NCBI GenBank assembly: GCA_001794435.1
Contig: MGJU01000014.1
Location: 27,494-91,493, forward strand
Direction of reading: 5' to 3'
Length of the DNA stretch: 64,000 nucleotides
Source of the DNA: Candidatus Yanofskybacteria bacterium RIFCSPHIGHO2_02_FULL_43_17
GTDB lineage: Bacteria; Patescibacteriota; Minisyncoccia; 2-02-FULL-40-12; GWA2-44-9
Part shown: positions 1-64,000 of the stretch, piece by piece
Layout: each line of letters opens with the position of its first letter
How positions within the stretch are numbered: the first letter of the stretch is position 1
Translations under genes and position numbers: made by a program
The notes under the pieces: model-generated
Told to the model about the DNA's origin: nothing
The model's input: only the letters and a program-made list of their open reading frames with translations
The model's database searches: none

Positions 1-46
1 CGCCGACCCGCCGTCTGGCGGGGAGGTGAATTTGACACTTCCCAGA

Positions 47-121
47 TGGCAGCGCTACGGGGAGTCGAACCCCGCTTCTCAGCTTGAAAAGCTGATGTCC
101 TAACCGATAGACGATAGCGCC
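47..121 (-). tRNA. tRNA-Glu (anticodon UUC)
   Basis: cloverleaf on minus strand; 7-bp acceptor with one G-U; anticodon loop UUUUCAA; CCA encoded. Confidence 0.8.
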
Positions 122-197
122 TCTACTACGCTAAAGCTCCGAAGAGCGCAGCATAATTGTTAAATTATCGCACAAAAATTGAAAAAAATCAATAAAA

Positions 198-1280
198 ATG
201 ATAAAATATTACCCTATGATGATACTTGGTATCGAAACATCCTGTGATGAAACGGCGATAGCCGTTCTTGAGATTAAAAACGGCAAAATTACGGTTCTAT
301 CTAATACCGTCTCATCTCAAGTTAAACTTCATGCGAAGTTCGGTGGCGTTGTGCCAAATCTCGCAGCAAGAGAACATGCTAAAAACATAGGACTCGTTTT
401 TAAGCTTTCTTTGAAAAAAGCGGGGGTTAAAGATTTTGGTAAGGAAATCCGCCTGATAACCGTAACTCGCGGTCCCGGGCTTGGTCCTTCCCTTTTAGTC
501 GGCTTGGCTTTTGCTAGAACTATCGCCTGGAAATATAACAAGCCTCTAATCGGAGTAAACCATTTGGAAGGACACATCTACTCCAACTGGCTAAAGCCAG
601 TTGGAGTAAACTCAACCCTTCGTAGTTTTAGCAAAGTAGGACCAGTCCTGAATCTTATTGTATCGGGTGGCCATACAGAGTTGGTACTGATGAAAGGACA
701 TGGAAAGTATAAGATTATCGGGGAAACCTTAGACGATGCTGTCGGCGAAGCATTTGACAAGGTCGCTAGACTTCTCGGGCTTGGTTATCCCGGCGGTCCG
801 ATGATTTCCAAAATTGCCGAGCGAGGTGACAGCACCCGCTTTCCCCTGCCGCGGCCGATGCTTAATTCAAAGAATTTTGACTTCAGTTATTCGGGACTTA
901 AAACAGCAGTCCTCTACCTCCTTCGGGACTTAAAAGAAAGCGGTGAGAAAATAAACAAGCAAACAAAAGCTGATATTGCCGCTTCATTTCAAAAAGCAGC
1001 CACGGACGTTCTGGTTTTTAAAACCATCAAAGCTGTTCAAGAATACAAAGTTAAATCACTATTCCTGTCCGGGGGTGTTTCCGCTAACAAAGAACTAAGA
1101 AAGCGGCTGGCAACAGAAGCAAAAAAGATAGGCATAAAATACTCGCAACCAGAGATGGAATATACCGGCGACAATGCTGCAATGATAGCGGTGGCCGGAT
1201 ATTTCAAAGTAAAAAGTAAAAATGAAAAAGTAAAAACCGATTGGGGGTCGATTAAGATGGATGCCAATCTGGGATTCTGA
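198..1280 (+). CDS. tsaD: tRNA N6-adenosine threonylcarbamoyltransferase TsaD (Kae1/Gcp family)
   Basis: N-terminal MMILGIETSCDETAIAV motif; length ~350 aa; likely true start at ATG 216/219. Confidence 0.9.
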   Translation: MIKYYPMMILGIETSCDETAIAVLEIKNGKITVLSNTVSSQVKLHAKFGGVVPNLAAREHAKNIGLVFKLSLKKAGVKDFGKEIRLITVTRGPGLGPSLLVGLAFARTIAWKYNKPLIGVNHLEGHIYSNWLKPVGVNSTLRSFSKVGPVLNLIVSGGHTELVLMKGHGKYKIIGETLDDAVGEAFDKVARLLGLGYPGGPMISKIAERGDSTRFPLPRPMLNSKNFDFSYSGLKTAVLYLLRDLKESGEKINKQTKADIAASFQKAATDVLVFKTIKAVQEYKVKSLFLSGGVSANKELRKRLATEAKKIGIKYSQPEMEYTGDNAAMIAVAGYFKVKSKNEKVKTDWGSIKMDANLGF

Positions 1281-3390
1281 TAGTATACAAGGAGTGGAAC
1301 TTCCAAAGACATACAACCCGCAAGAAACAGAGGACAGGATTTACAAACTCTGGGAAGAGAGCGGTTTTTTTACGCCGGAGAATTTGCCCCTTCGACAAGA
1401 TCAGGACAAGCCGGAAGAAGTAAGAAAATTTGTTACCTGTATCGCTCCCCCAAACATAACCGGCGAACTGCATATGGGACATGCTCTTGAACTTACAATG
1501 CAGGATATTTTGGTACGAATGAAAAGAATGCAAGGACACAAAACTTTATGGGTGCCGGGGATAGATCATGCTGGCATCGCCGCCCAAAATGTAGTGGAGA
1601 AACAACTCAAAAAGGAAGGCCTGACCCGCCATGACCTTGGTCGCGAAAAATTCGAACAAAGAGTCCGGGAGTGGAAAGAAAAATACGGAACCGCTATTCT
1701 TGGCCAGTTCAAGAAACTTGGTATTTCCGTTGACTGGTCTAGAACCCGCTACACTCGGGATGAAGAATACGAAAAAGCAGTCTGTAACGCATTCGACAAA
1801 TACAAAAAAGAGGGTTGGATCTATAAAGGCCTTAGGGTGGTTAATTGGTGTACCAGATGCGGAACCGGAATTTCCGACCTTGAAGTAAATTATGTTCCCG
1901 AAAAAACCAAACTTTACTTCATTAAATATGGCCCCTTTACTCTGGCCACCACCAGACCGGAAACAAAGCTCGGCGACACGGCCCTCGCAGTTCATCCCGG
2001 CGACGAACGCTATCGTGATTATGTGGGCAAAGAAATTGAGATCGAATCCGTGGATAACAATATTCCCCTTCTGGAAGAACCTAAGCTGAAAACAATAAAG
2101 ATAGAGGTGGTAGCCGATGAATCCGTGGACAAAGAATTCGGCACCGGAATAATCAAGGTAACGCCGGCTCACGATACCACCGATTTTGAGATCGCCCAAC
2201 GCCACAATCTGCCCTCGATCAAAATAATCGACGAACACGGAAAAATGAATAAGAATGCGGGACAAAGATATCAAGGCATGAAAACTGCCGAAGCCAGAGA
2301 ACAGATTGCCAAAGATCTCGAAGCCATCGGCTTGATGGGTAAGATTGAGGACTATGAACACAACATCGCCCGCTGTGACCGCTGCGACTCCGTGATCGAA
2401 CCCCTGCCTTCGGAACAATGGTTTTTAAAAGTGTCTGAACTTGCAAAGTTAGCCGATGAGGCGATCCGCAACAACGAAGTAGAGATATATCCCAAAAACT
2501 GGAAAGATGTCACGTTGAAATGGATAAACAATATGAGAGACTGGAATATCTCTCGCCAACTTTGGTGGGGACACAAAATACCGATCGAAGGCGAGGAAGA
2601 TGTTCTGGACACATGGTTTTCATCCGCTCTTTGGCCTTTCGCCGTCTTGGGTTGGCCGGAAGAAACAAAAGACATGCGAGAATACTATCCCACTCAATTT
2701 ATAACTTCGGATAGGGGTATTGTGTTTTTGTGGCAGATCCGGATGATATTTTCCGGAAAATATTTCACCGGCAAAGTCCCCTTCTCCGTAATTTATATTC
2801 ATCCCACGGTTTTAACAAAAGACGGCAAAAGAATGTCAAAATCACTTGGCACGGGCATTGATCCGGTCGGACTTATTGAGAAATATGGAGCTGACGCTCT
2901 GCGATTCGGCCTAGCCTATCAGAATACCGGGATACAAGACATGCGGTTCAATGAAGATGTCATACTCATGGGGAAAAAGTTCGCCAACAAATTGTGGAAC
3001 ATCGCCAGATATATTTTGATGAAAACGGGAGACAATTTTGAAGCCAAAAGAACTAACCATGAAATCATAAAAAAAATGGAGAGCACAGTCTCTTTGGTTT
3101 CAGAAAACATAAATTCATACAAATTCGGCGAGGCGGCCCACGAACTATATGATTTCATCTGGCACGATCTTGCCGACAAATACATAGAGGAGACCAAGGA
3201 TAAAGAAGATATCGAAACCAAACAAACACTAGCTTACGTTTTAATTAATTCCTTAAAACTTCTCCACCCTTTTATGCCTTTCGTGACTGAAGAAATTTGG
3301 TCAAAATTACCCACAAAAGACCCCGAAAAATCGCAAAGCGATCTCGGAGCAAGCAAGAAATTACTGCTTGTGGAAGAATGGCCTGCCTAA
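1261..3390 (+). CDS. valS: valyl-tRNA synthetase (short form lacking C-terminal coiled coil)
   Basis: PPNITGELHMGHA class-I motif, TTRPETKLGDTALAVHP editing-domain motif, KMSKSLGTGIDP. Confidence 0.9.
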   Translation: MPIWDSDSIQGVELPKTYNPQETEDRIYKLWEESGFFTPENLPLRQDQDKPEEVRKFVTCIAPPNITGELHMGHALELTMQDILVRMKRMQGHKTLWVPGIDHAGIAAQNVVEKQLKKEGLTRHDLGREKFEQRVREWKEKYGTAILGQFKKLGISVDWSRTRYTRDEEYEKAVCNAFDKYKKEGWIYKGLRVVNWCTRCGTGISDLEVNYVPEKTKLYFIKYGPFTLATTRPETKLGDTALAVHPGDERYRDYVGKEIEIESVDNNIPLLEEPKLKTIKIEVVADESVDKEFGTGIIKVTPAHDTTDFEIAQRHNLPSIKIIDEHGKMNKNAGQRYQGMKTAEAREQIAKDLEAIGLMGKIEDYEHNIARCDRCDSVIEPLPSEQWFLKVSELAKLADEAIRNNEVEIYPKNWKDVTLKWINNMRDWNISRQLWWGHKIPIEGEEDVLDTWFSSALWPFAVLGWPEETKDMREYYPTQFITSDRGIVFLWQIRMIFSGKYFTGKVPFSVIYIHPTVLTKDGKRMSKSLGTGIDPVGLIEKYGADALRFGLAYQNTGIQDMRFNEDVILMGKKFANKLWNIARYILMKTGDNFEAKRTNHEIIKKMESTVSLVSENINSYKFGEAAHELYDFIWHDLADKYIEETKDKEDIETKQTLAYVLINSLKLLHPFMPFVTEEIWSKLPTKDPEKSQSDLGASKKLLLVEEWPA

Positions 3391-3393
3391 AAA

Positions 3394-4149
3394 TTGTATA
3401 ATAGGGTTATGTCCCCCGTTTACGCGGCAACATTAGTAACCCTCGGCCTCGCGCCCAGTTTGGTGTGGCTTTCTTTTTACCTAAGAAGAGACTGCCATCC
3501 GGAACCAAAGCATCTCCTAACCAAAGCATTCTTAATGGGGATCATCATCTCCCCTCTCGCTATTTTGCTCCAGTTGGGATTTGCCGAGCTTAGAACCCTG
3601 ATCGGCTTAGAGATTTTCAGCCAGGGCACGCCCACGTTTTTTCTGTGGTCTTCGTTTGTGGAAGAATTTCTGAAATTTTTTGCCATTTATTTGGTGATTT
3701 TAAGGAGTCCGGAATTCGATGAACCGGTTGACGGGATGATATATATGATAACTGCCGCTCTAGGATTCGCCGCCATAGAGAACATACTGGTAATGTTAAA
3801 CCTCATTCCAAACGGCGCCGGTACCGCCCTCAATACGCTGGCCCTCCGATTCATAGGAGCAACACTTCTTCATGCGCTGGCTTCGGGGCTTATAGGTTAT
3901 TTCCTGGCTATGTCCTGGTTCTTTCAGGAACACAAAAAGAAATTGATAGTGTTCGGACTCGCCATCGCGACGCTTTTCCACGCGGCATTCAATATGCTTA
4001 TCGCTTTCGCGCAGGAATCAGCCAATCCCGTCGTCGGTCTGGTCTACACCACCTTCCTGTTAATAATTCTGGCCTTTTTAGTTTCCGTATTATTTGATAA
4101 AATAAAAGAGAGGCACATACATTCACAATCTCTAAATCCTAATTTCTAA
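3394..4149 (+). CDS. PrsW-like intramembrane metalloprotease (CAAX-protease-like)
   Basis: polytopic membrane protein with EEFLKF, FAAIEN and H motifs typical of the PrsW family. Confidence 0.6.
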   Translation: MYNRVMSPVYAATLVTLGLAPSLVWLSFYLRRDCHPEPKHLLTKAFLMGIIISPLAILLQLGFAELRTLIGLEIFSQGTPTFFLWSSFVEEFLKFFAIYLVILRSPEFDEPVDGMIYMITAALGFAAIENILVMLNLIPNGAGTALNTLALRFIGATLLHALASGLIGYFLAMSWFFQEHKKKLIVFGLAIATLFHAAFNMLIAFAQESANPVVGLVYTTFLLIILAFLVSVLFDKIKERHIHSQSLNPNF

Positions 4150-4207
4150 TCTCTAAATTTTTTGATACTTAAGATTGTTTAGAGATTAGGGTTTAGAAAT
4201 TAGAGAC
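4127..4207. promoter_or_regulatory. ~30-bp near-perfect inverted repeat spanning the prsW-like stop and the hsp20 5' region
   Basis: AATCTCTAAATCCTAATTTCTAATCTCTAAA ... TTTAGAGATTAGGGTTTAGAAATTAGAGAC; ends 10 nt before the hsp20 ATG. Confidence 0.5.
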
Positions 4208-4216
4208 TTTACACAG

Positions 4217-4651
4217 ATGGACGATTTTTTTTCTGATGACAACAATGAATTAGATCCGATCCTGGCAGTTTCCGAAAAGTCCGCCCCAAAGAAGCGAGAT
4301 CTCGCTCTTAACGAGGGTGATTTCGACGGCCAACTGACAGTTGACGTATACCAGACCGAGGATGACATCGTCGTCCAGTCAACCATAGCCGGAGTCGACC
4401 AGAACGATATAGATATAACCGTCACAAACGATATGGTTACAATAAGGGGCAAAAGAACAACGCCGGACAAGGTAAAATCGTCTGATTATTACTATCAGGA
4501 GCTATTCTGGGGGCCTTTTTCAAGATCAATAATCCTGCCCGAGGATGTTGATTCTGATAATTCAAGGGCATCAATGAAGAACGGGCTTTTGACCATACGC
4601 CTGCCCAAATTGGCCAAAACACGAACGAAAAAAATAAAAATATCGGGATAA
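4217..4651 (+). CDS. Hsp20/alpha-crystallin family small heat-shock protein
   Basis: alpha-crystallin domain pattern (GLLTIRLPK C-terminal strand). Confidence 0.85.
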   Translation: MDDFFSDDNNELDPILAVSEKSAPKKRDLALNEGDFDGQLTVDVYQTEDDIVVQSTIAGVDQNDIDITVTNDMVTIRGKRTTPDKVKSSDYYYQELFWGPFSRSIILPEDVDSDNSRASMKNGLLTIRLPKLAKTRTKKIKISG

Positions 4652-5817
4652 TGCCCAATTTATCAAAAAGCTTCATGCTATTTGTAAGCCGGTTATCTAT
4701 AGCCGGCGTTATTGTTTTAGGTGGCTTTCACTTCGGTTCCACTTTTTTTATAGCAAACACAACTGAGAAACTGGAAAAAGTAGAAGTAAAAAACTTAGCT
4801 GAAAAAATAAACGGCCAATCTGTCGACAATCTGGAGATCTATATCCAAAACAGCAAAATGGTCATACTTTCTGAAACTATAAAAAGTTGGCTTGAACCCT
4901 ATGTCAGAAATTACACGGGTAAAAAAGATATCAGAATATCGCCTGAAAGAGTGGGGGTATATCTTGCCTCGATAGCGCCGTTGGTAAACATTCAACCAGT
5001 AAACGCCAAGTTTATACTGGTCAACGGCAAAGCCGAGGAGTTCATCCCGGCTAAAAACGGACAAAACTTAAACCTTGATGCTTCTAAAAAACTTATTATA
5101 GACGCAATAACCAATGGGTATAAGGATGTGAATTTACCTGTTGAGATTATCGAGCCGGCCATAACCTTGGATAAAGTTAATGAATTGGGAATCATCACGC
5201 TTATCGGCCGGGGTGAATCTGACTTTAAAGGGTCGCCTCCTTCCAGAATTCATAATATAAAGATCGGTTCCGCCAAATACAACGGCACGATACTGAAACC
5301 GGGTGAAGAATTTTCTTTCAATTCAATTTTGGGAGAAGTCGATGAAAATAACGGTTACCAGCCGGAACTTACCATTAAGAACGGCAAACTGGTCTACGAA
5401 TACGGCGGCGGATTGTGCCAAGTTTCAACAACCTTATTCAGGTCAGCGATAATGGCCGGACTGCCGATACTGGAGAGAAAACCGCATTCTTTTCCGGTAA
5501 GGTACTACGACCCACAGGGTTATGATGCCACGATATATCCGGGAGTGGTGGATCTAAGATTTAAGAATGACACGCCTAACCACATCCTCATACAATCAAG
5601 GATAGAAGGCTCTAAACTGATATTCGATATTTACGGCTCGGGAGACGGAAGAAAAGTTGCGCTTAACGGGCCTTTTCAATATGATCAAAAAACAAACGGC
5701 TCCATGAAAGCGTATTTTGTCAGAAAAATTACTTCAGCCAACGGTTCCGTAAAAGAGGAGAGATTTGACTCAAACTACGGCGCGCCGGCTCCGCTTGAGA
5801 AGAATCCGTTGGAATAG
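4651..5817 (+). CDS. VanW family protein
   Basis: GGGLCQVSTTLFRSAIMAGLPILERKPHSFPVRYY VanW-domain core; N-terminal TM segment. Confidence 0.8.
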   Translation: MPNLSKSFMLFVSRLSIAGVIVLGGFHFGSTFFIANTTEKLEKVEVKNLAEKINGQSVDNLEIYIQNSKMVILSETIKSWLEPYVRNYTGKKDIRISPERVGVYLASIAPLVNIQPVNAKFILVNGKAEEFIPAKNGQNLNLDASKKLIIDAITNGYKDVNLPVEIIEPAITLDKVNELGIITLIGRGESDFKGSPPSRIHNIKIGSAKYNGTILKPGEEFSFNSILGEVDENNGYQPELTIKNGKLVYEYGGGLCQVSTTLFRSAIMAGLPILERKPHSFPVRYYDPQGYDATIYPGVVDLRFKNDTPNHILIQSRIEGSKLIFDIYGSGDGRKVALNGPFQYDQKTNGSMKAYFVRKITSANGSVKEERFDSNYGAPAPLEKNPLE

Positions 5818-5837
5818 TATAGTTTAGCGCTAGTATT

Positions 5838-5922
5838 GGGCGAGTGGCGGAACTGGAATACGCGCACGGCTTAGGACCGTGTTCCGAAAGGATTGAGGGT
5901 TCGACTCCCTCCTCGCCCACCA
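5838..5922 (+). tRNA. tRNA-Leu (anticodon UAG)
   Basis: long variable arm; anticodon loop CUUAGGA; CCA encoded. Confidence 0.85.
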
Positions 5923-5926
5923 TAAA

Positions 5927-5959
5927 CTCAAAATCCCCATCATGGGGATTTTGAGTTTT
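5927..5959. terminator. intrinsic terminator hairpin
   Basis: CTCAAAATCCCCAT-CAT-GGGGATTTTGAG followed by TTTT; sits between convergent tRNA-Leu and the pilin-like array. Confidence 0.6.
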
Positions 5960-5976
5960 ACTATCGATAACAAAGT

Positions 5977-6348
5977 TTAGGCGAAGAAGGATCGGGTAAT
6001 AAGTCCCGCCAATGTCTGCAGTATCACGCCGACACCCAGCACTACCGCCGCTCCGATCACACCGTTCCATATGGTCGATTGGGCCGATTTGACCTTTTCG
6101 TCGTCGCCTCTGGCTGCCATATACATAACTCCTCCCCAAATAATGAATATAACGGCGAGAATAACTGAAACAATTATCAAAAATTGCGCTATTCTTCTTA
6201 TCAATTCCTCAATCTCAAGTAGGGTTATTGCTGAGCCGGTGGTTGGAGGCGTCGGAGTTGGCAAGGTTCCCGCCAATACCAAAACAGGCATCAAAACCGC
6301 TATTATTGCCAACGCGACTAATGTTGTTCTGCTAATATTTTTTTTCAT
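5977..6348 (-). CDS. T4SS pilin-like (VirB2/TrbC-like) small membrane protein, paralog 1
   Basis: N-terminal signal/TM, PT-rich spacer, C-terminal two-helix hairpin module IIWGGVMYMAARGDDEKVKSAQ...GAAVVLGVGVILQT shared with four neighbouring genes. Confidence 0.55.
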   Translation of the reverse strand: MKKNISRTTLVALAIIAVLMPVLVLAGTLPTPTPPTTGSAITLLEIEELIRRIAQFLIIVSVILAVIFIIWGGVMYMAARGDDEKVKSAQSTIWNGVIGAAVVLGVGVILQTLAGLITRSFFA

Positions 6349-6688
6349 TCCTCCACCTCCCTTCCGCGAAATTTGCCCATGAGGAGTTGCTGAAAGCAGC
6401 CGAATAGCTGCAAATTTCAGCGTCCCGCTCTATCTGGAATCGAAGCTGCAGAATAATACTAGTCAAGACGAAGTCGGTAATTTCACAAAGTCCTGACTGG
6501 CCTATTGCTTTGACTCTAGATAGAGCGGGGTTCCTCGTGTTTTTAACTTACCTTCATTATATCAAATACAAATAAATTTGGTAGTAACCCCGCACCAATC
6601 TTATCCGCTGACCGCCATTAAGAAATGAGGCGGGATTGGAGCGGGGTTAAGTGTTTGTCGCCAATCGCTTCGCTCTTGGACAAACAAC

Positions 6689-7099
6689 TTAATAAATACA
6701 CGTTCCTATAATCGGAATCCTTACGGTACAGAAGAAGTCAAGGGTTATTACAGAAGCTATTGTCTGGATAATTACTCCGACACCGAAAATAATCGCCGCA
6801 CCGATAATACCGCTTCTCAGTCGCGCTTGGGCGGCCGTTACTTTGGTCGCATCATCTCCAGCATACATATATGTCACCCCGCTCCAGATGATGAATATCA
6901 CTGTCAACAAAGCGCTAACTGTGATGAAAAATGTGCTGACCCGAAATATTACATAATCCAAAACATCTAGGGTGATCGGATTGCCCGGAAGCAGGCCCTG
7001 ACTGCCGGCTCTGGAACTTGGAACATTTACAACCATCGCCGGCAATACGTAAGCCAGAAAAATGAATAGTGACGAAACTGTCCGTAATATTTTTTTCAT
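6689..7099 (-). CDS. T4SS pilin-like small membrane protein, paralog 2
   Basis: same C-terminal module (IIWSGVTYMYAGDDATKVTAAQ...GAAIIFGVGVIIQT); start taken at MKKILRT. Confidence 0.55.
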   Translation of the reverse strand: MKKILRTVSSLFIFLAYVLPAMVVNVPSSRAGSQGLLPGNPITLDVLDYVIFRVSTFFITVSALLTVIFIIWSGVTYMYAGDDATKVTAAQARLRSGIIGAAIIFGVGVIIQTIASVITLDFFCTVRIPIIGTCIY

Positions 7100-7213
7100 C
7101 CCGTTAGAAATAGTACAAAGCACCAACTACCACCGTGCGGTGCCATATACTATTATTTATTGTTTTATTGATATTAATATGATTCATACCCATTAGGGTT
7201 ATTTCTAACGGGA

Positions 7214-7558
7214 TTATTCGCAGCTCAACGGTATAAATAAAGTATAATCGGCGCCTAAAGAATTGGCAACCGTAGCAATTATAGTATAAGTTCCGAGTAT
7301 AACTAAAACGCCGACCAATCCCCACAAAAACGACTTTCTGGCTTCGGTCACCTTTGTCGGATCACCTTGCGACATCAAAAATTTCACTCCAAAATAAACA
7401 ACCGCCACCACCACCAAAACAAGGGCGACCCTTGTGATCCAGCAGGCAAGACCGGTTATTATTCCTAAAACATCCTGAATAGTTAAATCTATGCCCGGCG
7501 CAGTTCCGGTCACGCCGTATAATAAAGATCGGGAATTTGGAATTTGGAATTTCATCAA
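7214..7558 (-). CDS. T4SS pilin-like small membrane protein, paralog 3
   Basis: same module (VVYFGVKFLMSQGDPTKVTEARK...VGVLVILGTYTIIAT). Confidence 0.55.
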   Translation of the reverse strand: MMKFQIPNSRSLLYGVTGTAPGIDLTIQDVLGIITGLACWITRVALVLVVVAVVYFGVKFLMSQGDPTKVTEARKSFLWGLVGVLVILGTYTIIATVANSLGADYTLFIPLSCE

Positions 7559-7591
7559 GATTTGTTTAGAAATTAGGACTTACAAATTTAC

Positions 7592-8563
7592 TTAGGGCGT
7601 TCCTCCTAAGTTCAATATGCTCTCTATTAAAGTAATGAATCCTTTGCCTATCATTATTATAGCCAACCCCACCACGGCGTACACTAGTATCTGTCTGGCT
7701 TGAGTCACTTTAGCCGTATCGCCTCGAGAGGTCAAAAACATCACTCCCGCATAAACAATCATAGCTACGGCAATGGGAATGGCGAGGTTAAACAACCAAG
7801 TAGCGATGACATTTATCAATTCTATCAGATTATCCGCCAATATGGGATTAGTGATAGAAAAATTAAACGACTGCGTTGCACCAGGAGCTCCACCGCCTCC
7901 GCCACCACCACCGCCTCCGCCGCCACCGCCACCTCCAGGTGCTTGTTGGCCACAAATATTAACATTGATTTGCAAAGGAGTTCTTCCGGCACAAGCCGGA
8001 ACATCAGATAAATTCTGAAAATTCCCCGGACTGCAAGCGTAAGTGCCGTCACCAGCCACACAGGCCCATATCAATTCTCCGGTACCTACCGTAATCCTGA
8101 CCCTGGGAGACTCGATAACATTTGTATTGTAAATATAACCGGTATTTCCACACTCAATCAGCATATAGACATTTGCATCGGGTCCGCTCCAAGCCGGAAG
8201 TCTTGTTGATTGCGTAACCGATGTCTGAATGCTTTGCCCAGTACGCTGAAAACTCTGCGTACCGCTTGTCAAAACTTCGTCTTCTTCATTATTAAGATCC
8301 AGTTTCAAGCTCCAAACATAAGAACTAATATTATTGTCCCCACAATGCCTAGAATATGCGGCCAAATCTATAACACCCCTCATTGAAAAAGTGACCGGAT
8401 TATTTGGATTAACCACAAGAACTGGATTTGCAGTAAAACTACTGACAGTAAATCCGTTGGCGCTGATACCGCCTACAGTTCCAGCAAGAGCTAGATAATC
8501 AGTCGAAGGATTGATTATAACCAGAATAAAAACATAGAAAAATATGGTAATTTTTCTGATCAT
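7592..8563 (-). CDS. secreted Cys-containing domain fused via (Gly)16 tether to a C-terminal T4SS pilin-like module, paralog 4
   Basis: signal peptide, ~200-aa Cys-rich extracellular domain, G16 run, then MIVYAGVMFLTSRGDTAKVTQARQ...module. Confidence 0.55.
   Translation of the reverse strand: MIRKITIFFYVFILVIINPSTDYLALAGTVGGISANGFTVSSFTANPVLVVNPNNPVTFSMRGVIDLAAYSRHCGDNNISSYVWSLKLDLNNEEDEVLTSGTQSFQRTGQSIQTSVTQSTRLPAWSGPDANVYMLIECGNTGYIYNTNVIESPRVRITVGTGELIWACVAGDGTYACSPGNFQNLSDVPACAGRTPLQINVNICGQQAPGGGGGGGGGGGGGGGGAPGATQSFNFSITNPILADNLIELINVIATWLFNLAIPIAVAMIVYAGVMFLTSRGDTAKVTQARQILVYAVVGLAIIMIGKGFITLIESILNLGGTP
7879..7929 (-). repeat. imperfect (CCN)16 triplet tract encoding poly-Gly
   Basis: ccaccgcctccgccaccaccaccgcctccgccgccaccgccacctcc on the plus strand. 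Confidence 0.8.
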
Positions 8564-8622
8564 TTGTGTAATATGTTTTCCTTAAGTATTGGTATTGATG
8601 ATTTTTTATATCTGGACATCTT

Positions 8623-9294
8623 TCAATTTATTATACCTTGATCGAATTTATCGGTAAATTCGTTTTCCTGAATATGTTTTGCTTTTTCCCGTCTTCGCCA
8701 CACATACCACCCGCCAGCCGCCAGTATGGCAATGACCAGAGTAATTAATATTACCACGTTCGCAGATAAAAACCCCTTGTCCAAATTCGGCGGCGGCACA
8801 GGCACAGCACTTCGACAGTCATTAGGGCAAGTTTGTTCACTTTCCCCTCTGTCAGAATTGCACGTCCCGTCATCGTTGCAAAAGGAACTCTCGCTCACAA
8901 AAACTGTCAGAAGTATTTTCCCTTGCGAGTCATAGAAAACCGCTTTCTGGCCGTCAGGCGCATATGGCGCTTTGACCGAAATTTTACCTTTCAAAAAGTC
9001 GGGGTTGCCTCGTTTGGGATCAAACAAAAACTCCGCCGCCACCCCGTTCTTAAGGTTAATTATTTCTCCCTTAAAAGGGAATTGGGTATTGAACGTCTCG
9101 GGAGTGAATTCTTCTGGAATAACATCGTACTTGAACTCAAAATCCCTATCGGCAAACAACTGGCCGTTATCATAATAGAGATGAAAATTGTAAACATAAC
9201 TATCTTCTATCCTAATATCAGCCCAAGCTGGAAGTAAAAAAACAAACACAGCCACTGATACGAAGAAAAATATTTTAGAAACTAAATTAAACAT
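8623..9294 (-). CDS. secreted protein with C-terminal membrane anchor, Cys-rich segment, unknown function
   Basis: signal peptide MFNLVSKIFFFVSVAVFVFLLPAWA, CNDDGTCNSDRGESEQTCPNDC motif, C-terminal TM plus RRREK. Confidence 0.5.
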   Translation of the reverse strand: MFNLVSKIFFFVSVAVFVFLLPAWADIRIEDSYVYNFHLYYDNGQLFADRDFEFKYDVIPEEFTPETFNTQFPFKGEIINLKNGVAAEFLFDPKRGNPDFLKGKISVKAPYAPDGQKAVFYDSQGKILLTVFVSESSFCNDDGTCNSDRGESEQTCPNDCRSAVPVPPPNLDKGFLSANVVILITLVIAILAAGGWYVWRRREKAKHIQENEFTDKFDQGIIN

Positions 9295-11084
9295 TAAAAT
9301 ATGTTGGCATAACAATACTCGACTCTTGGAGCATACCTCCTTGTAAAAGCATAACTCGTCGGTCGGTCGGCATTACAGATATTATGCGAGTTGTTATCCC
9401 AAAGACACTCCCACCTTCTTGTTTCTCTCCCCTGGCCTCCACACACATCGCACCGTCCTCCGTCTGAAGCCGCAGACGGCCCACAGTTAGCACTAACTGA
9501 ACACGCACCAGCTCCTCCATTATATCCCGCCGCCAACTGTCTTGCATCGCAACCACAAGGACCGGCAATAGAATTCCTCAAATAAGTTGCCGCTATGCAG
9601 GCCTGCTCTTCTATTGTATCGCATCGATTGAGCCAGGCAAAATCAATGGTTTCAGTCACACCACATTGACTCTTATACAACGTAGCTACGTCAGGTTTAA
9701 GTTGGAAAAATCCGGCTGACTCCCCGTCTTCAGCAATAATACTACACCTACCCGACGACTCGTTTGCCGCAATGGATTTTAATAATTTTACTGTATCAAT
9801 TCCGCCGCAAACATTTATATTACCCACTCCAGCAATTATGGCTGCACTGTGAGTATTCACGGCAGAGGCAGCACAATTGCCACCCGGGTTAACTGGTGAA
9901 CAACTTAATGTGTCTGGAGCACCCCCAAAAGTACATGTTGATCCGGTACACAAATTACTCGTATTCGTTTGACTTACCACAATGGTAAAGTTCCTCCTCG
10001 AACTTCTTGTAGTTGGAGGTTCTTCTGTAAGCAAGATTTGGAAAGTAATAGTACCGGCCGTAGTGGGTGTGCCGGAAATAACCCCGGTTGAAGAATTCAA
10101 GTTAAGACCGGCCGGCAATGAACCGGAATATACTGCCCAACGATATGGAGGAGTTCCTCCGGTTCCGGTAATAGTTGTGGAGTAAGCTTGGCCGACTGTG
10201 GCGCCCGGAAGAGCGGCTGGAGTGGTGATAGATAAGGTACCCGTGCCGGTTCCCGCTATGACAATGGTAAAGTCTCTTGTTGCCGATTGCTGGGGCGTTG
10301 AGTTGTCGGTGACTCTGACGGTGAAAGTCGCCGTGCCAACAGCAGTAGGAGTTCCGGAGACAACACCAGAGGCAGTATTAAAACTTAAACCAGCAGGTGG
10401 AGAACCAGTCGTTGTCCAAGCATAAGGAGTTGTACCGCCAGAAACTTGAATTGTCTGAGAGTACTGCTGGCCCACCGTGCCGCCCGGAAGGTCGACGGTA
10501 ACAATGGATAACACTGCTCCCGGTGGTGGAATGGTCGATGTCGGAGTAGGAGTCGGTATTGGAGTGACAGGTGGCGGTGTGGCGGGTACTCTCTCAACAC
10601 AAGTGAACTGCCACCAATTGTCAGCATTGTCGTAGTTGGAACCGACGCTTTTTATCAAAGTGTTGGTTATCATCCACGCCGAAAGTATAATTATAATTCC
10701 GTAGAAAGTGTTTGTAAAAATTGTCCTTCCTTGCGCAACTAAGCCAGGATTGGCTCCGCCAAGCAGGATTAAAAAACCGGCCCATACAAAAAGTAAGACG
10801 GCCAGCACAGGCATCAAGGCGCCAACAGTAAAGTCGATAGTGTTTTTTAAAAGCCTAAAAAGATCGCAACGGCCACAGGATTGATAATAAGAATCATCGA
10901 GCACAACTTTGCCATCAGCTATTTCAGCGGGAGTGGGCCTTTCAAGGCCACAAGGCACCAACGGCCAGCCGGGAAGATCAACAGATTGCTGTCCTCCCAA
11001 GGCAAAGCCGGGGAAAAACAGTAAAATAACTAGCGAGATAAGTAGTAAATTCTTTCTTATCATTTTACTCTTTGATTTTTGCAT
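9294..11084 (-). CDS. chimeric surface protein: N-terminal pilin-like module, Pro/Thr linker, He_PIG-type Ig-like repeats, C-terminal lytic-transglycosylase-like (VirB1-like) domain
   Basis: N-terminus carries the LFVWAGFLILLGGANPGLVAQGR module; three repeats of LPxGxxGxxYSxxI..GGTxPYxW; C-terminus has ANESSG..GFFQL and AAGYNGG motifs reminiscent of the SLT catalytic region. Confidence 0.5.
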   Translation of the reverse strand: MQKSKSKMIRKNLLLISLVILLFFPGFALGGQQSVDLPGWPLVPCGLERPTPAEIADGKVVLDDSYYQSCGRCDLFRLLKNTIDFTVGALMPVLAVLLFVWAGFLILLGGANPGLVAQGRTIFTNTFYGIIIILSAWMITNTLIKSVGSNYDNADNWWQFTCVERVPATPPPVTPIPTPTPTSTIPPPGAVLSIVTVDLPGGTVGQQYSQTIQVSGGTTPYAWTTTGSPPAGLSFNTASGVVSGTPTAVGTATFTVRVTDNSTPQQSATRDFTIVIAGTGTGTLSITTPAALPGATVGQAYSTTITGTGGTPPYRWAVYSGSLPAGLNLNSSTGVISGTPTTAGTITFQILLTEEPPTTRSSRRNFTIVVSQTNTSNLCTGSTCTFGGAPDTLSCSPVNPGGNCAASAVNTHSAAIIAGVGNINVCGGIDTVKLLKSIAANESSGRCSIIAEDGESAGFFQLKPDVATLYKSQCGVTETIDFAWLNRCDTIEEQACIAATYLRNSIAGPCGCDARQLAAGYNGGAGACSVSANCGPSAASDGGRCDVCGGQGRETRRWECLWDNNSHNICNADRPTSYAFTRRYAPRVEYCYANIF

Positions 11085-11092
11085 TTTAAACC

Positions 11093-12427
11093 TTATCGAC
11101 TGCGTCGCGACCTTGCCATCAACACATTAACTTCCGATTCGGCGTTCTGGATTGCCTCTCTTACTGAAAGCCGACCAAAGTTAATGTCATCTATCATTTC
11201 GGCAAATATGGATTCTATCGCGGAATTGTCTATTTGATACCATGATTTTGCAGTAAGGGCTTGGTTGGCAAAAACACCTAATCGCAAATCGTTCTTCTGA
11301 AGATCTATAATATCGCGTCGCGCCGAAGGCCGCATCGTTTGGGCAAGATAGCTTGATGCTCCCTCTCTGGAAGCAAGGTAGGTCACGAACTTCCAGGCTT
11401 GATTGGAGACTAACGAGTTCTTTGAAACAGCGACGGCCCAATAGTTGGCGTAGTTTTTGATATCGCTCTCGCTTATCTGCGGCATGGACGCAACAGAATA
11501 ATTCAAGCGCGCGGCTTTTTGACTTAAAACTCCGGCCTGATGGGAATAGTTGAACATCATCGCAACTTTTCCGTCAACGAAGGCATCAATTGAATACGGC
11601 TGGGCATTGTTCCACGTATAGGTTCTTATATTGGGATTGGCAAAATCGGTGTAATATCTCAAAGCCACCTCGCCAATGGGAGTGTTGTTTACAGACCTTG
11701 CGAATGTGGCGCTAGTGTTGTTTATATCGGTCATTCTTGCGCCGCTTTGAAGCATAAGGGCCATAAGCACATCTGTTGACCTGTTAATATTTTCTGACGT
11801 GCCCATAGCCGCGCCTGATTGCATGATATTTCCCGAGGCATCGAGTTTGGTGAGTCGCTCGACTGCATTGTTGAATTCATCCCAATTTTTCGGAGGCGAA
11901 GTAATGCCGGCATTATTGAAAAGATCCCTGTTGTAGTAGAGAGCGAGGGTATCGACATATAAAGGCACCCCGTATATCTTGCCGCCGACGATTAAATCCT
12001 GAGTGGCAACTTCAACAAACTGGCTCTGAAAATCCTTTACGGACATCGGCGGACGGTCCAAACCGGAGATTTTCTCCGGAAGAGGCATAAGTTTGTCTAG
12101 ATGTTTTGGCAGCCAAGTCTGATGTATCATCCAAATATCAGGTCCCGTGCCGGCCGCAAGAGCGTTTACCACTTCCCTCTCGTAATCCTCGAATGAGAAT
12201 TGTCTATACACGACCGTAGTGCCAGGATTTTGAGTTTGGAATTCTCTGATAACCTTGTCGAAAACTGTCTTGTCGTCAAAAACGCCCCAGAACTCTACGG
12301 CAACTCTCGGACCAATGCCGCCCCCGCCGACATTGCGCAGGATTAAAATAAGCGTGAGAAAGACAAGTATCGCAATACCCGAAACGAGAATTATCATCAG
12401 TCTCTTGTTGTCTATCTGAATTGGCAA
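11093..12427 (-). CDS. ABC-transporter extracellular solute-binding protein (family 1, sugar-type), orphan
   Basis: N-terminal TM/signal; VEFWGVFDDKTVFDKVIREFQTQNPG...DIWMIHQTWLP pattern; no permease or ATPase nearby. Confidence 0.7.
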   Translation of the reverse strand: MPIQIDNKRLMIILVSGIAILVFLTLILILRNVGGGGIGPRVAVEFWGVFDDKTVFDKVIREFQTQNPGTTVVYRQFSFEDYEREVVNALAAGTGPDIWMIHQTWLPKHLDKLMPLPEKISGLDRPPMSVKDFQSQFVEVATQDLIVGGKIYGVPLYVDTLALYYNRDLFNNAGITSPPKNWDEFNNAVERLTKLDASGNIMQSGAAMGTSENINRSTDVLMALMLQSGARMTDINNTSATFARSVNNTPIGEVALRYYTDFANPNIRTYTWNNAQPYSIDAFVDGKVAMMFNYSHQAGVLSQKAARLNYSVASMPQISESDIKNYANYWAVAVSKNSLVSNQAWKFVTYLASREGASSYLAQTMRPSARRDIIDLQKNDLRLGVFANQALTAKSWYQIDNSAIESIFAEMIDDINFGRLSVREAIQNAESEVNVLMARSRRSR

Positions 12428-12446
12428 TGATTTATGTTTAAAGTTG

Positions 12447-13037
12447 TCAAGAATAAATATTCTTCTTAAATATCATTCCGAAGTGGAACTGCCCGGCATT
12501 GAAGACCTTATCGAATATCATCCCCTCACCAGTAGCAAGAGAACGCATGGCTTCATCATCAGTTCTTAATCTGTCAGGCGGACCGAATCCATTGGCGCCC
12601 TTTTTCCAATCAATAATTATAAGCGAGCCGTTGTCCCTCAATACCCTTTTTGCTTCTTTCACGATGTCTGATTTTTTATCGGACTGAAATAAAATATTCG
12701 CTAACAAAACAATGTCCTGCGACTGGTCAGCCAGACCGGAACTGCCCACAACCTCAAGATTGGTCCGGATCATCTCTACATTCTCAAGCCCGGCAGCTTT
12801 GGCTTTTTCCCTTACGCTATCAAGGGCGCTCTCCATAATATCTAAAGCATAAACCCGGCCTTCTTTGCCGGCCCTCTCGGCCATCAAAATAGTAAAGTAT
12901 CCTGCTCCCGAACCAAAATCGGCTATGTTCATTCCTTCTCTTACCCCAAATTCATTAACAATCGAGTCCGGATTCAAAAACCCGCCCGTACTAAGAGGGT
13001 TGCCAGAGCCGACTATTGGAGTAGCCGTCATTTCCAT
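12447..13037 (-). CDS. class I SAM-dependent methyltransferase
   Basis: DFGSGAGYFTILMA motif I, acidic post-I residue. Confidence 0.75.
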   Translation of the reverse strand: MEMTATPIVGSGNPLSTGGFLNPDSIVNEFGVREGMNIADFGSGAGYFTILMAERAGKEGRVYALDIMESALDSVREKAKAAGLENVEMIRTNLEVVGSSGLADQSQDIVLLANILFQSDKKSDIVKEAKRVLRDNGSLIIIDWKKGANGFGPPDRLRTDDEAMRSLATGEGMIFDKVFNAGQFHFGMIFKKNIYS

Positions 13038-13073
13038 ATATTAAATTTTACCACGACGAGAGAAATAAGTTAT

Positions 13074-15509
13074 CTACACTACCACAACCGACGCTATGCC
13101 GTCGCCGCTTTCAACTCTCATTATCCTTACTCCCTGCGTCGCCCGGCCTAAAACAGAGATGCTTGCAACTGAAGTCCTTATCACAACTCCCTTGCGAGAA
13201 ACAGCGATAAGTTCTTTATTTTCTTCCGAGGTCATGTGAGCTGAAACCAATTCACCCGTTTTCGGTGTTATTTTTGCAGTCATTATACCGCGACCTCCGC
13301 GTTTCTGAACCTTATACGCCTTAAGGTCGGTTCTTTTTCCATAACCGTTCTTAGTAACGGCCAAAACGTGAAGGCCCTTTTCAACTCCTGACGGAACAAC
13401 GTCGGCACCGACTACTTTTTGATCCTTATCCAGCCTGATCCCTATGACACCGGCGGCACTCCTGCCCATTGGCCTTACATCTTTTTCTTTAAACCTGATA
13501 GCATTCCCGCCCGAGGTAACAAGCATCATCTGGTCGTCGCCGGAAGTTGGAATGACCCAACCCAGCTCATCGCCCGCTCTCAACTTAATAGCAAGCATTC
13601 CGTTTTTCCTGACAGCATCAAGTGAATCCATATCAACCTTCTTTATAATCCCCTTGGTTGTAGCCATAAAAAGAAACATTCTTTTCTGTCCTTTTGGTAT
13701 GGGGACCACGGCGGTGATGACATCAGTTGGCGCGACTTGGAGAAAATTCACGATGGCTTTGCCTTTCGACTGGCGAGATGACTCGGGTACTTCATATGCC
13801 TTGGTCTGGAAAACTTTTCCCGAATTCGTAAAGAATAGCAAACTGTCGTGCGTATTCGCGACGAAGAACTGCGACACGACATCTTCTTCTTTTGTAGCTA
13901 TCCCAACCAAACCTTTCCCGCCCCTCTTTTGCGACTTTAATACGTCAGGAGGTATTCTTTTTATGTATCCGCCCCTTGTAAGCATAAAGAGTGAGTCCTC
14001 TTCGGGTACCAACTCCTCCTCTCCTATCTCTTTGAGAGGAGATTTGACCACTTTTGTCCTCCTCTCGTTGGCATGTTTGTCCTTTAAAGTCAGGAGTTCT
14101 TCCTTAACGACGCCCAAGATCTTCTTCGGGCTGGCCAAAAGGTCCTCAAGATGCGCTATGAGTTCCTTCTTCTCTTTGAGTTCATCGTTGATCTTTTTCC
14201 TCTCAAGACCAGCCAGGGCCTGCAATTTCATTTCCAATATTGCGTTGGTTTGTCTGTCTGAGAACTTGAATTTCTTTATCAAATTATTGAAAGCGTCTTC
14301 TTTTGAATCGGATTTTTTAATAATGGCGATTATTTCGTCGATGTGGTCCAAGGCCTTCTTCAGACCTTCCAAAATATGCGCCCGGTCTTTAGCTTTTTGC
14401 AAATCGTACTTGGCGCGTCTCGTCACTACTTCCTTGCGATGGTCTATGAATTTCTCAAGCAATCCTTTCAGTCCCAATATTTGAGGCTGAATGCCGTCCA
14501 CCAGAGCCAGCATATTAAAATGGAACGACTTCTGAAGTTCGGTGTATTTAAAAAGCTGGTTAAGGACTTTTCTCGGGAAAGCATCCTGTTTAAGATCTAT
14601 GGCAATTCTTAAACCGTCTTTATCCGACTCATCCCGTATATCCCTGATACCTTCCATTTTTTTATCTTTAACCAGATCGGCAATATGTTTTATCAATTCA
14701 GCTTTGTTTGTCTGATAAGGAACTTCAGTAACTATTATTTGAAAACCTCCGCCTCTGGCGGATTTGCCTTCAACGATCTCTGCCTTACCACGCATTAAGA
14801 TTGGGCCGCGGCCAGTAGCATACGCATTACGAATGTCGGTCTCGTTATAAATAATGCCGCCGGTCGGAAAATCCGGCCCTTTGACGAACCGCATCAGGTC
14901 ATCCACTTTGGCATCGCCGTTATCGGCTAAGTAGACGAGGGCGTCAAGCACCTCGGAGAGATTATGGGGGGGAATATTGGTGGCCATACCAACGGCTATG
15001 CCCATGGAACCGTTGATCAGAAGGTTGGGAACTTTGCTTGGAAGAACTTTCGGCTCTTGAGTTGACGCATCATAGTTATCTTGAAAACTAACGGTGTCTT
15101 TATCAATATCTGATAATAGTTCTTCGGCTATCGGGGCCATCCGGCATTCGGTATATCTTTGAGCCGCGGCTCCGTCGCCGTCAATCGAACCCCAATTGCC
15201 GAGTCCGTCAACCAACGGATATCGTAGGGAAAAATCCTGCGCCATTCGCACAATAGAATCGTAGATCGCCATATCGCCATGCGGGTGGAAGTTACCCATG
15301 CAAAAACCGACTACCTTCGCCGACTTCTGATACTTGGCACCCGGCCTCAAGCCCATCTCGTGCATCGAATAGAGTATCCTTCTGTGAACCGGCTTCAAAC
15401 CGTCCCTGACATCGGGAAGAGCGCGGGCAACGATGACGCTCATAGCGTACTCCAAGTACGACTGCTGCATCTCTTCGGTTATTTCTCGTTGTTTGATGTT
15501 TTTATCCAT
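13074..15509 (-). CDS. gyrA: DNA gyrase subunit A
   Basis: [28 protein letters not shown]-terminal signature; 811 aa with C-terminal beta-pinwheel repeats. Confidence 0.95.
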
Positions 15510-15609
15510 CTGGTTCTAATTACAAAATTACGCATTGCGAATTACGGATTAAATTTAATTCCTCAAAAAATCCGCAATTCGCAATACGCAATAAACTAAT
15601 TGAAGTTGG

Positions 15610-15957
15610 CTATTTATGTTCCGACAACGGTAATGTGTAAACTTTTCCGTTTTCGACTTGAATTTTGTCTTGCCTGTCTCTTGTCTCTTGTTTATTGTCT
15701 CCCAACAATCCCGACACCAGTCCTTTAACTTCTCCCGCCGACTGCCAAATATAACCGAACAGCGACGGCACGGATACGTTTTCGACGGCTAACGCTTTCT
15801 CTGCATCTTCTTCCGGATTCATCATTACATAAAGATTCTTTTGAAATGAACGGAACCACACCATTCCTACCAATAAGACGGTGATAAAGACTGAGAGGCC
15901 GAACATTATCTCTCTGGTATGTTGGGGTTGTTTTTTTATATCGTCGAGAAAAGACAT
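15610..15957 (-). CDS. small membrane protein, unknown
   Basis: single TM helix, no recognisable motif. Confidence 0.4.
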   Translation of the reverse strand: MSFLDDIKKQPQHTREIMFGLSVFITVLLVGMVWFRSFQKNLYVMMNPEEDAEKALAVENVSVPSLFGYIWQSAGEVKGLVSGLLGDNKQETRDRQDKIQVENGKVYTLPLSEHK

Positions 15958-15963
15958 GTCGGT

Positions 15964-16602
15964 TTAAAAGTTAAAAACGATTAATTTCACTTCTTCCGCG
16001 GGAAGATTTTTTTTGGCAATTTTGTACTTGTCGACTTTTTCGGGAGTCAGGCCCAGTTCTTTTATGAACTTGTCGGGTCCGTCTATGTCTATCTTCAGAT
16101 CTTTAACTTTATAATGCATCGGAATGACAACTTTCGGTTCTATTTGTCCCACCACCTCAATCGCTTCTTTGTAATCGACGGTGTATCTGCCTCCTATCGG
16201 GAGCATCAGTATATCAATGTCGCCTATATCATCAAGTTGATGTTCCTCAAATTTATCCTGACCGAAATCGCCCATGTGACACATCGTCATGTCTTCTGTT
16301 TTTATGACGTATATGGTATTGAGTCCTCTTTCCTGACCCTTACTCTTATCATGATACGAGAGAATGCCTCTTACGTACATACCCATTTTTTCATATTCCC
16401 CCGGACCGTCAACTATCATGGTCGTCTGAGAATCAGCGCCTTCAGTATTGTTGTGGTCATAGTGTTTGTGAGTCACTAAAACCAGATCGTCTTTTATCCG
16501 CGGCGGCTTTAATCCTATGTCTTTAGAAAACGGGTCGATGAGAATGCTTCCTTCTTTGGCCTCGATCCTGAAACAGCTTTGTCCAAACCAGGTGATGGTC
16601 AT
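15964..16602 (-). CDS. MBL-fold metallo-hydrolase
   Basis: HKHYDHNNTEGA (HxHxDH) motif. Confidence 0.75.
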   Translation of the reverse strand: MTITWFGQSCFRIEAKEGSILIDPFSKDIGLKPPRIKDDLVLVTHKHYDHNNTEGADSQTTMIVDGPGEYEKMGMYVRGILSYHDKSKGQERGLNTIYVIKTEDMTMCHMGDFGQDKFEEHQLDDIGDIDILMLPIGGRYTVDYKEAIEVVGQIEPKVVIPMHYKVKDLKIDIDGPDKFIKELGLTPEKVDKYKIAKKNLPAEEVKLIVFNF

Positions 16603-16763
16603 ATTGAAATCGTAGCAAAAAATTAGTTCAAAATCAACTTCGACACACCTCTACTGCTCGACCTTATGCCATAATGGCTGAGGCCTGAAGCAAAAGATGG
16701 GGAGGGGTGAGGAAACTACGAGTTGCATTGTCGAAAATAATAATGTATATTCTTCACGATATG

Positions 16764-16879
16764 GAATCCCGAACGAAATAGCCCTAATGGGTTCGGGAAT
16801 CAAATTAATAATTAACCGAACAGCTTGTTTTACAGATATAACTTATGTGTATAACTGTGAAACAGCTACTTCGTACGGG
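16764..16879 (+). repeat. 116-bp leader element (copy A) with conserved ends abutting the rpsA ATG
   Basis: 5' end AATCCCGAACGAAATAGCCCT and 3' end CAGCTACTTCGTACGGG immediately before ATG; paralogous copy at 55081-55196 before yidD. Confidence 0.6.
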
Positions 16880-17962
16880 ATGGAACTAGCGCAAAGCGAT
16901 ATAAAATCCATGAAAGAACTCCTGGCGAAGGAGGAATTTTATTTACCGAAGCCCGGAACTATACTGCAAGGCCAGATGATAAATGTCTCGAAGAACAACG
17001 TGATAGTCGACCTCGGTCAGGCCGGTATTGGCATAGTTTATCCGGGGGAATTCTACGATAATCCCGAAAGAATGCGCGCTCTTAAGCCGGGCGACATGGT
17101 TTCCGCTATGCTTATCGAGCTGGAGAACGAAGAGGGCTACCGAGAACTTTCTTTGAGGTCAGCCCAGATGACAACCGCTTGGCAGGATATTAAAGAAAAA
17201 ATGGACAAGGAAGAAATAGTAACCACCACCGTCATCAATATCAACAAAGGCGGTCTCATTGTTGAAGTAAGCGGAGTTCAAGGCTTCCTGCCCCTGTCCC
17301 AGCTCTCCCCCGAACACTACCCTAAAGTAGAGGGCGGCGACACGACCAGAATCGTCCAAGCGCTTCAAAAATTCAAAGGTCAGGAATTAATGGTAAAGAT
17401 AATAGGTTTCTCGGAAGCCGAAAATAAACTCATCGTTTCGGAAAAAGCGATACTAGAAGACCTTGCCAAAGAAGAGCTGAAAAAACTGACCGTCGGAGAT
17501 ATGGCGGAGGGTGAGATAACCGAAGTAACCGATTTTGGCGCTTTCGTAAGGCTAAGCGACAACCTTGACGCCCTGATACATTCTTCAGAGATTGACTGGA
17601 AGTTTATTGAAGACCCGCGAGAAGTTCTCCACATCGGAGACAAAATAAAAGCCAAGATAATAAATTTGGACGGCGGCAGAGTTTCGCTCTCCCTGAAAGC
17701 TCTGAAACCCGATCCATGGGAAACGGTTGAAGAAAAGTTCCAGGTCGGCCAGAAGATCAAAGGCAAAGTCATCAAGATCCGATCGAGCGGCGCATTCGTA
17801 GAATTATCAGACGACATCGTTGGATTTCTACCAGCAGAAGAAGTAATAAAAGACGGCAAACCTGCCCGAACGACTGACGTCGTTCAGTCAGGCGGAGAAT
17901 ACGATCTGGCCATCGTCAGTATAGACGCCAAAGATCACAAAATAGTTCTCACACTTGAGTAG
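16880..17962 (+). CDS. rpsA: 30S ribosomal protein S1
   Basis: four S1 domains (GQMINVSKNNVIVDLG, GIVQRKEG-like, EVTDFGAFVRL, GKVIKIRSSGAFVEL); start chosen at MELAQS, upstream ORF extension unlikely. Confidence 0.85.
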   Translation: MELAQSDIKSMKELLAKEEFYLPKPGTILQGQMINVSKNNVIVDLGQAGIGIVYPGEFYDNPERMRALKPGDMVSAMLIELENEEGYRELSLRSAQMTTAWQDIKEKMDKEEIVTTTVININKGGLIVEVSGVQGFLPLSQLSPEHYPKVEGGDTTRIVQALQKFKGQELMVKIIGFSEAENKLIVSEKAILEDLAKEELKKLTVGDMAEGEITEVTDFGAFVRLSDNLDALIHSSEIDWKFIEDPREVLHIGDKIKAKIINLDGGRVSLSLKALKPDPWETVEEKFQVGQKIKGKVIKIRSSGAFVELSDDIVGFLPAEEVIKDGKPARTTDVVQSGGEYDLAIVSIDAKDHKIVLTLE

Positions 17963-18037
17963 TCGCTCAAATATTATCCTCACTCTCAACCTTCGCTTCA
18001 AAATAATTCTTCTTCAACACACCTCTTGCCACTCGAA

Positions 18038-18243
18038 GCCATCCCCATTTTCATCACGGATTTCTCATAGAGCAATCGCGATTCGCTCCTAATTTTTCTG
18101 ACCGCCCGAAGCCACTTCCGTCAGGCCATGCGGTCCCGCCAAGGCGGGACCGTTCCTGACACCTTCGGCTCGGTTTCTCAGAAAAACAGCGTCGCTCATC
18201 TGCAACTGCTGTCTATTCGTCATAGTGATTCAAATAGGGATGG
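18038..18243. ncRNA. structured element copy 1 (candidate ncRNA, identity unknown)
   Basis: ~85% identical core to 56945-57147; central GGTCCCGCCAAGGCGGGACC hairpin; closing stem differs in sequence from copy 2 but keeps pairing (covariation). Confidence 0.45.
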
Positions 18244-18538
18244 CTCTTCGCTGGCTGGTTGACAAGTTAAGCTAAAACCTCCAGGGAGCAAGACCACCAG
18301 ACAATTTTTCTAGCGTTTACGCTTCTTTACTACAAATCCGAGATATTTGAGAGATAATGCGGTCCGCATTATGACCAAATATCGAAGGATTTGTTAACGA
18401 AGCGGAAGGCGTAAAAAATTGTCTGGCGGTCTCGCGACTGACCATAGCACACACCCCCCGACCTTGACTGAAGTTATATTTTACTATATACTATATTCAT
18501 CGTTTCGTTCCTTAACCAAGACAAGAAAGGACTGGGAA

Positions 18539-19246
18539 GTGGCGACAAAAAGAGCAGCCACCGTCGCAACCCTCGGGCCGGCAGTCCGGCTCGTAGTGTT
18601 CAAGTTTTTGATGAGAAGTGAGCTGGTGCCGGACTACATCCCCCGGTTGCCTAGCAACCGTTCCAGCGTTGCGCCGGCATATAACGGTACGCAGGTTTTG
18701 CCGTCCACGCCCGACGTGTGGCTGGCTGACCTGCGAGCCGGATTGCTCAACACCAAGGGCGACTACGCGTTCGTCGGCGCGAGAGTCGCCGATGAGAGAA
18801 CAAATACAAAGAGAAAGGTCAGGAGGGGAGGACTCGTTGAGATTGTCGAAGTCAAGATCAGCGATGTGCGATTCACATTCTGTCGCCGCCGGCATCTGAC
18901 CGACGATCCGCCTCCTCACGAGAACTTTGTGGAGAGGTTCAGTCAACTGGTTAACACCTTCGTTGACTTCACCAAGTCAAACCTCTGGATGACAGAGGCA
19001 TATCTCAATCCGTACCTGAACAAAGACGGCACTACCGGCAAAGGCAGCGTGCTGATGATTGACTGCGCCGGACGGAAATCGGCTGTCAATCCGGATGGTA
19101 CTCCGATCATGGTCTTCGAAGGTGGGCGAGAAAAATCGTCCGCTCCCGGTATGATCGGTCAGGGCATCGGCCCAAAGATTTCGATCCTGAACAAGGCCAG
19201 CGAATTGAAACTCGTCGGCAAGAATGTTCAGTTGATTACCAGATAA
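18539..19246 (+). CDS. hypothetical protein on GC-rich island 1
   Basis: GC ~60% ORF with GTG start after AAAGGA; no recognisable motif; followed by terminator. Confidence 0.5.
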   Translation: MATKRAATVATLGPAVRLVVFKFLMRSELVPDYIPRLPSNRSSVAPAYNGTQVLPSTPDVWLADLRAGLLNTKGDYAFVGARVADERTNTKRKVRRGGLVEIVEVKISDVRFTFCRRRHLTDDPPPHENFVERFSQLVNTFVDFTKSNLWMTEAYLNPYLNKDGTTGKGSVLMIDCAGRKSAVNPDGTPIMVFEGGREKSSAPGMIGQGIGPKISILNKASELKLVGKNVQLITR

Positions 19247-19279
19247 ATATTCGAGCGGATTATGTCCGCCGGCCCCTCA

Positions 19280-19315
19280 CCTTTCAGTAGAAAGGTGAGG
19301 GGCTTTAAAATTTTA
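19280..19315 (+). terminator. intrinsic terminator
   Basis: GCCCCTCACCTTTCAGTAGAAAGGTGAGGGGC followed by TTT. Confidence 0.7.
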
Positions 19316-19356
19316 GGAGGTTGACCCAGCTCTTGGGAAGCTTATATTATGCTCTT

Positions 19357-19626
19357 ATGTATTTTGTGTATGTATTATCTCTAAGCAACGGCCAGATTTA
19401 CATTGGTTTTACCAAAGACCTTAAGAAAAGAATTGAAGAGCATAATAACGGCAAGGTTTTTACTACTAGCAAGTATCTACCAATCAAACTTGTATACTAT
19501 GAATGCTATTTATCTAGAGAAGATGCCAAGATTAGAGAAACCATGATTAAAAAATTTGGTAGCACATACTCCCATCTTAAGAAAAGAATTTATTACTCTA
19601 TTAAAGCTTCCCAAGGGCGGGGTTGA
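19357..19626 (+). CDS. GIY-YIG domain nuclease (stand-alone, ~89 aa)
   Basis: YVLSLSNGQIYIGFTKDLKKRIEEHN GIY-YIG core; low GC unlike flanks. Confidence 0.75.
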   Translation: MYFVYVLSLSNGQIYIGFTKDLKKRIEEHNNGKVFTTSKYLPIKLVYYECYLSREDAKIRETMIKKFGSTYSHLKKRIYYSIKASQGRG

Positions 19627-19753
19627 CCCCGCTCTTGAAGAGAGGTTGCCTGTGGCAGAACCATCCCATTTATACGTTCTACTGATAAACACAGAATGAG
19701 TTGTTCAAAACTATTTTATTAAAAACATCCTCTCTTCAAGAGCGGGGTTGACA
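19611..19753. repeat. inverted-repeat element of the TTCAAGGGCGGGG-TTGAC family (arms 19611-19645 and 19729-19753, ~80-bp AT-rich spacer)
   Basis: arms CCAAGGGCGGGGTTGACCCCGCTCTTGAAGAGAGG / CCTCTCTTCAAGAGCGGGGTTGACA; right arm ends in a -35 hexamer. Confidence 0.7.
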
Positions 19754-19775
19754 AAATTTGTGAGAAGAGTATAAT
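19748..19775 (+). promoter_or_regulatory. sigma70-type promoter (TTGACA-16-TATAAT)
   Basis: perfect consensus hexamers with 16-bp spacer. Confidence 0.7.
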
Positions 19776-19967
19776 ACATTTAGAACATTAAATACTACCG
19801 GAGCAGAAAAGAGGCGACTTGAAGCCAATCTAGAAATGTCGAAATTATAGATACATCGATATTTTGGCCCCAAATCCCCTCTTTTCTGCAACCCGCTCCG
19901 TCACGAGCGGCGGAGCCAGGGAGGGGTTCGTCAACGACGTCAACGCCCACTGGGCAAAGGAGGCCAC

Positions 19968-20774
19968 ATGGCCACGAAGAAGGTTCGGAAGATGAAGAAG
20001 GACGAGATCCCGGTCACAGCCGGAGAACTCTCGGACATCGAGAAGCAAGACCTGGCGGCGACAGCGCCCGCCGACGACAAGGGCGACGGCGAAGCGAGCG
20101 ATCGCCTGCCGTACCACACGTTCGAGCCGGAAGTCTTCCAGCGCTGGACCCGACACGAGAACGGCCTCCACTTGGTCCCGAAGTACCGCTGGGACATGGT
20201 CGCACGGCTGAACGGCGGCCCGCTCTCGGTGGCCAACACCGAGCGGATCGTTCGGGTCGACCCGGCGCTGGGTCGGGCGACGTGCGGATTCCTCGGGCAT
20301 GGGAAGGAGTTCGTCGCCTATATGGTGGCGTTCATCCTGAACAAGCCGGGGCAGGAGGGTCAGCTGATGACTCGTGACAAGTACGTCACAACGGACAACC
20401 CCGAGGGGGTTGTCTACATGGGCTGCGTCGTCCGCGTCAAGGACGAGAACAACCACGTGGTTCCTCTCACGTGCTGCCCCGAGCACGTGGAAGCGGCCCA
20501 GAACGCCGTCGAGCTGGCCTCGGCCCGTCGCGACAAGGACGGAAAGATCGTCGAGCGCGGCTTCCGTCCGCCGGCCCAGTCGATGGGCCAAGCCCTCATC
20601 GACATCCAGGCCATTGTGACCAAGGCCGAACAGCGCCGCGACGAGACCCAGAAGGCCGTCGAGGCCTACGGTGGCAAGCGGCGAGAGTTCGGTGGGAGTC
20701 CCCACATGGCAACCAGCGGCCGCCAGGGCCGCGAGCGCGACCCGCGCGAGCGGAGCATCGGGAACCGCGGCTAA
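19968..20774 (+). CDS. hypothetical protein on GC-rich island 2
   Basis: AAAGGAGG RBS then ATG; GC ~62%; Cys/His cluster CGFLGHG...CCPEH; no known domain recognised. Confidence 0.5.
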   Translation: MATKKVRKMKKDEIPVTAGELSDIEKQDLAATAPADDKGDGEASDRLPYHTFEPEVFQRWTRHENGLHLVPKYRWDMVARLNGGPLSVANTERIVRVDPALGRATCGFLGHGKEFVAYMVAFILNKPGQEGQLMTRDKYVTTDNPEGVVYMGCVVRVKDENNHVVPLTCCPEHVEAAQNAVELASARRDKDGKIVERGFRPPAQSMGQALIDIQAIVTKAEQRRDETQKAVEAYGGKRREFGGSPHMATSGRQGRERDPRERSIGNRG

Positions 20775-20794
20775 CCCCGCGTTCCCGAGCACGC

Positions 20795-20850
20795 AACCCG
20801 GAAGGAGGGTGGAGGCACAACCTCCTTCCCTTCTTCCGGGTCGTTTTAAT
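20795..20850 (+). terminator. intrinsic terminator
   Basis: CCCGGAAGGAGGGTGGAGGCACAACCTCCTTCCCTTCTTCCGGG then TCGTTTT. Confidence 0.6.
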
Positions 20851-21132
20851 ATTTACCCGAGCGCAACGAAGTGAGCACGGTTGTAAATATTAACCCCGCA
20901 CTAATTTTGCCGACTACTCTGATAAGAATATTGAGCTAAGGACTACTTATTTAACACTCGCAAAGCGCGAGGGCCGAATAGGCCCACCCCTTATGGGCGC
21001 AGCACTTTGCCATAATAAAATCACAAAATTATTGCTGGGGTAATAAGTATTTACTAATGAAATTTTAAAACAAAGATTTTATTAGCTAGTACTTATACAA
21101 TCGGGAAGAGAACGGGAAGGGAAGGAGGCTAA

Positions 21133-22599
21133 GTGAAGACCACGAGGAGTTGGTACCGCCAGCTTGGCGAGTACCGGACGAACAAAGCTGGAAAGAAAAT
21201 TAGAGGCGTCATTGGCACCACGATGCATTTGTTCCGCATTTGCGGAAAGAATATCATCATTGAATGCGGCATCGGCTTTGACAGGAACGGTGAGTTTCAG
21301 GCCCAGTACGTACCCGATGGCAACTGGCTTATCGGAACTCATATTGATTTGATCATCCTCACCCACAAGCACCTGGATCATTCGGGGGCAATTCCCCGTC
21401 TTGTGTGGCATCACCCGGAAGCGCTGGTGTTGATGTCGGCCAAATGTTTTGACGGCACAGTGATAGCCGTTGAAGATTCTTTGAAGATCTGGCGCAACGA
21501 GGCGAATAACGCCGAGCGGAATGGTTTGCCCGTTCCGGAGCCGATCTTCACAGAAGAAATGGCTGAAGCGTTTTTCAATAACCCCAACTTGAGGGTGTTC
21601 AATCCTCCTTACTGGCTTGATCCGCAGGAAGACCTTCGCGGTCAGTGGCCGGGATGGGAAATTGGATTCTACGGTGCCGGTCACGATACCGGCGCAGTAT
21701 CTGTCTACATGATCCGACCGGATGGTAAGTATCTCTATCTGACCGGCGATATTGCCAGCCATGACGGAGAGAACGCCCGCGGTGTTCTTCTGCCGCCTGA
21801 CGACTTCCTTGGCGACTTCTTTGACCGTCCCGGAACGATGGTCACCGAAGCGACCAACGGCGGCCGCCGGATGGAAAAGCCGCGCAGTCAACTGGATGAA
21901 GAGCTCAACCGATTTATCAAGTCGGTTGATGCAAAAGGGGGCATTCTCCTGTGCGCCGAATTCGCGGGCACCAAAAGCGGCAACATGATGGTCAAGCTGA
22001 ATAATCTTGGCTACAAAGTTGTCGTTGACGGACTTGCCCGCCGGCATATCCGGGTTGAGGTTCCGGATGTTGACCAGAGGATCAGGGACGGCCGAGTCGT
22101 GTTCATTGAAGAACGCGACCAAGAGCTCGCGTGGAAACAGCGGGCCGACTACGCCGCCGGCGTTCACGGCTTTGTGTCCATAATCGCCGCGTCGGGTTCT
22201 ATGGATCAGGGCTTTGCCGCATCGGCATACGGGCCCGTGATCCTTGAGGGTGAGAAAAACGCTGTTGTCTTCACAAGCCATATCTTTGATGACTCCACCA
22301 CGCAACGACTGCTCAATATCAAGCGTGGTCGGACGATTAAGATGAAAAAGTTCGTCAACGGACGGCTCGAGCCGATTCGAGTCAATGTCCGTTGTGAAGT
22401 TAGACATTTCGGCTACTCGTCGCATGATTATCAGGACGGGTTAGTCGAGCGAGTCCGGCTCGCAAGACCGGAGGAGACGCTCATTGTCCACCACTGCCCG
22501 GGCAAGGCAACGTTTGACGCCTTTGCCGAACGAGTGAATTCCCTGCCCCCTCCCCCGAAAACAATCTGGGGACTCAATGGCAGAAAGATATTTATTTAA
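21133..22599 (+). CDS. MBL-fold hydrolase, beta-CASP-like putative nuclease (GC-rich island 2)
   Basis: THKHLDHSG HxHxDH motif, later GAGHDTGAV and YSSHD motifs; AGGAGG RBS then GTG start. Confidence 0.6.
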   Translation: MKTTRSWYRQLGEYRTNKAGKKIRGVIGTTMHLFRICGKNIIIECGIGFDRNGEFQAQYVPDGNWLIGTHIDLIILTHKHLDHSGAIPRLVWHHPEALVLMSAKCFDGTVIAVEDSLKIWRNEANNAERNGLPVPEPIFTEEMAEAFFNNPNLRVFNPPYWLDPQEDLRGQWPGWEIGFYGAGHDTGAVSVYMIRPDGKYLYLTGDIASHDGENARGVLLPPDDFLGDFFDRPGTMVTEATNGGRRMEKPRSQLDEELNRFIKSVDAKGGILLCAEFAGTKSGNMMVKLNNLGYKVVVDGLARRHIRVEVPDVDQRIRDGRVVFIEERDQELAWKQRADYAAGVHGFVSIIAASGSMDQGFAASAYGPVILEGEKNAVVFTSHIFDDSTTQRLLNIKRGRTIKMKKFVNGRLEPIRVNVRCEVRHFGYSSHDYQDGLVERVRLARPEETLIVHHCPGKATFDAFAERVNSLPPPPKTIWGLNGRKIFI

Positions 22600-22618
22600 C
22601 GGCATTTGCCGCAAACCA

Positions 22619-22644
22619 CCCCCGACCGCAAGGTCGGGGGTTTT
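22619..22644 (+). terminator. intrinsic terminator
   Basis: CCCCCGACCGCAAGGTCGGGGG then TTTT. Confidence 0.7.
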
Positions 22645-22647
22645 AAC

Positions 22648-22778
22648 TTGACCCCGCCCTTGAAGTCAGAATCTAAAGATTTTTTCTTGATCATGTTGCT
22701 ATTTATTAAATAGTCATAATTTGTTTGAAGAAAATAGTATTTGCTGGAAGCAATCTGACTTCAAGGGCGGGGTTGACC
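22648..22778. repeat. inverted-repeat element of the TTCAAGGGCGGGG-TTGAC family (arms 22648-22670 and 22754-22778)
   Basis: TTGACCCCGCCCTTGAAGTCAGA ... TCTGACTTCAAGGGCGGGGTTGACC; right arm gives TTGACC-17-TGTAAT promoter. Confidence 0.7.
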
Positions 22779-22823
22779 AACAAATCAATTTATGTAATAA
22801 TACTTTCAAGGAGGGCCGAGCTA

Positions 22824-23693
22824 ATGGCCAGATGGGGAAAACCCAAAACAGTTGACTGGAGAGGAGTACCGTCTTCTCCGACGTCATTTTGTATCTTTCC
22901 AATTAGAGACGCGGCATTCTCGCCGGAATTGAATATTTGGCTGGTTTATAATCATGCCGATAAAGGCAGAAAAAACCCGTTGGCTCAACTTTTAGGATTC
23001 GATCCCCAACAACAAGGGGGTGGTAGAAAAAAGGGCAAGCCGGCCGCTTACGGAATGCCCGGAGGCGGACTCAATCCGGAATGGCTTGAGACGGCAGAAG
23101 GTGCTGCCGTCAGAGAAGGCAGTAACGAAAGCGGGGTAAAGGTCATCCGGGCCCGTTTAATTCCTGTTCCGGGGGAAAAGAACAAGGCCCTGATATTAAA
23201 CAAGAAGACCGGCGAACGGACTCGTCCGGAGATAATGTATGCGGATGGACAACAGGTTCACATTGAACTAATGCCGAACGAGAAACTTCTTCTAAATCCG
23301 ATGAACTACTACCTCGCCGAAGTTGATTGGTTCAACTCAAAGGTCAGAGAATTTCTTCTCAACCTTAAGAATAACCTTATTGCGGAAGGCGCCTGCACCG
23401 CAGAAGATATCGCTCGCGAAGGAATCAGTATAAATACCCTCACCCGAGAAGAGCTTCTCGCGCTTGGAGTGGATGAGGAGGAAGTGGGTAAGATAAGCGA
23501 CCCCGAAGAAGTGTGTGAAATTGGCGGATTCGCTCTTCTGCCGGTAAGCTTGCTCCGCGATATGTGGGAGAGCAAGCGGTTCTACTTGAACCCCGAAGAA
23601 GACCGGGAAAATCCTTTGGATCCGACTACGTATGTGTACTACAGCCACGTAAAGCGAATCCTGGAAGGCCTAGACCTAATGGGCGTTGCCTGA
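22824..23693 (+). CDS. hypothetical protein
   Basis: AAGGAGG RBS then ATG at 22824 (MARWGKP); upstream ORF extension overlaps the promoter element; terminator at 23716-23745. Confidence 0.5.
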   Translation: MARWGKPKTVDWRGVPSSPTSFCIFPIRDAAFSPELNIWLVYNHADKGRKNPLAQLLGFDPQQQGGGRKKGKPAAYGMPGGGLNPEWLETAEGAAVREGSNESGVKVIRARLIPVPGEKNKALILNKKTGERTRPEIMYADGQQVHIELMPNEKLLLNPMNYYLAEVDWFNSKVREFLLNLKNNLIAEGACTAEDIAREGISINTLTREELLALGVDEEEVGKISDPEEVCEIGGFALLPVSLLRDMWESKRFYLNPEEDRENPLDPTTYVYYSHVKRILEGLDLMGVA

Positions 23694-23778
23694 CCCTGTC
23701 GTTTTTTTTCAAAAATAAGGAGCACGCAACGCTCCTTCTTTTTATAACTAAGCCCGTTGTGTTAAAATAAAAAATCAA

Positions 23779-25587
23779 ATGAAAACTATTCTAAAATATA
23801 TTCTTATCGTATTTGTATCGCTATTTGTTCTGGCGGCTTTGGTGTCTTTGTTTGAATCTCCCGAAAAATCAGTCATTCCCCTTTCAGAACTGGTGAATAA
23901 GATAAACCGAGGAGAAGTGGAGAGCGTGACTCTCAAAGAAAATTTGCTTGAGATAAAAACTGTCAGCGGCGAGTTGTTGGAAACAAAGAAAGAAACATCC
24001 GTATCCGCTTTCGAGACACTCGCTAATCTTGGCGCCGAGAAAGACAAGCTATCGGCAATACGAGTTGAGGTCAAAGATGCCAGCGGATTTGCGGTAATTC
24101 TCAGATCGGTATTACCCATAGTTCTGCCGTTTCTTCTGATACTTTTTATCTTTTGGTTTATGTTCAGCAAAGCCCAGCAAGGTTCAATGCAGGCATTGTC
24201 CTTCGGAAAAACAAAGGCGCGGCTGGCAAACATGATCGGCAAAAGAAAAGTTATGTTCAAGGATGTGGCCGGACTGACAGAAGCGAAGGAAGAGATATCG
24301 GAAGTGGTTGAATTTTTGAAAGATCCCCAGAAATTCCACAAACTCGGCGCAAGAATACCGCGAGGCATTATGCTTGTCGGTTCTCCGGGAACCGGAAAAA
24401 CTCTCCTAGCCAAAGCCGTCGCCAATGAAGCCGATGTTCCCTTTTATTTCGTTTCGGGTTCGGAATTCGTAGAAATGTTCGTTGGCGTGGGCGCAAACAG
24501 GGTAAGAGACACCTTTGAGCTGGCCAAGAAAACATCGCCTTCGATCATCTTCGTAGATGAGATAGACGCCGTAGGCCGTCACAGAGGCGCGGGTCTTGGC
24601 GGAGGCCACGACGAAAGAGAGCAGACATTGAATCAAATACTGGTTGAGATGGATGGTTTTGATACCAACGACGCCGTGATTGTAATGGCCGCGACAAACA
24701 GACCCGATATTCTTGACCCGGCCCTTTTAAGACCGGGTCGTTTTGACAGGAGAATAATCTTGGATGAGCCGTCAATGAGAGACCGCGAAGACATATTAAA
24801 GATCCACTCGCTGGGCAAACCAGTATCACCAAGCGTAAACCTTAAAATAGTTGCGGAAAGAACACCGGGATTTTCCGGAGCCGATCTGGCAAACTTAGCC
24901 AACGAAGCAGCGATACTGGCGGCAAGAAAGGGTCGAGCTCAGATAAATCAGGACGACTTCTTTCAAGCAATAGAAAAGGTCATTCTCGGTCCGGAGAGAC
25001 GAAGCCATATACTTTCAAAAAAGGAAAAAGAGATAACCGCTTATCATGAGGCCGGGCACGCCTTAGTTGCCGTATCGATTCCCCACTCCGATCCGGTACA
25101 CAAGGTCTCTATTATATCCCGGGGACGAGCGGGCGGATACACTTTGAAGTTGCCAAGCGAGGACAAACACATGAGATCTAAAGCAGAATTTGAATCGGAG
25201 CTGGCTGTGCTTCTCGGCGGCTATGCCGCGGAGAAAGCCATATTCAAAGACACAACTACGGGAGCAACCAACGACCTAAGAGTAGCTTCCGATCTTGCCA
25301 GAAAGATGGTAACCCAATTCGGTATGTCGGAAAAATTGGGACCGATAACCTACGGCGAGAAAGACGAGCTGGTGTTTCTTGGCAAAGAGATGGGACACAC
25401 CAAAAATTACTCCGAAACAATCGCCTACCAAATAGACAACGAGGTTAAAAAACTTGTCTCAAAAGGTCTGGCAACCGCTAAAAAAGTACTCACTCAAAAA
25501 ATAGGTGCTCTCCACAAAATCGCTAAAGAACTCCTGACCAAAGAAACTCTCGAACAAAAAGAATTCTATTCTCTGGTCAGAGGGTAA
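23779..25587 (+). CDS. ftsH: ATP-dependent zinc metalloprotease FtsH
   Basis: [15 protein letters not shown] Walker [11 protein letters not shown] Walker [10 protein letters not shown] zinc site, N-terminal TM. Confidence 0.95.
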
Positions 25588-25635
25588 AGTTGTCAACTCG
25601 TACTAACGAATATCTTATGATATAATCGTCAGTAC

Positions 25636-26304
25636 ATGGCACGAGTTAAAGACAGACGTCTAGCAATTAAGTTGCGGGAGCAAGGCAAAAGTTGGACTGA
25701 GATAAGAAGCGTACTTACTGTAAGTAAGGACACTTTATCTCGTTGGTTAAAAGACGCTTGCCTCACAGAAGAACAGAGACAGAAAATAGTCCTCGAAGGA
25801 AAAACTAGGCGGATAGAAAACTATATTCTGTCTACCAAAGCAAGAAGAAAAAGAATTGATGAAACGTACCTTCAAAATAAAGCCCGGGAGTTTGGCAAAG
25901 TAAACAAGCGAGACTTTCTTGTGGCGGGGTTGTTTTTATATTTAGGTGAGGGGGCCAAGTCAACTAGGTCACGCATACAAATTACCAATAGTGATCCCTC
26001 GATTATTCAATTTTCTATCTACTGGCTAACAAAAATACTAAAAATTCCTTATCGAAAAATAAAAGTTCAACTGCACTTATATACAGATATGGCTATTGAG
26101 AGAGAAATTGATTTTTGGCAAAAAATTACTATGCTAAATAGAGATCAGTTCATTAAACCCTATATAAAGAGGACATCTTCTTTACGAATTGATCACCCAA
26201 GTTTCGGTCACGGAACTTGCTCGATATATTATCATAATGCGAAAATAAAAGACGAAATTATGGCAGGAATAAAGGTTATAATGAATTCAGCAACGCGCCT
26301 GTAG
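25636..26304 (+). CDS. LAGLIDADG-type homing endonuclease-like protein with N-terminal HTH
   Basis: LAGLFLYLGEGAK single LAGLIDADG motif; N-terminal resolvase-like HTH; immediately upstream of tRNA pair. Confidence 0.55.
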   Translation: MARVKDRRLAIKLREQGKSWTEIRSVLTVSKDTLSRWLKDACLTEEQRQKIVLEGKTRRIENYILSTKARRKRIDETYLQNKAREFGKVNKRDFLVAGLFLYLGEGAKSTRSRIQITNSDPSIIQFSIYWLTKILKIPYRKIKVQLHLYTDMAIEREIDFWQKITMLNRDQFIKPYIKRTSSLRIDHPSFGHGTCSIYYHNAKIKDEIMAGIKVIMNSATRL

Positions 26305-26370
26305 CTCAGTTGGTAGAGCACACGACTTATAATCGTGCGGTCCCTGGTTCGAGTCCAGGCAGGCGCACCA
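26295..26370 (+). tRNA. tRNA-Ile with unmodified-type anticodon UAU (reads AUA)
   Basis: canonical cloverleaf, all stems Watson-Crick; anticodon loop CUUAUAA; CCA encoded. Confidence 0.7.
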
Positions 26371-26374
26371 GAAC

Positions 26375-26450
26375 GGGCGGTTAGCTCAGTTGGTAGAGCG
26401 CTTCCTTTACACGGAAGATGTCGAGGGTTCGAGTCCTTCACCGCCCACCA
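26375..26450 (+). tRNA. tRNA-Val (anticodon UAC)
   Basis: anticodon loop UUUACAC; CCA encoded. Confidence 0.85.
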
Positions 26451-26579
26451 GAATTTGACTTTCAGTCAGCCAGCCGGCGGATTGCCCGACCGATTCGGCC
26501 GCGCGAAGCGCGTCTTCAAAACTTGCAATTTCCTTATTGGTGCGCTATTTTTAATCACAAGATCAAGGATTAATTTGTT

Positions 26580-26906
26580 TTGATAATTCATATGGATCAA
26601 AAAGGATTTGCCAATATGGCGTTAGTTGTTTTGGTTGGGGTGGCTGGATATTTTGCTTTGAATAATCGTTCGACAACACCCGCACCAACGCCTTCTCCCA
26701 CACCAACCCCGTCCGTAAATCTATTGAAGGTCTGCCCCGAAGAATGGTATGTCAATCAAATGCCCGGCACAGTGGGATTAGAAACAGATCAAAACAAAAT
26801 CCCAAACGAATATTTTATTTACAAAGGCATACGACGAGAACTTTCAGAGTTTGATATTAATTGGGTAAAAACTAATTGTTCAGTAAGGCCTCAGGTCGTC
26901 TATTAA
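26580..26906 (+). CDS. small secreted/membrane-anchored hypothetical protein with PT-rich linker
   Basis: TM/signal then TPAPTPSPTPTPS. Confidence 0.4.
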   Translation: MIIHMDQKGFANMALVVLVGVAGYFALNNRSTTPAPTPSPTPTPSVNLLKVCPEEWYVNQMPGTVGLETDQNKIPNEYFIYKGIRRELSEFDINWVKTNCSVRPQVVY

Positions 26907-26967
26907 GCATGTAGGCGCCGCATTTCCGTCCAAACTAGTTCAAGAATAGACTATGAGGATTTAACTT

Positions 26968-27306
26968 ATGTCTACAGTGGAAAAATTGAAGCCGTCGACA
27001 ACAGAAAAACCCAAACCGGAAAAACCGGCTGATATTAGTGATTTTGAATCGGTCAAAAAGAAGAAGCGATTATGGGAAGCGCGGCGGGCAGATACAAGCT
27101 CGGTGCTAGCTGACGCTCTTGAATTGGTCCGAGAAAGCCAGCTCTCGGATGCAGAGATAGACGAACTCCGCTCTATTACCAACGATGAAAAAACACTTCT
27201 GAAAACGGTGTCCGACTTATTTACGCGTTTGAGAAATAACAACCAAGAAATAGAAGAACTTCGAGAACTGATCGGACAAATCAAACAAAAATTAGGCGAA
27301 GAATAA
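26968..27306 (+). CDS. hypothetical coiled-coil protein
   Basis: charged, helical, no motif. Confidence 0.4.
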   Translation: MSTVEKLKPSTTEKPKPEKPADISDFESVKKKKRLWEARRADTSSVLADALELVRESQLSDAEIDELRSITNDEKTLLKTVSDLFTRLRNNNQEIEELRELIGQIKQKLGEE

Positions 27307-27308
27307 TT

Positions 27309-28052
27309 ATGGATGTAGGTATTGTTTATGAAGACGGCGATATTTTAGTCTTGAACAAGCCCGCTGGCCTTATAACTCACCCGAAGAACATAAGCGATAC
27401 CCAAGACAGCGTAACCGGTTGGCTGATAGAAAAATTTCCAAACATCAAAAACGTCGGCGAACCTTTCGTTGCCTCCGGGAAGGAAGTTCCCCGCGCCGGC
27501 GTTGTTCATCGCCTAGACAAAGATACTTCGGGACTACTGATAGTCGCCAAGAATAACGAGGCTTTTTTTTATTTAAAAAAACTGTTTCAGAACAGAAAGA
27601 TAAGAAAATATTATTTGGCTTTAGTGAATGGCAGACCCAAAGAGCCGAAAGGAGTGATTTCAGCTCCTCTGGGCAGGGTAGGCCTAAAAAGAACGGCTCG
27701 CCTAACCGGTAAAAAGTTAGTAGACAAGAAAGAGGCGCTAACCGAGTATCGAACCCTAAAAGAGTTCAAACATCACACCCTTCTGGAAGTATCCCCGCAT
27801 ACCGGCCGAACCCACCAAATAAGAGTCCATCTCAACTCCATAGGCACGCCCGTTTCTGGAGATAAGATTTATGGATTCAAAAGGGTCAAATCACCGTCCG
27901 GGTTGATGAGATTATTCCTGCACGCTTACAAGTTGGAATTTACGGCTCCCTCCTTCGCTAAAGCTTCGGAGGGCAGACCTGATGGTAAAAACCTGGTGCT
28001 GGAGGCAGATCTGCCGGAAGAGTTGCAAAACACGTTAAATATGCTAGAATAA
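27309..28052 (+). CDS. RluA-family pseudouridine synthase
   Basis: HRLDKDTSGLLIVAKN catalytic Asp motif. Confidence 0.85.
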   Translation: MDVGIVYEDGDILVLNKPAGLITHPKNISDTQDSVTGWLIEKFPNIKNVGEPFVASGKEVPRAGVVHRLDKDTSGLLIVAKNNEAFFYLKKLFQNRKIRKYYLALVNGRPKEPKGVISAPLGRVGLKRTARLTGKKLVDKKEALTEYRTLKEFKHHTLLEVSPHTGRTHQIRVHLNSIGTPVSGDKIYGFKRVKSPSGLMRLFLHAYKLEFTAPSFAKASEGRPDGKNLVLEADLPEELQNTLNMLE

Positions 28053-28062
28053 ACTACTAATT

Positions 28063-28425
28063 ATGGACAAACTGTCGTTATTCAACCAGAACAATTCCGG
28101 TCAAAACCCTTCCGCCAGTTGGCGGACCGAACTGAAGACGGGATGGACGGTCAAGGTTTACCAAAAGATAAAAGAGGGCGATAAGTCCAGAGTTCAGGCA
28201 TTCGAAGGCATCATTATAGCCAAGAAGCACGGCAATGAACCCGGGGGAACAATAATCGTAAGGAAGGTTTCCGGTGGTATTGGAGTTGAGAAGACCTTTC
28301 CGCTTCACCTGCCCACAATCACGAAAATAGAAGTCGTGAAGAAATCCAGCACCAGAAAATCAAAACTCTATTACTTGAGAGACAAGTCTGCCAGAGAAAC
28401 AAGAAAGAAGATGAGAGCAGCTTAA
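28063..28425 (+). CDS. rplS: 50S ribosomal protein L19
   Basis: KIKEGDKSRVQAFEGIIIAKKHG...VRKVSGGIGVEKTFPLHLP. Confidence 0.9.
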   Translation: MDKLSLFNQNNSGQNPSASWRTELKTGWTVKVYQKIKEGDKSRVQAFEGIIIAKKHGNEPGGTIIVRKVSGGIGVEKTFPLHLPTITKIEVVKKSSTRKSKLYYLRDKSARETRKKMRAA

Positions 28426-28432
28426 ACTATTC

Positions 28433-28519
28433 GCGCGGGTGGCGAAACTGGCAGACGCACTACCTTGAGGTGGTAGCGGGGGCAACCCCATGGAGGTTCA
28501 AATCCTCTCCCGCGCACCA
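28433..28519 (+). tRNA. tRNA-Leu (anticodon GAG)
   Basis: long variable arm; anticodon loop UUGAGGU; CCA encoded. Confidence 0.85.
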
Positions 28520-28683
28520 ATAAGGGTACCATTAAAAAACTTCTGTTCTGTTTCTGTTGACAAAAGGACCGTTGGCCGACCAACGTATTCAAATTACCAT
28601 GGCGTGTGTATCGTCAGATGCGGAACAGTTGCAATACAGAGGAAATTGTCATATTTAAGTGAAATTTATTGCAATAAAATTCT

Positions 28684-28761
28684 GCGCGCGTAGCTCAGTT
28701 GGTTTAGAGCGACCGATTGACGTTCGGTAGGTCCCTGGTTCGAGTCCAGGCGCGCGCACCA
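28684..28761 (+). tRNA. tRNA-Val (anticodon GAC)
   Basis: anticodon loop UUGACGU; extended D-loop; CCA encoded. Confidence 0.8.
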
Positions 28762-28773
28762 AAATAGTAAATT

Positions 28774-28845
28774 GCCGGAGTAGCTCAGTGGTAGAGCGCA
28801 GCCCTGAAGAGGCTGGCGTCCGGTGTTCGATTCACCGCTCCGGCA
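28774..28845 (+). tRNA. tRNA-Phe (anticodon GAA)
   Basis: anticodon loop CUGAAGA; CCA not encoded. Confidence 0.8.
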
Positions 28846-28870
28846 CAAGGGTGTTATAATTTTTACGACT

Positions 28871-28941
28871 GCGGGTGTAGTACAGTGGTAGTACGCGACC
28901 TTGCCAAGGTCAAGACGAGGGTTCGATTCCCTTCACCCGCT
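28871..28941 (+). tRNA. tRNA-Gly (anticodon GCC)
   Basis: hallmark ACCUUGCCAAGGU anticodon arm; short tRNA; CCA not encoded. Confidence 0.85.
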
Positions 28942-29066
28942 CCGAGTCATACTCGGCTGCGCCCGAGGATGACGAGAGCCGAGTTGGACTCGGCCCATCG
29001 TCTCTGTTATATAAATATAAAATAATAATTTGAGTTGCGAAGTCTGACTTCGCAACGAATTTAGCT

Positions 29067-29222
29067 ATGAAAAGATATTACGTTTACATACTTTTATCTC
29101 TCAAGGATAACAAGCTATACACTGGATTTACCACAAATCTCAAGAAACGCCTCCAAGAGCATGCAAGAGGCGGAGTTAAATCTACTCAAAACTATATCGT
29201 CCGTTCAAGCCTGACTTTTTGA
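29067..29222 (+). pseudogene. truncated GIY-YIG nuclease gene fragment (51 codons)
   Basis: MKRYYVYILLSLKDNKLYTGFTTNLKKRLQEHARGG matches the N-terminal half of the GIY-YIG fold, then terminates. Confidence 0.55.
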
Positions 29223-29654
29223 AATAATACTCAGGCTCTCTCATGTTTATGACGTCCTATCCTCATAAACATAAGGCAAAGCCAATAATTCTCAATATTC
29301 CGCTACCTATCGGGCGGAATCAGTATGCTTATTATCAGACAGCTTCGATTTGACTTTTGGTTTCTAGGAGAGTATATTTAGGCTATTAACAAGTAAATAT
29401 AATTGCAAACGCATCATTACGAAGGACTAGTAGGTTACATAATCTAAGGCAAAAGCGAGCCTGGGGCGGTGAAAGCCAGGACCTGAAAAGTAACTGAACA
29501 CGTCTTCGGAGCGGTTAGCGAGAATGCCAGAATTGGCACAAGCTAAACGGTAGTCACTCTATCGTGAACTAGATAATTAAGTGCTCGGATTTCCTGAATA
29601 AGGCGTCTGAGAATAAGGATGGAACCACGGGATTCTCTTACTATCTAAGACTCT

Positions 29655-29715
29655 CGTTCCTTTTTTGCTATTCGAAAGAATAGTTATCAAGGAACGGGAG
29701 TCTTTTTGTTTAAAA
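29655..29715 (+). terminator. strong nested hairpin followed by T-tract
   Basis: GACTCTCGTTCCTT...AAGGAACGGGAGTC then TTTTTGTTT. Confidence 0.55.
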
Positions 29716-29795
29716 ACTTCCCGTAGAAGGAGGCAAAGGCCATGAATCACATCGGCTTCAGCCTTGGAGGTGCGGGTCCGCACCTCCTTCGTATG

Positions 29796-29868
29796 GTCCT
29801 GGTAGCTCAATAGAAGAGCGGTGCCCTGTGAAGGCATTGGTTGCGGGTGCAAGTCCCGTCCAGGACCC
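29796..29868 (+). tRNA. tRNA-His-like (anticodon GUG, G-1:C73) with atypical D- and T-loops
   Basis: 7-bp acceptor plus extra 5' G pairing with C73; anticodon loop CUGUGAA; D-loop AAUAGAA lacks GG; T-loop UGCAAGU lacks U55. Confidence 0.5.
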
Positions 29869-29988
29869 ATGAGTTATAAAAATAAGAAATTGCAGAAGAG
29901 TAAATTTAATCAGTTCAAGTATAGATTTGGACTTATTAAACTTGCTCTTATCAAGAGGGCAAGAGCTCTTTTCCAAAAGGAGGGTCGA

Positions 29989-30789
29989 ATGAGACTACAA
30001 CAAGTTGCTAGAATCATGGAGTCTCTAAGACTCCGCAATAAGGGACTTCGTCCAAACAATCAGAAGATTGATGAGTGGGTAGATAACTATATCCAACAAT
30101 GTATTCTGAAAGGTCAAAAGGTAGATATCTTAACTCAATGGTGTTTGTCTAAAGACCTGGAGACTAGATATCAAGTTCAGGGCAATAGATTCGAACCGCT
30201 ACAAGCTGAGATAGATTTACTGCAAAGAGAAATACCCCAAATCTTAAAAGTCTTTACTGACAATGGGGTGGGAGTTAACTGGTGGGTTACATTTAACGGA
30301 GCCTTTCTCGACAGAGGCAGAATTTCCAAAGAACCAACAAAAGAATATGCCGATATGTTAAGAGGTATTAGTACTTCTCCTGAGTTAATTCTGATGGACT
30401 GGGAAGAAGAGATACTCGGAGGCAATAGACCACAGCCGAGTCAAAAAGTTTTGGATGATTTCTTTGGCATAGTTCCAAGAAAGGCCTTCGACTTGGACTT
30501 TTCGAATTTGCTTGAACGGGTAAAGAAATATCCAGAATTTTCTAAAACAGAAGAAGAGTTAAAGAAGGAGTCACAATATAAGATTGCCTGCGAAGCTGAG
30601 GAGGGCAGGTTTCTGTTTAGTCCTGACTCACCATTTCCGTGTGGGCAGTTCATTCTGGTACCTTTGGAATTTCCCGAGAGATATATTTTCTTTGCTGTTT
30701 TGGCTCCTGAGTTCAAGAAGAGGATAGCTTCGATAGTAAAGTCATATCCGTGGAGAATGGATGCAGATAGCCTAAGCTACGAGCTCTAA
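29989..30789 (+). CDS. hypothetical protein
   Basis: AAGGAGG RBS 5 nt before ATG 29989; upstream in-frame extension would overlap the tRNA. Confidence 0.5.
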   Translation: MRLQQVARIMESLRLRNKGLRPNNQKIDEWVDNYIQQCILKGQKVDILTQWCLSKDLETRYQVQGNRFEPLQAEIDLLQREIPQILKVFTDNGVGVNWWVTFNGAFLDRGRISKEPTKEYADMLRGISTSPELILMDWEEEILGGNRPQPSQKVLDDFFGIVPRKAFDLDFSNLLERVKKYPEFSKTEEELKKESQYKIACEAEEGRFLFSPDSPFPCGQFILVPLEFPERYIFFAVLAPEFKKRIASIVKSYPWRMDADSLSYEL

Positions 30790-30800
30790 GGTAGAGCTTG

Positions 30801-30845
30801 CAAGCGGTGCGATAACCTCGCCCGCTTTTTCTTTTTTCAAAAACC
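30801..30845 (+). terminator. intrinsic terminator
   Basis: AAGCGG...CCCGCTT then TTTTCTTTTTT. Confidence 0.55.
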
Positions 30846-31000
30846 CTTGTTTTATAAGGGTTTTCTCATTTTTGGTGAGGGGTTTGTTGAAGAGGTTAAA
30901 ACTTCATGTAATGAGCGACGCTCGCCCCGAAAGGACGGCCCGCTCTTATGACGTCCTTAAAATACCGCTGTTTTTATTCTCAAGCCGCTATCAAAAACTC

Positions 31001-32866
31001 TTAGAAAAGATATCTTAAGATTGAAGGGATTGATAAGTGAAGAAAATCTTTATTGGTTTTCATGTTTGCCATTTTCAGATATGTGCGGAAATTGTTGCCA
31101 AATTTAACAGTTCTCGGCAAAGTTGATGCTAAATTTGACGTTGATACAGGTGAAAGCGTAAGATCGCCGGATACATACCAATTGGGATCAAAATTGACAT
31201 CCAGCTCAAAATCCATCAAACGAAATATGAAATCTTGATTAAACGCAGTCCCCTGATTGGCTCCATTTCCAATATTAGGCGAACTATCGTACCCGTTGGC
31301 AGCATACGCCCACGTTCCAGCGCCATCCAACACCAGATCCTGCGCTGTAGGATTGCCTTCAGTGTTATTGTTGTTCCAAATTTTTACATAACTTGTACCA
31401 ACGGCGCCATGTCGCCAGCTCCATTGAAGATTAGACCACTGTCCAACCGGCAAAGAAACGGTTGCGGTATCAGTATAATGATTAATATTTCTTTGCAGTG
31501 TGAAACACACATTGGCAGTATCCGTCCCGCCACAATTTGAACCGCTTTCCAAAAAACCTATGACCCGATTACCGGAACCAGCGCTACCAATATGCCAAAT
31601 GAAAAACTTAAGTTGGCGCCTAGTATCGCCTCCGGGGGCAACACTTATTGGGTTTTCAATATATATTCTCATTCTTCCATAAAAGGGCCCATTAGCTGGC
31701 CAAGAAGAATAAGCAGGTCTTGAATTGCTTTCTATCCAACCGGCGAGTTCTGAATTTTGGCCAGATTGAGACACGTCAAAATCACACCACTTGTATTGAG
31801 TGTATCCTCTATTACTCCAACCGCCGGAATTAAAATGAGTATTTTGCCAATAAACCCCGTTAGCGCATGTGCCTGACGGACGAACCTCTGAAAGGTTTCT
31901 CCATTGGCTGTTGGGGCTCCAATACATCTGATATGGGGTTGATTGAAATGGGATTCTGATTAAAACGTTGGTGCTTGGTGTTGGAGTCGGAGTTGGCGTA
32001 GGTGTCAGAGTAGGAGTCGGTGTTGGAGTAGGCGTTGGAGTCGGGGTAACGCTTGGTGTCGGAGTCGGAGTTGGTGTTGGTGTTGGGGTCGGAGTTGGTG
32101 TCGGCGTTGGAGTGGGTGTGGGTGTCGGTGTAACTCCTCCCCTATCAGAGATAGCCCTTATTTTGAAAAAATCGTATCTTGGGTCATTATCGTTGTCTGC
32201 TGCTCGTCCGCCAATACCAGACTGAATGTGGACCGCGTCATCAAGCCTTGCGGTATTAGTATCGGTAAAAGTTCCGTTGGGTGACCCATTAATACCTATC
32301 CATCCCGGGTCAGAGGGTTTGACGGAACCGTGATTCACAACCCATGCATTTAATACTACGTTAGCTCCTACTGCTCCGGAAGCCGATAATCGCACGGTAT
32401 AAAAATTACCTGATGTCACGGTAACACCGCTTACTATTGCTCCAAGAATCGTTCTTACGCCGGCATTGTAACGCGCGAGTTGGAGAGTCCTTGTAGACGC
32501 TTCAAGATAAACGGCGTAAAAGTCGTTTCTGCCGGCATCTTGAACTCGCACAGCGGTCATTGGGGTACGAGTAGCTGTTGCGGCTCCGGTTATCTGAGCC
32601 TCATGTTCTATGCTGCCGGGATTACTTACAGAATAGCGAAACAATGATGTAAGAGCCGTGTTGCCGTCTAAATCGAGGGTGGTGGCATCCCAAACAGCAG
32701 AGCCGAGGTTTATGGTCCAGCGAGATGGAGAAAATGGATTGGTGTCGAAGTTGTCTGAAGATTCAAAAGCAACGGCAAATTGCGGATTTATTAAAGACAC
32801 TGCGAAAATAGCAACAAAGAACGCTACGACCCTAAGTCTAAAATTAAAATATTTGTTATTTTTCAT
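31001..32866 (-). CDS. large secreted protein with (TP)n linker and jelly-roll/lectin-like domains
   Basis: signal peptide; ~50-residue TPTPTP linker; Trp/Asn/Gly-rich beta-type domains; function unknown. Confidence 0.5.
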
Positions 32867-32993
32867 AAGAGAAAATATACCACAAGAAATTTTAAGCGCC
32901 AAATTTGTTGATGAGGGGCGGGATAACTGTCCTGTTTTTAATAACCAAAACCCCGCACGGAGGCACTGTCGGGGTTCGGATAAAATTGTCTAT

Positions 32994-35831
32994 TTATTGT
33001 ATGGCATCCCCCTCCGTCCACGAATCCAGCTCCGTCTGATTTACGGGAGAAACATGTTGCCAGTTGTAACCATTGCGGTCAAAAGCTTCTTTGGTTTGGA
33101 TCCAATGTCGTCGGTTGTTTTGTATAAGATAGACCCTGGAATCCCCCGATACTCGGATAAGAGTGTTGTCGTCGATAAGAGATAGCTCAGACGGTTCAAC
33201 TTCTACAACATCGCTGAATCTGTTGCCGTAGGACAGGAATACATCTGCAGTCGGTATCCAGCGTTTTAATCCTGTTTCTGTTATGTAGTATACTTTCGTG
33301 TCTCCTCTGGCCCTGAGAAGGTTTGCGCGTGAATAGTTACGCTCTTCCGAGTTGGAACGCTTTTCGATCTTGGTCCAATCCAGGTTAAGAGAATTAAAGA
33401 TGCTGGGGTTGGTAATCCATTTTATTTTTTCTCCGATGACTATGTATACCTTGGGGCTGCCTTCAAAGGTAACAACCTTGGGTTTAGGTGTGGGTGTGGG
33501 TTTGGGAGTAGGTGACGGATGTGGACACCAACCTTCGGCTGGTTCAGGAGGAAGACATCTGGGACCGGAAATGGCATCGAGACAAGCCGGGCGAACTACA
33601 CAAGTGGGTGTGGGTGTGCGAGTTGGTGTGGGCGTCGGAGTCGGTGTAGGCGTACGAGTTGGCGTAGGTGTCACGGTTGGCGTCGGAGTAGGCGTGCGGG
33701 TTGGTGTGGGCGTAGGCGTCGGAGTAGGAGTCGGAGTCCTGGATGGCGTGGGTGTTGGAGTTGGAGTCGGCGTCGGCGTAGGAGTCGGGGTTGGTGTAGG
33801 GGTTGGTGTGGTCGTGCCAGTTCCAATATATGAGGTGCTGATTTTAACATCGTCATAGTAGATGTCTTGATTATGCGAGGGAACGCCTTCGGTCAAATAA
33901 TCCGAAATCATCGCAAAGTTGGTGCCTTTAGTGAAATCATCGCCATAAGTTCCGTTCCAAGGCACACGCCATCTGATGTTACTGTAATCCGCCACCTGCT
34001 GACCGTTAATCCACATCTGGAAAATTCCATTATCCTGACTTGGATCATTTAATCTGCGGCGAGCTTCAATCGTATACCATTGACCAGATTGCACTCTGTA
34101 TGGGTTGGCGGTCCTATTATATCCCGCCAAATTCGGACCTACCCAAAACCACTGACCGCTAGCCGCTTGTTTATTATTGCCTTCTGCTCCAAAGTTACCG
34201 TCATAACTTTGAACTATCAAATAATGCGAAACCCACGGATTACAGCAAGGACTGTCATGTCTTCTTGAGTCTTGGGTGCCGATAATGAATTGTTTCGGGT
34301 TAGCATTAAAATCAAATCCCGGGGAATAATATACTTTCCATTGAACATAGACGTCATTATAGCGGTTACCCTGTCCGGAACTCCAGACTGGGCCGGCGAT
34401 TGAATCGCCGAAATGCTGGGTACCAAAACTTGTCTGATCACCGGTCTGACCCGCGGTTAACGCATGCCTTAGAGCATAATTACCACTATTACGAACAGTG
34501 GTCTGGACAGTGAATTGATTACTGCTTTGAAGACTACCCTGACTGGCACTATTAAACGACCCTGCCTTGCTACCTGATTCCCAGCCTTCGTTGAAGAAAA
34601 TACCCGCTCCGGGTGTGGGCGTAGGAGTCAGCGTCGGTGTAGGAGTAGGAGTCGGTGTCAATTGAGTCCTGAATGTCTGATTAGCAGAAGTGGCTAGATT
34701 GTTTGACGCATCTCTTGATCTGACCCTGTATGTATAGAGGGTGTTGGGAAGAAGGGTGGATACATTGATAGAATGGGAGGTTCTGGTTCCGGCTACTAGC
34801 GGTGTAAGACAATTAGTAGTTCCCGGGCAGACGCCATTCATGAATTCTACTTGAGAATTTGCTCCTTCGTTGGTGGTCCAGTTAATAGTGGCGCTGTATT
34901 GGCCAAGATTAGTTACATTGATGCCTGAGATGACTGGAGGAGTTGTGTCGGGTGTTGGAGTAGGCGTCGGTGTAGGAGTCGGGGTTGGTGTTGGCGTTGG
35001 TGTTGGTGTGGGGGTTGGTGTGGGGGTTGGAGTGCTACCCGTTACAAACCCTGCCGGAGGGTTTGGCCTTGTCTGCGTTACCATGATACGGCCAATGTCA
35101 ATATATGCACCTGCCGAACCCCCGGAAGTCTGTTCAATATAGGCGAGTAATCGCGCGACATCCCATGTTGTGCTCCATGACCTGGTATCACTATTTGAGA
35201 TATGACCTGCGATGGATCCGTCCTGGCTGTAAATCCATAATTCCGTATGGTCGTTCACAAGTCCCATAATCACATAATACCATTGGTTGTGTCCGCCGGG
35301 CGCCTCCTGATATCGGTGATTACTACCTAAACTATTTTGGTTGTTACCAAATTCATCGCGACATCCATCTCCGTTGGCATTTGTACAAGTTAAGAAAGTG
35401 CGATGCCCCACTGCCTGCCAGTTAAAAATAGTCGGCCGAAATGGCACGCCTCCCCCGGCATCAGTAACAGGGTAAAACATTGCAAACTTGAATTCACCGC
35501 CTACATGAGAGCTAGTCCATGTGGGGCCTACCCGCATGATAAATGATGTGTATATGCTGTTGGTTCCAGTATTCGGGTGATTGAGCGAATATCCGTCGTC
35601 ATCCTCACCCTGAGATACTGTGGTCCATCTGTAGTAACCTTCAGAACCGTTCCAAGATCCATCAGTGCGCCACTGACGCGTAAAATGAGGGTTGTTTGTG
35701 CCAGGGATCTGCGCATCGTGTTGGGCTTGAGTAGAGACAAGTTCTCCCCATCCAATGGCCATAGCCGTTGTCGGAAATATTACGATGCTTATTGCAAAAA
35801 CAAGTCCTGTCAAAAAATTGCGGTATTTCAT
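32994..35831 (-). CDS. giant secreted multidomain protein (FN3-like domain, concanavalin-like domain, several PT linkers, C-terminal duplicated KVYxI..WI motif)
   Basis: signal peptide [25 protein letters not shown]; FN3-like block [14 protein letters not shown]...YTYRVRSRD; four PT/TPTP linkers. Confidence 0.5.
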
Positions 35832-36148
35832 ATGTTTAATATTAGTAGTTAAAAATAAATACGAGTAATAATTTCCAGCAACAACTATCTTGCCCTGCCT
35901 AGAGCGCAATAATCATGTTGCCGAAATTTTTACCTCTATTTATATAAATTATACGCAACTTAATTATACACAATTACGATACGGAGCAACAATGGTCAAA
36001 AAACCGATAGATATCCACAACCCGTACCAAGGAACACGCGGGCTTTGCGGGCGGCGGCAGAGCACTTGTCTGCCGATAGGTAGGGCTTTCTCGGTTCAAA
36101 AATTTTTGATAAGGTATGTCCTAGCTAAGCTGTAAGCATACTGCGACC

Positions 36149-36622
36149 ATGTTTATTCTGAATATTTTCTCAAGGATGCACAAATCGATAAGACACAAGG
36201 TTACTACCCAAGAACCCGGTCTTTATGTTTCTCTGATATTTCCCATTGCCGTCGCCTTCTTGCTTACATTTACGGTTGCCAGAGTTATCAGTTATCTTGT
36301 CCCCTCTCTTGGTGTATTTATAAACGACTTCAGAGTTCATCATTTTACTTGGGGTATTTTTATTTTGGCTGTTTCTGGCTATCTGGCATTGGTATTTGAC
36401 GAAGCCAGGGCCAAATATCTCATCTCGCTTCTTTATGGCTTCGGTTTGGGCCTTACCTTTGACGAATTTGCTTTTTGGCTTAAGTTAACCGATGACGATC
36501 CGGCGCGTTGGAGTTACGACGGATTTCTTTTAGTTGCCGGCTTTTTATTCTTGATCATCTCGGCAAAATCCGGAGTAAAAATGCTCAAAAAACTGTGGCC
36601 CTTTAGGGGGTTGACTTTTTGA
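36149..36622 (+). CDS. hypothetical membrane protein
   Basis: three to four TM helices. Confidence 0.45.
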   Translation: MFILNIFSRMHKSIRHKVTTQEPGLYVSLIFPIAVAFLLTFTVARVISYLVPSLGVFINDFRVHHFTWGIFILAVSGYLALVFDEARAKYLISLLYGFGLGLTFDEFAFWLKLTDDDPARWSYDGFLLVAGFLFLIISAKSGVKMLKKLWPFRGLTF

Positions 36623-36735
36623 CTCGAATCTGCTATACTTATAGCATAACCTCAAGAAGGGTCTAAATACAAAGAGATGGCTTGCTAAGCCGTTTTTTTG
36701 TACCCAAATTAATCCTTTCCAGAGGCAAAAATATG

Positions 36736-37263
36736 AATAAAAAACTAAGGTATACGGTGGTTCTTTTTATCCTAATTTCAGCGTTCTCAAGCGGCATTGA
36801 TGCCAAGGCCGGATTGTTCGACTGGATCAACGGCGGAAATACAGAGTGGACATTCGAAAACATTTACGAAAATATTGCCAGCCAAACCGACAAGTCGAAT
36901 CCCGCTATTCAGGAGGTTGTCGTTTTGGAGTCCAAAAACCCCATAACACCGGCCAGAACTAAAACCGACTCCGTGAAGGAATATGTCGTTACCGCAACGG
37001 CTTACTCTTCTACGGTTGACCAGACGGACGATACCCCGTTCATAACCGCTTCGGGAACATATGTAAGAGATGGTATTGCTGCAGCAAACTTCTTGCCGTT
37101 CGGTACTGTGTTCAAAATACCAGATCTATACGGTGACAAAATATTCATCGTTGAGGACAGGATGAACAAAAGATACTGGCACCGGGTAGACATCTGGTTC
37201 CCAGAAAGACAGATGGCCAGAGAGTTCGGAGTCAAACAGATCCGGATCGAGATCGTCTCATAA
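36736..37263 (+). CDS. 3D-domain (MltA C-terminal-like) secreted protein
   Basis: signal peptide; VTATAYSS...DDTPFITASGT...GTVFKIPDLYGDKIFIVEDRMNKRYWHRVDIW 3D-domain pattern. Confidence 0.7.
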   Translation, partial: NKKLRYTVVLFILISAFSSGIDAKAGLFDWINGGNTEWTFENIYENIASQTDKSNPAIQEVVVLESKNPITPARTKTDSVKEYVVTATAYSSTVDQTDDTPFITASGTYVRDGIAAANFLPFGTVFKIPDLYGDKIFIVEDRMNKRYWHRVDIWFPERQMAREFGVKQIRIEIVS

Positions 37264-37291
37264 CCATTCGACGAGTCACAACCAACAACCT

Positions 37292-37320
37292 AAAACCCGC
37301 AAAAGCGGGTTTTAGGTTTT
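37292..37320. terminator. bidirectional intrinsic terminator
   Basis: AAAACCCGCAAAAGCGGGTTTT between convergent genes. Confidence 0.7.
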
Positions 37321-37930
37321 ATAGTTGTGGCCTATATTTTGTGTTGTTGCGCATAAGTCCGGCTATTTCCTCAAGACGCTCTTTAGGTACCGTCACGCCT
37401 ATTGATCTGGTCTGATCATGGGTTGATAACCCCTCCTCATGATCGAAAAAAAGTAGACCGTTTTTTTCTGCCAGGTCTTTGGCTTTTCTGGCATTAGTTT
37501 CAAATTCAGCTTGAAATCTCTTTTCTTCCTCTTCGTCTTCAACACCATAGATATCTTTTAATCCTGTGTTATCTATTCCGAAAAATATGTCCACCGAACT
37601 ACCGTCTTCTGCAATACTAATCGGAATTTCAGGCAAATCGTACTCTTTCAAACTTCCTTCGCGAATCAAGATCCTTATCAATACATCGTTTTTATCTAGA
37701 CCTAGCTTTTTACCTATTTCCAAGAGTTTTAAATGAGCCCTGTGTTTTTCTTTATTTACAAAGGCAAGCATCCGCTGCCGTTCAAAATCATTTGAGCCGC
37801 CCCTTCTCCCTTTTTCTATGTCCCTTATCTCTTGGACAAGCCCCCAATATTCTCCGATCAGTCTATTAAACAGAGACTTAATCTCATAATTTGGAACCTC
37901 CGGTCTAAATCTAAATGGACCCTTTTTCAT
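37319..37930 (-). CDS. hypothetical protein
   Basis: soluble, acidic C-terminus; no motif recognised. Confidence 0.45.
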   Translation of the reverse strand: MKKGPFRFRPEVPNYEIKSLFNRLIGEYWGLVQEIRDIEKGRRGGSNDFERQRMLAFVNKEKHRAHLKLLEIGKKLGLDKNDVLIRILIREGSLKEYDLPEIPISIAEDGSSVDIFFGIDNTGLKDIYGVEDEEEEKRFQAEFETNARKAKDLAEKNGLLFFDHEEGLSTHDQTRSIGVTVPKERLEEIAGLMRNNTKYRPQL

Positions 37931-38066
37931 ATTGCCATTGTATTAATAGATTTAATAATGGTGTCACTTTTTTATGGAATCCTCGATAACCTTGTCCAGT
38001 ATTCTTGAAATAGTGCGAACCGTTTTCGCCCCGCCACGACGGGGCGAGGCATTGACTTTTCCAACG

Positions 38067-38142
38067 TGGTGCGCCCACCAGGGCTCGAACCTGGGACAAA
38101 TCGATTAAGAGTCGATTGCTCTACCAACTGAGCTATGGGCGC
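38067..38142 (-). tRNA. tRNA-Lys (anticodon CUU)
   Basis: anticodon loop CUCUUAA; CCA encoded; GC hairpin terminator downstream at 38020-38050. Confidence 0.85.
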
Positions 38143-38166
38143 ATATCGTTTGATTTTATCAAATTC

Positions 38167-38241
38167 TGGTGCCCCCGCCAGGGCTCGAACCCGGAATTCG
38201 ACGTCCGAAGCGTCGCGTGATATCCATTTCACTACAGGGGC
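38167..38241 (-). tRNA. tRNA-Arg (anticodon UCG)
   Basis: anticodon loop CUUCGGA; CCA encoded. Confidence 0.8.
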
Positions 38242-38284
38242 ATGACTACGGGATTATTATACCAGAAAATCCGGATTTTTCAAT

Positions 38285-39568
38285 TTATTTTTTGTATCTC
38301 TTTTTGAGGTCTTGAATTATTTTAGGAAGCACTTTGAGAACATAGTCTATGTCCTTTTTTGTTGTTTGTCTGCCCATAGAAAATCTTAGGGCTCCGTTAA
38401 TGTATTTTTTATCCAACCCTATGGCCTTGAGTACATGAGACGGCTCAACGGCATGAGAGGTGCAGGCTGAACCGCTTCCGGCACATATTCCGTATTTATC
38501 GAGTTCCAACAAAAGCACTTCACTCGTCAGGTCTGGAACCGATATGTTCACATTATTCGGCAACCTGTTGATAATCGACTTCGCAAGTCGATTATCAACA
38601 GGTCCGTTAATTTTAACGTCCGGTAACAAGGCGCCCACTTTTTCGATAAGGTCATCCCTCAAGCCAGCAAGCCGTTCGCCTTCTTGTTCTTGCCCTGAGC
38701 TTGTGGATTCGACAGGCTCACCACCCTGAGGCTTTGTCGAATGGGTCGAATGAGTATCTATGTTATCTAAAGCCACAGCCAATCCGCCGATAGCCATCAG
38801 GTTCTCGGTCCCGGCTCTCAGGCCAGCCTCTTGCTCTCCACCTAACATAATAGGAGAAAGCTTAACCCCCCTCCTTGCATACAAAACACCTACTCCTTTC
38901 GGGCCATATATTTTGGAACCGTTAAAAGTAAGCAGGTCAACACCAAGATGGTTGACGTTCATATCCAGATATTCCGTCGCCTGACAAGCGTCGACATGAA
39001 AAATTGGAAATTTTTCATGTCGTATATTTCGAAATTTCGATATGTCGGCATACTCTTCACGAAAATCTCGAATTATTTTCGAGATTTTCGTGATCGGTTC
39101 AATGGTGCCTATTTCGTTATTGGCATACATTACCGACACCAGAACCGTACGGGAGTTTAGCTTGTTTTTTAGATCATTTAAATCCACCAGCCCATTTTGG
39201 TCTACTCTGACGAATTTAATTTCCCATCCTTTTTGCTTTAAAAACTTCAACGGCCTGAGTATTGACGGGTGTTCAATGGGAGTAGAGATTATCTCTCTTC
39301 GACTACGTTTAGAACAAGCATGGGCCAGTCCGAAAATGGCTAAGTTATTAGCTTCTGTACCGGAAGCAGTGAAAATTATCTCGTCCGAATGTGCCCCTAG
39401 AAATCTTGCCACCTTCAATCGAGCCCGTTCTGTATATTCCCGCGCTTCCCTACCACGGTCGTTGTAAGAAGACGGGTTGCCATACAGTTTAGTGACTTTG
39501 ACTATTTCTGCGACGACGTTTTCATCTATCGGAGTAGAGGCGGCGTTGTCTAAATAAACTTTTTTCAT
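38285..39568 (-). CDS. cysteine desulfurase (IscS/NifS-like aminotransferase class V) with low-complexity insertion
   Basis: MKKVYLDNAASTP N-terminus, SGTEANNLAI, PLP-fold pattern; insertion STHSTKPQGGEPVESTSSGQEQEGE. Confidence 0.8.
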   Translation of the reverse strand: MKKVYLDNAASTPIDENVVAEIVKVTKLYGNPSSYNDRGREAREYTERARLKVARFLGAHSDEIIFTASGTEANNLAIFGLAHACSKRSRREIISTPIEHPSILRPLKFLKQKGWEIKFVRVDQNGLVDLNDLKNKLNSRTVLVSVMYANNEIGTIEPITKISKIIRDFREEYADISKFRNIRHEKFPIFHVDACQATEYLDMNVNHLGVDLLTFNGSKIYGPKGVGVLYARRGVKLSPIMLGGEQEAGLRAGTENLMAIGGLAVALDNIDTHSTHSTKPQGGEPVESTSSGQEQEGERLAGLRDDLIEKVGALLPDVKINGPVDNRLAKSIINRLPNNVNISVPDLTSEVLLLELDKYGICAGSGSACTSHAVEPSHVLKAIGLDKKYINGALRFSMGRQTTKKDIDYVLKVLPKIIQDLKKRYKK

Positions 39569-39942
39569 ACGAACCTTTTCCTCTCGGGCCAAAAGAAAAG
39601 AGATAAGAACCCCCCTATAAGGCCCACGTCTCTGATAACAACCTCATTTATGCCAAAAGTAAACAAAATAGCGACCAGAAACATCAGCGCCAAAAAAGAG
39701 AATGTCTTTATGAAAATATTACTCAAAACACTTGCACCTACCAATAACTCAAAAACGCCGCTGGCATAGACAACGTCCATCCCACCGAGACCCGCCTTTG
39801 AAGCAACCGACAAAATTCCTTGGGAAATCCAGGCACTAAGCCAATACTGGGGATTCAGGAATTTATCCACTCCGAACCAAATGAAAACCGTCGCCAGACC
39901 GAGACGTAAAAACAGATTGGAATAACGAAGGGACTGAAACAT
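39565..39942 (-). CDS. DoxX-family membrane protein
   Basis: four TM helices; LGLATVFIWFGVDKF N-terminal pattern. Confidence 0.5.
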   Translation of the reverse strand: MFQSLRYSNLFLRLGLATVFIWFGVDKFLNPQYWLSAWISQGILSVASKAGLGGMDVVYASGVFELLVGASVLSNIFIKTFSFLALMFLVAILFTFGINEVVIRDVGLIGGFLSLFFWPERKRFV

Positions 39943-39944
39943 AA

Positions 39945-39976
39945 TGGTATATTGACAAAGACTAAAAATTAGTGTA
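39945..39976 (+). promoter_or_regulatory. consensus sigma70-type promoter TTGACA-17-TATAAT with no downstream ORF
   Basis: tattgacaaagactaaaaattagtgtataatac. Confidence 0.65.
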
Positions 39977-39981
39977 TAATA

Positions 39982-40232
39982 CAGATATCCTTAACTAGAG
40001 TCCGTACTGGCGACTTCGTATTTACACGGCATAAAATCTTCACCCCGTTTTACGGGAAGTGAAAATTCATTACTCTTCTATTATACAGAAGAATAGGCTT
40101 GCCGCAACAAGTATCGGGTCGCTGGTTCACCCCGCACTTAACGAGGGTCGGCAAAAACAGCCGTTAAGAGCTTGTCCTCGTTAAGTGCGGGGTTCAAACA
40201 AAAACTGTCGCTTCAAGCGACAGTTTTTGTTA
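39982..40232 (+). ncRNA. candidate small RNA (ORF-free transcript between consensus promoter and terminator)
   Basis: no ATG-initiated ORF; 17-bp perfect stem CCCCGCACTTAACGAGG/CCTCGTTAAGTGCGGGG; ends at AAAAACTGTCGCTTCAAGCGACAGTTTTTGTT. Confidence 0.4.
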
Positions 40233-41537
40233 TGCAGAGCAGTGGGATTCGATATACTCCAAAGCTTTCTCATTCACTATCCTTGACGCTATATTCTCTT
40301 TTATCTTTAGTGGATTGATGTCGGCTTGGCTGGTCTCACCGGCTATGATGGCCGACTGAATAGCCTGATCAGCCAACCCCTCGATTTCTTCTTGAGATGC
40401 TTTGATGCCAAGTTCCTTGGCCAACTTTCTTAGTATCAAGGATGTTTTAACCTGTTTTACAGCATCTTTGGTCCAGTCGTTTTTCAGTTCTTCCTGGGTC
40501 TTTCCTATTTTTGCCAAGTATAAACCGAGTTCCAGGCCTTTTCCGTGAAGAGTGTGATCAAAGTCAGAGACCATTATGTCGAGTTGTCTGTTGAGCAAGC
40601 TGTCGGGGACCTCTATTTTAGAACGGTCAATGATGTTATCCAAGATCTCCAGACGCAGTTTTTGGCTTTCTTTAGTTTTTTTCTCCTGAGTCAAGCCTTC
40701 TTTTAAGCTTTCTCTTAATTCCGTAAGGCTAGCGAAACGGCCCAAGGATCTGGCAAAATCATCGCTAATTTCCGGCCTTATAACTTTCTTGATATCACTC
40801 ACTTTAACATTGAAGTCCAAATTTTTACCGGCAATGTCTTTATGAAAATAGTCTTCAGGAGCGGTAAGAGAAAAGGACTTCTCATCCCCTCTCTTCATTC
40901 CCACCAACTGATCTTCAAACCCCGGGATGAAATTTCGGCCGCCTATTATAAGGGGGTGGCTCTTGCTTATGCCCCCTTCAATGATCTGACCGTCTTTCTT
41001 CACTTCAAAATCAACCTCGACCCTGTCTCCTTCTTCTGCTGTCTCGTTGTCGTCTTTGCTGATAAAGTTGGCCCTTGAGTTTTTGATAAATTCTATGGCA
41101 TCATCCACTTCTTTTTCTTCCACTGTTACGTCCTGCCTTTTTACTTTTATCTTGCTAAGATCGGTAAGTTCCACACCCGGAAACAAGTCTAGCAGTATCG
41201 AATACTTGAATTGGGCCGATTCGTTGCTTTCTATTGACAATTGGGATGTGTCAAGAACATCGAGAGAATTATCCTTGATAACATCAGACAAACTTTCTTC
41301 TACCGCTATTTCAAGGGCTAGTGTTCTTACCTGTTCTTGATCAAGATGTTTTTTAAGCAATTCTTTGGGAGCCTTTCCTTTTCTGAATCCCTTTACCTCA
41401 AGGTTGACGCCCAACGCACTCTCGGCTTTATTTAAGTATCTCTGGAGATCTTCCCGATCAAGTTCCACAGTCGCCTTGACTTGATTATTGTTCAGTTTCT
41501 TGAGGTTGTGTTTCATTTTTTTCGGAAGTTTGATCAA
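40230..41537 (-). CDS. tig: trigger factor
   Basis: N-terminal ribosome-binding domain GFRKGKAPK, FKBP-type PPIase core; start may be at 41516. Confidence 0.9.
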   Translation of the reverse strand: MIKLPKKMKHNLKKLNNNQVKATVELDREDLQRYLNKAESALGVNLEVKGFRKGKAPKELLKKHLDQEQVRTLALEIAVEESLSDVIKDNSLDVLDTSQLSIESNESAQFKYSILLDLFPGVELTDLSKIKVKRQDVTVEEKEVDDAIEFIKNSRANFISKDDNETAEEGDRVEVDFEVKKDGQIIEGGISKSHPLIIGGRNFIPGFEDQLVGMKRGDEKSFSLTAPEDYFHKDIAGKNLDFNVKVSDIKKVIRPEISDDFARSLGRFASLTELRESLKEGLTQEKKTKESQKLRLEILDNIIDRSKIEVPDSLLNRQLDIMVSDFDHTLHGKGLELGLYLAKIGKTQEELKNDWTKDAVKQVKTSLILRKLAKELGIKASQEEIEGLADQAIQSAIIAGETSQADINPLKIKENIASRIVNEKALEYIESHCSA

Positions 41538-42744
41538 AATCTACCGCCTCTCTGGGTGATCTGACATCGATCTTCCACCCGGTAAGTTTGGCCGCGAGAC
41601 GAACGTTTTGTCCCCTTTTGCCTATAGCCAACGAGAACTGATCATCGGATACTTCAACAAGAGCATGTTTTTTATCCTCATCCAAAACCTTAACATCCAG
41701 GATTTTTGCGGGAGAAAAAGAATTGGCTATAAACTCTGCTACCTTGTCGCTCCACAAGATTATGTCTATCTTTTCACCAGCTAGTTCGTTTATGACTGTC
41801 TGCACTCTGACGCCCTTCTGCCCGACAAGTGAGCCGATCGGATCAACCCCGTTTTCTTTTGAAGTTACCGCTATCTTTGTCCTAGATCCCGCTTCTCTGG
41901 CAATGGCCTTGACTTCAACTGCTCCACTGTCTATCTCCGGAACTTCCATCCCAAATAAGCCGTAAACTAGTCTAGGATGAGACCTCGATAATACCACTAC
42001 CGGGCCCCTGGGAGTTTCATCAACTTTCAATATCAAAAACCGCAACCGAGAACCTATCCTGTAGTTTTCTTCCGGAACTTGCTCTGCGACTGTAAGTATC
42101 CCATTCGTTTTTCCGATATCAATAAAGACGAGCGGTCCTTCTTTTCTTTGAACGATGCCGCTAATTATCTCGCCTTCCTTCTTTTTGAACTCTTCATAAA
42201 CAGCGCTTCTCTCGGCTTCCCTTAACCGCTGTATGACAACTTGTTTGGCTGTTTGAGCGGCAATGCGTCCGAATTCAGTATGGGTTTCCAGCTCGGTTAT
42301 AAGTTCATCGCCTACTTTTATCTTCTTGTTGATCTTTTTAGCATCGTCGAGAAGAATATGTTTTTCTGGGTTGAATTTTACTTTAAATTCTCCCTCCTCT
42401 TCTTTCTCGGTTTCTTCTTTTTCTGTAGTTCCTGTCTCTCTGCGTCGTGATCTTCCCTCCATATCGGCAAAATCAGATTTTTCTTCCATCAGCTTTAAGG
42501 GTAGCGGTCCCGTTATATTTTCCTCTTCGTCCACGCCCTCAACGACGTAATGAACTTGGGACACCTTTATATCTCCTGTTTCCGGATCAAGCTTGGCCCT
42601 CACTATCTGGCCCTTTTTGCCGTAATCTCTTTTATAGGCAGCCGCAATAGCCGCTTCAACGGTTTCTAAAACACTCCCTTCAGGTATGCCCTTTTCCTCG
42701 GCAATCTGCTTTATTGCCACTAAGAATTGTTTTACATCAAGCAT
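41485..42744 (-). CDS. nusA: transcription termination/antitermination factor NusA
   Basis: N-terminal domain, S1, two KH domains; acidic insertion. Confidence 0.9.
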   Translation of the reverse strand: MLDVKQFLVAIKQIAEEKGIPEGSVLETVEAAIAAAYKRDYGKKGQIVRAKLDPETGDIKVSQVHYVVEGVDEEENITGPLPLKLMEEKSDFADMEGRSRRRETGTTEKEETEKEEEGEFKVKFNPEKHILLDDAKKINKKIKVGDELITELETHTEFGRIAAQTAKQVVIQRLREAERSAVYEEFKKKEGEIISGIVQRKEGPLVFIDIGKTNGILTVAEQVPEENYRIGSRLRFLILKVDETPRGPVVVLSRSHPRLVYGLFGMEVPEIDSGAVEVKAIAREAGSRTKIAVTSKENGVDPIGSLVGQKGVRVQTVINELAGEKIDIILWSDKVAEFIANSFSPAKILDVKVLDEDKKHALVEVSDDQFSLAIGKRGQNVRLAAKLTGWKIDVRSPREAVDFDQTSEKNETQPQETEQ

Positions 42745-42917
42745 GCTGGCTTACAACTTACGACTTACAACCTACAACTTTTTGTTGTTGGTAATTAGTA
42801 GTTGGTCGTTGATTAAAGAAGAAGCCCGCCACTCAGCGGACTTATCAGTATGTTTAAATGATATCAAATTTTTAAAAAAGCGTCAACCCCTCGTCTCTTA
42901 TCCACAAATTTTACTTT

Positions 42918-42990
42918 ACCCCGCTCTTGAAAAGAGTTAGAAGAGATTAGTTTTGTAAACAAGGGTTTAATAACTTTTCAAGGACGGGGT
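42918..42990. repeat. short member of the TTCAAGGGCGGGG inverted-repeat family
   Basis: ACCCCGCTCTTGAAAAG ... CTTTTCAAGGACGGGGT with ~40-bp spacer, between divergent nusA and pilB. Confidence 0.55.
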
Positions 42991-43140
42991 TTACAAAAAG
43001 GTTGGTCAGTTAGAGTCCTGTTTATAGTCTTGGTTATAAGAAATGTTAAAGTTTAGTTATGCTGAGTAGTAGATTTTTCGGCTACGGCTTAGCGGTAACC
43101 AAGTCAGATTATTTTTTAACTGCAAAAATCACTATCTAGT

Positions 43141-44814
43141 ATGCCTGAAGACAAATCAACAAAAAAAGAGGAGGAGCTGGAGAAAAAACTCTTAGATATG
43201 AGAGGGCGGGCGGAAGAAGACAAATATAAAGCTCTTGCCCAACAGTTGAACCTTCCCTACTCCAATCTTATATCAATTCCCATCGATACTGATGCGCTAT
43301 CTTTATTAAGCGAAGAAGAAGCTCGCTCAGCCAGTATCGCCCCAATATTCCAAAAGGACTCAAAAATCATTGTAGTAACAGTGGACCCTACCAACCCCGT
43401 GACTCAAAAGGTTATTTCCAGACTGAAAGAGAACAGCGAGGTTGATGTGATTTTGACAAATCCTCGATCCCTTCAAAACATTCTGAAAAGGTACCGGGAC
43501 ATAAAAAAGGCGGATGTTTTTGAGGTCGGAGCAATAGAAATACGAGAGAAAGAGTTAGACCGGCTTGAAGGTGAGATAAAAAACATCTCAGATATAAAAG
43601 AGCGAATGAAAAAAATGTCCGCCACAAGCCTGTTAGAAATGATCGTGGCTGGAGCCTTAAAAACAGAGGCATCGGATATACACCTGGAACCCGAATCGGA
43701 CAAGATCCGGCTGAGATACCGACTCGACGGTCTTTTGCATGACATAGCCTCTTTAGATGAACCGTCTTATGAGAAGGTGTTGAATAGAATAAAGGTTTTG
43801 TCGAAAATCAAACTTAATATTCACAACACCCCCCAAGATGGACGATTTACCATACGTCTGAAAACCGTATCTATAGAGGTGAGGGTGTCGGTCTTACCAA
43901 GCGAATTCGGCGAAACCGTCGTAATACGGCTTCTTGATCCAAGAACAATTAAAAGAAGCCTCGAAGAGCTGGGGATGAGAGACGACTTGCTAAATAAGGT
44001 TAAGGAAGTCCTGAAAAAACCGACGGGAGCCATCTTTACGACCGGTCCAACCGGTTCCGGTAAAACAACGATGCTATATGCTTTCGTCAGCTACCTTAAC
44101 TCACCCGAAACCAAAATAGTAACAATAGAGGATCCGATAGAATACCACATCGAGGGTATATCCCAGACCCAAGTTGACACCCATAAAGGATATACTTTTG
44201 CCAACGGCTTAAGGGCCATCGTTAGACAAGACCCTGACATTATCCTTGTAGGAGAGATAAGGGATGCCGAAACGGCCAATATCGCTTTACAATCCGCCCT
44301 TACGGGGCACTTAGTACTGTCAACTATCCACACAAATGACGCCGCCGGCACCATTCCCCGCTTGATAGATCTCGACATAAGGCCTCAAATAATAGCCCCT
44401 GCCATAAATGTGGCGATGGCCCAGCGCCTAGTCAGAAAATTGTGTCCCAACTGCAAGAAAATGGAAAAGATCGAGACAGAAGACTTGAAAAAAATAAAAG
44501 CACTATTAGAACCATTGTCGAAATTTCGAAATATCGATATGTCAAAATATCCGAAGCTAGACGCCAGTTTGGAGATAGGCACCCCTGGAAAATGCACAGA
44601 ATGCAATGATTCGGGCTACAAAGGGCGTATCGGTGTCTTTGAAGCGTTTGAGATGTCGCGGGAAATGGAGAAATTAATATTGAGATCGCCGGCAATGTCG
44701 GAGGTAAGGGATCTAGCTATAACCGAGGGCATGGTAACAATGCTGCAAGATGCGTACATCAAGCTGATCAACGGAGTAACATCGATGGAAGAAATAGACA
44801 GAGTGTTAGGATAG
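43141..44814 (+). CDS. pilB: type IV pilus/type II secretion assembly ATPase (PilB/GspE family)
   Basis: GPTGSGKTT Walker A, IEDPIEY, ILVGEIRD, tetra-Cys zinc motif CPNC...CTEC. Confidence 0.9.
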   Translation: MPEDKSTKKEEELEKKLLDMRGRAEEDKYKALAQQLNLPYSNLISIPIDTDALSLLSEEEARSASIAPIFQKDSKIIVVTVDPTNPVTQKVISRLKENSEVDVILTNPRSLQNILKRYRDIKKADVFEVGAIEIREKELDRLEGEIKNISDIKERMKKMSATSLLEMIVAGALKTEASDIHLEPESDKIRLRYRLDGLLHDIASLDEPSYEKVLNRIKVLSKIKLNIHNTPQDGRFTIRLKTVSIEVRVSVLPSEFGETVVIRLLDPRTIKRSLEELGMRDDLLNKVKEVLKKPTGAIFTTGPTGSGKTTMLYAFVSYLNSPETKIVTIEDPIEYHIEGISQTQVDTHKGYTFANGLRAIVRQDPDIILVGEIRDAETANIALQSALTGHLVLSTIHTNDAAGTIPRLIDLDIRPQIIAPAINVAMAQRLVRKLCPNCKKMEKIETEDLKKIKALLEPLSKFRNIDMSKYPKLDASLEIGTPGKCTECNDSGYKGRIGVFEAFEMSREMEKLILRSPAMSEVRDLAITEGMVTMLQDAYIKLINGVTSMEEIDRVLG

Positions 44815-44862
44815 CCACTAGCCAATAGCGATTAGCCACCCCGCCAGGGCGGGGTCGCTAAT
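44813..44862. repeat. GC-rich extended hairpin immediately after the stop codon (family of three)
   Basis: GCCACTAGCCAATAGCGATTAGCCACCCCGCCAGGGCGGGGTCGCTAAT; paralogs at 54674-54730 and 55429-55485. Confidence 0.6.
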
Positions 44863-44867
44863 TAGAA

Positions 44868-45031
44868 GAACCCTTATAATCTGTAGGCAAAACCCGAGCC
44901 ATAAAAACACGGGGGCAGGATAATTCCGAGGAGTAAGCCAGTCGAAACCAACTTATCCAAACTAAGATAGCATCCCGGTTGGACCTACGTATTAAAATAC
45001 TCAATCCAATTGCCTACAGATTATAATGGTT
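44868..45031. repeat. 164-bp element bounded by 22-bp inverted repeats
   Basis: AACCCTTATAATCTGTAGGCAA ... TTGCCTACAGATTATAATGGTT; internal ORF-free. Confidence 0.55.
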
Positions 45032-45135
45032 CTTTACGCTATATTTTAAGTTAAAAAATAGCGAATGTCAACCCCGCCCTTGAAATAGGGTGGCCCCAGC
45101 AATAATCAAAATTATCGCAATAAATTACAAATTCT

Positions 45136-46284
45136 ATGGAAGCAGATAACAAACACGACAATCATTCTTCAAATACCGCTCTCAAGGACGGGGTCAATCA
45201 CTCAAACTTAACCCCCAAAGCCGCTATGGACGACCAGGTCCTGGACAATGCACTCCGGCCCAAGACATTTGGCGAATATGTCGGGCAGGACAAGATTAAG
45301 GAAAATCTGAGAATAGTCATCGGGGCGGCGAAGAAAAGACGGGAACCCGTGGAACACCTGCTGTTTCATGGCCCTTCCGGGCTTGGAAAGACAACTCTCG
45401 CTTATTTGGTGGCAAAAGAACTGGGAGCTGACATCAGGATAACTTCGGGCACAGCCCTTGAAAAAGCCGGAGATGTCGGTTCAATCCTGACCGGCCTTAA
45501 TGACGGCGATGTTATCTTTATCGACGAGGTGCATCGCCTTAACAAAGCCGTTGAGGAAGTGATATATCCGGCTATGGAGAACTTCAAGCTGGATATAGTC
45601 ATTGGAAAAGGCAATTCCGCAAAGACACTACAAATAGATCTTCCTCGTTTCACTCTTATTGCCGCCACAACTAAAATCTCAATGCTTTCAGCCCCCTTTA
45701 GATCAAGGTTTGGGGTTAATTTCCGGCTCGACTTCTACAACCAAGAGGACATCGAAGAAATCATATCAAGGTCAGCACATCTGCTTGGCGTAGATATCAA
45801 AAAAGAAGCCGTCAAAGAGGTAGCTCTTGCTTCAAGATTCACGCCCAGAGTTGCAAATCGTCTTCTGAAGAGAGTCCGTGACTTCAGCCAAATGAATCCA
45901 GTTAGAGGTAAGACGCCCCTCAAAGAGGGGTCGTCTGCCGACCACGCCATTGCGGCGGGTCGGACCTCTAACGGGATGAATGACACTTATATCACTGCTG
46001 AAACCGCCAAAAGTGCTTTAAAAATGCTTGAGATAGACGACAAAGGACTCGAGGAAACAGACAGAAAAATTCTGTTAGCCATAATCAACAACTTCGATGG
46101 CGGTCCTGCCGGTCTCAAATCTATTGCTGCATCTATTTCAGAAGAAGAAAGTACAATAGAAGATGTTTACGAACCGTACTTGATGCAGATGGGATTTCTC
46201 GCAAGAACTCCGAAAGGAAGGATTGTCACCTCCCGAGGATTTGAGCACTTAGGACTAAAAAACAATAAACCGAAGTTGTTATGA
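45136..46284 (+). CDS. ruvB: Holliday junction branch migration helicase RuvB (N-terminal extension and internal insertion)
   Basis: LRPKTFGEYVGQ, GPSGLGKTTLA Walker A, IFIDEVHRL Walker B. Confidence 0.9.
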   Translation: MEADNKHDNHSSNTALKDGVNHSNLTPKAAMDDQVLDNALRPKTFGEYVGQDKIKENLRIVIGAAKKRREPVEHLLFHGPSGLGKTTLAYLVAKELGADIRITSGTALEKAGDVGSILTGLNDGDVIFIDEVHRLNKAVEEVIYPAMENFKLDIVIGKGNSAKTLQIDLPRFTLIAATTKISMLSAPFRSRFGVNFRLDFYNQEDIEEIISRSAHLLGVDIKKEAVKEVALASRFTPRVANRLLKRVRDFSQMNPVRGKTPLKEGSSADHAIAAGRTSNGMNDTYITAETAKSALKMLEIDDKGLEETDRKILLAIINNFDGGPAGLKSIAASISEEESTIEDVYEPYLMQMGFLARTPKGRIVTSRGFEHLGLKNNKPKLL

Positions 46285-46784
46285 GTGGCCATAGTCGCTG
46301 GTCGCAAATAAAACACAAAAAATCGTTAACTGACCAAAAACGGGGTCAGATATTTTCTAAGCTTTCAAAAAACATAACTCTTGCCGCTCGCAAAGGCACT
46401 GACCCGAAAAACAATATTGTTCTTCAAAACGCCATTGAACAAGCGCGGCGGGAAAATATGCCGAATGATAATATTGAACGAGCTATTAAAAAAGCGTCGG
46501 AAAAAGACGGCGCGCAATTGGAAGAGATAATGGTAGAAGCAATTGGGCCCGCGGGAGTCGCTTTGAGAATAAAGGGGGTTACCGACAACAAAAACCGCAC
46601 CATCTCGGAAATTAAGAAAATCCTTTCAACTCACGAAGCAAAAATGATCCAACCCGGAAGTATCGGCTGGATGTTCAACACTTCAGTCCAAGTTAGTGAC
46701 CAGACGCAGCAGAATCTTGCTAAATTATTCGGCGTACTAAATGACAATCCTGATGTTATTGATATAATTTCAAATTTGAACTGA
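46281..46784 (+). CDS. YebC/PmpR-family protein, C-terminally short (167 aa)
   Basis: MSGHSRWSQIKHKK N-terminal signature; ends about 70 aa before typical family length. Confidence 0.7.
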   Translation: MSGHSRWSQIKHKKSLTDQKRGQIFSKLSKNITLAARKGTDPKNNIVLQNAIEQARRENMPNDNIERAIKKASEKDGAQLEEIMVEAIGPAGVALRIKGVTDNKNRTISEIKKILSTHEAKMIQPGSIGWMFNTSVQVSDQTQQNLAKLFGVLNDNPDVIDIISNLN

Positions 46785-46831
46785 AACTAAATTACTTCAT
46801 TACGTATTTCGCATTACGCATTAAATCAAAC

Positions 46832-46866
46832 TAATCCGTAATCCGTAATCCGTAATCCGTAATCCG
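46832..46866. repeat. (TAATCCG)5 tandem heptamer repeat
   Basis: perfect five-unit tandem array; flanked by ATTACGCATT motif shared with 15531 and 51353. Confidence 0.85.
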
Positions 46867-46870
46867 TTAA

Positions 46871-47338
46871 TTGATTACACTAGGTATTGACCCAGGCACA
46901 ACTCGTATCGGCTATGGCGTAGTGCGACAAGATAAGAATCGTTTTGTTTGTGTTGACTATGGAATTTTAAAAGTTGGCAGTGATAAATTTACCGGATTTA
47001 AAGAAGCATCTCGAGAGTTGAAGAAACTTATCACAAAATATAAGCCTGATCAGGCGGGCATTGAAAAGCTCTTCTTTTTCAAAAATCATAAGACCGTGAT
47101 GGCTGTAAGCGAGATGCGCGGAGTATTGCTTCTTACGCTTGCCGAAAATAACATCCCTATTCAGGAATTCACCCCTCTTCAGGTAAAACAGAGCATAAGC
47201 GCTCATGGCCGCGCGGAGAAAGCCCAAATGCAAAGAATAGTCCAGTTGCTGTTGGGTCTAAAAGAGCCAATAAAGCCGGATGATGCCGCTGACGCTCTGG
47301 CTATTGCAATTTGTTGTACAAATAATAGAATGTTTTAA
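46871..47338 (+). CDS. ruvC: crossover junction endodeoxyribonuclease RuvC
   Basis: ITLGIDPGTTRIGYGV N-terminal catalytic Asp region; TTG start. Confidence 0.85.
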   Translation: MITLGIDPGTTRIGYGVVRQDKNRFVCVDYGILKVGSDKFTGFKEASRELKKLITKYKPDQAGIEKLFFFKNHKTVMAVSEMRGVLLLTLAENNIPIQEFTPLQVKQSISAHGRAEKAQMQRIVQLLLGLKEPIKPDDAADALAIAICCTNNRMF

Positions 47339-47384
47339 GTTTTAAATTTGGTCGAAAACAAACATAATACAAACCGCAAACAAT

Positions 47385-47540
47385 ATGTCTATGAATGAAG
47401 GAATTGTTTATTTTGACGAGGCAGACGAAGTTGTCGCAAACGACGACGCGAAAGACCTCGAAGATGACGAATTAGAGGATGACGAGAACGACGAAGATGA
47501 AAAAGACGAAGAAGATGACAGCGAAGAAGAAACCGTCTAG
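47385..47540 (+). CDS. small highly acidic protein (51 aa)
   Basis: MSMNEGIVYFDEADEVV...DDENDEDEKDEEDDSEEETV; followed by terminator; below ORF-track cutoff. Confidence 0.3.
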   Translation: MSMNEGIVYFDEADEVVANDDAKDLEDDELEDDENDEDEKDEEDDSEEETV

Positions 47541-47546
47541 TAAAAT

Positions 47547-47568
47547 AAAACGCCCTGCAGGGCGTTTT
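47547..47568. terminator. bidirectional intrinsic terminator
   Basis: AAAACGCCCTGCAGGGCGTTTT between convergent small ORF and tyrS. Confidence 0.75.
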
Positions 47569-48901
47569 ATTTTACTCTTACGAATTTCTTAGGACCTATC
47601 TGAAGCACATCGCCTTTGTTAGTTTGTCTGTCCCATTCTTTAACCACTTCGTCATTAATTCGAACTGCCCCTTGGTCTATCAACCTCTTGGCTTGAGTTG
47701 AACTGACTCCGCCGCTTGCCTCAACTACATCAACCAGCCTGCCTCCTTCAACTTCTTCCATCTCGCTGGGCAACTCACCCCTGGAAAACACCCTATCCCA
47801 TTCTTGCCAAGCCTTCACGGCTTCCTTCTCGTCATAATACATCCTGACGAGTTCAGAAGCGAGTTCTTTTTTAAAATCATACGGTTCGCTTCTTTTTTTG
47901 TCTTCTATCCACTCTGTGGGTTTTTCGGTACAAAGACGAAATACTAATTCTATCATTTCGTCCGGTACGGTTTTCATTGTTTTGCCGAACATGTCTTGAG
48001 GAGAATCAGACAAGGATATCAGTCCCCCTTCCGTCTTGCTCATTTTTTTGCCTGATTCAGCGTTCACCAACAATTTGGTGGCAAAAACCAATTTGTCCTT
48101 GTTCAATAGTTTCTTTTCCAAGTCCCTGCCAACTAACATATTGAATGTCTGGTCGTTCCCTCCAACTTCTCCATCTATCTTCATAGCCACAGAGTCATAG
48201 CCCTGCATTAACGGGTAAAGGAATTCGTTGAGTCCTATTGGTCTTAGCTCAGTTTCTGAAAAGATAGCCTTCTTTTCAAGAGGAACAATCTGACCACAAT
48301 GCGAGCACTTAGTTGAGTTGTCTTGCATCATGGCGGTATCATAAGCTTCCTGTGTACCGAATTGGATTTGTGAATGTGAAACTTTTTTACAATTTGGACA
48401 TTTCCACTTCCAAAGACGCCTCTGAAACATCTCTCTCTGGAGCATCTGCTGAACCGTGACGTGGCTCGCCAGTTCCACTAAATCCTGGAACGACATTTTA
48501 GAAAGCCATGAACCATTATATTTAACTTCAAAAGAACCCTTGGGTAGAATCTTATAAACCTGCCCGAGATAATTTATCATATTATTTTTTACTTCCTTTT
48601 CGGTAAGAGATTTGCGAGCTGTTTCTTTACCAGTAGGATCCCCTATTCTGGCGGTAAAGTCGCCTATTAACAAAACTGGCTTGTGACCTAATTCTAAAAG
48701 CTGTTTTAAAAACAATAACGGTATTGTGTGGCCAAGATGAAGGTGGGGGCCGGTAGGGTCTATTCCAAGATACACCCTTAATTCTTTGCCCTCCTTGAAC
48801 CTTTTCTCCGCTTCCTCTTTGGACGGAAAAACCGCCTCGATCCGGCGAGTTAACAACTCTTCTATTTTTTGTTCGTCTGTGACTGTTTTACTTCCAAACA
48901 T
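47567..48901 (-). CDS. tyrS: tyrosyl-tRNA synthetase with Zn-ribbon insertion and C-terminal S4 domain
   Basis: HLHLGHTIPL (HIGH), KKMSKT (KMSKS), C-terminal STQAKRLIDQGAVRIN S4 motif; CPNC...CSHC insertion. Confidence 0.85.
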   Translation of the reverse strand: MFGSKTVTDEQKIEELLTRRIEAVFPSKEEAEKRFKEGKELRVYLGIDPTGPHLHLGHTIPLLFLKQLLELGHKPVLLIGDFTARIGDPTGKETARKSLTEKEVKNNMINYLGQVYKILPKGSFEVKYNGSWLSKMSFQDLVELASHVTVQQMLQREMFQRRLWKWKCPNCKKVSHSQIQFGTQEAYDTAMMQDNSTKCSHCGQIVPLEKKAIFSETELRPIGLNEFLYPLMQGYDSVAMKIDGEVGGNDQTFNMLVGRDLEKKLLNKDKLVFATKLLVNAESGKKMSKTEGGLISLSDSPQDMFGKTMKTVPDEMIELVFRLCTEKPTEWIEDKKRSEPYDFKKELASELVRMYYDEKEAVKAWQEWDRVFSRGELPSEMEEVEGGRLVDVVEASGGVSSTQAKRLIDQGAVRINDEVVKEWDRQTNKGDVLQIGPKKFVRVK

Positions 48902-48980
48902 ATTCTAAATAATACCACAAAACAATCATCTTGAAAGTGCTGGATTTTTGAGGTCTTTCATGGTATTGTAAAGCATCTAA

Positions 48981-51029
48981 ATGAGCAAAAAACGAAAACT
49001 ATCCAAGATAGCCCGAGCATTACCTATGCTTTTTTTGTGGCTGATCGTGGTCGGAATTATATCGTTTTTAGTCCTGTTCATATACATAGAATTGACTCTC
49101 CCGGCTCCCGAATCAATAGCCGTACGCAAGATCACTGAATCAACCAAGATATACGATAAGACCGGCGAGATTCTGCTTTACGATATTCACGGTGAAGAAA
49201 AAAGAACCATCATCCCATGGGACCAGATACCTGAATCGGCCAAGGAAGCAACTCTCGCTTCCGAAGATGCTGAATTCTATGACCACAAAGGACTTGATCT
49301 CAGGGGTATCGCGAGAGCACTTCTAAAAGATCTGCGAGATTTTGATCTGTCTCAAGGCGGCTCTACAATAACTCAGCAACTGGTCAAAAAAACACTCTTG
49401 GGTGACGAGAAAACGATCACCAGGAAACTAAAGGAAGCACTTTTATCTATAGAGGTCGAGAAAAGATACACCAAGGGTGAGATACTCTGGATGTATTTGA
49501 ACCAAATCCCCTACGGTTCTAACGCTTACGGTATAGAAGCTGCTTCAAAAACATTCTTTGGCAAAACCGCATCAGCATTGACTGTAAATGAGGCTGCGAT
49601 ACTTGCTTCCCTTATCAAAGCCCCCTCATACTACTCCCCTTATGGCAACCATGTCGATGAGTTGGCGGTAAGAAAGAACTCTCTTCTTGAGCGGATGGCG
49701 GCTTTGAATTTTATAACACCGGAAGAGTATGAGGAAGCTGTCAACGAAAAACTTGTATTCGGGTCTAATGTTGAGAAAATCCAGGCTCCCCACTTCGTGA
49801 TTATGGTCAAAGAATATCTTGAGAACAAATATGGACGAGGTGCGGTTGAAAGTGGGGGTCTGAAAGTTATAACCACCCTTGACGCCGAACTTCAGACCCT
49901 AGCAGAAGAAACGGTCAGTAAGTACGCCGAGATAAACAAAGAAAGATATAAAGCATCCAATGCCGCCCTTATTGCAATCGACCCAAAGACCGGAGAGATA
50001 CTGTCTCTCGTCGGTTCTGTCGATTATTTTGATATCGAAAATGAGGGCAACTTCAATGTTGCAACCGCAAAAAGACAGCCGGGTTCGGCTTTCAAACCAT
50101 TTGCTTATGCCGCTGCTTTCCAAAAAGGATATCCCGACTTTACTGTTTTGTTTGATGTGAAAACCGAGTTCAATCCGAATTGTTCCCCGGATACAGAGCA
50201 AGAGAAAGATCAGTACGGTCTTGATTGCTACCATCCAAGAAACTACGACGGAAGATTTAGGGGTCCTGTCACAATGAGACAAGCGCTTGCTCAATCACTA
50301 AACGTGCCTTCGGTTAAGACATTATATTTAGCCGGTGTGAACGACACTCTGGATCTCGCCGAAAAAATGGGCATCACCACACTTCAGGATCGGTCAAGGT
50401 TCGGATTATCTCTCGTACTTGGCGGAGCAGAAGTCAGATTGATTGATCTCGTTTCAGCATATAGCGTTTTTGCCAATGATGGCATAAGAAATCCCTGGCA
50501 TTTCATAAAAGGAGTTGAGTCGGCAGACGGAATGGTCTTGGAAAATAACGCTCCGGACCCGAAAAGAGTGCTCGATTCTCAAATAGCGAGACTTGTTTCG
50601 GACGTTATGTCGGACAACAGTGCTAGAGCGCCGGTATTCGGCTATTCAAGCTCTCTTTATTTTCCAGGCAAATCAGTTGCAGCCAAAACAGGAACCACTC
50701 AAGAAAACAGAGATGCCTGGGTTATTGGTTACAGCCCAACAGTAGCAATCGGGGTTTGGGTTGGAAACAACAGACAAGAGTCAATGACACAGGAAGGGGC
50801 CGGCATAAGCGCTGCTGGTCCTATGTGGCATGAATTTATGGCAAAAGCCGTTGAAAAGCTCCCGAGAGAAGAGTTCGTTAAGCCCGACTTGGTCTCCTCT
50901 TCCAAACCGATGCTTAATGGAATTTACGACGGTTCCGACCCTCACAATATACTTTATTACGTTGATGGGAACAGTGATCAGTTTAAGAACTGGGAGTGGT
51001 CAGTGCGCAGGTTTTTTGGACTAAATTAA
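48981..51029 (+). CDS. class A penicillin-binding protein (glycosyltransferase plus transpeptidase)
   Basis: N-terminal TM; GT51 motifs EDAEFYDHKG, GGSTITQQLVK; transpeptidase SAFKPF (SxxK), KTGT. Confidence 0.9.
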   Translation: MSKKRKLSKIARALPMLFLWLIVVGIISFLVLFIYIELTLPAPESIAVRKITESTKIYDKTGEILLYDIHGEEKRTIIPWDQIPESAKEATLASEDAEFYDHKGLDLRGIARALLKDLRDFDLSQGGSTITQQLVKKTLLGDEKTITRKLKEALLSIEVEKRYTKGEILWMYLNQIPYGSNAYGIEAASKTFFGKTASALTVNEAAILASLIKAPSYYSPYGNHVDELAVRKNSLLERMAALNFITPEEYEEAVNEKLVFGSNVEKIQAPHFVIMVKEYLENKYGRGAVESGGLKVITTLDAELQTLAEETVSKYAEINKERYKASNAALIAIDPKTGEILSLVGSVDYFDIENEGNFNVATAKRQPGSAFKPFAYAAAFQKGYPDFTVLFDVKTEFNPNCSPDTEQEKDQYGLDCYHPRNYDGRFRGPVTMRQALAQSLNVPSVKTLYLAGVNDTLDLAEKMGITTLQDRSRFGLSLVLGGAEVRLIDLVSAYSVFANDGIRNPWHFIKGVESADGMVLENNAPDPKRVLDSQIARLVSDVMSDNSARAPVFGYSSSLYFPGKSVAAKTGTTQENRDAWVIGYSPTVAIGVWVGNNRQESMTQEGAGISAAGPMWHEFMAKAVEKLPREEFVKPDLVSSSKPMLNGIYDGSDPHNILYYVDGNSDQFKNWEWSVRRFFGLN

Positions 51030-51302
51030 CAGTTTTCTGAAGATAATTCCCTCATTTCTCAATTCGTTCTCCAGGATTCTTATTTTTAAGGCAATCTCTT
51101 GAGCGATCAGTTTATTATCCAGCTCTATTTTAATAATACCCTTGTTGATTGTATAAGAAAGGTGGTAATCCAGATCTGTTTTTTTAAGAACCTCTTCTTT
51201 TACGAATCTGGCGAACACTTCGTCAATTTTTAACTTCATACTTAACTCGTCCTCAATTGACTTTCTTTTTCTTAAAAAAAACCCTGTCGTATTTTTAAAC
51301 AA
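51021..51302 (-). CDS. small protein downstream of dnaN (DUF721/DciA-like position)
   Basis: 93 aa, basic; position conserved relative to dnaA-dnaN; no motif confirmed. Confidence 0.35.
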   Translation of the reverse strand: MFKNTTGFFLRKRKSIEDELSMKLKIDEVFARFVKEEVLKKTDLDYHLSYTINKGIIKIELDNKLIAQEIALKIRILENELRNEGIIFRKLLI

Positions 51303-51304
51303 AT

Positions 51305-51332
51305 TTACGTATTACGTATTACGTATTACGTA
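51305..51332. repeat. (TTACGTA)4 tandem heptamer repeat
   Basis: four perfect units, each containing the palindrome TACGTA. Confidence 0.85.
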
Positions 51333-51374
51333 TTTTTAGTTCCAATACGCAACCCGAAATGCGTAATTAAATAA

Positions 51375-52499
51375 TTAACTTCTAAGAGGCATTATAAGAT
51401 AGGTGAGATCTTTGTTGTTGTCGTGAGGTTTTATTATCAACGGATTACCATTACCGGTGAATTCAAGTACAACCTTCTCGCTGTCCATTATCTTCAGTCC
51501 GTCCAATAAGTAGTGGTAATTGACTGAAATTTCAAATGGATCATTCTTCAATACGGCGGGAATAGTTGTTTCTATCTCGCCCTTATCAGAATTTTTGGAT
51601 TTTATAACAATCTCGTCTTTTGAACATAGGAGTTTGATGTCAGAAATATTCGAGGAAAACAATCCTGCCAGACGGATATCTTTTTCAAGGTCATCTTTCT
51701 GCACAAGTATGCGAGATAAGAATTTACTCGGTATTACTTTCTTGTAGTCAGGGTAGTTCCCGTCAATAAGACGCGAAACGAGTTCGAAATCATTATTGTA
51801 AAATAAAATCTGGTTATCTCCTATTTTTATTTCTATGTCTCCCTCAATATCGTTTGTTATCCTTATCAACTCCATAACAGTATTTCTAGGTATTATCACG
51901 CTATATTGACCGGAGTTTTTTGTGTCAAAACTTACTTCCGATAAACGAAAACTGTCAGTAGCAGCAAAGGTTAACTTCTTATCATTAACACTAGCATAGA
52001 CACCTGCTAACTCCGGCCTTGTCTCAGATAAAGCAATTGCGTCAGCGACAGAATAAAGCATATTTCTCAATATTTTTGACGATACCAGAGTAATTGGGTC
52101 TTCTTTTAATTTAGGAATAATTGGGAAATCTTTAGGATCAAACCCCAATATTTGTGTCTTGTATTTATCGGAGTTGATGAATAAAATGTTGTTTTTGGTA
52201 TGTAATGTGATTTTTTCGTCGGATATATTATTTATAAAATCTGAAGATACTCTTGCTGGTATAGCTATTTCCCCCACCTCGTCTATCTTCGCTCCGATTG
52301 TACAATTGATGCCAATCTCTAAATTCGTTGAAGATACTCTTAAACGACCATTGTCGGTTTTTATAAGTATATTATTCAATATTGGCAGAGATGGATTTCT
52401 CGAAACTATTTTTTCAACCAAACCCAAGGCTCGTCTAAGATTTTTTTGATTTACTGTAACTTTCATTTTATTAGAAGTAGTCCCGCCAAAGTCATTCAA
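51375..52499 (-). CDS. dnaN: DNA polymerase III beta sliding clamp
   Basis: MKVTVNQKNLRRAL N-terminus, three-domain length, position after dnaA. Confidence 0.9.
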   Translation of the reverse strand: MNDFGGTTSNKMKVTVNQKNLRRALGLVEKIVSRNPSLPILNNILIKTDNGRLRVSSTNLEIGINCTIGAKIDEVGEIAIPARVSSDFINNISDEKITLHTKNNILFINSDKYKTQILGFDPKDFPIIPKLKEDPITLVSSKILRNMLYSVADAIALSETRPELAGVYASVNDKKLTFAATDSFRLSEVSFDTKNSGQYSVIIPRNTVMELIRITNDIEGDIEIKIGDNQILFYNNDFELVSRLIDGNYPDYKKVIPSKFLSRILVQKDDLEKDIRLAGLFSSNISDIKLLCSKDEIVIKSKNSDKGEIETTIPAVLKNDPFEISVNYHYLLDGLKIMDSEKVVLEFTGNGNPLIIKPHDNNKDLTYLIMPLRS

Positions 52500-52813
52500 A
52501 CTCGCAACAGAGTTGCGATCAACACTTACAGCGGAGTTAGTATTTATTATAATTTAATTAAATAGGTTATTACTTATTATTATAGTAGCCGATTTTGTTG
52601 ATAATTTATACTTATATCTTAAAAAACCAGATTTAAAAGGATTAATCTAATCTATAGTTTAAAAACAAACTGTGCACAAATTATTCATTAACTAAGGAAT
52701 AATAGTTGAATACTTGGGATAATTTCCCTATCTCGGTAATTTTAAACTTTCAACCAACTCGATATCAACTAACCTTCAACAGGTTTAGGATAGCCCCGAA
52801 CCAGTCGAACAGA
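52500..52813. other. AT-rich dnaA-dnaN intergenic region (candidate oriC / DNA unwinding element)
   Basis: ~75% AT, 314 bp, one near-consensus DnaA box TTGTGCACA (on minus) at ~52672. Confidence 0.4.
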
Positions 52814-54187
52814 CTACTTTTCAAAAGAATTATAAACACGTTCTCTAATAAGAACCAACTCCTGTTTTAACGGCTCATCAACCGATAATTCGGACTTTAT
52901 TTTTTCGCAAGCATGAATAACAGTTGAATGATCTCTTCCTCCCAATTTCTGGCCTATCTCTGGAAAAGATAATTTTGTTTCCTCCCTCAATAAGAACATA
53001 GCGATCTGACGAGGTTTAACAACTTCTTTCTTGCGACTTCTTTTGATAAGGTCACTACCTGAAATACTGTAAAAATCCGCTACCGCTTTAAGTATCGACT
53101 GCGGGGACGTCTTTCTATAAGGACTGCTTAGGTAAGTGTTTAAGATATTCTTAACTTCTTTTATATCAGGTATCCTGTTATAGATTTGACTGAAAGCGCC
53201 GACTCGGTTCAAAGCGCCTTCTAATTCCCTCACATTATTCTGTATATGAGTAGCGATGTAAGTAAGGGTTTCTTCGTCAAAATCATAATTTTTTTCGTTA
53301 CTTTTCTGCTTAAGTATAGCCAGACGTGTCTCAAAATCAGGAATACCTATGTCCGCTATCATACCGCCTTCAAAGCGCGATCTCAGACGTTCTTCCAAAG
53401 CCGGGATTGCTTGTGGCGGCCTGTCTGAAGAAAGGACTATTTGTTTATTTCTTCCGTAAAGTTCATTAAATGTCGAGAATATTATATCTTGGGTCTTTTC
53501 TTTGCCGGCTATGAATTGGATGTCGTCGATCATTAGCAGATCCAGCTGGGAATATTTGGATTTGAGGTCTTCTATTGTTCTATGAACAAGTGCCTCCAAA
53601 ATACTTGCCGTAAACCTTTCAGCCGATATATAGAGGATACTTTTTGGATTACCCTCTATCAAGAGCTTATTTCCCATCGCCTGAAGGAGGTGGGTTTTAC
53701 CTAATCCTACTCCGCCATAGAGAAACAAGGGGTTATAAAGCTTGCCCAAGCTCTTCGTTACAGCCAAACACGCCGCATGGGCCAACTCGTTATTCGATCC
53801 GACAATGAACGACTCAAAAGTATATTTTTTGTTTAAGTTGGTGGCTTTGTCTACGTCTTTATCCACTTCAATATTGGACCTGGACTCGAGTTCCCTTTCC
53901 AGTATGACGTTGGAAAAATCATGTTTCGCCAGCTCTATTTTAGGACGGCCTATGGTGTAGCGGATCTCTCTTATTTCCGGACTCTGGTTTCTAATTGACT
54001 CAAGGATTTTTTTATTAAACTTGTTTTCGAGCCATTCTTTAATAAAGCCGTTAGGCACACTAACTATCACCGCGTTCTTGTCTTTTGACAAAACAGAGGT
54101 GTTTTTAAACCAAGTAGTGAAATTGGCCCGCGTAAGGGACAGTTCCATTTCTCCAAGCACCGCTTTCCAAAGCTCCTCATTAGTCAT
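52814..54187 (-). CDS. dnaA: chromosomal replication initiator DnaA
   Basis: AAA+ Walker A GGVGLGKTHLL, DDIQF box, C-terminal DNA-binding helix. Confidence 0.95.
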   Translation of the reverse strand: MTNEELWKAVLGEMELSLTRANFTTWFKNTSVLSKDKNAVIVSVPNGFIKEWLENKFNKKILESIRNQSPEIREIRYTIGRPKIELAKHDFSNVILERELESRSNIEVDKDVDKATNLNKKYTFESFIVGSNNELAHAACLAVTKSLGKLYNPLFLYGGVGLGKTHLLQAMGNKLLIEGNPKSILYISAERFTASILEALVHRTIEDLKSKYSQLDLLMIDDIQFIAGKEKTQDIIFSTFNELYGRNKQIVLSSDRPPQAIPALEERLRSRFEGGMIADIGIPDFETRLAILKQKSNEKNYDFDEETLTYIATHIQNNVRELEGALNRVGAFSQIYNRIPDIKEVKNILNTYLSSPYRKTSPQSILKAVADFYSISGSDLIKRSRKKEVVKPRQIAMFLLREETKLSFPEIGQKLGGRDHSTVIHACEKIKSELSVDEPLKQELVLIRERVYNSFEK

Positions 54188-54331
54188 ACTAGGTAATTAA
54201 TTTTGCAGTTAGCAGTTAATTTAGTACGCGATTCGATCGCTGTCGGGTCGTAGCTGGGAAATCTGCTGTTCGACATAAAAAGAATTATAGCTGATTAAAA
54301 TTTTAAAACGAATACTGTTTTTAGTTGATAT

Positions 54332-54340
54332 ACTGTGTAT
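54332..54340 (-). promoter_or_regulatory. consensus DnaA box TTATACACA
   Basis: TGTGTATAA on the plus strand, ~145 bp upstream of dnaA. Confidence 0.5.
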
Positions 54341-54365
54341 AACAAGTGGAAAAATAAAGACAATA

Positions 54366-54493
54366 TTGACCCCGCCCTTGAAAAGCAGTGTAATAGTTAA
54401 CCAGCCATCAAAAAATACTTTTAGGAATATTTTATTTAGTTTGAAATAAAATTTCTACAAATCCTGGGCTGCTTTTCAAGGGCGGGGTTGACC
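54366..54493. repeat. inverted-repeat element of the TTCAAGGGCGGGG-TTGAC family between divergent dnaA and rpmH
   Basis: TTGACCCCGCCCTTGAAAAGCAG ... CTGCTTTTCAAGGGCGGGGTTGACC; left arm TTGACC-17-TGTAAT, right arm TTGACC-17-TAAATT. Confidence 0.7.
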
Positions 54494-54525
54494 AGGATGC
54501 TAAATTTTTGTAAATTATATACTAT

Positions 54526-54672
54526 ATGACATTATCAAAAGCACTAACATATCGGCCAAAAAAGAAAAAAAGAAAGAGAAAACACGGCTTTCTGGCAAGG
54601 TCAAGCTCAAGATTTGGTAAAAGAGTTTTAACAAAAAGAAGGAGAAAAGGCAGAAAACGGCTAACGGTGTAG
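54526..54672 (+). CDS. rpmH: 50S ribosomal protein L34
   Basis: 48 aa [25 protein letters not shown]...[11 protein letters not shown]; below ORF-track cutoff. Confidence 0.9.
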
Positions 54673-54673
54673 T

Positions 54674-54730
54674 TAGCGACTAGCGACTAGCCAATAGCGA
54701 CCCCGCCTTGGCGGGGTGGCTAGGGGCTAT
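54674..54730. repeat. GC-rich post-stop hairpin (family member)
   Basis: GCGACTAGCGACTAGCCAATAGCGACCCCGCCTTGGCGGGGTGGCTAGGGGC. Confidence 0.6.
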
Positions 54731-54748
54731 TAACTAGTAGCTAGTTGT

Positions 54749-55081
54749 GTGGCTTTACCAAAGAAGAACAGACTATCCAACAAGAAAGACATAGACCGCG
54801 TTTTCAAGAACGGCAGGACTGTTAAGGGCAGTTTTTTATTTATCAAGTTGTCAGACAATCCGAGAGGATATTCAAGGTTTGCTTTCATTGTTCCGTCAAA
54901 ATATGTTCCCATCGCCGCAGACAGGAACAGAATAAAGAGAGTATTTTCTGAAGAGGTAAGGAATGGCCAGATTTTATCCGGAAAAAGCCGCGATGTGATT
55001 GTGTTTGCTTGTAGAAAAATAACCCGAAGCGAACTCGACAATTTAACAAAAGATTTGAGAGGACTTTTGTCAAAGATATGA
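54749..55081 (+). CDS. rnpA: ribonuclease P protein component
   Basis: KKNRLSNKKDIDRVF...RNRIKRVFSE pattern; position after rpmH. Confidence 0.85.
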   Translation: MALPKKNRLSNKKDIDRVFKNGRTVKGSFLFIKLSDNPRGYSRFAFIVPSKYVPIAADRNRIKRVFSEEVRNGQILSGKSRDVIVFACRKITRSELDNLTKDLRGLLSKI

Positions 55082-55196
55082 ATCCCGAACGAAGTAGCCC
55101 TAGCGGGTTAAACGAGCGGGGCATAGATTAACAACAATAGTTGTTCTACGCACGTAATGGTCGTTCCATAACTGCGCAGCAGCTACTTCGTACGGG
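55081..55196 (+). repeat. 116-bp leader element (copy B) abutting the yidD ATG
   Basis: AATCCCGAACGAAGTAGCCCT ... CAGCTACTTCGTACGGG then ATG. Confidence 0.6.
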
Positions 55197-55427
55197 ATGA
55201 AAGAAATAATTTTGGGAACGATAGTCGTCTACAAAAAATTATCGTTGGGCCTTAGAATTGCACGAGTGCCTATTTTTATATATACCGACTGCAAATATTA
55301 TCCTTCTTGCTCAGATTACGCGGTTGAAGCGATAAACAAGCACGGGGTTTTAAGGGGTTTGATAAAATCGTTTCTGCGTATTTTGAAGTGTTCCCCCGTT
55401 TCAAAAGGGGGAGTAGATATGCCGTAA
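55197..55427 (+). CDS. yidD: membrane protein insertion efficiency factor YidD
   Basis: YYPSCSDYAVEAINKHG...RILKCSP conserved Cys pattern. Confidence 0.85.
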   Translation: MKEIILGTIVVYKKLSLGLRIARVPIFIYTDCKYYPSCSDYAVEAINKHGVLRGLIKSFLRILKCSPVSKGGVDMP

Positions 55428-55428
55428 G

Positions 55429-55485
55429 TAGCCACTAGCCAATAGCCACCCCGCCAAGGCGGGGTCGCTAGTGGCTAGTCGTTAG
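55429..55485. repeat. GC-rich post-stop hairpin (family member)
   Basis: TAGCCACTAGCCAATAGCCACCCCGCCAAGGCGGGGTCGCTAGTGGCTAGTCG. Confidence 0.6.
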
Positions 55486-55493
55486 TCATTAGA

Positions 55494-56198
55494 TTGTTTA
55501 ATCTCTACAACGAAATCCTATATCGACCCCTATTCAATGCTATGGTCTATCTCCAGGGCATAATTCCTGGTGGCGATTTGGGGCTGACTATTATTATCCT
55601 AACCGTAGTGATAAGGGCGTTGTTTGCGCCTCTCTCTTTGAAAACCATCAAATCTCAGCGATCACTCAGAGAGTTAGCTCCCAAGATCGATGAGGTAAAA
55701 GCGAAATTAAAGAATGACACCGCCGCTCAATCAGCCGCAATACTGAAACTTTATAAAGAAAACAACGTCAACCCTCTGGCCGGATGCTTGCCTCTTTTGG
55801 TACAGATACCGATATTGATAGCCTTGTACCAAGTCTTTATAAAGGGAATAACTCCGGAAAGCTTAACCCTCCTTTACAGCTTCATTTCCACGCCGGAGCT
55901 TACTGACCACAATTTTCTGGGCTTGCTTGATGTTACTAAAAACAACAGGCTCCTTACGATTATTGCCGGAGGGCTTCAGTTTATTCAGTCCAAGCAGGCG
56001 GCGGCTTTACAGGGCGATAGCGGGTCTCCGCCAGCTGGTGGAAAAGAACTGGCGGCTATCAGCAAGCAAATGTTGTATTTTTTCCCCGTTATGATTATAA
56101 TTATTGGTTGGAATTTGCCGGCCGGCCTTATCCTTTATTGGGTAACGACAACGGTTTTTTCAATGTTTGAGCAGTATTTCATTAAGACAAAGAAATAA
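55494..56198 (+). CDS. yidC: membrane protein insertase YidC (short form)
   Basis: five TM helices; C-terminal LILYWVTTTVFSMFEQY pattern. Confidence 0.85.
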   Translation: MFNLYNEILYRPLFNAMVYLQGIIPGGDLGLTIIILTVVIRALFAPLSLKTIKSQRSLRELAPKIDEVKAKLKNDTAAQSAAILKLYKENNVNPLAGCLPLLVQIPILIALYQVFIKGITPESLTLLYSFISTPELTDHNFLGLLDVTKNNRLLTIIAGGLQFIQSKQAAALQGDSGSPPAGGKELAAISKQMLYFFPVMIIIIGWNLPAGLILYWVTTTVFSMFEQYFIKTKK

Positions 56199-56458
56199 GT
56201 AGTTGTCCAAGAGGACGAGCGTTTTACGCGAAGTCCGATTGGCTACAAGTACTTACCCCGCCCTAACTTTGCTATCGAAAACAAGAAAATCAATAGTATA
56301 AAGTATAGAGCATTGTACACGAAAGCGCGGCGGACCCTGAATAAGGGATTCCGCCAAAAGCGGAATTGGCTATTCGCCACCGCTGGCGCCGTCAATTCAA
56401 TGGCAAAGTTAGAGCGGGGTGGTAAGTTTGTAGCTATTCGCTTCGCTCATAGACAAAT

Positions 56459-56935
56459 ATGGCACAAAAATTAGACAAGGACGATGTTTTAAGAGCCGTA
56501 ACGAAAGTGGCTGGTTTTATGAATATTGAATGTCAAATTGAAGCGAAAGAAGAACCTGCCGATAAACACGGAGAAGGAGCTGTTGTTGTGTCTGTTCAGA
56601 CGCTTGATAACGCCAGATTTTTAATTGGCAAGAACGGCCAAAACCTGAAGGCTTTGGAACATGTTCTTAGGGCTATGCTGGTTAAAGACGGGAAAGAAGG
56701 CACCATCGTTTTAGATGTGAATGACTATAGGAAGTCCCGAGCTACCTATCTTGTTGATGTGGCTAAACAAACAGTTGCAAGAGTAAGGAATACGCAGAAA
56801 GCCGAAGCCTTGTTTCCAATGTCGGCTTATGAAAGGCGGATAGTCCATATGGAGCTTGCGGCTTATCCTGATATTGCTACAGAAAGTGTCGGCGCGGAAC
56901 CGCAAAGAAGGGTTATAATCAAACCGTATCCATAG
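56459..56935 (+). CDS. jag: Jag/KhpB-type RNA-binding protein (KH plus R3H)
   Basis: IGKNGQNLKALEHVL KH motif; R3H-like YERRIVHMEL. Confidence 0.8.
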   Translation: MAQKLDKDDVLRAVTKVAGFMNIECQIEAKEEPADKHGEGAVVVSVQTLDNARFLIGKNGQNLKALEHVLRAMLVKDGKEGTIVLDVNDYRKSRATYLVDVAKQTVARVRNTQKAEALFPMSAYERRIVHMELAAYPDIATESVGAEPQRRVIIKPYP

Positions 56936-56944
56936 AGATCGCTC

Positions 56945-57147
56945 ACCCCAGCTACTCTTTTCTCACGAACTCCTCATAGAGCAGTTACGATTCGCTCCTA
57001 ATTTTTCTGACCGCTCGGGGTCACCCCTGTCAGGCCATGCGGTCCCGCCAAGGCGGGACCGTTCCTGACATCCCCGACTCGGTTTCTCAGAAAAATGTCG
57101 TCGCTCATCTGCAACTGCTAACTACTCGTCATCAAGTGAGAAAAGAG
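56945..57147. ncRNA. structured element copy 2 (paralog of 18038-18243)
   Basis: shared core with compensatory stem changes; 12-bp closing stem CTCTTTTCTCAC/GTGAGAAAAGAG. Confidence 0.45.
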
Positions 57148-57451
57148 AAGCAAGGGTTTCGCTCCTTGTCATTTAAATCTGAGCAACACCTATCGCAATT
57201 TTATCACTTGACGAGCCCGCCAAAGTTTTCCAATGGAAAATTTAGGCGGGCGAGTCAAGAAAACTTATGAGAGTGAGGCGGATTTTATCTGAAATCATAG
57301 GTCGAACGCCCAGCCCCTCTTTTCAGAGAAAAGAGGGGCTGGGAGGCAAGAGAGGGTTACCTGTGATTTTAGAACATAAACCCTGCTCTATCTTGAGTAA
57401 GTTTTTGAAGGTGAGGAATCGTGATAAAATTGCGATAGAAGTTGCGAGCGA

Positions 57452-58516
57452 CTATTTAATTTTCAGAGCATACAGCTTGTCGTCTATCTCATTGAGTATG
57501 TAAATAACATCTCCTAGCGGGCCAAGAGCCATCTCTTTAGTAAGCAGATTAATGCTTGGTACCGAAACCAGTATTTTAGAACCATCGGCCACGCTTATTC
57601 TGTAAAATTCGTCCTTGAGTTGGGTTTGGTTTTTAACTCCGCAAATAACCTCATCCCTATTTAACCAGGCGCACTTTGAAGCGTTAGAATTTACATCCAG
57701 AGAAACGATTGCGTCATTGTTAGCAATATCTATGTAAAACAGGCGTTCAGAACCAGTGCCATTTTTGGCAGAAAATAATATTTTTTCGCCATCGGGCGAC
57801 CATTTTACGCCAAGATCGTATTGATAGGACAGTATTTTATTGAGGGCGCCTTCTTCTTTTAGAACAAGCAGATCGCCATACCCGTCTTTATCGTAGGATA
57901 CTATGGATATAAAATCATCCCTTGGCCAGCTGACTGTTACGGCGCCGAGCCGTGTTTTAAGGGCACGCTTAATGATTTTCCCGGCTTTGGATATGAGCAA
58001 CTCTCCCACCCCGTCGTTAACAAGCAGATACGTCGCTTGATCGCCGTGAGGAGAGAAAGCAGCCGACCTTAAATTACCCGCCAAGTTTGATTTTTCGCCT
58101 GTTTTTAAATTTAAATAAACCGTTTTTCTGTTGTTCCCAGCGTCATAAAAAGAGTAGATAACAGAGTCGCCTGTCGGCGATAGCAGTACTTCCGATATAT
58201 CGGTTCGACCCAAAGAGGCCAGAACTTTTTCTCTGATATTGGCCGCATCTATTTCAATAATATCACCATTCTTGTCTACGGCTATTATATTTTCAGAACC
58301 AAGGCTGACAAACGAAACAAGCCTTCTGGAGCTAAGGGGCAGTGTTTTTGGAATTGTGGTTTCAAGCAACTCCGCCTTAGTGTTGCTATTGAATCTTTGT
58401 ATCAATGAATTGCTTTGGGTGCCGAGCCCGCCTCCTAGAGTTAAAAGACGGCCGGATAAAAAGGCAATAGCTCCTAATGTTATGAATATTGAAACCAATA
58501 ATATTTTTTTCTCCAT
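57452..58516 (-). CDS. membrane-anchored TolB-like beta-propeller protein
   Basis: N-terminal TM; repeated hydrophobic-Asp/Gly blades (LLSPTGDSVIYSFYD, ILFSAKNGTGSERLFYIDI). Confidence 0.45.
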   Translation of the reverse strand: MEKKILLVSIFITLGAIAFLSGRLLTLGGGLGTQSNSLIQRFNSNTKAELLETTIPKTLPLSSRRLVSFVSLGSENIIAVDKNGDIIEIDAANIREKVLASLGRTDISEVLLSPTGDSVIYSFYDAGNNRKTVYLNLKTGEKSNLAGNLRSAAFSPHGDQATYLLVNDGVGELLISKAGKIIKRALKTRLGAVTVSWPRDDFISIVSYDKDGYGDLLVLKEEGALNKILSYQYDLGVKWSPDGEKILFSAKNGTGSERLFYIDIANNDAIVSLDVNSNASKCAWLNRDEVICGVKNQTQLKDEFYRISVADGSKILVSVPSINLLTKEMALGPLGDVIYILNEIDDKLYALKIK

Positions 58517-58517
58517 A

Positions 58518-59210
58518 TTATGCGATTCCCGTTTCTCCGGTTGCTTCCAAAACCGAATCCGACGCTTCCCTTGCGTTTTTATAGCTCTCTTTTTCTGCTC
58601 TATAGCTTAACCAAATTCCAACCAGCATCCAGGGAACAAGCGCCAGAAAAGGCACCAGATTTAAAGTACCGGCCGCCACGGATCTCAATATTGGGCTTTT
58701 GGCGCTTTTGGCTACTCCTCTTAAAGCCACTCTCGCTCGCCTTACGGTTCTCAAATGAAGTTTACGGTATAGCTGTTTTGCTCCCGGAATTTTGCGGCTT
58801 AATCGGGCCACTCTTAAAATGTTTCTTTCAGCATTGGCTATGCGCGCCACTAAGGCGTCAATTTTTTTCTGGATATTTTCAGCATACTCATCTGCTCTTT
58901 TTTGTTTTGTATTGGTGAACCAGAAAATAAGGATTATAACTGCCGAAACGGCGAAAGAAATTATCCTCCCAACGATTGCGCCCAGACCGGTTAGGTCAAT
59001 AAAATCAACGATATCAACTATCACTGCCAATGATGCGAGGATTGAGTATTTGAATAACGAGGGGCGATGATATGTTTGTCCTTGGTTATATAATTCCACT
59101 GCTTCAGCTTGCGCGGCATAAAGCTCTTGTTCTGCGGCAAGCTCGTCGGCATACTGCTCCTCTTCGGCTACCTCTTCGTCAGTATTTCTAGTTGTTTGTT
59201 CTTCGGGCAT
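58518..59210 (-). CDS. membrane protein of T4SS-like module, unknown role
   Basis: acidic N-terminus, 2-3 TM helices, basic central segment. Confidence 0.4.
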   Translation of the reverse strand: MPEEQTTRNTDEEVAEEEQYADELAAEQELYAAQAEAVELYNQGQTYHRPSLFKYSILASLAVIVDIVDFIDLTGLGAIVGRIISFAVSAVIILIFWFTNTKQKRADEYAENIQKKIDALVARIANAERNILRVARLSRKIPGAKQLYRKLHLRTVRRARVALRGVAKSAKSPILRSVAAGTLNLVPFLALVPWMLVGIWLSYRAEKESYKNAREASDSVLEATGETGIA

Positions 59211-59260
59211 TAGATAAAAATTTACGAAATCCTCCCCACCTTAAACTTGTTGAGAAGCTT

Positions 59261-61009
59261 TTAGCTTCTCAACTTTGCCCACTCTTCCTTGGCTTTTTCT
59301 ATTTCAAGTATCTGTCTCGGATCGGAGGTTATTATCTGGTCTTCGGCATAAGATGCCAGAACTCTGATGCCGATGTGGTTTTGGCCGACAAAGAAAAGTC
59401 CGAAACCGACCCTTGCTTCAAGCAGATAATATTTCTCTCCGTCAGTAAGGTTAAATGTTTTCTGGACTATATCTATCGCCGCAGGCGACTGCTTCATCAG
59501 AATTTGCATAGACGAGTTGGTTACGATGCTTTTGCCTTTGTCGGTGGAAAGCATGTCGTTGATGTCCTGCGATATCGTGGTCAGGCCGAGATAATATTTT
59601 CTGGCTCGTTTTGCAATGTTGGACAGAAAGTCCGCGCCGATATCGTATTTCATAAGCCACCACGCCTCATCGACTATCAAAAGCCGCTTCTTCTGGACTC
59701 TTCTTACGGATGTCCATATGTGATTGAGTATCGAGTACATTGCAATCGGCCTTAGCTCTTCTTCCATGTCTCTGATACTGAATACAACAAGGTTATTGTC
59801 CAATAAAACATTGGTCGGCATGTTTAAAAATCCAGCAAAAGTACCTTCAGTATATTTTTTAAGCCGTATCGCCATTGATTCGGCTCCGGTAAGCCCTTCA
59901 AGTATGTTTTGGAGGTCGGATAAGACCGGAGGCGTGGCATTGGTGAAATTGGAATCCGGGGTTATGTCTTTTATCGCGTATGTTTGTATCAGCGCCTCGT
60001 CGAGTATTGAATTTTCTTCCGGTGTCAGTTCCCCGAGCATCAGCCGCAGAAGACCAGTAAGGTCTAAAATATGCGATTTGAACACATCAGCCGGCGACTC
60101 GTCTTGTTTTGGAACAGGAAGGTCCAGGGGGTTTATATGTTGGTCGGAAGTGATGGATATTTTAATGGGTGAGCCGCCAACTGTCTCGGCTAGGTATTTG
60201 TACTCGTCCTCGGGGTCGATGATCAATACTTGGGTACCGAATATCAAACTTCTCAAGATTTCCAGCTTTACCGTGTAACTCTTCCCCCCACCTGATTTTC
60301 CAAAAACAACGGCATTGTAGTTTTCTAGTTGGAATCTGTCGAACAAAACCAAGGAGTTGTTGTGAGTGTTGATGCCATAGAGTATACCGTCATGAGAGGT
60401 CAGGTCAAAAGAAACAAACGGGAAAATCGACGATAAGGGCTCAGTATTGAGAGAAGTATGAATATTGAGACGGTCATCGTTTATGGGCAGTGTAGAGATG
60501 AATCCCTCCAGCATTCTGAATGTTGCCACTTTTGGAAAGACGAGCTGGTATTCCAACATGCCTCGTAATTTGTTTTCCGTCTCATCCAGTTCTTTTAAGC
60601 TGTTTTCGTAGATTGTTATGTACACGCCTAGCTCGAAAAATTTATCTGTTCCTTGCTGAAGCCGGTCTCGCAAGTTCTCTATGTCCTGAATGGCTGTCTC
60701 CAGAATGGGGTCTCTGACTTTTCCCTTAGCCGCTTCTTCCATGGTTTGGGACTCAAGGCGGCTAAGCTGGTCGCGAAGCTGTTTTAAAACCGTTGTCGTG
60801 TTTTTGGGCAGTACGAATATCGAAATATCGAAAACTCTGTCCAGGTTTATAACTGGAGAAAACCACTTTGTCTGCAAATACCTTGGATATGTCGCTAGAA
60901 AAATAGTTCGGGCAAACTTATCCCCCACCTGAATGTAAGAAGGAGCGATATTAAATGCTCCCGGTGCAAGATATTCTGACATTTTATTTTTCTGTTGCTC
61001 AGCAGCCAT
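59261..61009 (-). CDS. VirB4/TrbE/CagE-family conjugative-type ATPase (C-terminal ~3/4 of a split gene)
   Basis: Walker A VVFGKSGGGKSYTV, Walker B LLIVDEAWWLM, family-typical N-terminal IAPSYIQVGDKFARTIFLATYP. Confidence 0.8.
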   Translation of the reverse strand: MAAEQQKNKMSEYLAPGAFNIAPSYIQVGDKFARTIFLATYPRYLQTKWFSPVINLDRVFDISIFVLPKNTTTVLKQLRDQLSRLESQTMEEAAKGKVRDPILETAIQDIENLRDRLQQGTDKFFELGVYITIYENSLKELDETENKLRGMLEYQLVFPKVATFRMLEGFISTLPINDDRLNIHTSLNTEPLSSIFPFVSFDLTSHDGILYGINTHNNSLVLFDRFQLENYNAVVFGKSGGGKSYTVKLEILRSLIFGTQVLIIDPEDEYKYLAETVGGSPIKISITSDQHINPLDLPVPKQDESPADVFKSHILDLTGLLRLMLGELTPEENSILDEALIQTYAIKDITPDSNFTNATPPVLSDLQNILEGLTGAESMAIRLKKYTEGTFAGFLNMPTNVLLDNNLVVFSIRDMEEELRPIAMYSILNHIWTSVRRVQKKRLLIVDEAWWLMKYDIGADFLSNIAKRARKYYLGLTTISQDINDMLSTDKGKSIVTNSSMQILMKQSPAAIDIVQKTFNLTDGEKYYLLEARVGFGLFFVGQNHIGIRVLASYAEDQIITSDPRQILEIEKAKEEWAKLRS

Positions 61010-61028
61010 TGTTGTAAGCTAAAGGTTT

Positions 61029-61646
61029 CTAGTCGTCCTTGGTTGGATTATAGAGCTGATAATACAAGTTCTTAAGTTCCTCGTCCTCAAGCTGGGTTAT
61101 CTGAAGGCCTAATCCGGCAAGGCCGCCGTAAACCAGCTCGGCTCTTTGGAGCAACTGGTTTTTGTAAGAGTTGAATTGTTCGCCCGTCAGTTCTTTGGGT
61201 ATGGTCTGGGGACTCAATATTCCCTTTAAGCTTCGGATCAACCCCGTGGCTTCCGGTTTTTCGTAGATGTAAAAAGGAACCGCGATATAGAACCTCTTAG
61301 ACATTATGTTGGACAAACTCGAGAGTTCTTTTATAAATCTTGAATATTCTGAGGCTTGGATCTTCATAAGTTCGTTGGTTGTCGACTCGACAATCTCGCC
61401 CACGATCTTAAGATAGCCGCTTATGTCCAGTTCTCTGGAGCTGACAATGATTTGAAGAGGAAAATCAACGGAATTGAGAAAATTTTGAAAACCCTGAAGT
61501 ATCGCTACTTGTTCATCGGCGGATCTTAACTCAAAATTTATAGCCGAAATCTCTAAAACCATCCTGAGAGAGCCATTCTTAAGAACAACCACCCCTTCAC
61601 GGATATCAGAAATAGGGACTAAATTTTCGGTGGATTGGTTGGGCAT
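61029..61646 (-). CDS. VirB4 N-terminal-domain-like protein (upstream part of split VirB4)
   Basis: PISDIREGVVVLKNGSLRMVLEISAINFELRSADEQVAILQGFQNFLN resembles the VirB4/TcpF N-domain; stops 19 nt before the ATPase ORF. Confidence 0.55.
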   Translation of the reverse strand: MPNQSTENLVPISDIREGVVVLKNGSLRMVLEISAINFELRSADEQVAILQGFQNFLNSVDFPLQIIVSSRELDISGYLKIVGEIVESTTNELMKIQASEYSRFIKELSSLSNIMSKRFYIAVPFYIYEKPEATGLIRSLKGILSPQTIPKELTGEQFNSYKNQLLQRAELVYGGLAGLGLQITQLEDEELKNLYYQLYNPTKDD

Positions 61647-61750
61647 GTTTCAAATTAAAAAGTAAAATTGAAAATCTAAAAACGACAACTAAAAAGTTAA
61701 AACTGGAGAAGTTGTCTTAGTTTTTAATTTTACACTGCCGTTTTTCATTT

Positions 61751-62059
61751 TTAGATTCTAGTTTTTAAATTATTATCCTCGTCTTTTCTGAATATGTATC
61801 GTTTAGGGTTTAATAAATATGAAAGTAGATACGCGATGTAATTGATTAACGGCATCCCGTCTATTTTCAGGAAAGCAAAAGCCAGAAATATCGCCGCTAT
61901 CGGTACTCCGGCGGCGAAGAATATAAATCCACCCTGCGTAGTCGTAAACAGAAGAAATAGTATCGACACTCCGCCGGCTACCCACAGAAACTGCTTCAAA
62001 GTAAGCGGGCCGACCAATTTCGTCTCTGTTTCTATGAATTGTGGTAATTGAAACCTCAT
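61751..62059 (-). CDS. VirB3/PrgI-like small two-TM protein
   Basis: 102 aa, two adjacent TM helices, located directly upstream of VirB4 as in Gram-positive-type T4SS. Confidence 0.45.
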   Translation of the reverse strand: MRFQLPQFIETETKLVGPLTLKQFLWVAGGVSILFLLFTTTQGGFIFFAAGVPIAAIFLAFAFLKIDGMPLINYIAYLLSYLLNPKRYIFRKDEDNNLKTRI

Positions 62060-62532
62060 TGATTTTGTTTACGTAGATCTATCACATTGCTTTGCTCTGC
62101 GTTTGTGTTCTGTGATGACTGCTGGCTTTGGTTGGATCTGTTTTGCGCTATTCTGTCTTTAAATTTTTCTCTTTGCATATTTTTAATATCCTCTATCGCC
62201 AGAGCGAATAGTTCGCTGACTATTTTGTTGGCAATTTGATTTGCGATGCTCGCCTCAACTCCCAGCTTTGAAGATATTAATGCAGGGAAGTCGCTCAAGA
62301 AAGCGTCGGCAAGAAGGACGTCTCTTACTATCCGCGATAAGTCGGAAGATTGATTCTGGTCCAAGCCAACTTTTTTAGAAAGAAATTCTAAGTAGTAATC
62401 AGTTGTAGCAGAAGTCATAACATCTTTCACCTTAAGTGGTAATTTTATAAATTTATTCGCGAAAATATCCCAGTCCTTTTTGACTAGTAGTAATTCCTCT
62501 AGGTCCACTTGGGAAGGACTATATATATTCAT
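62056..62532 (-). CDS. hypothetical soluble protein of T4SS-like module
   Basis: 158 aa, Gln/Ser-rich tail, no motif. Confidence 0.4.
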   Translation of the reverse strand: MNIYSPSQVDLEELLLVKKDWDIFANKFIKLPLKVKDVMTSATTDYYLEFLSKKVGLDQNQSSDLSRIVRDVLLADAFLSDFPALISSKLGVEASIANQIANKIVSELFALAIEDIKNMQREKFKDRIAQNRSNQSQQSSQNTNAEQSNVIDLRKQNQ

Positions 62533-62544
62533 CTTAAGGGGGTT

Positions 62545-64000
62545 TTAAGGGATTGTTAAAGCAAAAATCTGTGCCAAACTTCTTGTGTCCGTTGCATTAT
62601 CTTGCAGTCCTTTCTTGAACCTCTCGCCACCACCAGGCTTGGGCATAATCGGAGGACCCCCTGGAGTTGTGGGCGGTCCACCGGGGATAGAAGGTTCAGA
62701 TGTTTGAAGTGCATTTATCTTTGCTTGAACCGCATTGACAAAATCCGGGTTTCCCCAACCGCCGTCATAGCCTATTTCTGCCAAAGCATCAGCTTTCATT
62801 CTCGTTACTCTAAAATTAAGAACCGCTCCCCTGGTTGCTAGCGGAGTTCCAGCGGCATCTCGCACTACTCCAAGAGCAGCTTTGGCGTCGACGGTAGCCA
62901 TGAAGTTCTTTTTCTCAGCTTTTTCTAGGAATTTGATTTTTTCAGCATCATTAGCATACAAGTTGGCAGCGGCCGCAAGCGCCGGCGCGGTCATCATGCT
63001 CGGGTCACCTTTTTCAGCCATTACTTCAGCTGACTTTCTTTTTACCTCATTATCAGGAGCATTGTTGTACCACGTTTGTCTATCTGTTTGAGATAGATTT
63101 TCGAAGTCAACCTTTGTGCCAAAATCAACCGCTTCTTTAGATCCAGCTCTGTACATACTATAAGTGTCAAACATCTCAGCGCCAGTCAAAGCACCTCTTT
63201 CTGCTAGAATTTCTCTAACAGCCAGTTTTTCTTGGTCGCTTCCTGTAGTCATGAGACCGCGCAGTGTCGTATTATCAGTAATGCGTCTGGCAGCTTTTTT
63301 AAGAAAGTTTGCTTTTTCTCCTGGTAAGGCATATAACGACTGAGCTCTTTGAATAGAATCGACGGTATCAAACTCGCCCTTCTCAGCCATAACTTCGGCA
63401 ACTTTTCTCTTAGCTTCTACGTCTGTCAGGTCTTTGTACCAATCCCCTCTATCCGTGCTGGAAAGTTTACCGTAGTCAATGCTTTTAGCGAACTGTCTGC
63501 CGGCCAGCGTGTTGTTGCCGCCGTACAGTTCGAATGTCTTTCTGTAATCATCGCTGGTTAATAATCCTCTATCCTTCATCACTTCTCTGGCAGCCAACTG
63601 GTTTCTAAGCGGACCTTTGTCCATCAACTTTCTAAGTTCTGCTGGGTCGGTAATTCTTTCAAATCTCTTCTTGATTTCCCCGATATCTTTAGCTTGTTGT
63701 TCTTCCAAAAATCCGACCTTGCCGCCGGTAATACGGCCAAGGGCATCTCTCATATATCCTGTTTGTCGCGCTATTCTGGCCTCTTCTTTTTCCCCAAGTT
63801 CGTCAAACCTTCCTTTCACCGCTCTGCCGGCAGCTGTCCACCCTATCCTATTTGCCACCCTATCTCTTCCCCATTTTGCCACTTGCACTACTCCCGTTCC
63901 GGAAAACGTTCCGGCACTCATTGCCACTTTTGTGCCGCCTATCATAAAGATGGCCACAAGAAAATAGTAAAATATCAGTCCAAAAGTAAAATCGGATTGC
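62545..64000 (-). CDS. membrane-anchored protein with two ~100-aa internal repeats and Pro/Gly-rich C-terminus (5' end runs past the window edge)
   Basis: tandem repeats ...LTSDDYRKTFELYGG..VEAKRKVAEVMAEKGEFD / ...LTGAEMFDTYSMYRAG..NEVKRKSAEVMAEKGDPS; frame stays open to position 64000. Confidence 0.45.
   Translation of the reverse strand, partial: QSDFTFGLIFYYFLVAIFMIGGTKVAMSAGTFSGTGVVQVAKWGRDRVANRIGWTAAGRAVKGRFDELGEKEEARIARQTGYMRDALGRITGGKVGFLEEQQAKDIGEIKKRFERITDPAELRKLMDKGPLRNQLAAREVMKDRGLLTSDDYRKTFELYGGNNTLAGRQFAKSIDYGKLSSTDRGDWYKDLTDVEAKRKVAEVMAEKGEFDTVDSIQRAQSLYALPGEKANFLKKAARRITDNTTLRGLMTTGSDQEKLAVREILAERGALTGAEMFDTYSMYRAGSKEAVDFGTKVDFENLSQTDRQTWYNNAPDNEVKRKSAEVMAEKGDPSMMTAPALAAAANLYANDAEKIKFLEKAEKKNFMATVDAKAALGVVRDAAGTPLATRGAVLNFRVTRMKADALAEIGYDGGWGNPDFVNAVQAKINALQTSEPSIPGGPPTTPGGPPIMPKPGGGERFKKGLQDNATDTRSLAQIFALTIP

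Follow-up and report, generated by a model that had tools for sequence, protein, structure and literature searches.

What is transcribed from the strongest promoter of the DNA segment analysed here (64,000 nt, hereafter the window), which points into a gap between two genes of the opposite strand, tig, encoding trigger factor, and a gene for a DoxX-like membrane protein? The promoter, TTGACA-17-TATAAT, is identical to the consensus at 12 of 12 positions and is the only exact match within the 64 kb (3 matches with one mismatch allowed, against 0.42 expected), in agreement with the preliminary description of this DNA, which had picked it as the best in the window. Judged solely by spacing, transcription is predicted to start near A39987. 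The transcript would run into an intrinsic terminator that is common to the RNA and to the convergent tig, as had been noted before; the T-tract of this terminator overlaps the tig stop codon (40230-40232). The description of the intervening region as ORF-free also holds: it contains nothing but mechanical open reading frames of 41 and 34 aa. Read from promoter to terminator, the predicted transcript would be about 245 nt long in the window organism, or about 180 nt without a 63-nt insertion discussed below, and some 150-160 nt in the relatives with the shortest versions (Table 1).

The -35 box is only 10 nt away from the start codon of DoxX in the window, and because no good minus-strand promoter for DoxX was seen between tig and DoxX, the transcription of DoxX must either cross the RNA gene or start inside it. 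Elsewhere in the window, a promoter close to the consensus, TTGAAA-16-TATAAT with an upstream TG (38256-38283, minus strand), is located directly upstream of the genes for tRNA-Arg(UCG) and tRNA-Lys(CUU) (38067-38241, minus strand), so that the near-consensus promoters noted in the window precede stable-RNA genes. A second perfect bidirectional terminator, with a 14-bp stem (AACCTAAAACCCGC...GCGGGTTTTAGGTT, 37287-37318), separates two convergent ORFs. The mechanical tig ORF begins with TTG at 41537 and shares 53 nt (41485-41537) with the end of nusA; the tig orthologues are 426-428 aa long, and given that their alignments start around residue 8 of the window ORF, the true start of tig is probably an internal ATG (MKHNL...). 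The NifS-like ORF that comes after DoxX has two features of its own (38563-38603 and 38700-38770): a 19-bp perfect palindrome where the conserved ...DNRLAKSIINRLPNN... segment is encoded and, in its product, a 22-aa low-complexity insertion (HSTHSTKPQGGEPVESTSSGQ-like) relative to the orthologue in locus L011 (68% identity overall).

Table 1. Features of the RNA gene and of the adjacent genes, in window coordinates.
Feature	Position	Strand	Remarks
Promoter	39952-39980	+	-35 TTGACA 39952-39957; spacer 17 nt; -10 TATAAT 39975-39980
5' leader	39987-40005	+	variable; single-stranded in the predicted fold
Y-shaped core	40006-40126	+	121 nt; defined by covariance model and covariation
P1a	40006-40016 with 40116-40126	+	paired
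C.C mismatch	40017/40115	+	U.G and G.U pairs on either side
P1b	40018-40023 with 40109-40114	+	paired
Internal loop	40024-40026 (variable) vs 40105-40108 (CAAC; CAA conserved)	+	asymmetric
P2	40027-40031 with 40100-40104	+	short helix, followed by CAAC
A-rich junction UAAAAUC	40032-40038	+	conserved
Hairpin H1	40039-40063	+	sequence and length vary
Hairpin H2	40073-40096	+	loop AUUAUAC 40080-40086
63-nt hairpin insertion	40130-40192	+	17-bp perfect arms; lineage-specific; 3' of the core
Terminator	40197-40231	both	intrinsic; 16-bp stem; stem lies between an A-tract (5') and a T-tract (3')
tig (trigger factor)	40230-41537	-	convergent with the RNA gene
DoxX-like membrane protein	39565-39942	-	125 aa
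NifS-like cysteine desulfurase ORF	38285-39592	-	comes after DoxX

The predicted fold of the plus-strand RNA is highly stable (-101.8 kcal/mol, z = -8.6 against shuffled sequence). The minus strand of the same region folds equally well (z = -9.8), so that folding energy alone cannot assign the strand; the comparative data do. Orthologous loci were gathered by exact-protein look-ups, by a scan of a genome collection with the tig protein (2 loci), and by a scan of metagenomes with a tig alignment, where 9 of 80 loci, among the matches listed, were close relatives. The trigger factor of the window is 86% identical to that of locus L001 (a MAG labelled Candidatus Wildermuthbacteria) and 70% identical to that of L002 (labelled Candidatus Yanofskybacteria), and the named homologues among the top 120 matches are mostly from Yanofskybacteria, which places the organism of the window among the Parcubacteria (CPR). 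The gene order nusA-tig-gap-DoxX-NifS is conserved among the relatives, and the same arrangement, always with the RNA on the strand opposite tig, was found in at least 16 further distinct loci with tig products 47-86% identical to that of the window (L001, L002, L010-L015, L017-L020, L022, L023, L096, and L098), which, together with the window, make 17 family members.

The signals that delimit the gene are conserved along with its position. The absence of promoter-like hexamers from orthologous regions, which the preliminary description had named beforehand as evidence against the transcript, is not what is seen: the promoter is present in all 16 such regions recovered. With the window included, all 17 members have TTGACA followed by a 17-nt spacer; 13 of them have TATAAT as the -10 box, and the others have TACAAT, TATGAT, TATAGT or TATTAT. 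A terminator consisting of an A-tract, a stem, and a T-tract lies 3' of the RNA in every member. Between the -10 box and the P1 helix there are 12-37 nt, depending on the member, which leaves a leader of approximately 5-30 nt with poor sequence conservation. No ORF within the RNA is conserved among the relatives (L096 has none at all, and in L022 none exceeds 3 codons), and a coding small ORF was rejected for this reason. Two features of individual loci can be recorded here. In three loci, L010, L015 (~3110-3250), and L018 (~2260-2390), the RNA promoter is separated from the start of DoxX by GC-rich blocks, 110-150 nt long and full of repeated GCGGAC/GTCCGC(T) motifs; in L010, such blocks are also found just past the terminator (~4050-4170 and ~3790-3850 for the two places together), and the window contains none. 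In L098, a 93-aa ORF of the GIY-YIG / T5orf172 type (1217-1498) is wedged between nusA and tig.

An independent MAFFT alignment of 13 sequences, analysed with RNAalifold, yielded a common fold of 27 pairs, 20 of which show compensatory changes. The covariance model built from this alignment recovers all members at 47-122 bits and detects a single copy in the window (39981-40129, 118 bits, E = 3e-24). In the model alignment of 15 distinct sequences, which is fitted to the model and hence favours the structure although the independent MAFFT alignment agrees with it, standard pairs fill 92.2% of the cells, compared with 78.0 +/- 1.2% in shuffles, and 20 of the 27 pairs are changed on both sides, compared with 11.7 +/- 1.9. 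None of the 500 shuffles reached the observed value for any covariation measure, and when the pairing partners were slid by 1-3 columns, pairing dropped to 36-48%.

The core defined in this way is a three-way junction. Its closing rod, formed by P1a, P1b, and P2, comprises about 23 bp and contains two conserved irregularities, the U.G/C.C/G.U motif and the asymmetric internal loop with the CAA sequence. H1 is a hairpin in every member, but the sequences are unrelated: the stem consists of 7-11 bp, usually capped by a stable tetraloop in the relatives, the loops include UUCG, CGAG, CCGG, and GUUUUAC, and there are no conserved internal loops. H2 has a pyrimidine-rich 5' strand and a purine-rich 3' strand, with double changes in 5 of its 6 pairs; its stem is 6 bp or longer, and its loop, which in some members varies in length between 5 and 11 nt, is ATTATA in 12 of 15 aligned sequences (alignment A4) and ATCATA, ATGATA or TTATTA in the others. 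Invariant positions are found in the U.G/C.C/G.U motif and the CAA, in the first three P1 pairs (ACU/GGU), in the A-rich junction, and in the H2 loop. The conserved sequence blocks are short (CGU, GCAA, AUCGG, and AUUAUA), and so are the conserved unpaired segments, which are of A/U character (AUUAUA, CAA, and UAAAA). Inspection of the alignment by eye revealed no kink-turn, sarcin-ricin/loop E motif, T-loop or hammerhead core.

The pattern of conservation identifies the functional strand. Three wobble pairs are nearly invariant in the 15-sequence model alignment (U.G in 15 of 15 sequences, G.U in 14, and U.G in 11) and would become A.C mismatches on the complementary strand; the plus strand is therefore the structured one, and the minus strand, despite folding equally well, was ruled out as the functional strand by the invariant G.U pairs. 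These observations bear on the possibility that the locus acts only in cis, with convergent or divergent transcription insulating or disturbing tig or DoxX-NifS, or with the region serving as a minus-strand 5' untranslated region of DoxX, the RNA itself being functionless. Such a role would be in keeping with the proximity of the -35 box to the DoxX start codon, with the failure to see a good minus-strand DoxX promoter, and with the stable fold of the minus strand, but it appears very improbable: the compensatory changes that keep the helices show that the RNA structure is under selection, the minus strand is excluded by the G.U pairs, and the association with DoxX is loose. Specifically, the RNA still adjoins tig in L020 and L023, which lack DoxX, and in L096, where a MamS/MamX-like gene replaces both DoxX and NifS, and the promoter and DoxX are 110-150 nt apart in L010, L015, and L018. 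The synteny of the RNA follows tig and is not tied to DoxX-NifS.

The region proposed in the preliminary description as a candidate sRNA is, then, a stand-alone small RNA gene that begins with a strong promoter and ends with the terminator it has in common with tig; we put the probability that it is a real structured non-coding RNA gene at about 0.93. The same description had drawn attention to a 17-bp perfect stem, and the weight given to this stem has to be revised. The stem does exist, with one arm (CCCCGCACTTAACGAGG) at 40130-40146 and the exact reverse complement at 40176-40192 (0.11 expected by chance), but it is not the structural centrepiece. Every contig of the same species (L003-L009) has the 63-nt hairpin, and every other family member lacks it; in relatives without it, including the closest (L001, tig 86% identical, and L015, 76%), GGTTCA leads directly into the terminator. 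Conservation of the stem in relatives, suggested earlier as a check, thus turned out to be lacking throughout, and because 16 of 16 relatives are without the stem, we conclude that it belongs to a 63-nt insertion that is specific to the lineage and lies 3' of the core; the stem as a conserved element was discarded on the same grounds.

The hairpin is flanked by direct GGTTCA repeats (40124-40129 and 40191-40196), one of which overlaps the hairpin arm. Read as a possible miniature inverted-repeat element, the hairpin shows 17-bp terminal inverted repeats and a direct repeat that overlaps one arm; the window and the recovered locus DNA, about 400 kb in all, gave no second copy. Further copies of the 17-bp arm with 3 or fewer mismatches are also absent from the window, except for one chance-level site at 4300.

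Other members contain insertions of their own. In L001, a 268-nt insert bounded by a 21-bp perfect inverted repeat, GGAACCTATCTCGCAAATAAT, lies between P2 and H1 (2118-2385, minus strand) and folds as a separate branched domain that leaves the core fold intact; it includes a stretch, TAGGCTTGCCGACACAGGTGTATC, that resembles the 3' half of the RNA itself, has no Rfam match, and is not found again in the recovered locus DNA. In L020 (~2898-3200, minus strand), a domain of about 100 nt with a 19-bp inverted repeat resides within H1, so that large inserts occur in the H1 arm of the junction both within H1 (L020) and just 5' of it (L001). Extra hairpins between P1 and the terminator are found in L020 and L023 (~940-1025), as is the 3' hairpin of the window, and L013 has a hairpin insert within the 3' strand region (~3870-3905). 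The inserts of the family members are independent and lineage-specific, and the core is spared.

We compared the RNA with the known families using all 4227 models of Rfam 15, at the gathering threshold for the whole window, at E ≤ 10 for positions 39850-40300, at E ≤ 5 for 12 member loci, and at E ≤ 1 for 3 more. No family, riboswitches and ribozymes included, matched the core in any of the 16 members scanned. The models for 6S RNA, SRP RNA, 5S rRNA, RNase P RNA, and tmRNA gave no match in the region at E ≤ 10 or in the 15 relatives at E ≤ 5 or E ≤ 1, which was also the outcome of the Rfam search for SRP RNA, 6S RNA, and tmRNA that the preliminary description had recommended; the permissive scans returned only tRNAs elsewhere and weak, terminator-driven noise (STnc240, RsmY, sraL, ohsC, and microRNAs). 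Accordingly, the RNA is well supported as a stand-alone structured small RNA of a new family that matches no Rfam RNA, and the copy in the window is the first described member of this family, which is conserved in very small, uncultivated groundwater bacteria related to Candidatus Yanofskybacteria (Parcubacteria, CPR). The family resembles the orphan non-coding RNA motifs of the raiA and ROOL class in being defined by covariation, in running from promoter to terminator as a stand-alone unit, and in having no assigned function; it differs from them in that 0 of the 4227 Rfam 15 models match it, in its occurrence, so far, in the Yanofskybacteria clade only, and in its link to the 3' side of tig.

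A riboswitch or another cis-regulatory leader requires a downstream gene on the same strand, whereas here, in 17 of 17 members, the transcript meets a terminator that faces the 3' end of tig. The suggestion that the region might be a riboswitch-less leader was rejected for this reason, there being no downstream gene on the strand of the RNA.

The housekeeping identities considered earlier, 4.5S/SRP or 6S RNA, find no support in the Rfam searches at permissive thresholds or in the covarying three-way junction, but a very divergent version of a universal RNA (4.5S/SRP RNA, 5S rRNA or Y RNA) missed by Rfam has to be considered. SRP, 6S, and RNase P RNAs were not seen elsewhere in the window at the Rfam gathering threshold, which would leave room for such an identity; however, a window of 64 kb is not expected to hold every housekeeping RNA, the genome size expected for this group being about 1 Mb. 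The 5S rRNA is, likewise, a three-way junction of similar size, but RF00001 does not match, and the closing rod here comprises 23 bp, compared with about 10 bp in helix I of 5S rRNA. Domain IV of bacterial SRP RNA combines a GNAR tetraloop with symmetric and asymmetric loops that are conserved, in contrast to the variable loops of H1, the sequence of which is not conserved, and the AUUAUAC loop of H2. Bacterial Y RNAs are located next to the rsr (Ro) gene, whereas the neighbours here are nusA, tig, DoxX, and NifS, and YrlA (RF02553) produced only weak matches on tRNA genes elsewhere in the loci and none at the RNA. With SRP RNA, 5S rRNA, 6S RNA, RNase P RNA, and YrlA all lacking a match at the RNA in 16 members under permissive thresholds, we regard this identity as extremely unlikely.

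No copy of the RNA was found beside tig in L021 (tig 44% identical) or L097 (52%), where tig and DoxX almost abut, and the covariance model detected no family copy in 70 loci with distant tig genes, among the matches listed. In the loci sampled so far, the family is confined to a narrow clade around Yanofskybacteria, an odd distribution for a housekeeping RNA.

How might such an RNA act? The layout of the gene, which has its own promoter, a conserved hairpin loop, and a U-tailed Rho-independent terminator, is the classic one for a trans-acting base-pairing sRNA, in which the AUUAUAC loop of H2, perhaps together with the CU-rich H2 strand, or else the 5' leader, would pair with mRNAs and control their translation or stability; in every case, the 5' strand of H2 is rich in pyrimidines and, in this respect, is similar to an anti-Shine-Dalgarno sequence. 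The details of conservation do not fit this mode of action comfortably. The leader is unconserved, covarying pairs hold the CU-rich strand within a helix, and most of the conservation is concentrated in irregularities of the long helix that pairing with mRNA would not need. Because the sole conserved unpaired stretch, the candidate seed, consists of only 6-7 nt, all of them A or U, and would be a weak one, recognition by a protein fits better than pairing with mRNAs, and a base-pairing role appears unlikely, if worth keeping in view.

The H2 loop shows a resemblance of a different kind, to the anticodon loop of tRNA-Ile(UAU), CUUAUAA, with which AUUAUAC shares UUAUA, including the equivalents of U33 and A37. 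Unlike in the tRNA, the H2 stem has at least 6 bp and the loop length is variable in some members; no other tRNA-like element was detected in the RNA, and neither ARAGORN nor the Rfam tRNA model calls H2. The resemblance is probably a coincidence. The window itself encodes a tRNA-Ile(UAU) (26295-26370, plus strand), adjoining tRNA-Val(UAC), which suggests, by its anticodon, that AUA is decoded by a UAU tRNA in this organism.

We tentatively favour, at slightly less than even odds, a mode of action based on protein binding, an argument that proceeds from the pattern of conservation: the helices covary freely, the irregularities, the junction, and the H2 loop are invariant, the leader is unconserved, and the periphery accepts inserts. 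Under this proposal, a constitutive-looking, consensus sigma70-type promoter would drive synthesis of the RNA up to the intrinsic terminator shared with tig, and the RNA, abundant and stable, would act in trans by binding a protein, as a scaffold or a decoy. The conserved irregularities of the helix and the H2 loop would form the recognition surface; the RNA would not need its peripheral arms, and their tolerance of large insertions would follow from this. None of the neighbouring genes encodes an obvious RNA-binding partner. Weighed together, the identity of the RNA and this putative mechanism stand only a little better than an even chance.

The most specific candidate for a partner is RNA polymerase or its sigma subunit, and we consider this choice doubtful. 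It would make the RNA a decoy of the sigma-RNA polymerase holoenzyme similar to 6S RNA (ssrS, RF00013), with the P1-P2 rod mimicking downstream duplex DNA and the junction together with H2 mimicking an open -10 region. In 6S RNA, the 3' half plays the part of the non-template strand; here, too, the -10-like motif sits in the 3' half of the RNA. The H2 loop holds UAUUAU or UAUAAU. The promoters that drive the family have TGTATAAT as their -10 region, and its perfect reverse complement is AUUAUACA. However, when the genome is AT-rich, an AU-rich loop says little in favour of -10 mimicry, and members with a variant -10 box show no matching change in the loop.

The overall comparison with 6S RNA, for which the features were taken from PMC11077062, is similarly divided. 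The RNA analysed here is alike in that it is a stand-alone, abundant-looking transcript of approximately 150-180 nt with its ends paired in a long closing stem (P1, 40006-40023/40109-40126), is transcribed from the strongest promoter of the window, retains its structure with poorly kept sequence, and has an A/U-rich unpaired middle that includes the -10-like motif. It is unlike 6S RNA in that the 6S model matches neither the region, even at E ≤ 10, nor the 15 relatives, and in architecture: 6S RNA is an irregular rod with a large central bubble and a long terminal stem, whereas the covarying fold here joins two short hairpins to the rod at a three-way junction, and H1, the stand-in for the upstream duplex, has only 7-11 bp. 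A homology-free counterpart is not without parallel, given that Ms1 of mycobacteria and CoRP of corynebacteria are lineage-specific RNAs that bind polymerase without homology to 6S RNA (PMC11077062). They set a precedent for a clade-restricted, abundant, structured RNA that acts on a housekeeping machine, although the likeness to them is functional speculation only. Ms1, at about 300 nt, is also much longer than the RNA described here. On balance, a 6S-like decoy is improbable. The same low expectation applies to the broader formulation that the RNA is an unrecognised, abundant housekeeping RNP component of Parcubacteria of the Yanofskybacteria clade, most specifically a 6S counterpart with the H2 loop, UAUUAUAC/UAUAAU, facing sigma and the rod lying in the downstream DNA channel.

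A literature search on non-coding RNA or 6S RNA in CPR, Patescibacteria or Parcubacteria yielded no description of such an RNA and nothing relevant to it. With the promoter, terminator, strand, and covarying fold all conserved, the family is ready for Rfam. Parcubacteria have very small genomes, and a gene that persists there under a perfect promoter probably does not stand idle. Domains enclosed by inverted repeats have entered this gene several times independently and have left the core undamaged, which is reminiscent of the insertions in the rRNA genes of CPR bacteria and gives a second reason for a closer look at the family. The family is of moderate interest as it stands; the interest would be high should its partner prove to be a core machine. 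If that partner is RNA polymerase or another such machine, these reduced organisms would have replaced a widespread regulator by one of their own design.

Follow-up and report, generated by a model that had tools for sequence, protein, structure and literature searches.

A predicted chromosomal type IV secretion system of the Patescibacterial kind beside the origin-proximal genes of a Candidatus Yanofskybacteria genome

The 64,000-nt window analysed here, taken from Candidatus Yanofskybacteria (class Paceibacteria), ends in a run of genes that resemble parts of type IV secretion systems (T4SSs), and the question raised by this locus is whether they encode a secretion apparatus and, if so, whether it serves conjugation, attachment or the movement of other substrates. 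An earlier note on this DNA had described seven co-oriented minus-strand genes here and all seven ORFs were confirmed (Table 1); they make up the downstream portion of an operon-like cluster of nine genes, which extends beyond base 64000, where two further cluster genes sit. The order TSP3-493-VirB6-158-PrgI-TrsD-VirB4-230-propeller is found in ~45 complete loci. Within the window there is one 4-nt overlap and the remaining gaps are of 1-104 nt, with median gaps across related loci of no more than 13 nt. Judged from sequence, the most probable reading (about 0.85) is that the region encodes a chromosomal, vertically inherited T4SS typical of Patescibacteria (CPR), derived from the MPF_FATA lineage and with the pSK41/pGO1 core order of VirB3-like protein, TrsD and VirB4, which would not be used in conjugation and most likely moves macromolecules between epibiont and host cell.

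The 582-residue ATPase scores 355.7 bits (cutoff 325) against the NCBIfam model of the CD1110-family VirB4-like conjugal transfer ATPase, the match spanning profile positions 181-733 of 752, and is aligned by hhalign with a probability of 99.9% both to residues 224-773 of the 796 of pCF10 PrgJ and to residues 36-624 of the 672 of pSK41 TrsE, so that its identification as a VirB4 ATPase is upheld. It also matches the Pfam families P-loop_TraG, AAA_10 and DUF87, has intact Walker A (GKSGGGKS, residues 237-244) and Walker B (VDEAW, residues 446-450) motifs, and does not have the N-terminal ~200 residues found in single-chain VirB4s. Homologues in Yanofskybacteria and Paceibacteria are 77-93% identical to it, and among the 120 best homologues listed all those with a source name come from Yanofskybacteria, Paceibacteria or Patescibacteria. 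Purifying selection on VirB4 is strong: no protein of the cluster is better conserved, its median identity being 72% and that of the envelope parts 27-35% across one set of 33 genomes.

The 205-residue protein encoded immediately upstream matches VirB4 models over their N-terminal parts alone (VirB4_plasma positions 101-233, E 9.4e-13; CD1110 positions 11-129), and also matches the NCBIfam TrsD model (E 8.4e-6) and, in precomputed annotation, the Pfam TraC-like family; hhalign aligns it to pSK41 TrsD over 179 columns (probability 73-78%, E 3e-5). The two genes are in different frames, separated by a 19-nt spacer, and trsD is its own ORF directly before virB4 in 74 of about 80 loci. The "split VirB4" described previously therefore stands as far as an N-domain and an ATPase in two ORFs are concerned, but not as a disrupted gene: since TrsD and VirB4 are separate in ~74 related genomes and in pSK41, the 205-residue ORF is not a broken gene, and the pair represents a conserved TrsD and VirB4 architecture.

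The proposed VirB3/PrgI-like protein passes the Pfam PrgI model (40 bits, cutoff 27), with a weaker match to TcpE, has the two hydrophobic segments expected of it and is present in 68 loci. Extension past base 64000, suggested as a way to find a VirB6, did find one, although not as a further gene: the edge ORF is itself an extended VirB6. What had been called a repeat-containing anchored protein does contain repeats and does run off the edge, but is only the C-terminal half of a 793-residue VirB6-like protein, whose N-terminal polytopic domain lies outside the window; the portion inside it has the final TM helix, a hydrophilic domain containing two repeats of ~90 residues, and a Pro-rich tail. 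This C-terminal repeat domain of 457 residues has no detectable relative. Proteins of the "extended VirB6" type characteristically have a large hydrophilic domain towards the C-terminus (review PMC12857230), and in this the protein is like R388 TrwI and Legionella DotA, albeit with a sequence identity of only 9-13%.

The pilin array at 6-11 kb, previously put forward as the candidate filament, consists of VirB2-type T4SS pilins. All four genes in 5977..8563 match the Pfam T4SS_pilin family (E 1.2e-9 to 2.2e-4) and three of them also match TrbC/VirB2 (PF04956); with a 596-residue fusion protein this makes five genes carrying PF18895, 50 kb from virB4. In the fusion the T4SS_pilin match is 33.2 bits and that to He_PIG 99 bits, whilst a match to the SLT lytic-transglycosylase family stands at 17.2 bits, under its cutoff of 21.3; this protein is a candidate VirB1-like cell-wall opener.

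Table 1. Positions of the predicted T4SS features in the 64,000-nt window
Feature	Position	Strand	Basis
VirB2-type T4SS pilin	5977-6348	-	PF18895
VirB2-type T4SS pilin	6689-7126	-	PF18895
VirB2-type T4SS pilin	7214-7558	-	PF18895
VirB2-type T4SS pilin, pilin domain at C-terminus	7592-8563	-	PF18895
Fusion of VirB2-like pilin domain, two He_PIG Ig-like domains and weak SLT match, 596 aa	9294..11084	-	Pfam
Membrane-anchored 7-bladed beta-propeller, 354 aa, last cluster gene	57452..58516	-	structure model
3-TM protein, 230 aa	58518..59210	-	hydrophobic segments
VirB4 ATPase, MPF_FATA/CD1110 type, 582 aa	59261..61009	-	NF045971, Pfam, hhalign
TrsD-like protein, VirB4 N-terminal-domain homologue, separate gene, 205 aa	61029..61646	-	NF041427, PF26593, hhalign
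PrgI/VirB3-like protein, 102 aa, two TM segments	61751..62059	-	PF12666
Soluble (cytoplasmic, predicted) protein, 158 aa	62056..62532	-	alignment of 52 orthologues
Extended VirB6-like protein, C-terminal ~484 of 793 residues	62545..64000	-	frame open to base 63999

The adjacency to the origin region is likewise borne out, because the stretch at 51.4-56.9 kb of the window contains the marker genes jag, yidC, yidD, rnpA, dnaA and dnaN; a search with an E. coli-type consensus gave no clear enrichment of DnaA boxes. The flanking order UvrD–RsmA–(nine genes)–Jag–YidC–RnpA–DnaA–DnaN, with YidD between YidC and RnpA, is kept in about 55 species or loci, whose VirB4 is 66-92% identical to the one here, and the GC content of the cluster is the same as that of its surroundings. 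Gene order kept in this way across about 55 species marks the cluster as chromosomal and inherited vertically.

Conjugative MPF_FATA systems have a relaxase and a VirD4-type coupling protein beside the mating-pair genes, on a plasmid or integrative element. In the window plus its 10-kb flank (74 kb) neither was found, phmmer giving no match to PcfC, TrsK, PcfG, Nes or MobV (four or five reference proteins), and a Pfam scan of 20 large ORFs gave no relaxase, coupling protein or integrase; VirD4-like genes occur elsewhere in most of these genomes according to a 2025 survey (PMC12102498). The absence of both proteins from the window, as first recorded, is thereby confirmed and extended. With no relaxase or coupling protein nearby and the locus fixed beside dnaA, the system is therefore probably not one for conjugation. 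Of the earlier description "minimal, possibly non-conjugative" the second part stands; as to the first, the system is less minimal than had been supposed, given nine clustered genes and five pilin-domain genes. Furthermore no VirB8-like protein and no similarity to PrgK, PrgL or TrsG was found in the locus or the 74 kb by hhalign and phmmer.

Of the conjugation systems compared, staphylococcal pSK41/pGO1 (TrsC-TrsD-TrsE-TrsF, an MPF_FATA subclass) shares the succession of a VirB3-like protein, TrsD, a VirB4 without N-terminal domain and a membrane protein; VirB4 is collinear with TrsE and TrsD is homologous, but the 230-residue membrane protein has no similarity to TrsF (hhalign). pSK41 is a plasmid with a relaxase, the coupling protein TrsK, the CHAP hydrolase TrsG, a topoisomerase and SSB, none of which was found here. 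Enterococcal pCF10 (PrgH-PrgI-PrgJ) is alike in its PrgI family protein, its CD1110-family VirB4 and a VirB6-like polytopic protein upstream; its PrgJ, however, is a single chain of 796 residues to only part of which the VirB4 here aligns, and equivalents of PrgK, PrgL, PrgB, PcfC and PcfG were not found by hhalign and phmmer.

The homology of VirB4, TrsD, PrgI and VirB6 to Gram-positive conjugation proteins, together with the NCBI label "conjugal transfer protein TraC" given to the orthologues, could suggest that a mobile conjugative element or ICE, in whole or in part, has integrated near the origin. It would seem very improbable that such an element should lie between the same housekeeping genes, with the same nine genes, in about 55 species, with no GC anomaly and with no relaxase, coupling protein or integrase found in the 74 kb by the searches above, and the published tree consists of class-specific, vertically inherited clades (PMC12102498); this reading is largely refuted. 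Nor is the spread of ATPase homology over two ORFs in different frames to be taken as the mark of a decaying, non-functional remnant in which mutation has split VirB4, as the two-ORF state is widespread and occurs in the functional TrsD/TrsE of pSK41, the Walker motifs are intact in the most conserved protein of the cluster, and homologous genes are essential in Southlakia (PMC10633639); conservation refutes decay. Equally remote is the idea that the ATPase pumps DNA in the manner of HerA/FtsK, has no part in secretion and has its neighbours by coincidence, which the earlier note had named as the outcome that would count against it. The match to DUF87, the HerA central domain (E 1.5e-8), is limited to a stretch of 64 residues at the P-loop, the weak partial matches to the archaeal DNA-import ATPases CedB and CedD reach 41.6 bits against a cutoff of 700 in the case of CedB, the best match of the whole protein is the VirB4 CD1110 equivalog, over its cutoff, and the adjoining genes encode PrgI, TrsD and VirB6; a HerA/FtsK or Ced-type translocase is thus refuted.

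Less easily set aside, though still unlikely, is that the cluster makes no more than an adhesive pilus of VirB2 type or an attachment organelle and moves no substrate. The lack of a coupling protein and relaxase nearby would fit this, the several divergent pilins and the pilin-Ig fusion suggest surface display, the extracellular TSP3, propeller and Cys-rich proteins look like adhesion modules, and tubular structures have been reported at the parasite-host interface in a cultivated relative. However, VirB6-type channel proteins and VirB4 are kept and highly conserved, and type IV pili already serve adhesion and motility in these organisms, a PilB-type ATPase being encoded in the window; moreover the pilus and translocation roles are not mutually exclusive.

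In the preferred reading, of a T4SS that moves macromolecules, the extended VirB6 and PrgI/VirB3 would form the membrane channel, on which VirB4 would dock together with TrsD, its N-domain partner from a separate gene, both providing energy from ATP. VirB4 probably also extracts and polymerises the distantly encoded VirB2-type pilins, so that a pilus or conduit forms, perhaps with the aid of the SLT-like domain in the pilin-Ig fusion. The TSP3 calcium-binding repeat protein, the Cys-rich 493-residue protein and the propeller would be clade-specific envelope or host-contact parts, membrane-anchored and extracytoplasmic, and the system would most likely carry macromolecules between epibiont and host cell, either exporting effectors or importing host material.

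Five conserved accessory genes (TSP3, 493, 158, 230 and propeller) have no known T4SS homologue. The TSP3-repeat protein is predicted to be membrane-anchored and extracytoplasmic, and the 493-residue protein to be secreted. The 158-residue protein, which has no hydrophobic segment and so is soluble as first described, combines a helical core with a P/Q-rich linker that varies in length and with a C-terminal peptide, N-[IV]-[IV]-D-L-R-[NK], that is invariant in the 52 aligned orthologues, here NIIDLRN. Its stop codon overlaps the start of prgI by 4 nt, its gene is found in 53-54 loci, among them L074 and L076, which are distant, and its family forms 281 clusters in a library of 1.84 billion proteins. 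The 230-residue protein is a membrane protein following VirB4, as had been noted, in which an acidic N-terminus is followed by a TM hairpin, a helical stretch of basic character and one more TM segment (three hydrophobic segments, within ~50-102 and 174-203); its gene follows VirB4 in 61 loci and is absent from the more distant L074 and L076. Searches gave no Pfam family or PDB relative for the 158-residue protein, and for the 230-residue protein no Pfam or NCBIfam family, coiled-coil noise alone from the PDB and no homologue among pCF10 and pSK41 proteins (hhalign). The 354-residue protein is modelled as one N-terminal TM helix, a ~30-residue linker of low confidence and a propeller, the last with confidence (pLDDT 84.9); "TolB-like" holds for it only in a loose sense. 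TolB has an N-terminal alpha/beta domain with a 6-bladed propeller and scores above the TIGR02800 cutoff, which this protein does not, and a TolB orthologue was rejected in favour of a PD40/S9-peptidase-type propeller of seven blades on a membrane anchor.

Synteny alone is no proof that these five genes belong to the T4SS, because the entire neighbourhood shows just as much synteny, unrelated housekeeping genes included; their link would rest on operon-like packing and predicted envelope location. Tentatively, they may be true subunits specific to the clade, standing in for the VirB8, VirB1 and adhesin parts that Gram-positive systems have and that are missing here, with TSP3, the 493-residue protein and the propeller as the wall-spanning, host-contacting end and the 158-residue protein in the cytoplasm as an adaptor or a substrate, docking on VirB4/TrsD via the N-I-I-D-L-R-N peptide. 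If true, this would be a first handle on the cargo of the essential Patescibacterial T4SS, a system whose function has been termed "completely unknown" (PMC11665869) and which is known to be needed for epibiotic growth only in Southlakia epibionticum (Wang et al. 2023, PMC10633639).

The system as such is already published (Wang 2023; Quiñonero-Coronel 2025) and the details added here are incremental. The T4SS-like apparatus that had been proposed around VirB3/PrgI and VirB4 is seen in PrgI, VirB4, the pilins and VirB6, in agreement with both papers. Patescibacterial VirB4s form a monophyletic clade nested in MPF_FATA, with TrsD as their commonest partner, relaxases absent, VirB2-like pilin arrays common and, in Paceibacteria, a locus near dnaA/dnaN/rnpA/ksgA/rpmH (Quiñonero-Coronel et al. 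2025, PMC12102498). The locus here is alike in its MPF_FATA-lineage VirB4, with TrsD directly upstream and PrgI/VirB3 beside, its divergent polytopic VirB6, its VirB2-like pilin arrays, the lack of a relaxase or coupling protein in cis within 74 kb, and a fixed chromosomal position adjoining dnaA/dnaN/rnpA/ksgA. The five accessory genes, conserved here, are not named in PMC12102498 or PMC10633639; the words "propeller" and "TolB" are absent from both and "WD40" from PMC12102498. In Southlakia genes for peptidase and lysozyme homologues come immediately after virB4, where the 230-residue and propeller genes are found here. The pilin genes, ~50 kb from virB4 in this family, a distance counted against the preferred reading, are adjacent to it in Saccharimonadia (L079).

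The secretion locus at the right-hand edge of the window is of a kind already described in the literature and does not constitute a new kind of system. Epibiotic growth of Southlakia epibionticum was shown to require an unusual Gram-positive-like type IV secretion system (T4SS), whose pilin genes are likewise essential and which lacks both coupling protein and relaxase (Wang et al. 2023, PMC10633639). A survey that included Yanofskybacteria genomes found VirB4 in 2,417 of the 3,035 genomes of Patescibacteria that it covered, and placed these proteins in a single monophyletic clade within MPF_FATA, the class of the Gram-positive conjugation systems of pCF10 (Prg/Pcf) and pSK41 (Trs); TrsD accompanied VirB4 most often, PrgI/VirB3 frequently, arrays of VirB2-like pilins were common, relaxases were almost absent, and sequence searches often missed VirB6 (Quiñonero-Coronel et al. 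2025, PMC12102498). In Paceibacteria the locus adjoins dnaA, dnaN, rnpA, ksgA and rpmH (PMC12102498). In a 2025 review the Patescibacterial systems are listed as the most recent additions to the T4SS superfamily (PMC12857230); their function has been termed "completely unknown" (PMC11665869), and proposed roles include effector delivery and nutrient or nucleic-acid import (PMC11665869; bioRxiv 10.64898/2026.06.21.733656). Clade membership and essentiality in a relative are taken here from this literature. We consider it very probable (roughly 85%) that the locus is a Patescibacterial T4SS with the general mechanism of such systems, its cargo being left uncommitted, which upholds the T4SS-like interpretation of the earlier note and the observation on which it was built.

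All seven minus-strand ORFs that the earlier note had reported were recovered at their positions, the frame of the last being open up to the window edge, and a public contig carrying the same locus past base 64000 (L002) supplied the remainder, with the edge ORF encoding a 793-aa protein and two more co-oriented genes lying beyond it. The 793-aa protein carries a signal peptide; its N-terminal domain is polytopic, its C-terminal domain of 457 residues is hydrophilic, and its predicted fold identifies it as VirB6, where sequence searches often fail. The VirB4 protein is identical on 22 public contigs, including MGJG01000020.1 (assembly GCA_001794145.1), and the nearest relatives are Candidatus Yanofskybacteria of the class Paceibacteria. 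The TSP3 and 493-aa genes have rsmA/ksgA and uvrD upstream of them, and on the other side, downstream of the propeller gene, come jag, yidC, yidD, rnpA, rpmH, dnaA and dnaN; proximity to the origin rests on these marker genes, as matches to the E. coli DnaA-box consensus were not convincingly enriched (22 against 14.2 expected). The GC-rich hairpins between jag and the propeller gene are probably bidirectional terminators; this stretch showed no conservation beyond two close relatives when checked for a conserved RNA and had no match in Rfam, which found only tRNAs in the window.

Features in the window and at related loci (L numbers)
Feature	Location	Context	Description
TSP3 protein gene		5' of VirB6 gene, co-oriented	304 aa; membrane-anchored, bacterial TSP3 calcium-binding repeats
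493-aa protein gene		5' of VirB6 gene, co-oriented	secreted, Cys-rich
158-aa protein gene	window 62056-62532
VirB2-type T4SS pilin genes	window 5977-8563 and 9294-11084		Pfam T4SS_pilin in all, TrbC/VirB2 in several
Pilin-array 230-aa protein gene	window 8623-9315	inside VirB2-like pilin array	hydrophobic N- and C-terminal segments, Cys-rich middle
PilB-type type IV pilus assembly ATPase gene	window 43141-44814		T2SSE and MshEN domains
Gene-free stretch	window 56936-57451	between convergent jag and propeller genes	516 nt; several GC-rich perfect hairpins
GC-rich segment	window 20001-22000		GC 0.573, against ~0.44 elsewhere in window
Metallo-beta-lactamase/RMMBL (RNase J-like) ORF	window 21133-22599	GC-rich segment
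Joined TrsD and VirB4 ORF	L010 5145-7289		715 aa; TrsD residues 1-131 joined to VirB4 residues 32-582
VirB4 ORFs with intein	L080 7613-11059; L075 391-3822		~1,145 aa; ~550-aa intein exactly inside Walker A
23S rRNA intervening-sequence protein gene (PF05635)	L002 2008-2364	between uvrD and rsmA
131-aa protein gene	L002 3146-3541	just upstream of cluster	small, Cys-rich, secreted

The core of the machine is recognisable from its families. Against the NCBIfam equivalog of the CD1110-family VirB4-like conjugal transfer ATPases (cutoff 325), VirB4 (582 aa) reaches 355.7 bits and covers only positions 181-733 of the 752 in that profile, whilst TrsD (205 aa), encoded upstream of virB4, matches the N-terminal part of the VirB4 model that VirB4 itself lacks, together with the TrsD/TraD family; PrgI (102 aa) is above its Pfam cutoff. 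The earlier note described a split VirB4, and there are indeed two ORFs, separated by a 19-nt spacer and in different reading frames; a disruption of the gene is not, however, what they represent, since in 74 of 80 related genome loci TrsD and VirB4 are likewise encoded by separate, adjacent ORFs, and pSK41 has the same order, with trsC (VirB3-like), trsD and trsE followed by a membrane protein. The VirB4 family profile aligned to almost all of pSK41 TrsE (residues 36-624 of 672), and to residues 224-773 of pCF10 PrgJ, a single chain of 796 aa. The TrsD family, represented by ORFs of 195-250 aa only so that a TrsD::VirB4 fusion ORF, the source of spurious VirB4 C-terminal matches, was left out, matched pSK41 TrsD in hhalign (probability 73-78%, E 3e-5). 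The two-gene state is therefore an old and conserved architecture. As single-sequence hhalign of TrsD against the PrgJ N-terminus was not significant, the relation of TrsD to the VirB4 N-domain rests on the NCBIfam profile matches and the literature. The joined ORF of L010 could be a naturally occurring TrsD::VirB4 fusion or could have been created in assembly, and fits with TrsD and VirB4 acting as one unit. In two further loci VirB4 carries an intein with the junctions GKSGGGK/S...VHN/SYT (slashes marking the boundaries), that of L080 matching Pfam Intein_splicing and LAGLIDADG_3.

It might be supposed that such a cluster had arrived on a mobile element. When the six-frame ORFs of all 80 loci were searched with profiles, the order TSP3-493-VirB6-158-PrgI-TrsD-VirB4-230-propeller proved complete in about 45, most of the others being truncated by contig ends; median intergenic gaps are 13 nt or less. 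The housekeeping flanks are conserved equally with the cluster and there is no GC anomaly, so the locus is chromosomal and vertically inherited, not a mobile element. In keeping with the earlier note, which recognised neither relaxase nor coupling protein, phmmer with those of pCF10 and pSK41 found none in the window or the 10-kb flank. Across the 33 genomes in which the nine genes are all present, VirB4 has a median identity of 72% to its counterpart in the window, TrsD 55%, PrgI 53% and the remaining six proteins only 27-35%, as a conserved motor with rapidly evolving envelope parts would be expected to show. The distant relatives L074, L076 and L079 retain VirB6-(158)-PrgI-TrsD-VirB4 without the 230-aa and propeller genes, and in L079, a Saccharimonadia genome, pilin genes lie beside VirB6.

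Locations were predicted for all nine products, and the accessory genes can be linked to the T4SS by these and by their operon-like packing, a link that is suggestive but falls short of proof, since synteny extends over the entire neighbourhood. The 158-, 230- and 354-aa proteins had no family above threshold in Pfam or NCBIfam, the last (the propeller) giving only weak propeller matches, and a propeller or TolB-like component is mentioned neither by Wang et al. (2023) nor by Quiñonero-Coronel et al. (2025). The sensitive searches suggested for the ORFs of unknown function gave no relative of the 158- and 230-aa proteins in the PDB, pCF10 or pSK41. PDB profile searches with the VirB6, 158, 230 and 493 families returned nothing meaningful, and no family recurred consistently when each member of the 158-aa and 493-aa families was scanned with Pfam. 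When all family profiles except VirB6 and VirB4 were compared by hhalign with the full sets of Prg/Pcf proteins of pCF10 and Trs proteins of pSK41, the matches were confined to TrsD and, weakly, TrsC, and the 158, 230, 493, TSP3, propeller and 131-aa proteins had no match. The 158-aa family (281 clusters in a library of 1.84 billion proteins) has a helical core, a P/Q-rich linker of very variable length, which accounts for its range of ~130 to 417 aa, and an invariant C-terminal N-[IV]-[IV]-D-L-R-[NK] (alignment A5); this peptide looks like a short docking motif. The 230-aa protein of the cluster combines three hydrophobic segments with a basic helical one. The 131-aa protein was not counted in the T4SS, being found in only 9 of 80 loci, and had no T4SS pilin match in Pfam.

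The array at 6-11 kb had been put forward as the candidate filament, and the T4SS_pilin domain in every member favours this; on their domains the genes encode VirB2-type pilins, not type IV pilus pilins. One member of 596 aa also has two Ig-like domains (He_PIG) and, below threshold, a match to the SLT lytic transglycosylases, and is thus a candidate cell-wall opener. The 230-aa protein encoded within the array had no family match. Given the PilB-type ATPase in the same window, the genome encodes a type IV pilus as well as a T4SS.

In the mechanism we would propose, VirB6 and PrgI would form the membrane channel, and the VirB4 assembly, completed by TrsD, would energise it and pull out pilins to build a pilus or conduit. 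The TSP3, 493-aa and propeller proteins, all anchored, may carry the machine across the wall or attach to the host, and macromolecules would pass between epibiont and host in one direction or the other. Few envelope machines are known to be essential to the epibiotic life of these ultra-small bacteria, and the Patescibacterial T4SS is among them. The locus provides a clean and well-conserved case from Paceibacteria whose parts list is complete, in which the relation of TrsD to VirB4 is clarified and five conserved accessory genes are defined, including that for a cytoplasmic protein with an invariant C-terminal peptide. Such a list could inform the prediction of interactions, or experimental work on the few relatives in culture.

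Pfam on 20 large ORFs returned housekeeping functions only. Only 2 of the related loci have the 23S rRNA intervening-sequence protein gene that lies upstream of the cluster, and the GC-rich segment of the window contains several family-less ORFs in addition to the RNase J-like one.

Follow-up and report, generated by a model that had tools for sequence, protein, structure and literature searches.

Two consecutive open reading frames (ORFs) on the minus strand of this DNA together have the usual size of a VirB4 ATPase. Does this reflect a virB4 gene that has decayed, an error in the contig, or a protein that is encoded in two pieces? The initial annotation, made from the sequence, left the choice between a genuine split, a pseudogene and an assembly or sequencing indel open. 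We addressed the question by analysing the junction itself, by comparing both proteins with one-piece VirB4 and with known two-gene systems, and by surveying the junction in related genomes. The term "window" refers to the whole stretch of DNA that was analysed (64,000 nt); all features are collected in Table 1.

The junction between the two reading frames

The layout given in the initial annotation, two consecutive ORFs of 205 aa (here ORF A) and 582 aa (ORF B) separated by 19 nt and adding up to 787 aa, was confirmed from the sequence with all coordinates. The spacer between the stop codon of A and the start codon of B reads aaacctttagcttacaaca. It indeed contains the TAG triplet that had been described as in-frame (61021-61019), but this triplet belongs to the frame of B, which is offset by one base relative to the frame of A. 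Since the stop codon of A precedes this B-frame stop, no single indel can join A and B; at least two changes would be required.

A search for a Shine-Dalgarno (SD)-like motif before the ATG of B found none, in agreement with the initial annotation. The observation carries no weight, because 35 of the 43 long ORFs of the window are likewise devoid of a 4-nt SD-like motif in the 20 nt preceding their start codon. Translation initiation in this Yanofskybacteria genome appears to be largely SD-independent. The 3' end of A contains a sigma-70-like match at 61075..61047 on the minus strand (TTAAGA, 17-nt spacer, TATAAT; 10/12), located ~38 nt before the start codon of B. This match could be an internal promoter; such matches are only ~1.7-fold enriched in the region compared to shuffled sequences.

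Table 1. Features of the split virB4 locus and its surroundings (positions refer to the window)
Feature	Position	Strand	Remarks
ORF A: TrsD-like protein, 205 aa (PF26593 'TraC-like' in the precomputed annotation of the identical protein)	61029..61646	-	corresponds to residues ~1-200 of VirB4 in one piece; stop TAG at 61031-61029
Intergenic spacer, 19 nt	61010..61028	-	from TAG of A to ATG of B; B-frame TAG inside; no SD
ORF B: VirB4-family T4SS ATPase, 582 aa	59261..61009	-	second part of the N-terminal domain and Walker A/B C-terminal domain; start ATG at 61009-61007
PrgI/VirB3-like membrane protein, 102 aa	61751..62059	-	Pfam PrgI 40 bits (cutoff 27)
230-aa protein without family match and 354-aa TolB-like beta-propeller protein	57452..59210	-	downstream, same tightly packed gene string
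158-aa ORF without family match	62056-62532	-	upstream, same string; overlaps the PrgI-like ORF by 4 nt
470-aa ORF without family match	62545-63957	-	upstream, same string
dnaN	51375-52499	-	
dnaA	52814-54187	-	
yidC	55494-56198	+	
jag/KhpB	56459-56935	+	

Relationship to one-piece VirB4 and to TrsD-TrsE

ORF B is a VirB4/TraC-type ATPase of type IV secretion systems (T4SS), the missing N-terminal part of which is supplied by A. The Walker A and B motifs already attributed to the downstream ORF were found at residues 237-244 (GKSGGGKS) and 446-450 (VDEAW), and residues 208-561 match the VirB4 C-terminal domain (PDB 4ag5) with an E-value of 1.7e-39. In Pfam, B matches P-loop_TraG, AAA_10 and DUF87, as well as, weakly, CagE_TrbE_VirB (B 31-177 on profile positions 64-198 of 204). 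Among the NCBIfam models, NF045971 (VirB4-like, CD1110 family) is matched with 355.7 bits (cutoff 325), and B is below the curated cutoffs of TIGR00929 and the TraC-F-type models. B alone does not span full VirB4 models: its matches cover positions 181-733 of 752 in the CD1110 family model and 289-893 of 894 in VirB4_plasma. Furthermore, B 231-528 aligned to residues 445-734 of TrwK (E 1e-4), and the offset between the two numberings, ~214 residues, matches the length of ORF A.

That the upstream ORF resembles the VirB4 N-terminal domain, as the initial annotation had proposed, is borne out by the NCBIfam models, which place A on the N-terminal parts of one-piece VirB4 (VirB4_plasma, positions 101-233 of 894, E 9e-13; CD1110 family, positions 11-129 of 752). 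On both models the match of A precedes that of B, so that the two proteins, taken in gene order, are collinear with a VirB4 in one piece. In domain content and order, the one-piece proteins (R388 TrwK, A. tumefaciens VirB4, CD1110-family and Mycoplasma ICE VirB4) correspond to A and B from end to end. However, these are single polypeptides of about 750-900 aa, whereas at this locus the first ~200 residues are encoded by a gene of their own. We also considered an internal duplication, with A being homologous to the N-terminus of B, and rejected it (hhalign probability 0.1%).

At the level of structure, an AlphaFold2 model of A computed from 44 diverse family members was confident (mean pLDDT 88, pTM 0.76). 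A Foldseek search with this model returned TrwK/VirB4 chains on ranks 1-14 (probability 0.99-1.00, best E 8e-4, TMq 0.52), R388 TrwK/VirB4 being the top and only strong structural match. A is thus predicted to have a VirB4-like fold as present within TrwK. As the Foldseek output did not contain the matched TrwK residues, the placement of A at the N-terminal end rests on the collinear matches to the sequence models. A phmmer search of A against PDB sequences gave nothing meaningful; among the PDB comparisons, the one at the fold level is the only one to detect VirB4.

As to family membership, the TrsD/TraD model NF041427 is matched by A 4-80 only (E 8.4e-6), with 25.7 bits and hence far under the cutoff of 200. 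By sequence comparison, we consider A a remote TrsD/TraD homologue that is not a member of NF041427 by the NCBI rule. PF26593 is listed in the precomputed annotation of a 100%-identical protein (P0001), recorded from Candidatus Yanofskybacteria bacterium RIFCSPHIGHO2_01_FULL (Patescibacteria/CPR), and of all 120 listed A homologues. Our local Pfam hmmscan assigned A to no family, the local copy presumably being devoid of the PF26593 model.

A two-gene arrangement is also found on the staphylococcal plasmids pGO1/pSK41 (MPF-FATA, pGO1 subclass), where TrsD-TrsE (TraD-TraE) show the same gene order as the Yanofskybacteria locus. On pGO1 of S. aureus, the annotated order is trsC (VirB3-like), trsD (227 aa), a 14-nt gap and trsE (672 aa, DUF87). 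An hhalign comparison of the A-family profile with TrsD aligned A 7-200 to TrsD 35-216 (probability 86%, E 5.2e-6, about 22% identity). The homology is therefore very remote despite a full-length collinear alignment. B 14-550 aligned to TrsE 38-617 with 25% identity (E 3e-41). Since this alignment starts no more than about 25 residues from either N-terminus, pGO1 and the Yanofskybacteria locus share the position of the break. The two systems differ in their genetic context: pGO1 is a conjugative plasmid that encodes a relaxase and a coupling protein, whereas the locus described here is chromosomal and lies beside dnaA/dnaN.

The junction and its neighbourhood in related genomes

For the survey, 80 loci were collected from species-representative Patescibacteria genomes (Yanofsky-, Azam-, Moran- and Nealsonbacteria, Paceibacterota and others), anchored on the B-family alignment with B identities of 54-92%. 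A homologue of A was present directly upstream of B in all 80 loci. In 77 of them, a PrgI-like gene is located upstream of both (on the same strand in 76), as the first gene of a conserved triad PrgI - TrsD-like - VirB4. The other members of the gene string are less constant: the downstream 230-aa and 354-aa genes were found in only 14 and 31 of the 80 loci, and the upstream 158-aa and 470-aa genes in 17 and 13, respectively. Within the 470-aa protein, two segments resemble each other (KRKVAEVMAEKGEFD and KRKSAEVMAEKGDPS).

The replication-origin gene set adjoins the T4SS-like string, with dnaA, dnaN, yidC and jag being located within 2-8 kb of the A-B pair. At some distance (43141-44814, plus strand) the window encodes a PilB/GspE-type ATPase (T2SSE, E 2e-116; MshEN domain) that presumably belongs to a type IV pilus machinery, which is typical of Patescibacteria. 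With virB4, TrsD and PrgI/VirB3 homologues on the chromosome and in proximity to dnaA/dnaN, the locus fits a Patescibacteria MPF-FATA-like T4SS by the criteria of PMC12102498. T4SS genes have been described near dnaA and dnaN in Paceibacteria, and the position of the A-B pair matches this published proximity of Patescibacteria T4SS genes to dnaA (PMC12102498).

How widespread is the separation of the two modules? All of the best 120 listed A homologues, down to 59% identity, are stand-alone proteins of about 200-250 aa (200-230 aa in most cases), and all of the best 120 listed B homologues have about 550-594 aa. An exhaustive search among representatives yielded 2,338 relatives of A, and 149 of the best 150 have no B-like part. 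Some relatives of A with 280-443 aa came into question as fragments of fused proteins; this was rejected, since BLASTP found no homology to B and the extensions are low-complexity tails. Several TrsD-like proteins (P0253, P0258, P0277, P0290, P0330, P0336, P0381 and others) carry C-terminal tails of 100-240 aa rich in Pro, Gln, Thr and Ala, which are apparently disordered and without homology to the ATPase.

One natural fusion is genuine. The 898-aa protein P0356 (L082:4001-6697, also L083 and L084) was found on 5 contigs and, among the places shown, in three different sequencing runs. It consists of a TrsD-like domain, a Pro/Ala-rich linker of ~120 aa and the VirB4 ATPase, in this order, and a PrgI-like gene upstream overlaps the start of the fused gene by 4 nt.

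A could descend from the VirB4 N-terminus and yet be an independent accessory factor today, for example an assembly chaperone, a regulator or a substrate adaptor, instead of forming a stoichiometric structural component of the ATPase. We consider this distinctly unlikely, given the strict adjacency and order with virB4 (80/80 loci) and the association with PrgI (77/80), the tight junctions suggesting coupled expression, the existence of a natural fusion of A with the ATPase, and the presence of the same module at the same position in one-piece VirB4 proteins.

The comparison with orthologues, which the initial annotation had called for, showed that the split is conserved rather than unique to this locus: the A-B junction is split in all 79 loci in which it could be resolved. 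The relative frames 0, 1 and 2 occur 24, 30 and 25 times at these junctions. For the 78 junctions with a callable start codon of B, the stop-to-start distance lies between -14 and about +460 nt, with a median of 17 nt; 11 of them are overlaps, 25 measure 0-10 nt and 6 exceed 150 nt. Between the window and its relatives, the amino acid identity is 54-78% for A and 81-92% for B, with synonymous sites being saturated. Compared to the closest relative, A has a dN of 0.15 and B a dN/dS of 0.017. Because of the synonymous saturation, most pairs gave no dN/dS value, and we use the qualitative conclusion alone: non-synonymous change is far below saturated synonymous change, and on this sequence evidence A and B behave as two conserved genes under selection.

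These data bear directly on the question of decay. At first sight, two adjacent ORFs in different frames that add up to the size of VirB4 look like a once-intact virB4 gene of ~790 aa that was recently broken in this Yanofskybacteria genome by a frameshift or nonsense mutation. This is extremely improbable, as the resolved junctions, which come from different species, are split without exception and in all three relative frames, and as A and B are both full-length and conserved, with the low level of non-synonymous change described above. Moreover, the N-terminus of B coincides with that of pGO1 TrsE. An assembly or sequencing indel in the region 61000-61040, with a single ORF in the real genome, is barely credible either: one indel cannot fuse the ORFs, because an A-frame stop is followed by a B-frame stop, 17 contigs carry an identical 205-aa protein, and independent assemblies from many studies share the two-gene structure. 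The sole apparent in-frame fusion among the 80 loci (L003:4491-6653, a MAG) was rejected, since a run of 100 N across its junction marks a scaffold gap. Finally, the shortness of the 19-nt junction could be taken to suggest that A and B are joined by programmed frameshifting or stop-codon read-through, the probability of which is practically nil, since stops in both frames, about equally common relative frames and junction lengths from overlaps to hundreds of nucleotides leave no room for a conserved slippery site or a fixed geometry.

With the split at 79 of 79 junctions, the use of all three frames and the conservation of both A and B, we reject pseudogene, assembly indel and programmed recoding. 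Of the three possibilities left open by the initial annotation, only the first stands, and the split of VirB4 into two genes is genuine.

A VirB4 probably encoded in two pieces

We propose that this locus very probably encodes VirB4 in two pieces behind a PrgI/VirB3-like protein, the TrsD-like protein A having the fold of the first ~200 VirB4 residues, and B contributing what remains of the N-terminal domain along with the hexameric ATPase domain. The two genes would be co-transcribed, and B may be translated by coupling or re-initiation over the very short junction; like most genes of this genome, it would do so without an SD. A and B would assemble non-covalently to form a VirB4-equivalent complex. 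In the structures of the R388 inner-membrane complex, the membrane-proximal position of VirB4 contacts VirB3, and the TrsD-like module would occupy this position. The break probably falls on a naturally flexible linker, so that this domain boundary would tolerate being cut.

It is also conceivable that the separate encoding is more than a neutral fission. The N-terminal module could be a subunit that evolves independently and may be exchangeable or regulated; this would adapt the Patescibacteria T4SS to a task other than conjugation, such as import from the host. In this reading, the module would have gained the disordered tails of 100-240 aa in some lineages and been re-fused via a long linker in one lineage, and the split point shared with pGO1 TrsD/TrsE would trace back to one ancient fission event, marking a deep branch of monoderm T4SSs. 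As a whole, we regard this extended proposal as unlikely.

The two-gene TrsD-VirB4 arrangement as such is already known. Quinonero-Coronel et al. (2025, PMC12102498) reported that, among the T4SS components of Patescibacteria, TrsD homologues are the most abundant (2,272 such proteins from 2,221 assemblies, with 1,664 adjoining virB4). These homologues usually adjoin virB4 and are remotely homologous to the VirB4 N-terminus, and the Patescibacteria T4SS is not considered a conjugation system (PMC12102498). The Yanofskybacteria locus is an instance of this TrsD-VirB4 pair, without substantive difference. Beyond PMC12102498, our analysis contributes structural support, TrwK being the best fold match of A, as well as the survey of the junction and a natural fusion that is rare. 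As the arrangement was published in 2025, the current understanding is unchanged.

For annotation, A and B should be kept as two genes encoding a TrsD-like protein and a VirB4 ATPase, and should neither be called a frameshifted pseudogene nor be merged. The genes of the TrsD-VirB4 pair are essential in Southlakia epibionticum according to Wang et al. (2023), as cited in PMC12102498. The pair is part of a secretion system that the one Patescibacteria strain tested reportedly requires for its epibiotic life, and the structural match of A to the N-terminal region of TrwK, together with the natural fusion, provides a concrete, testable hypothesis for the function of the TrsD-like proteins.
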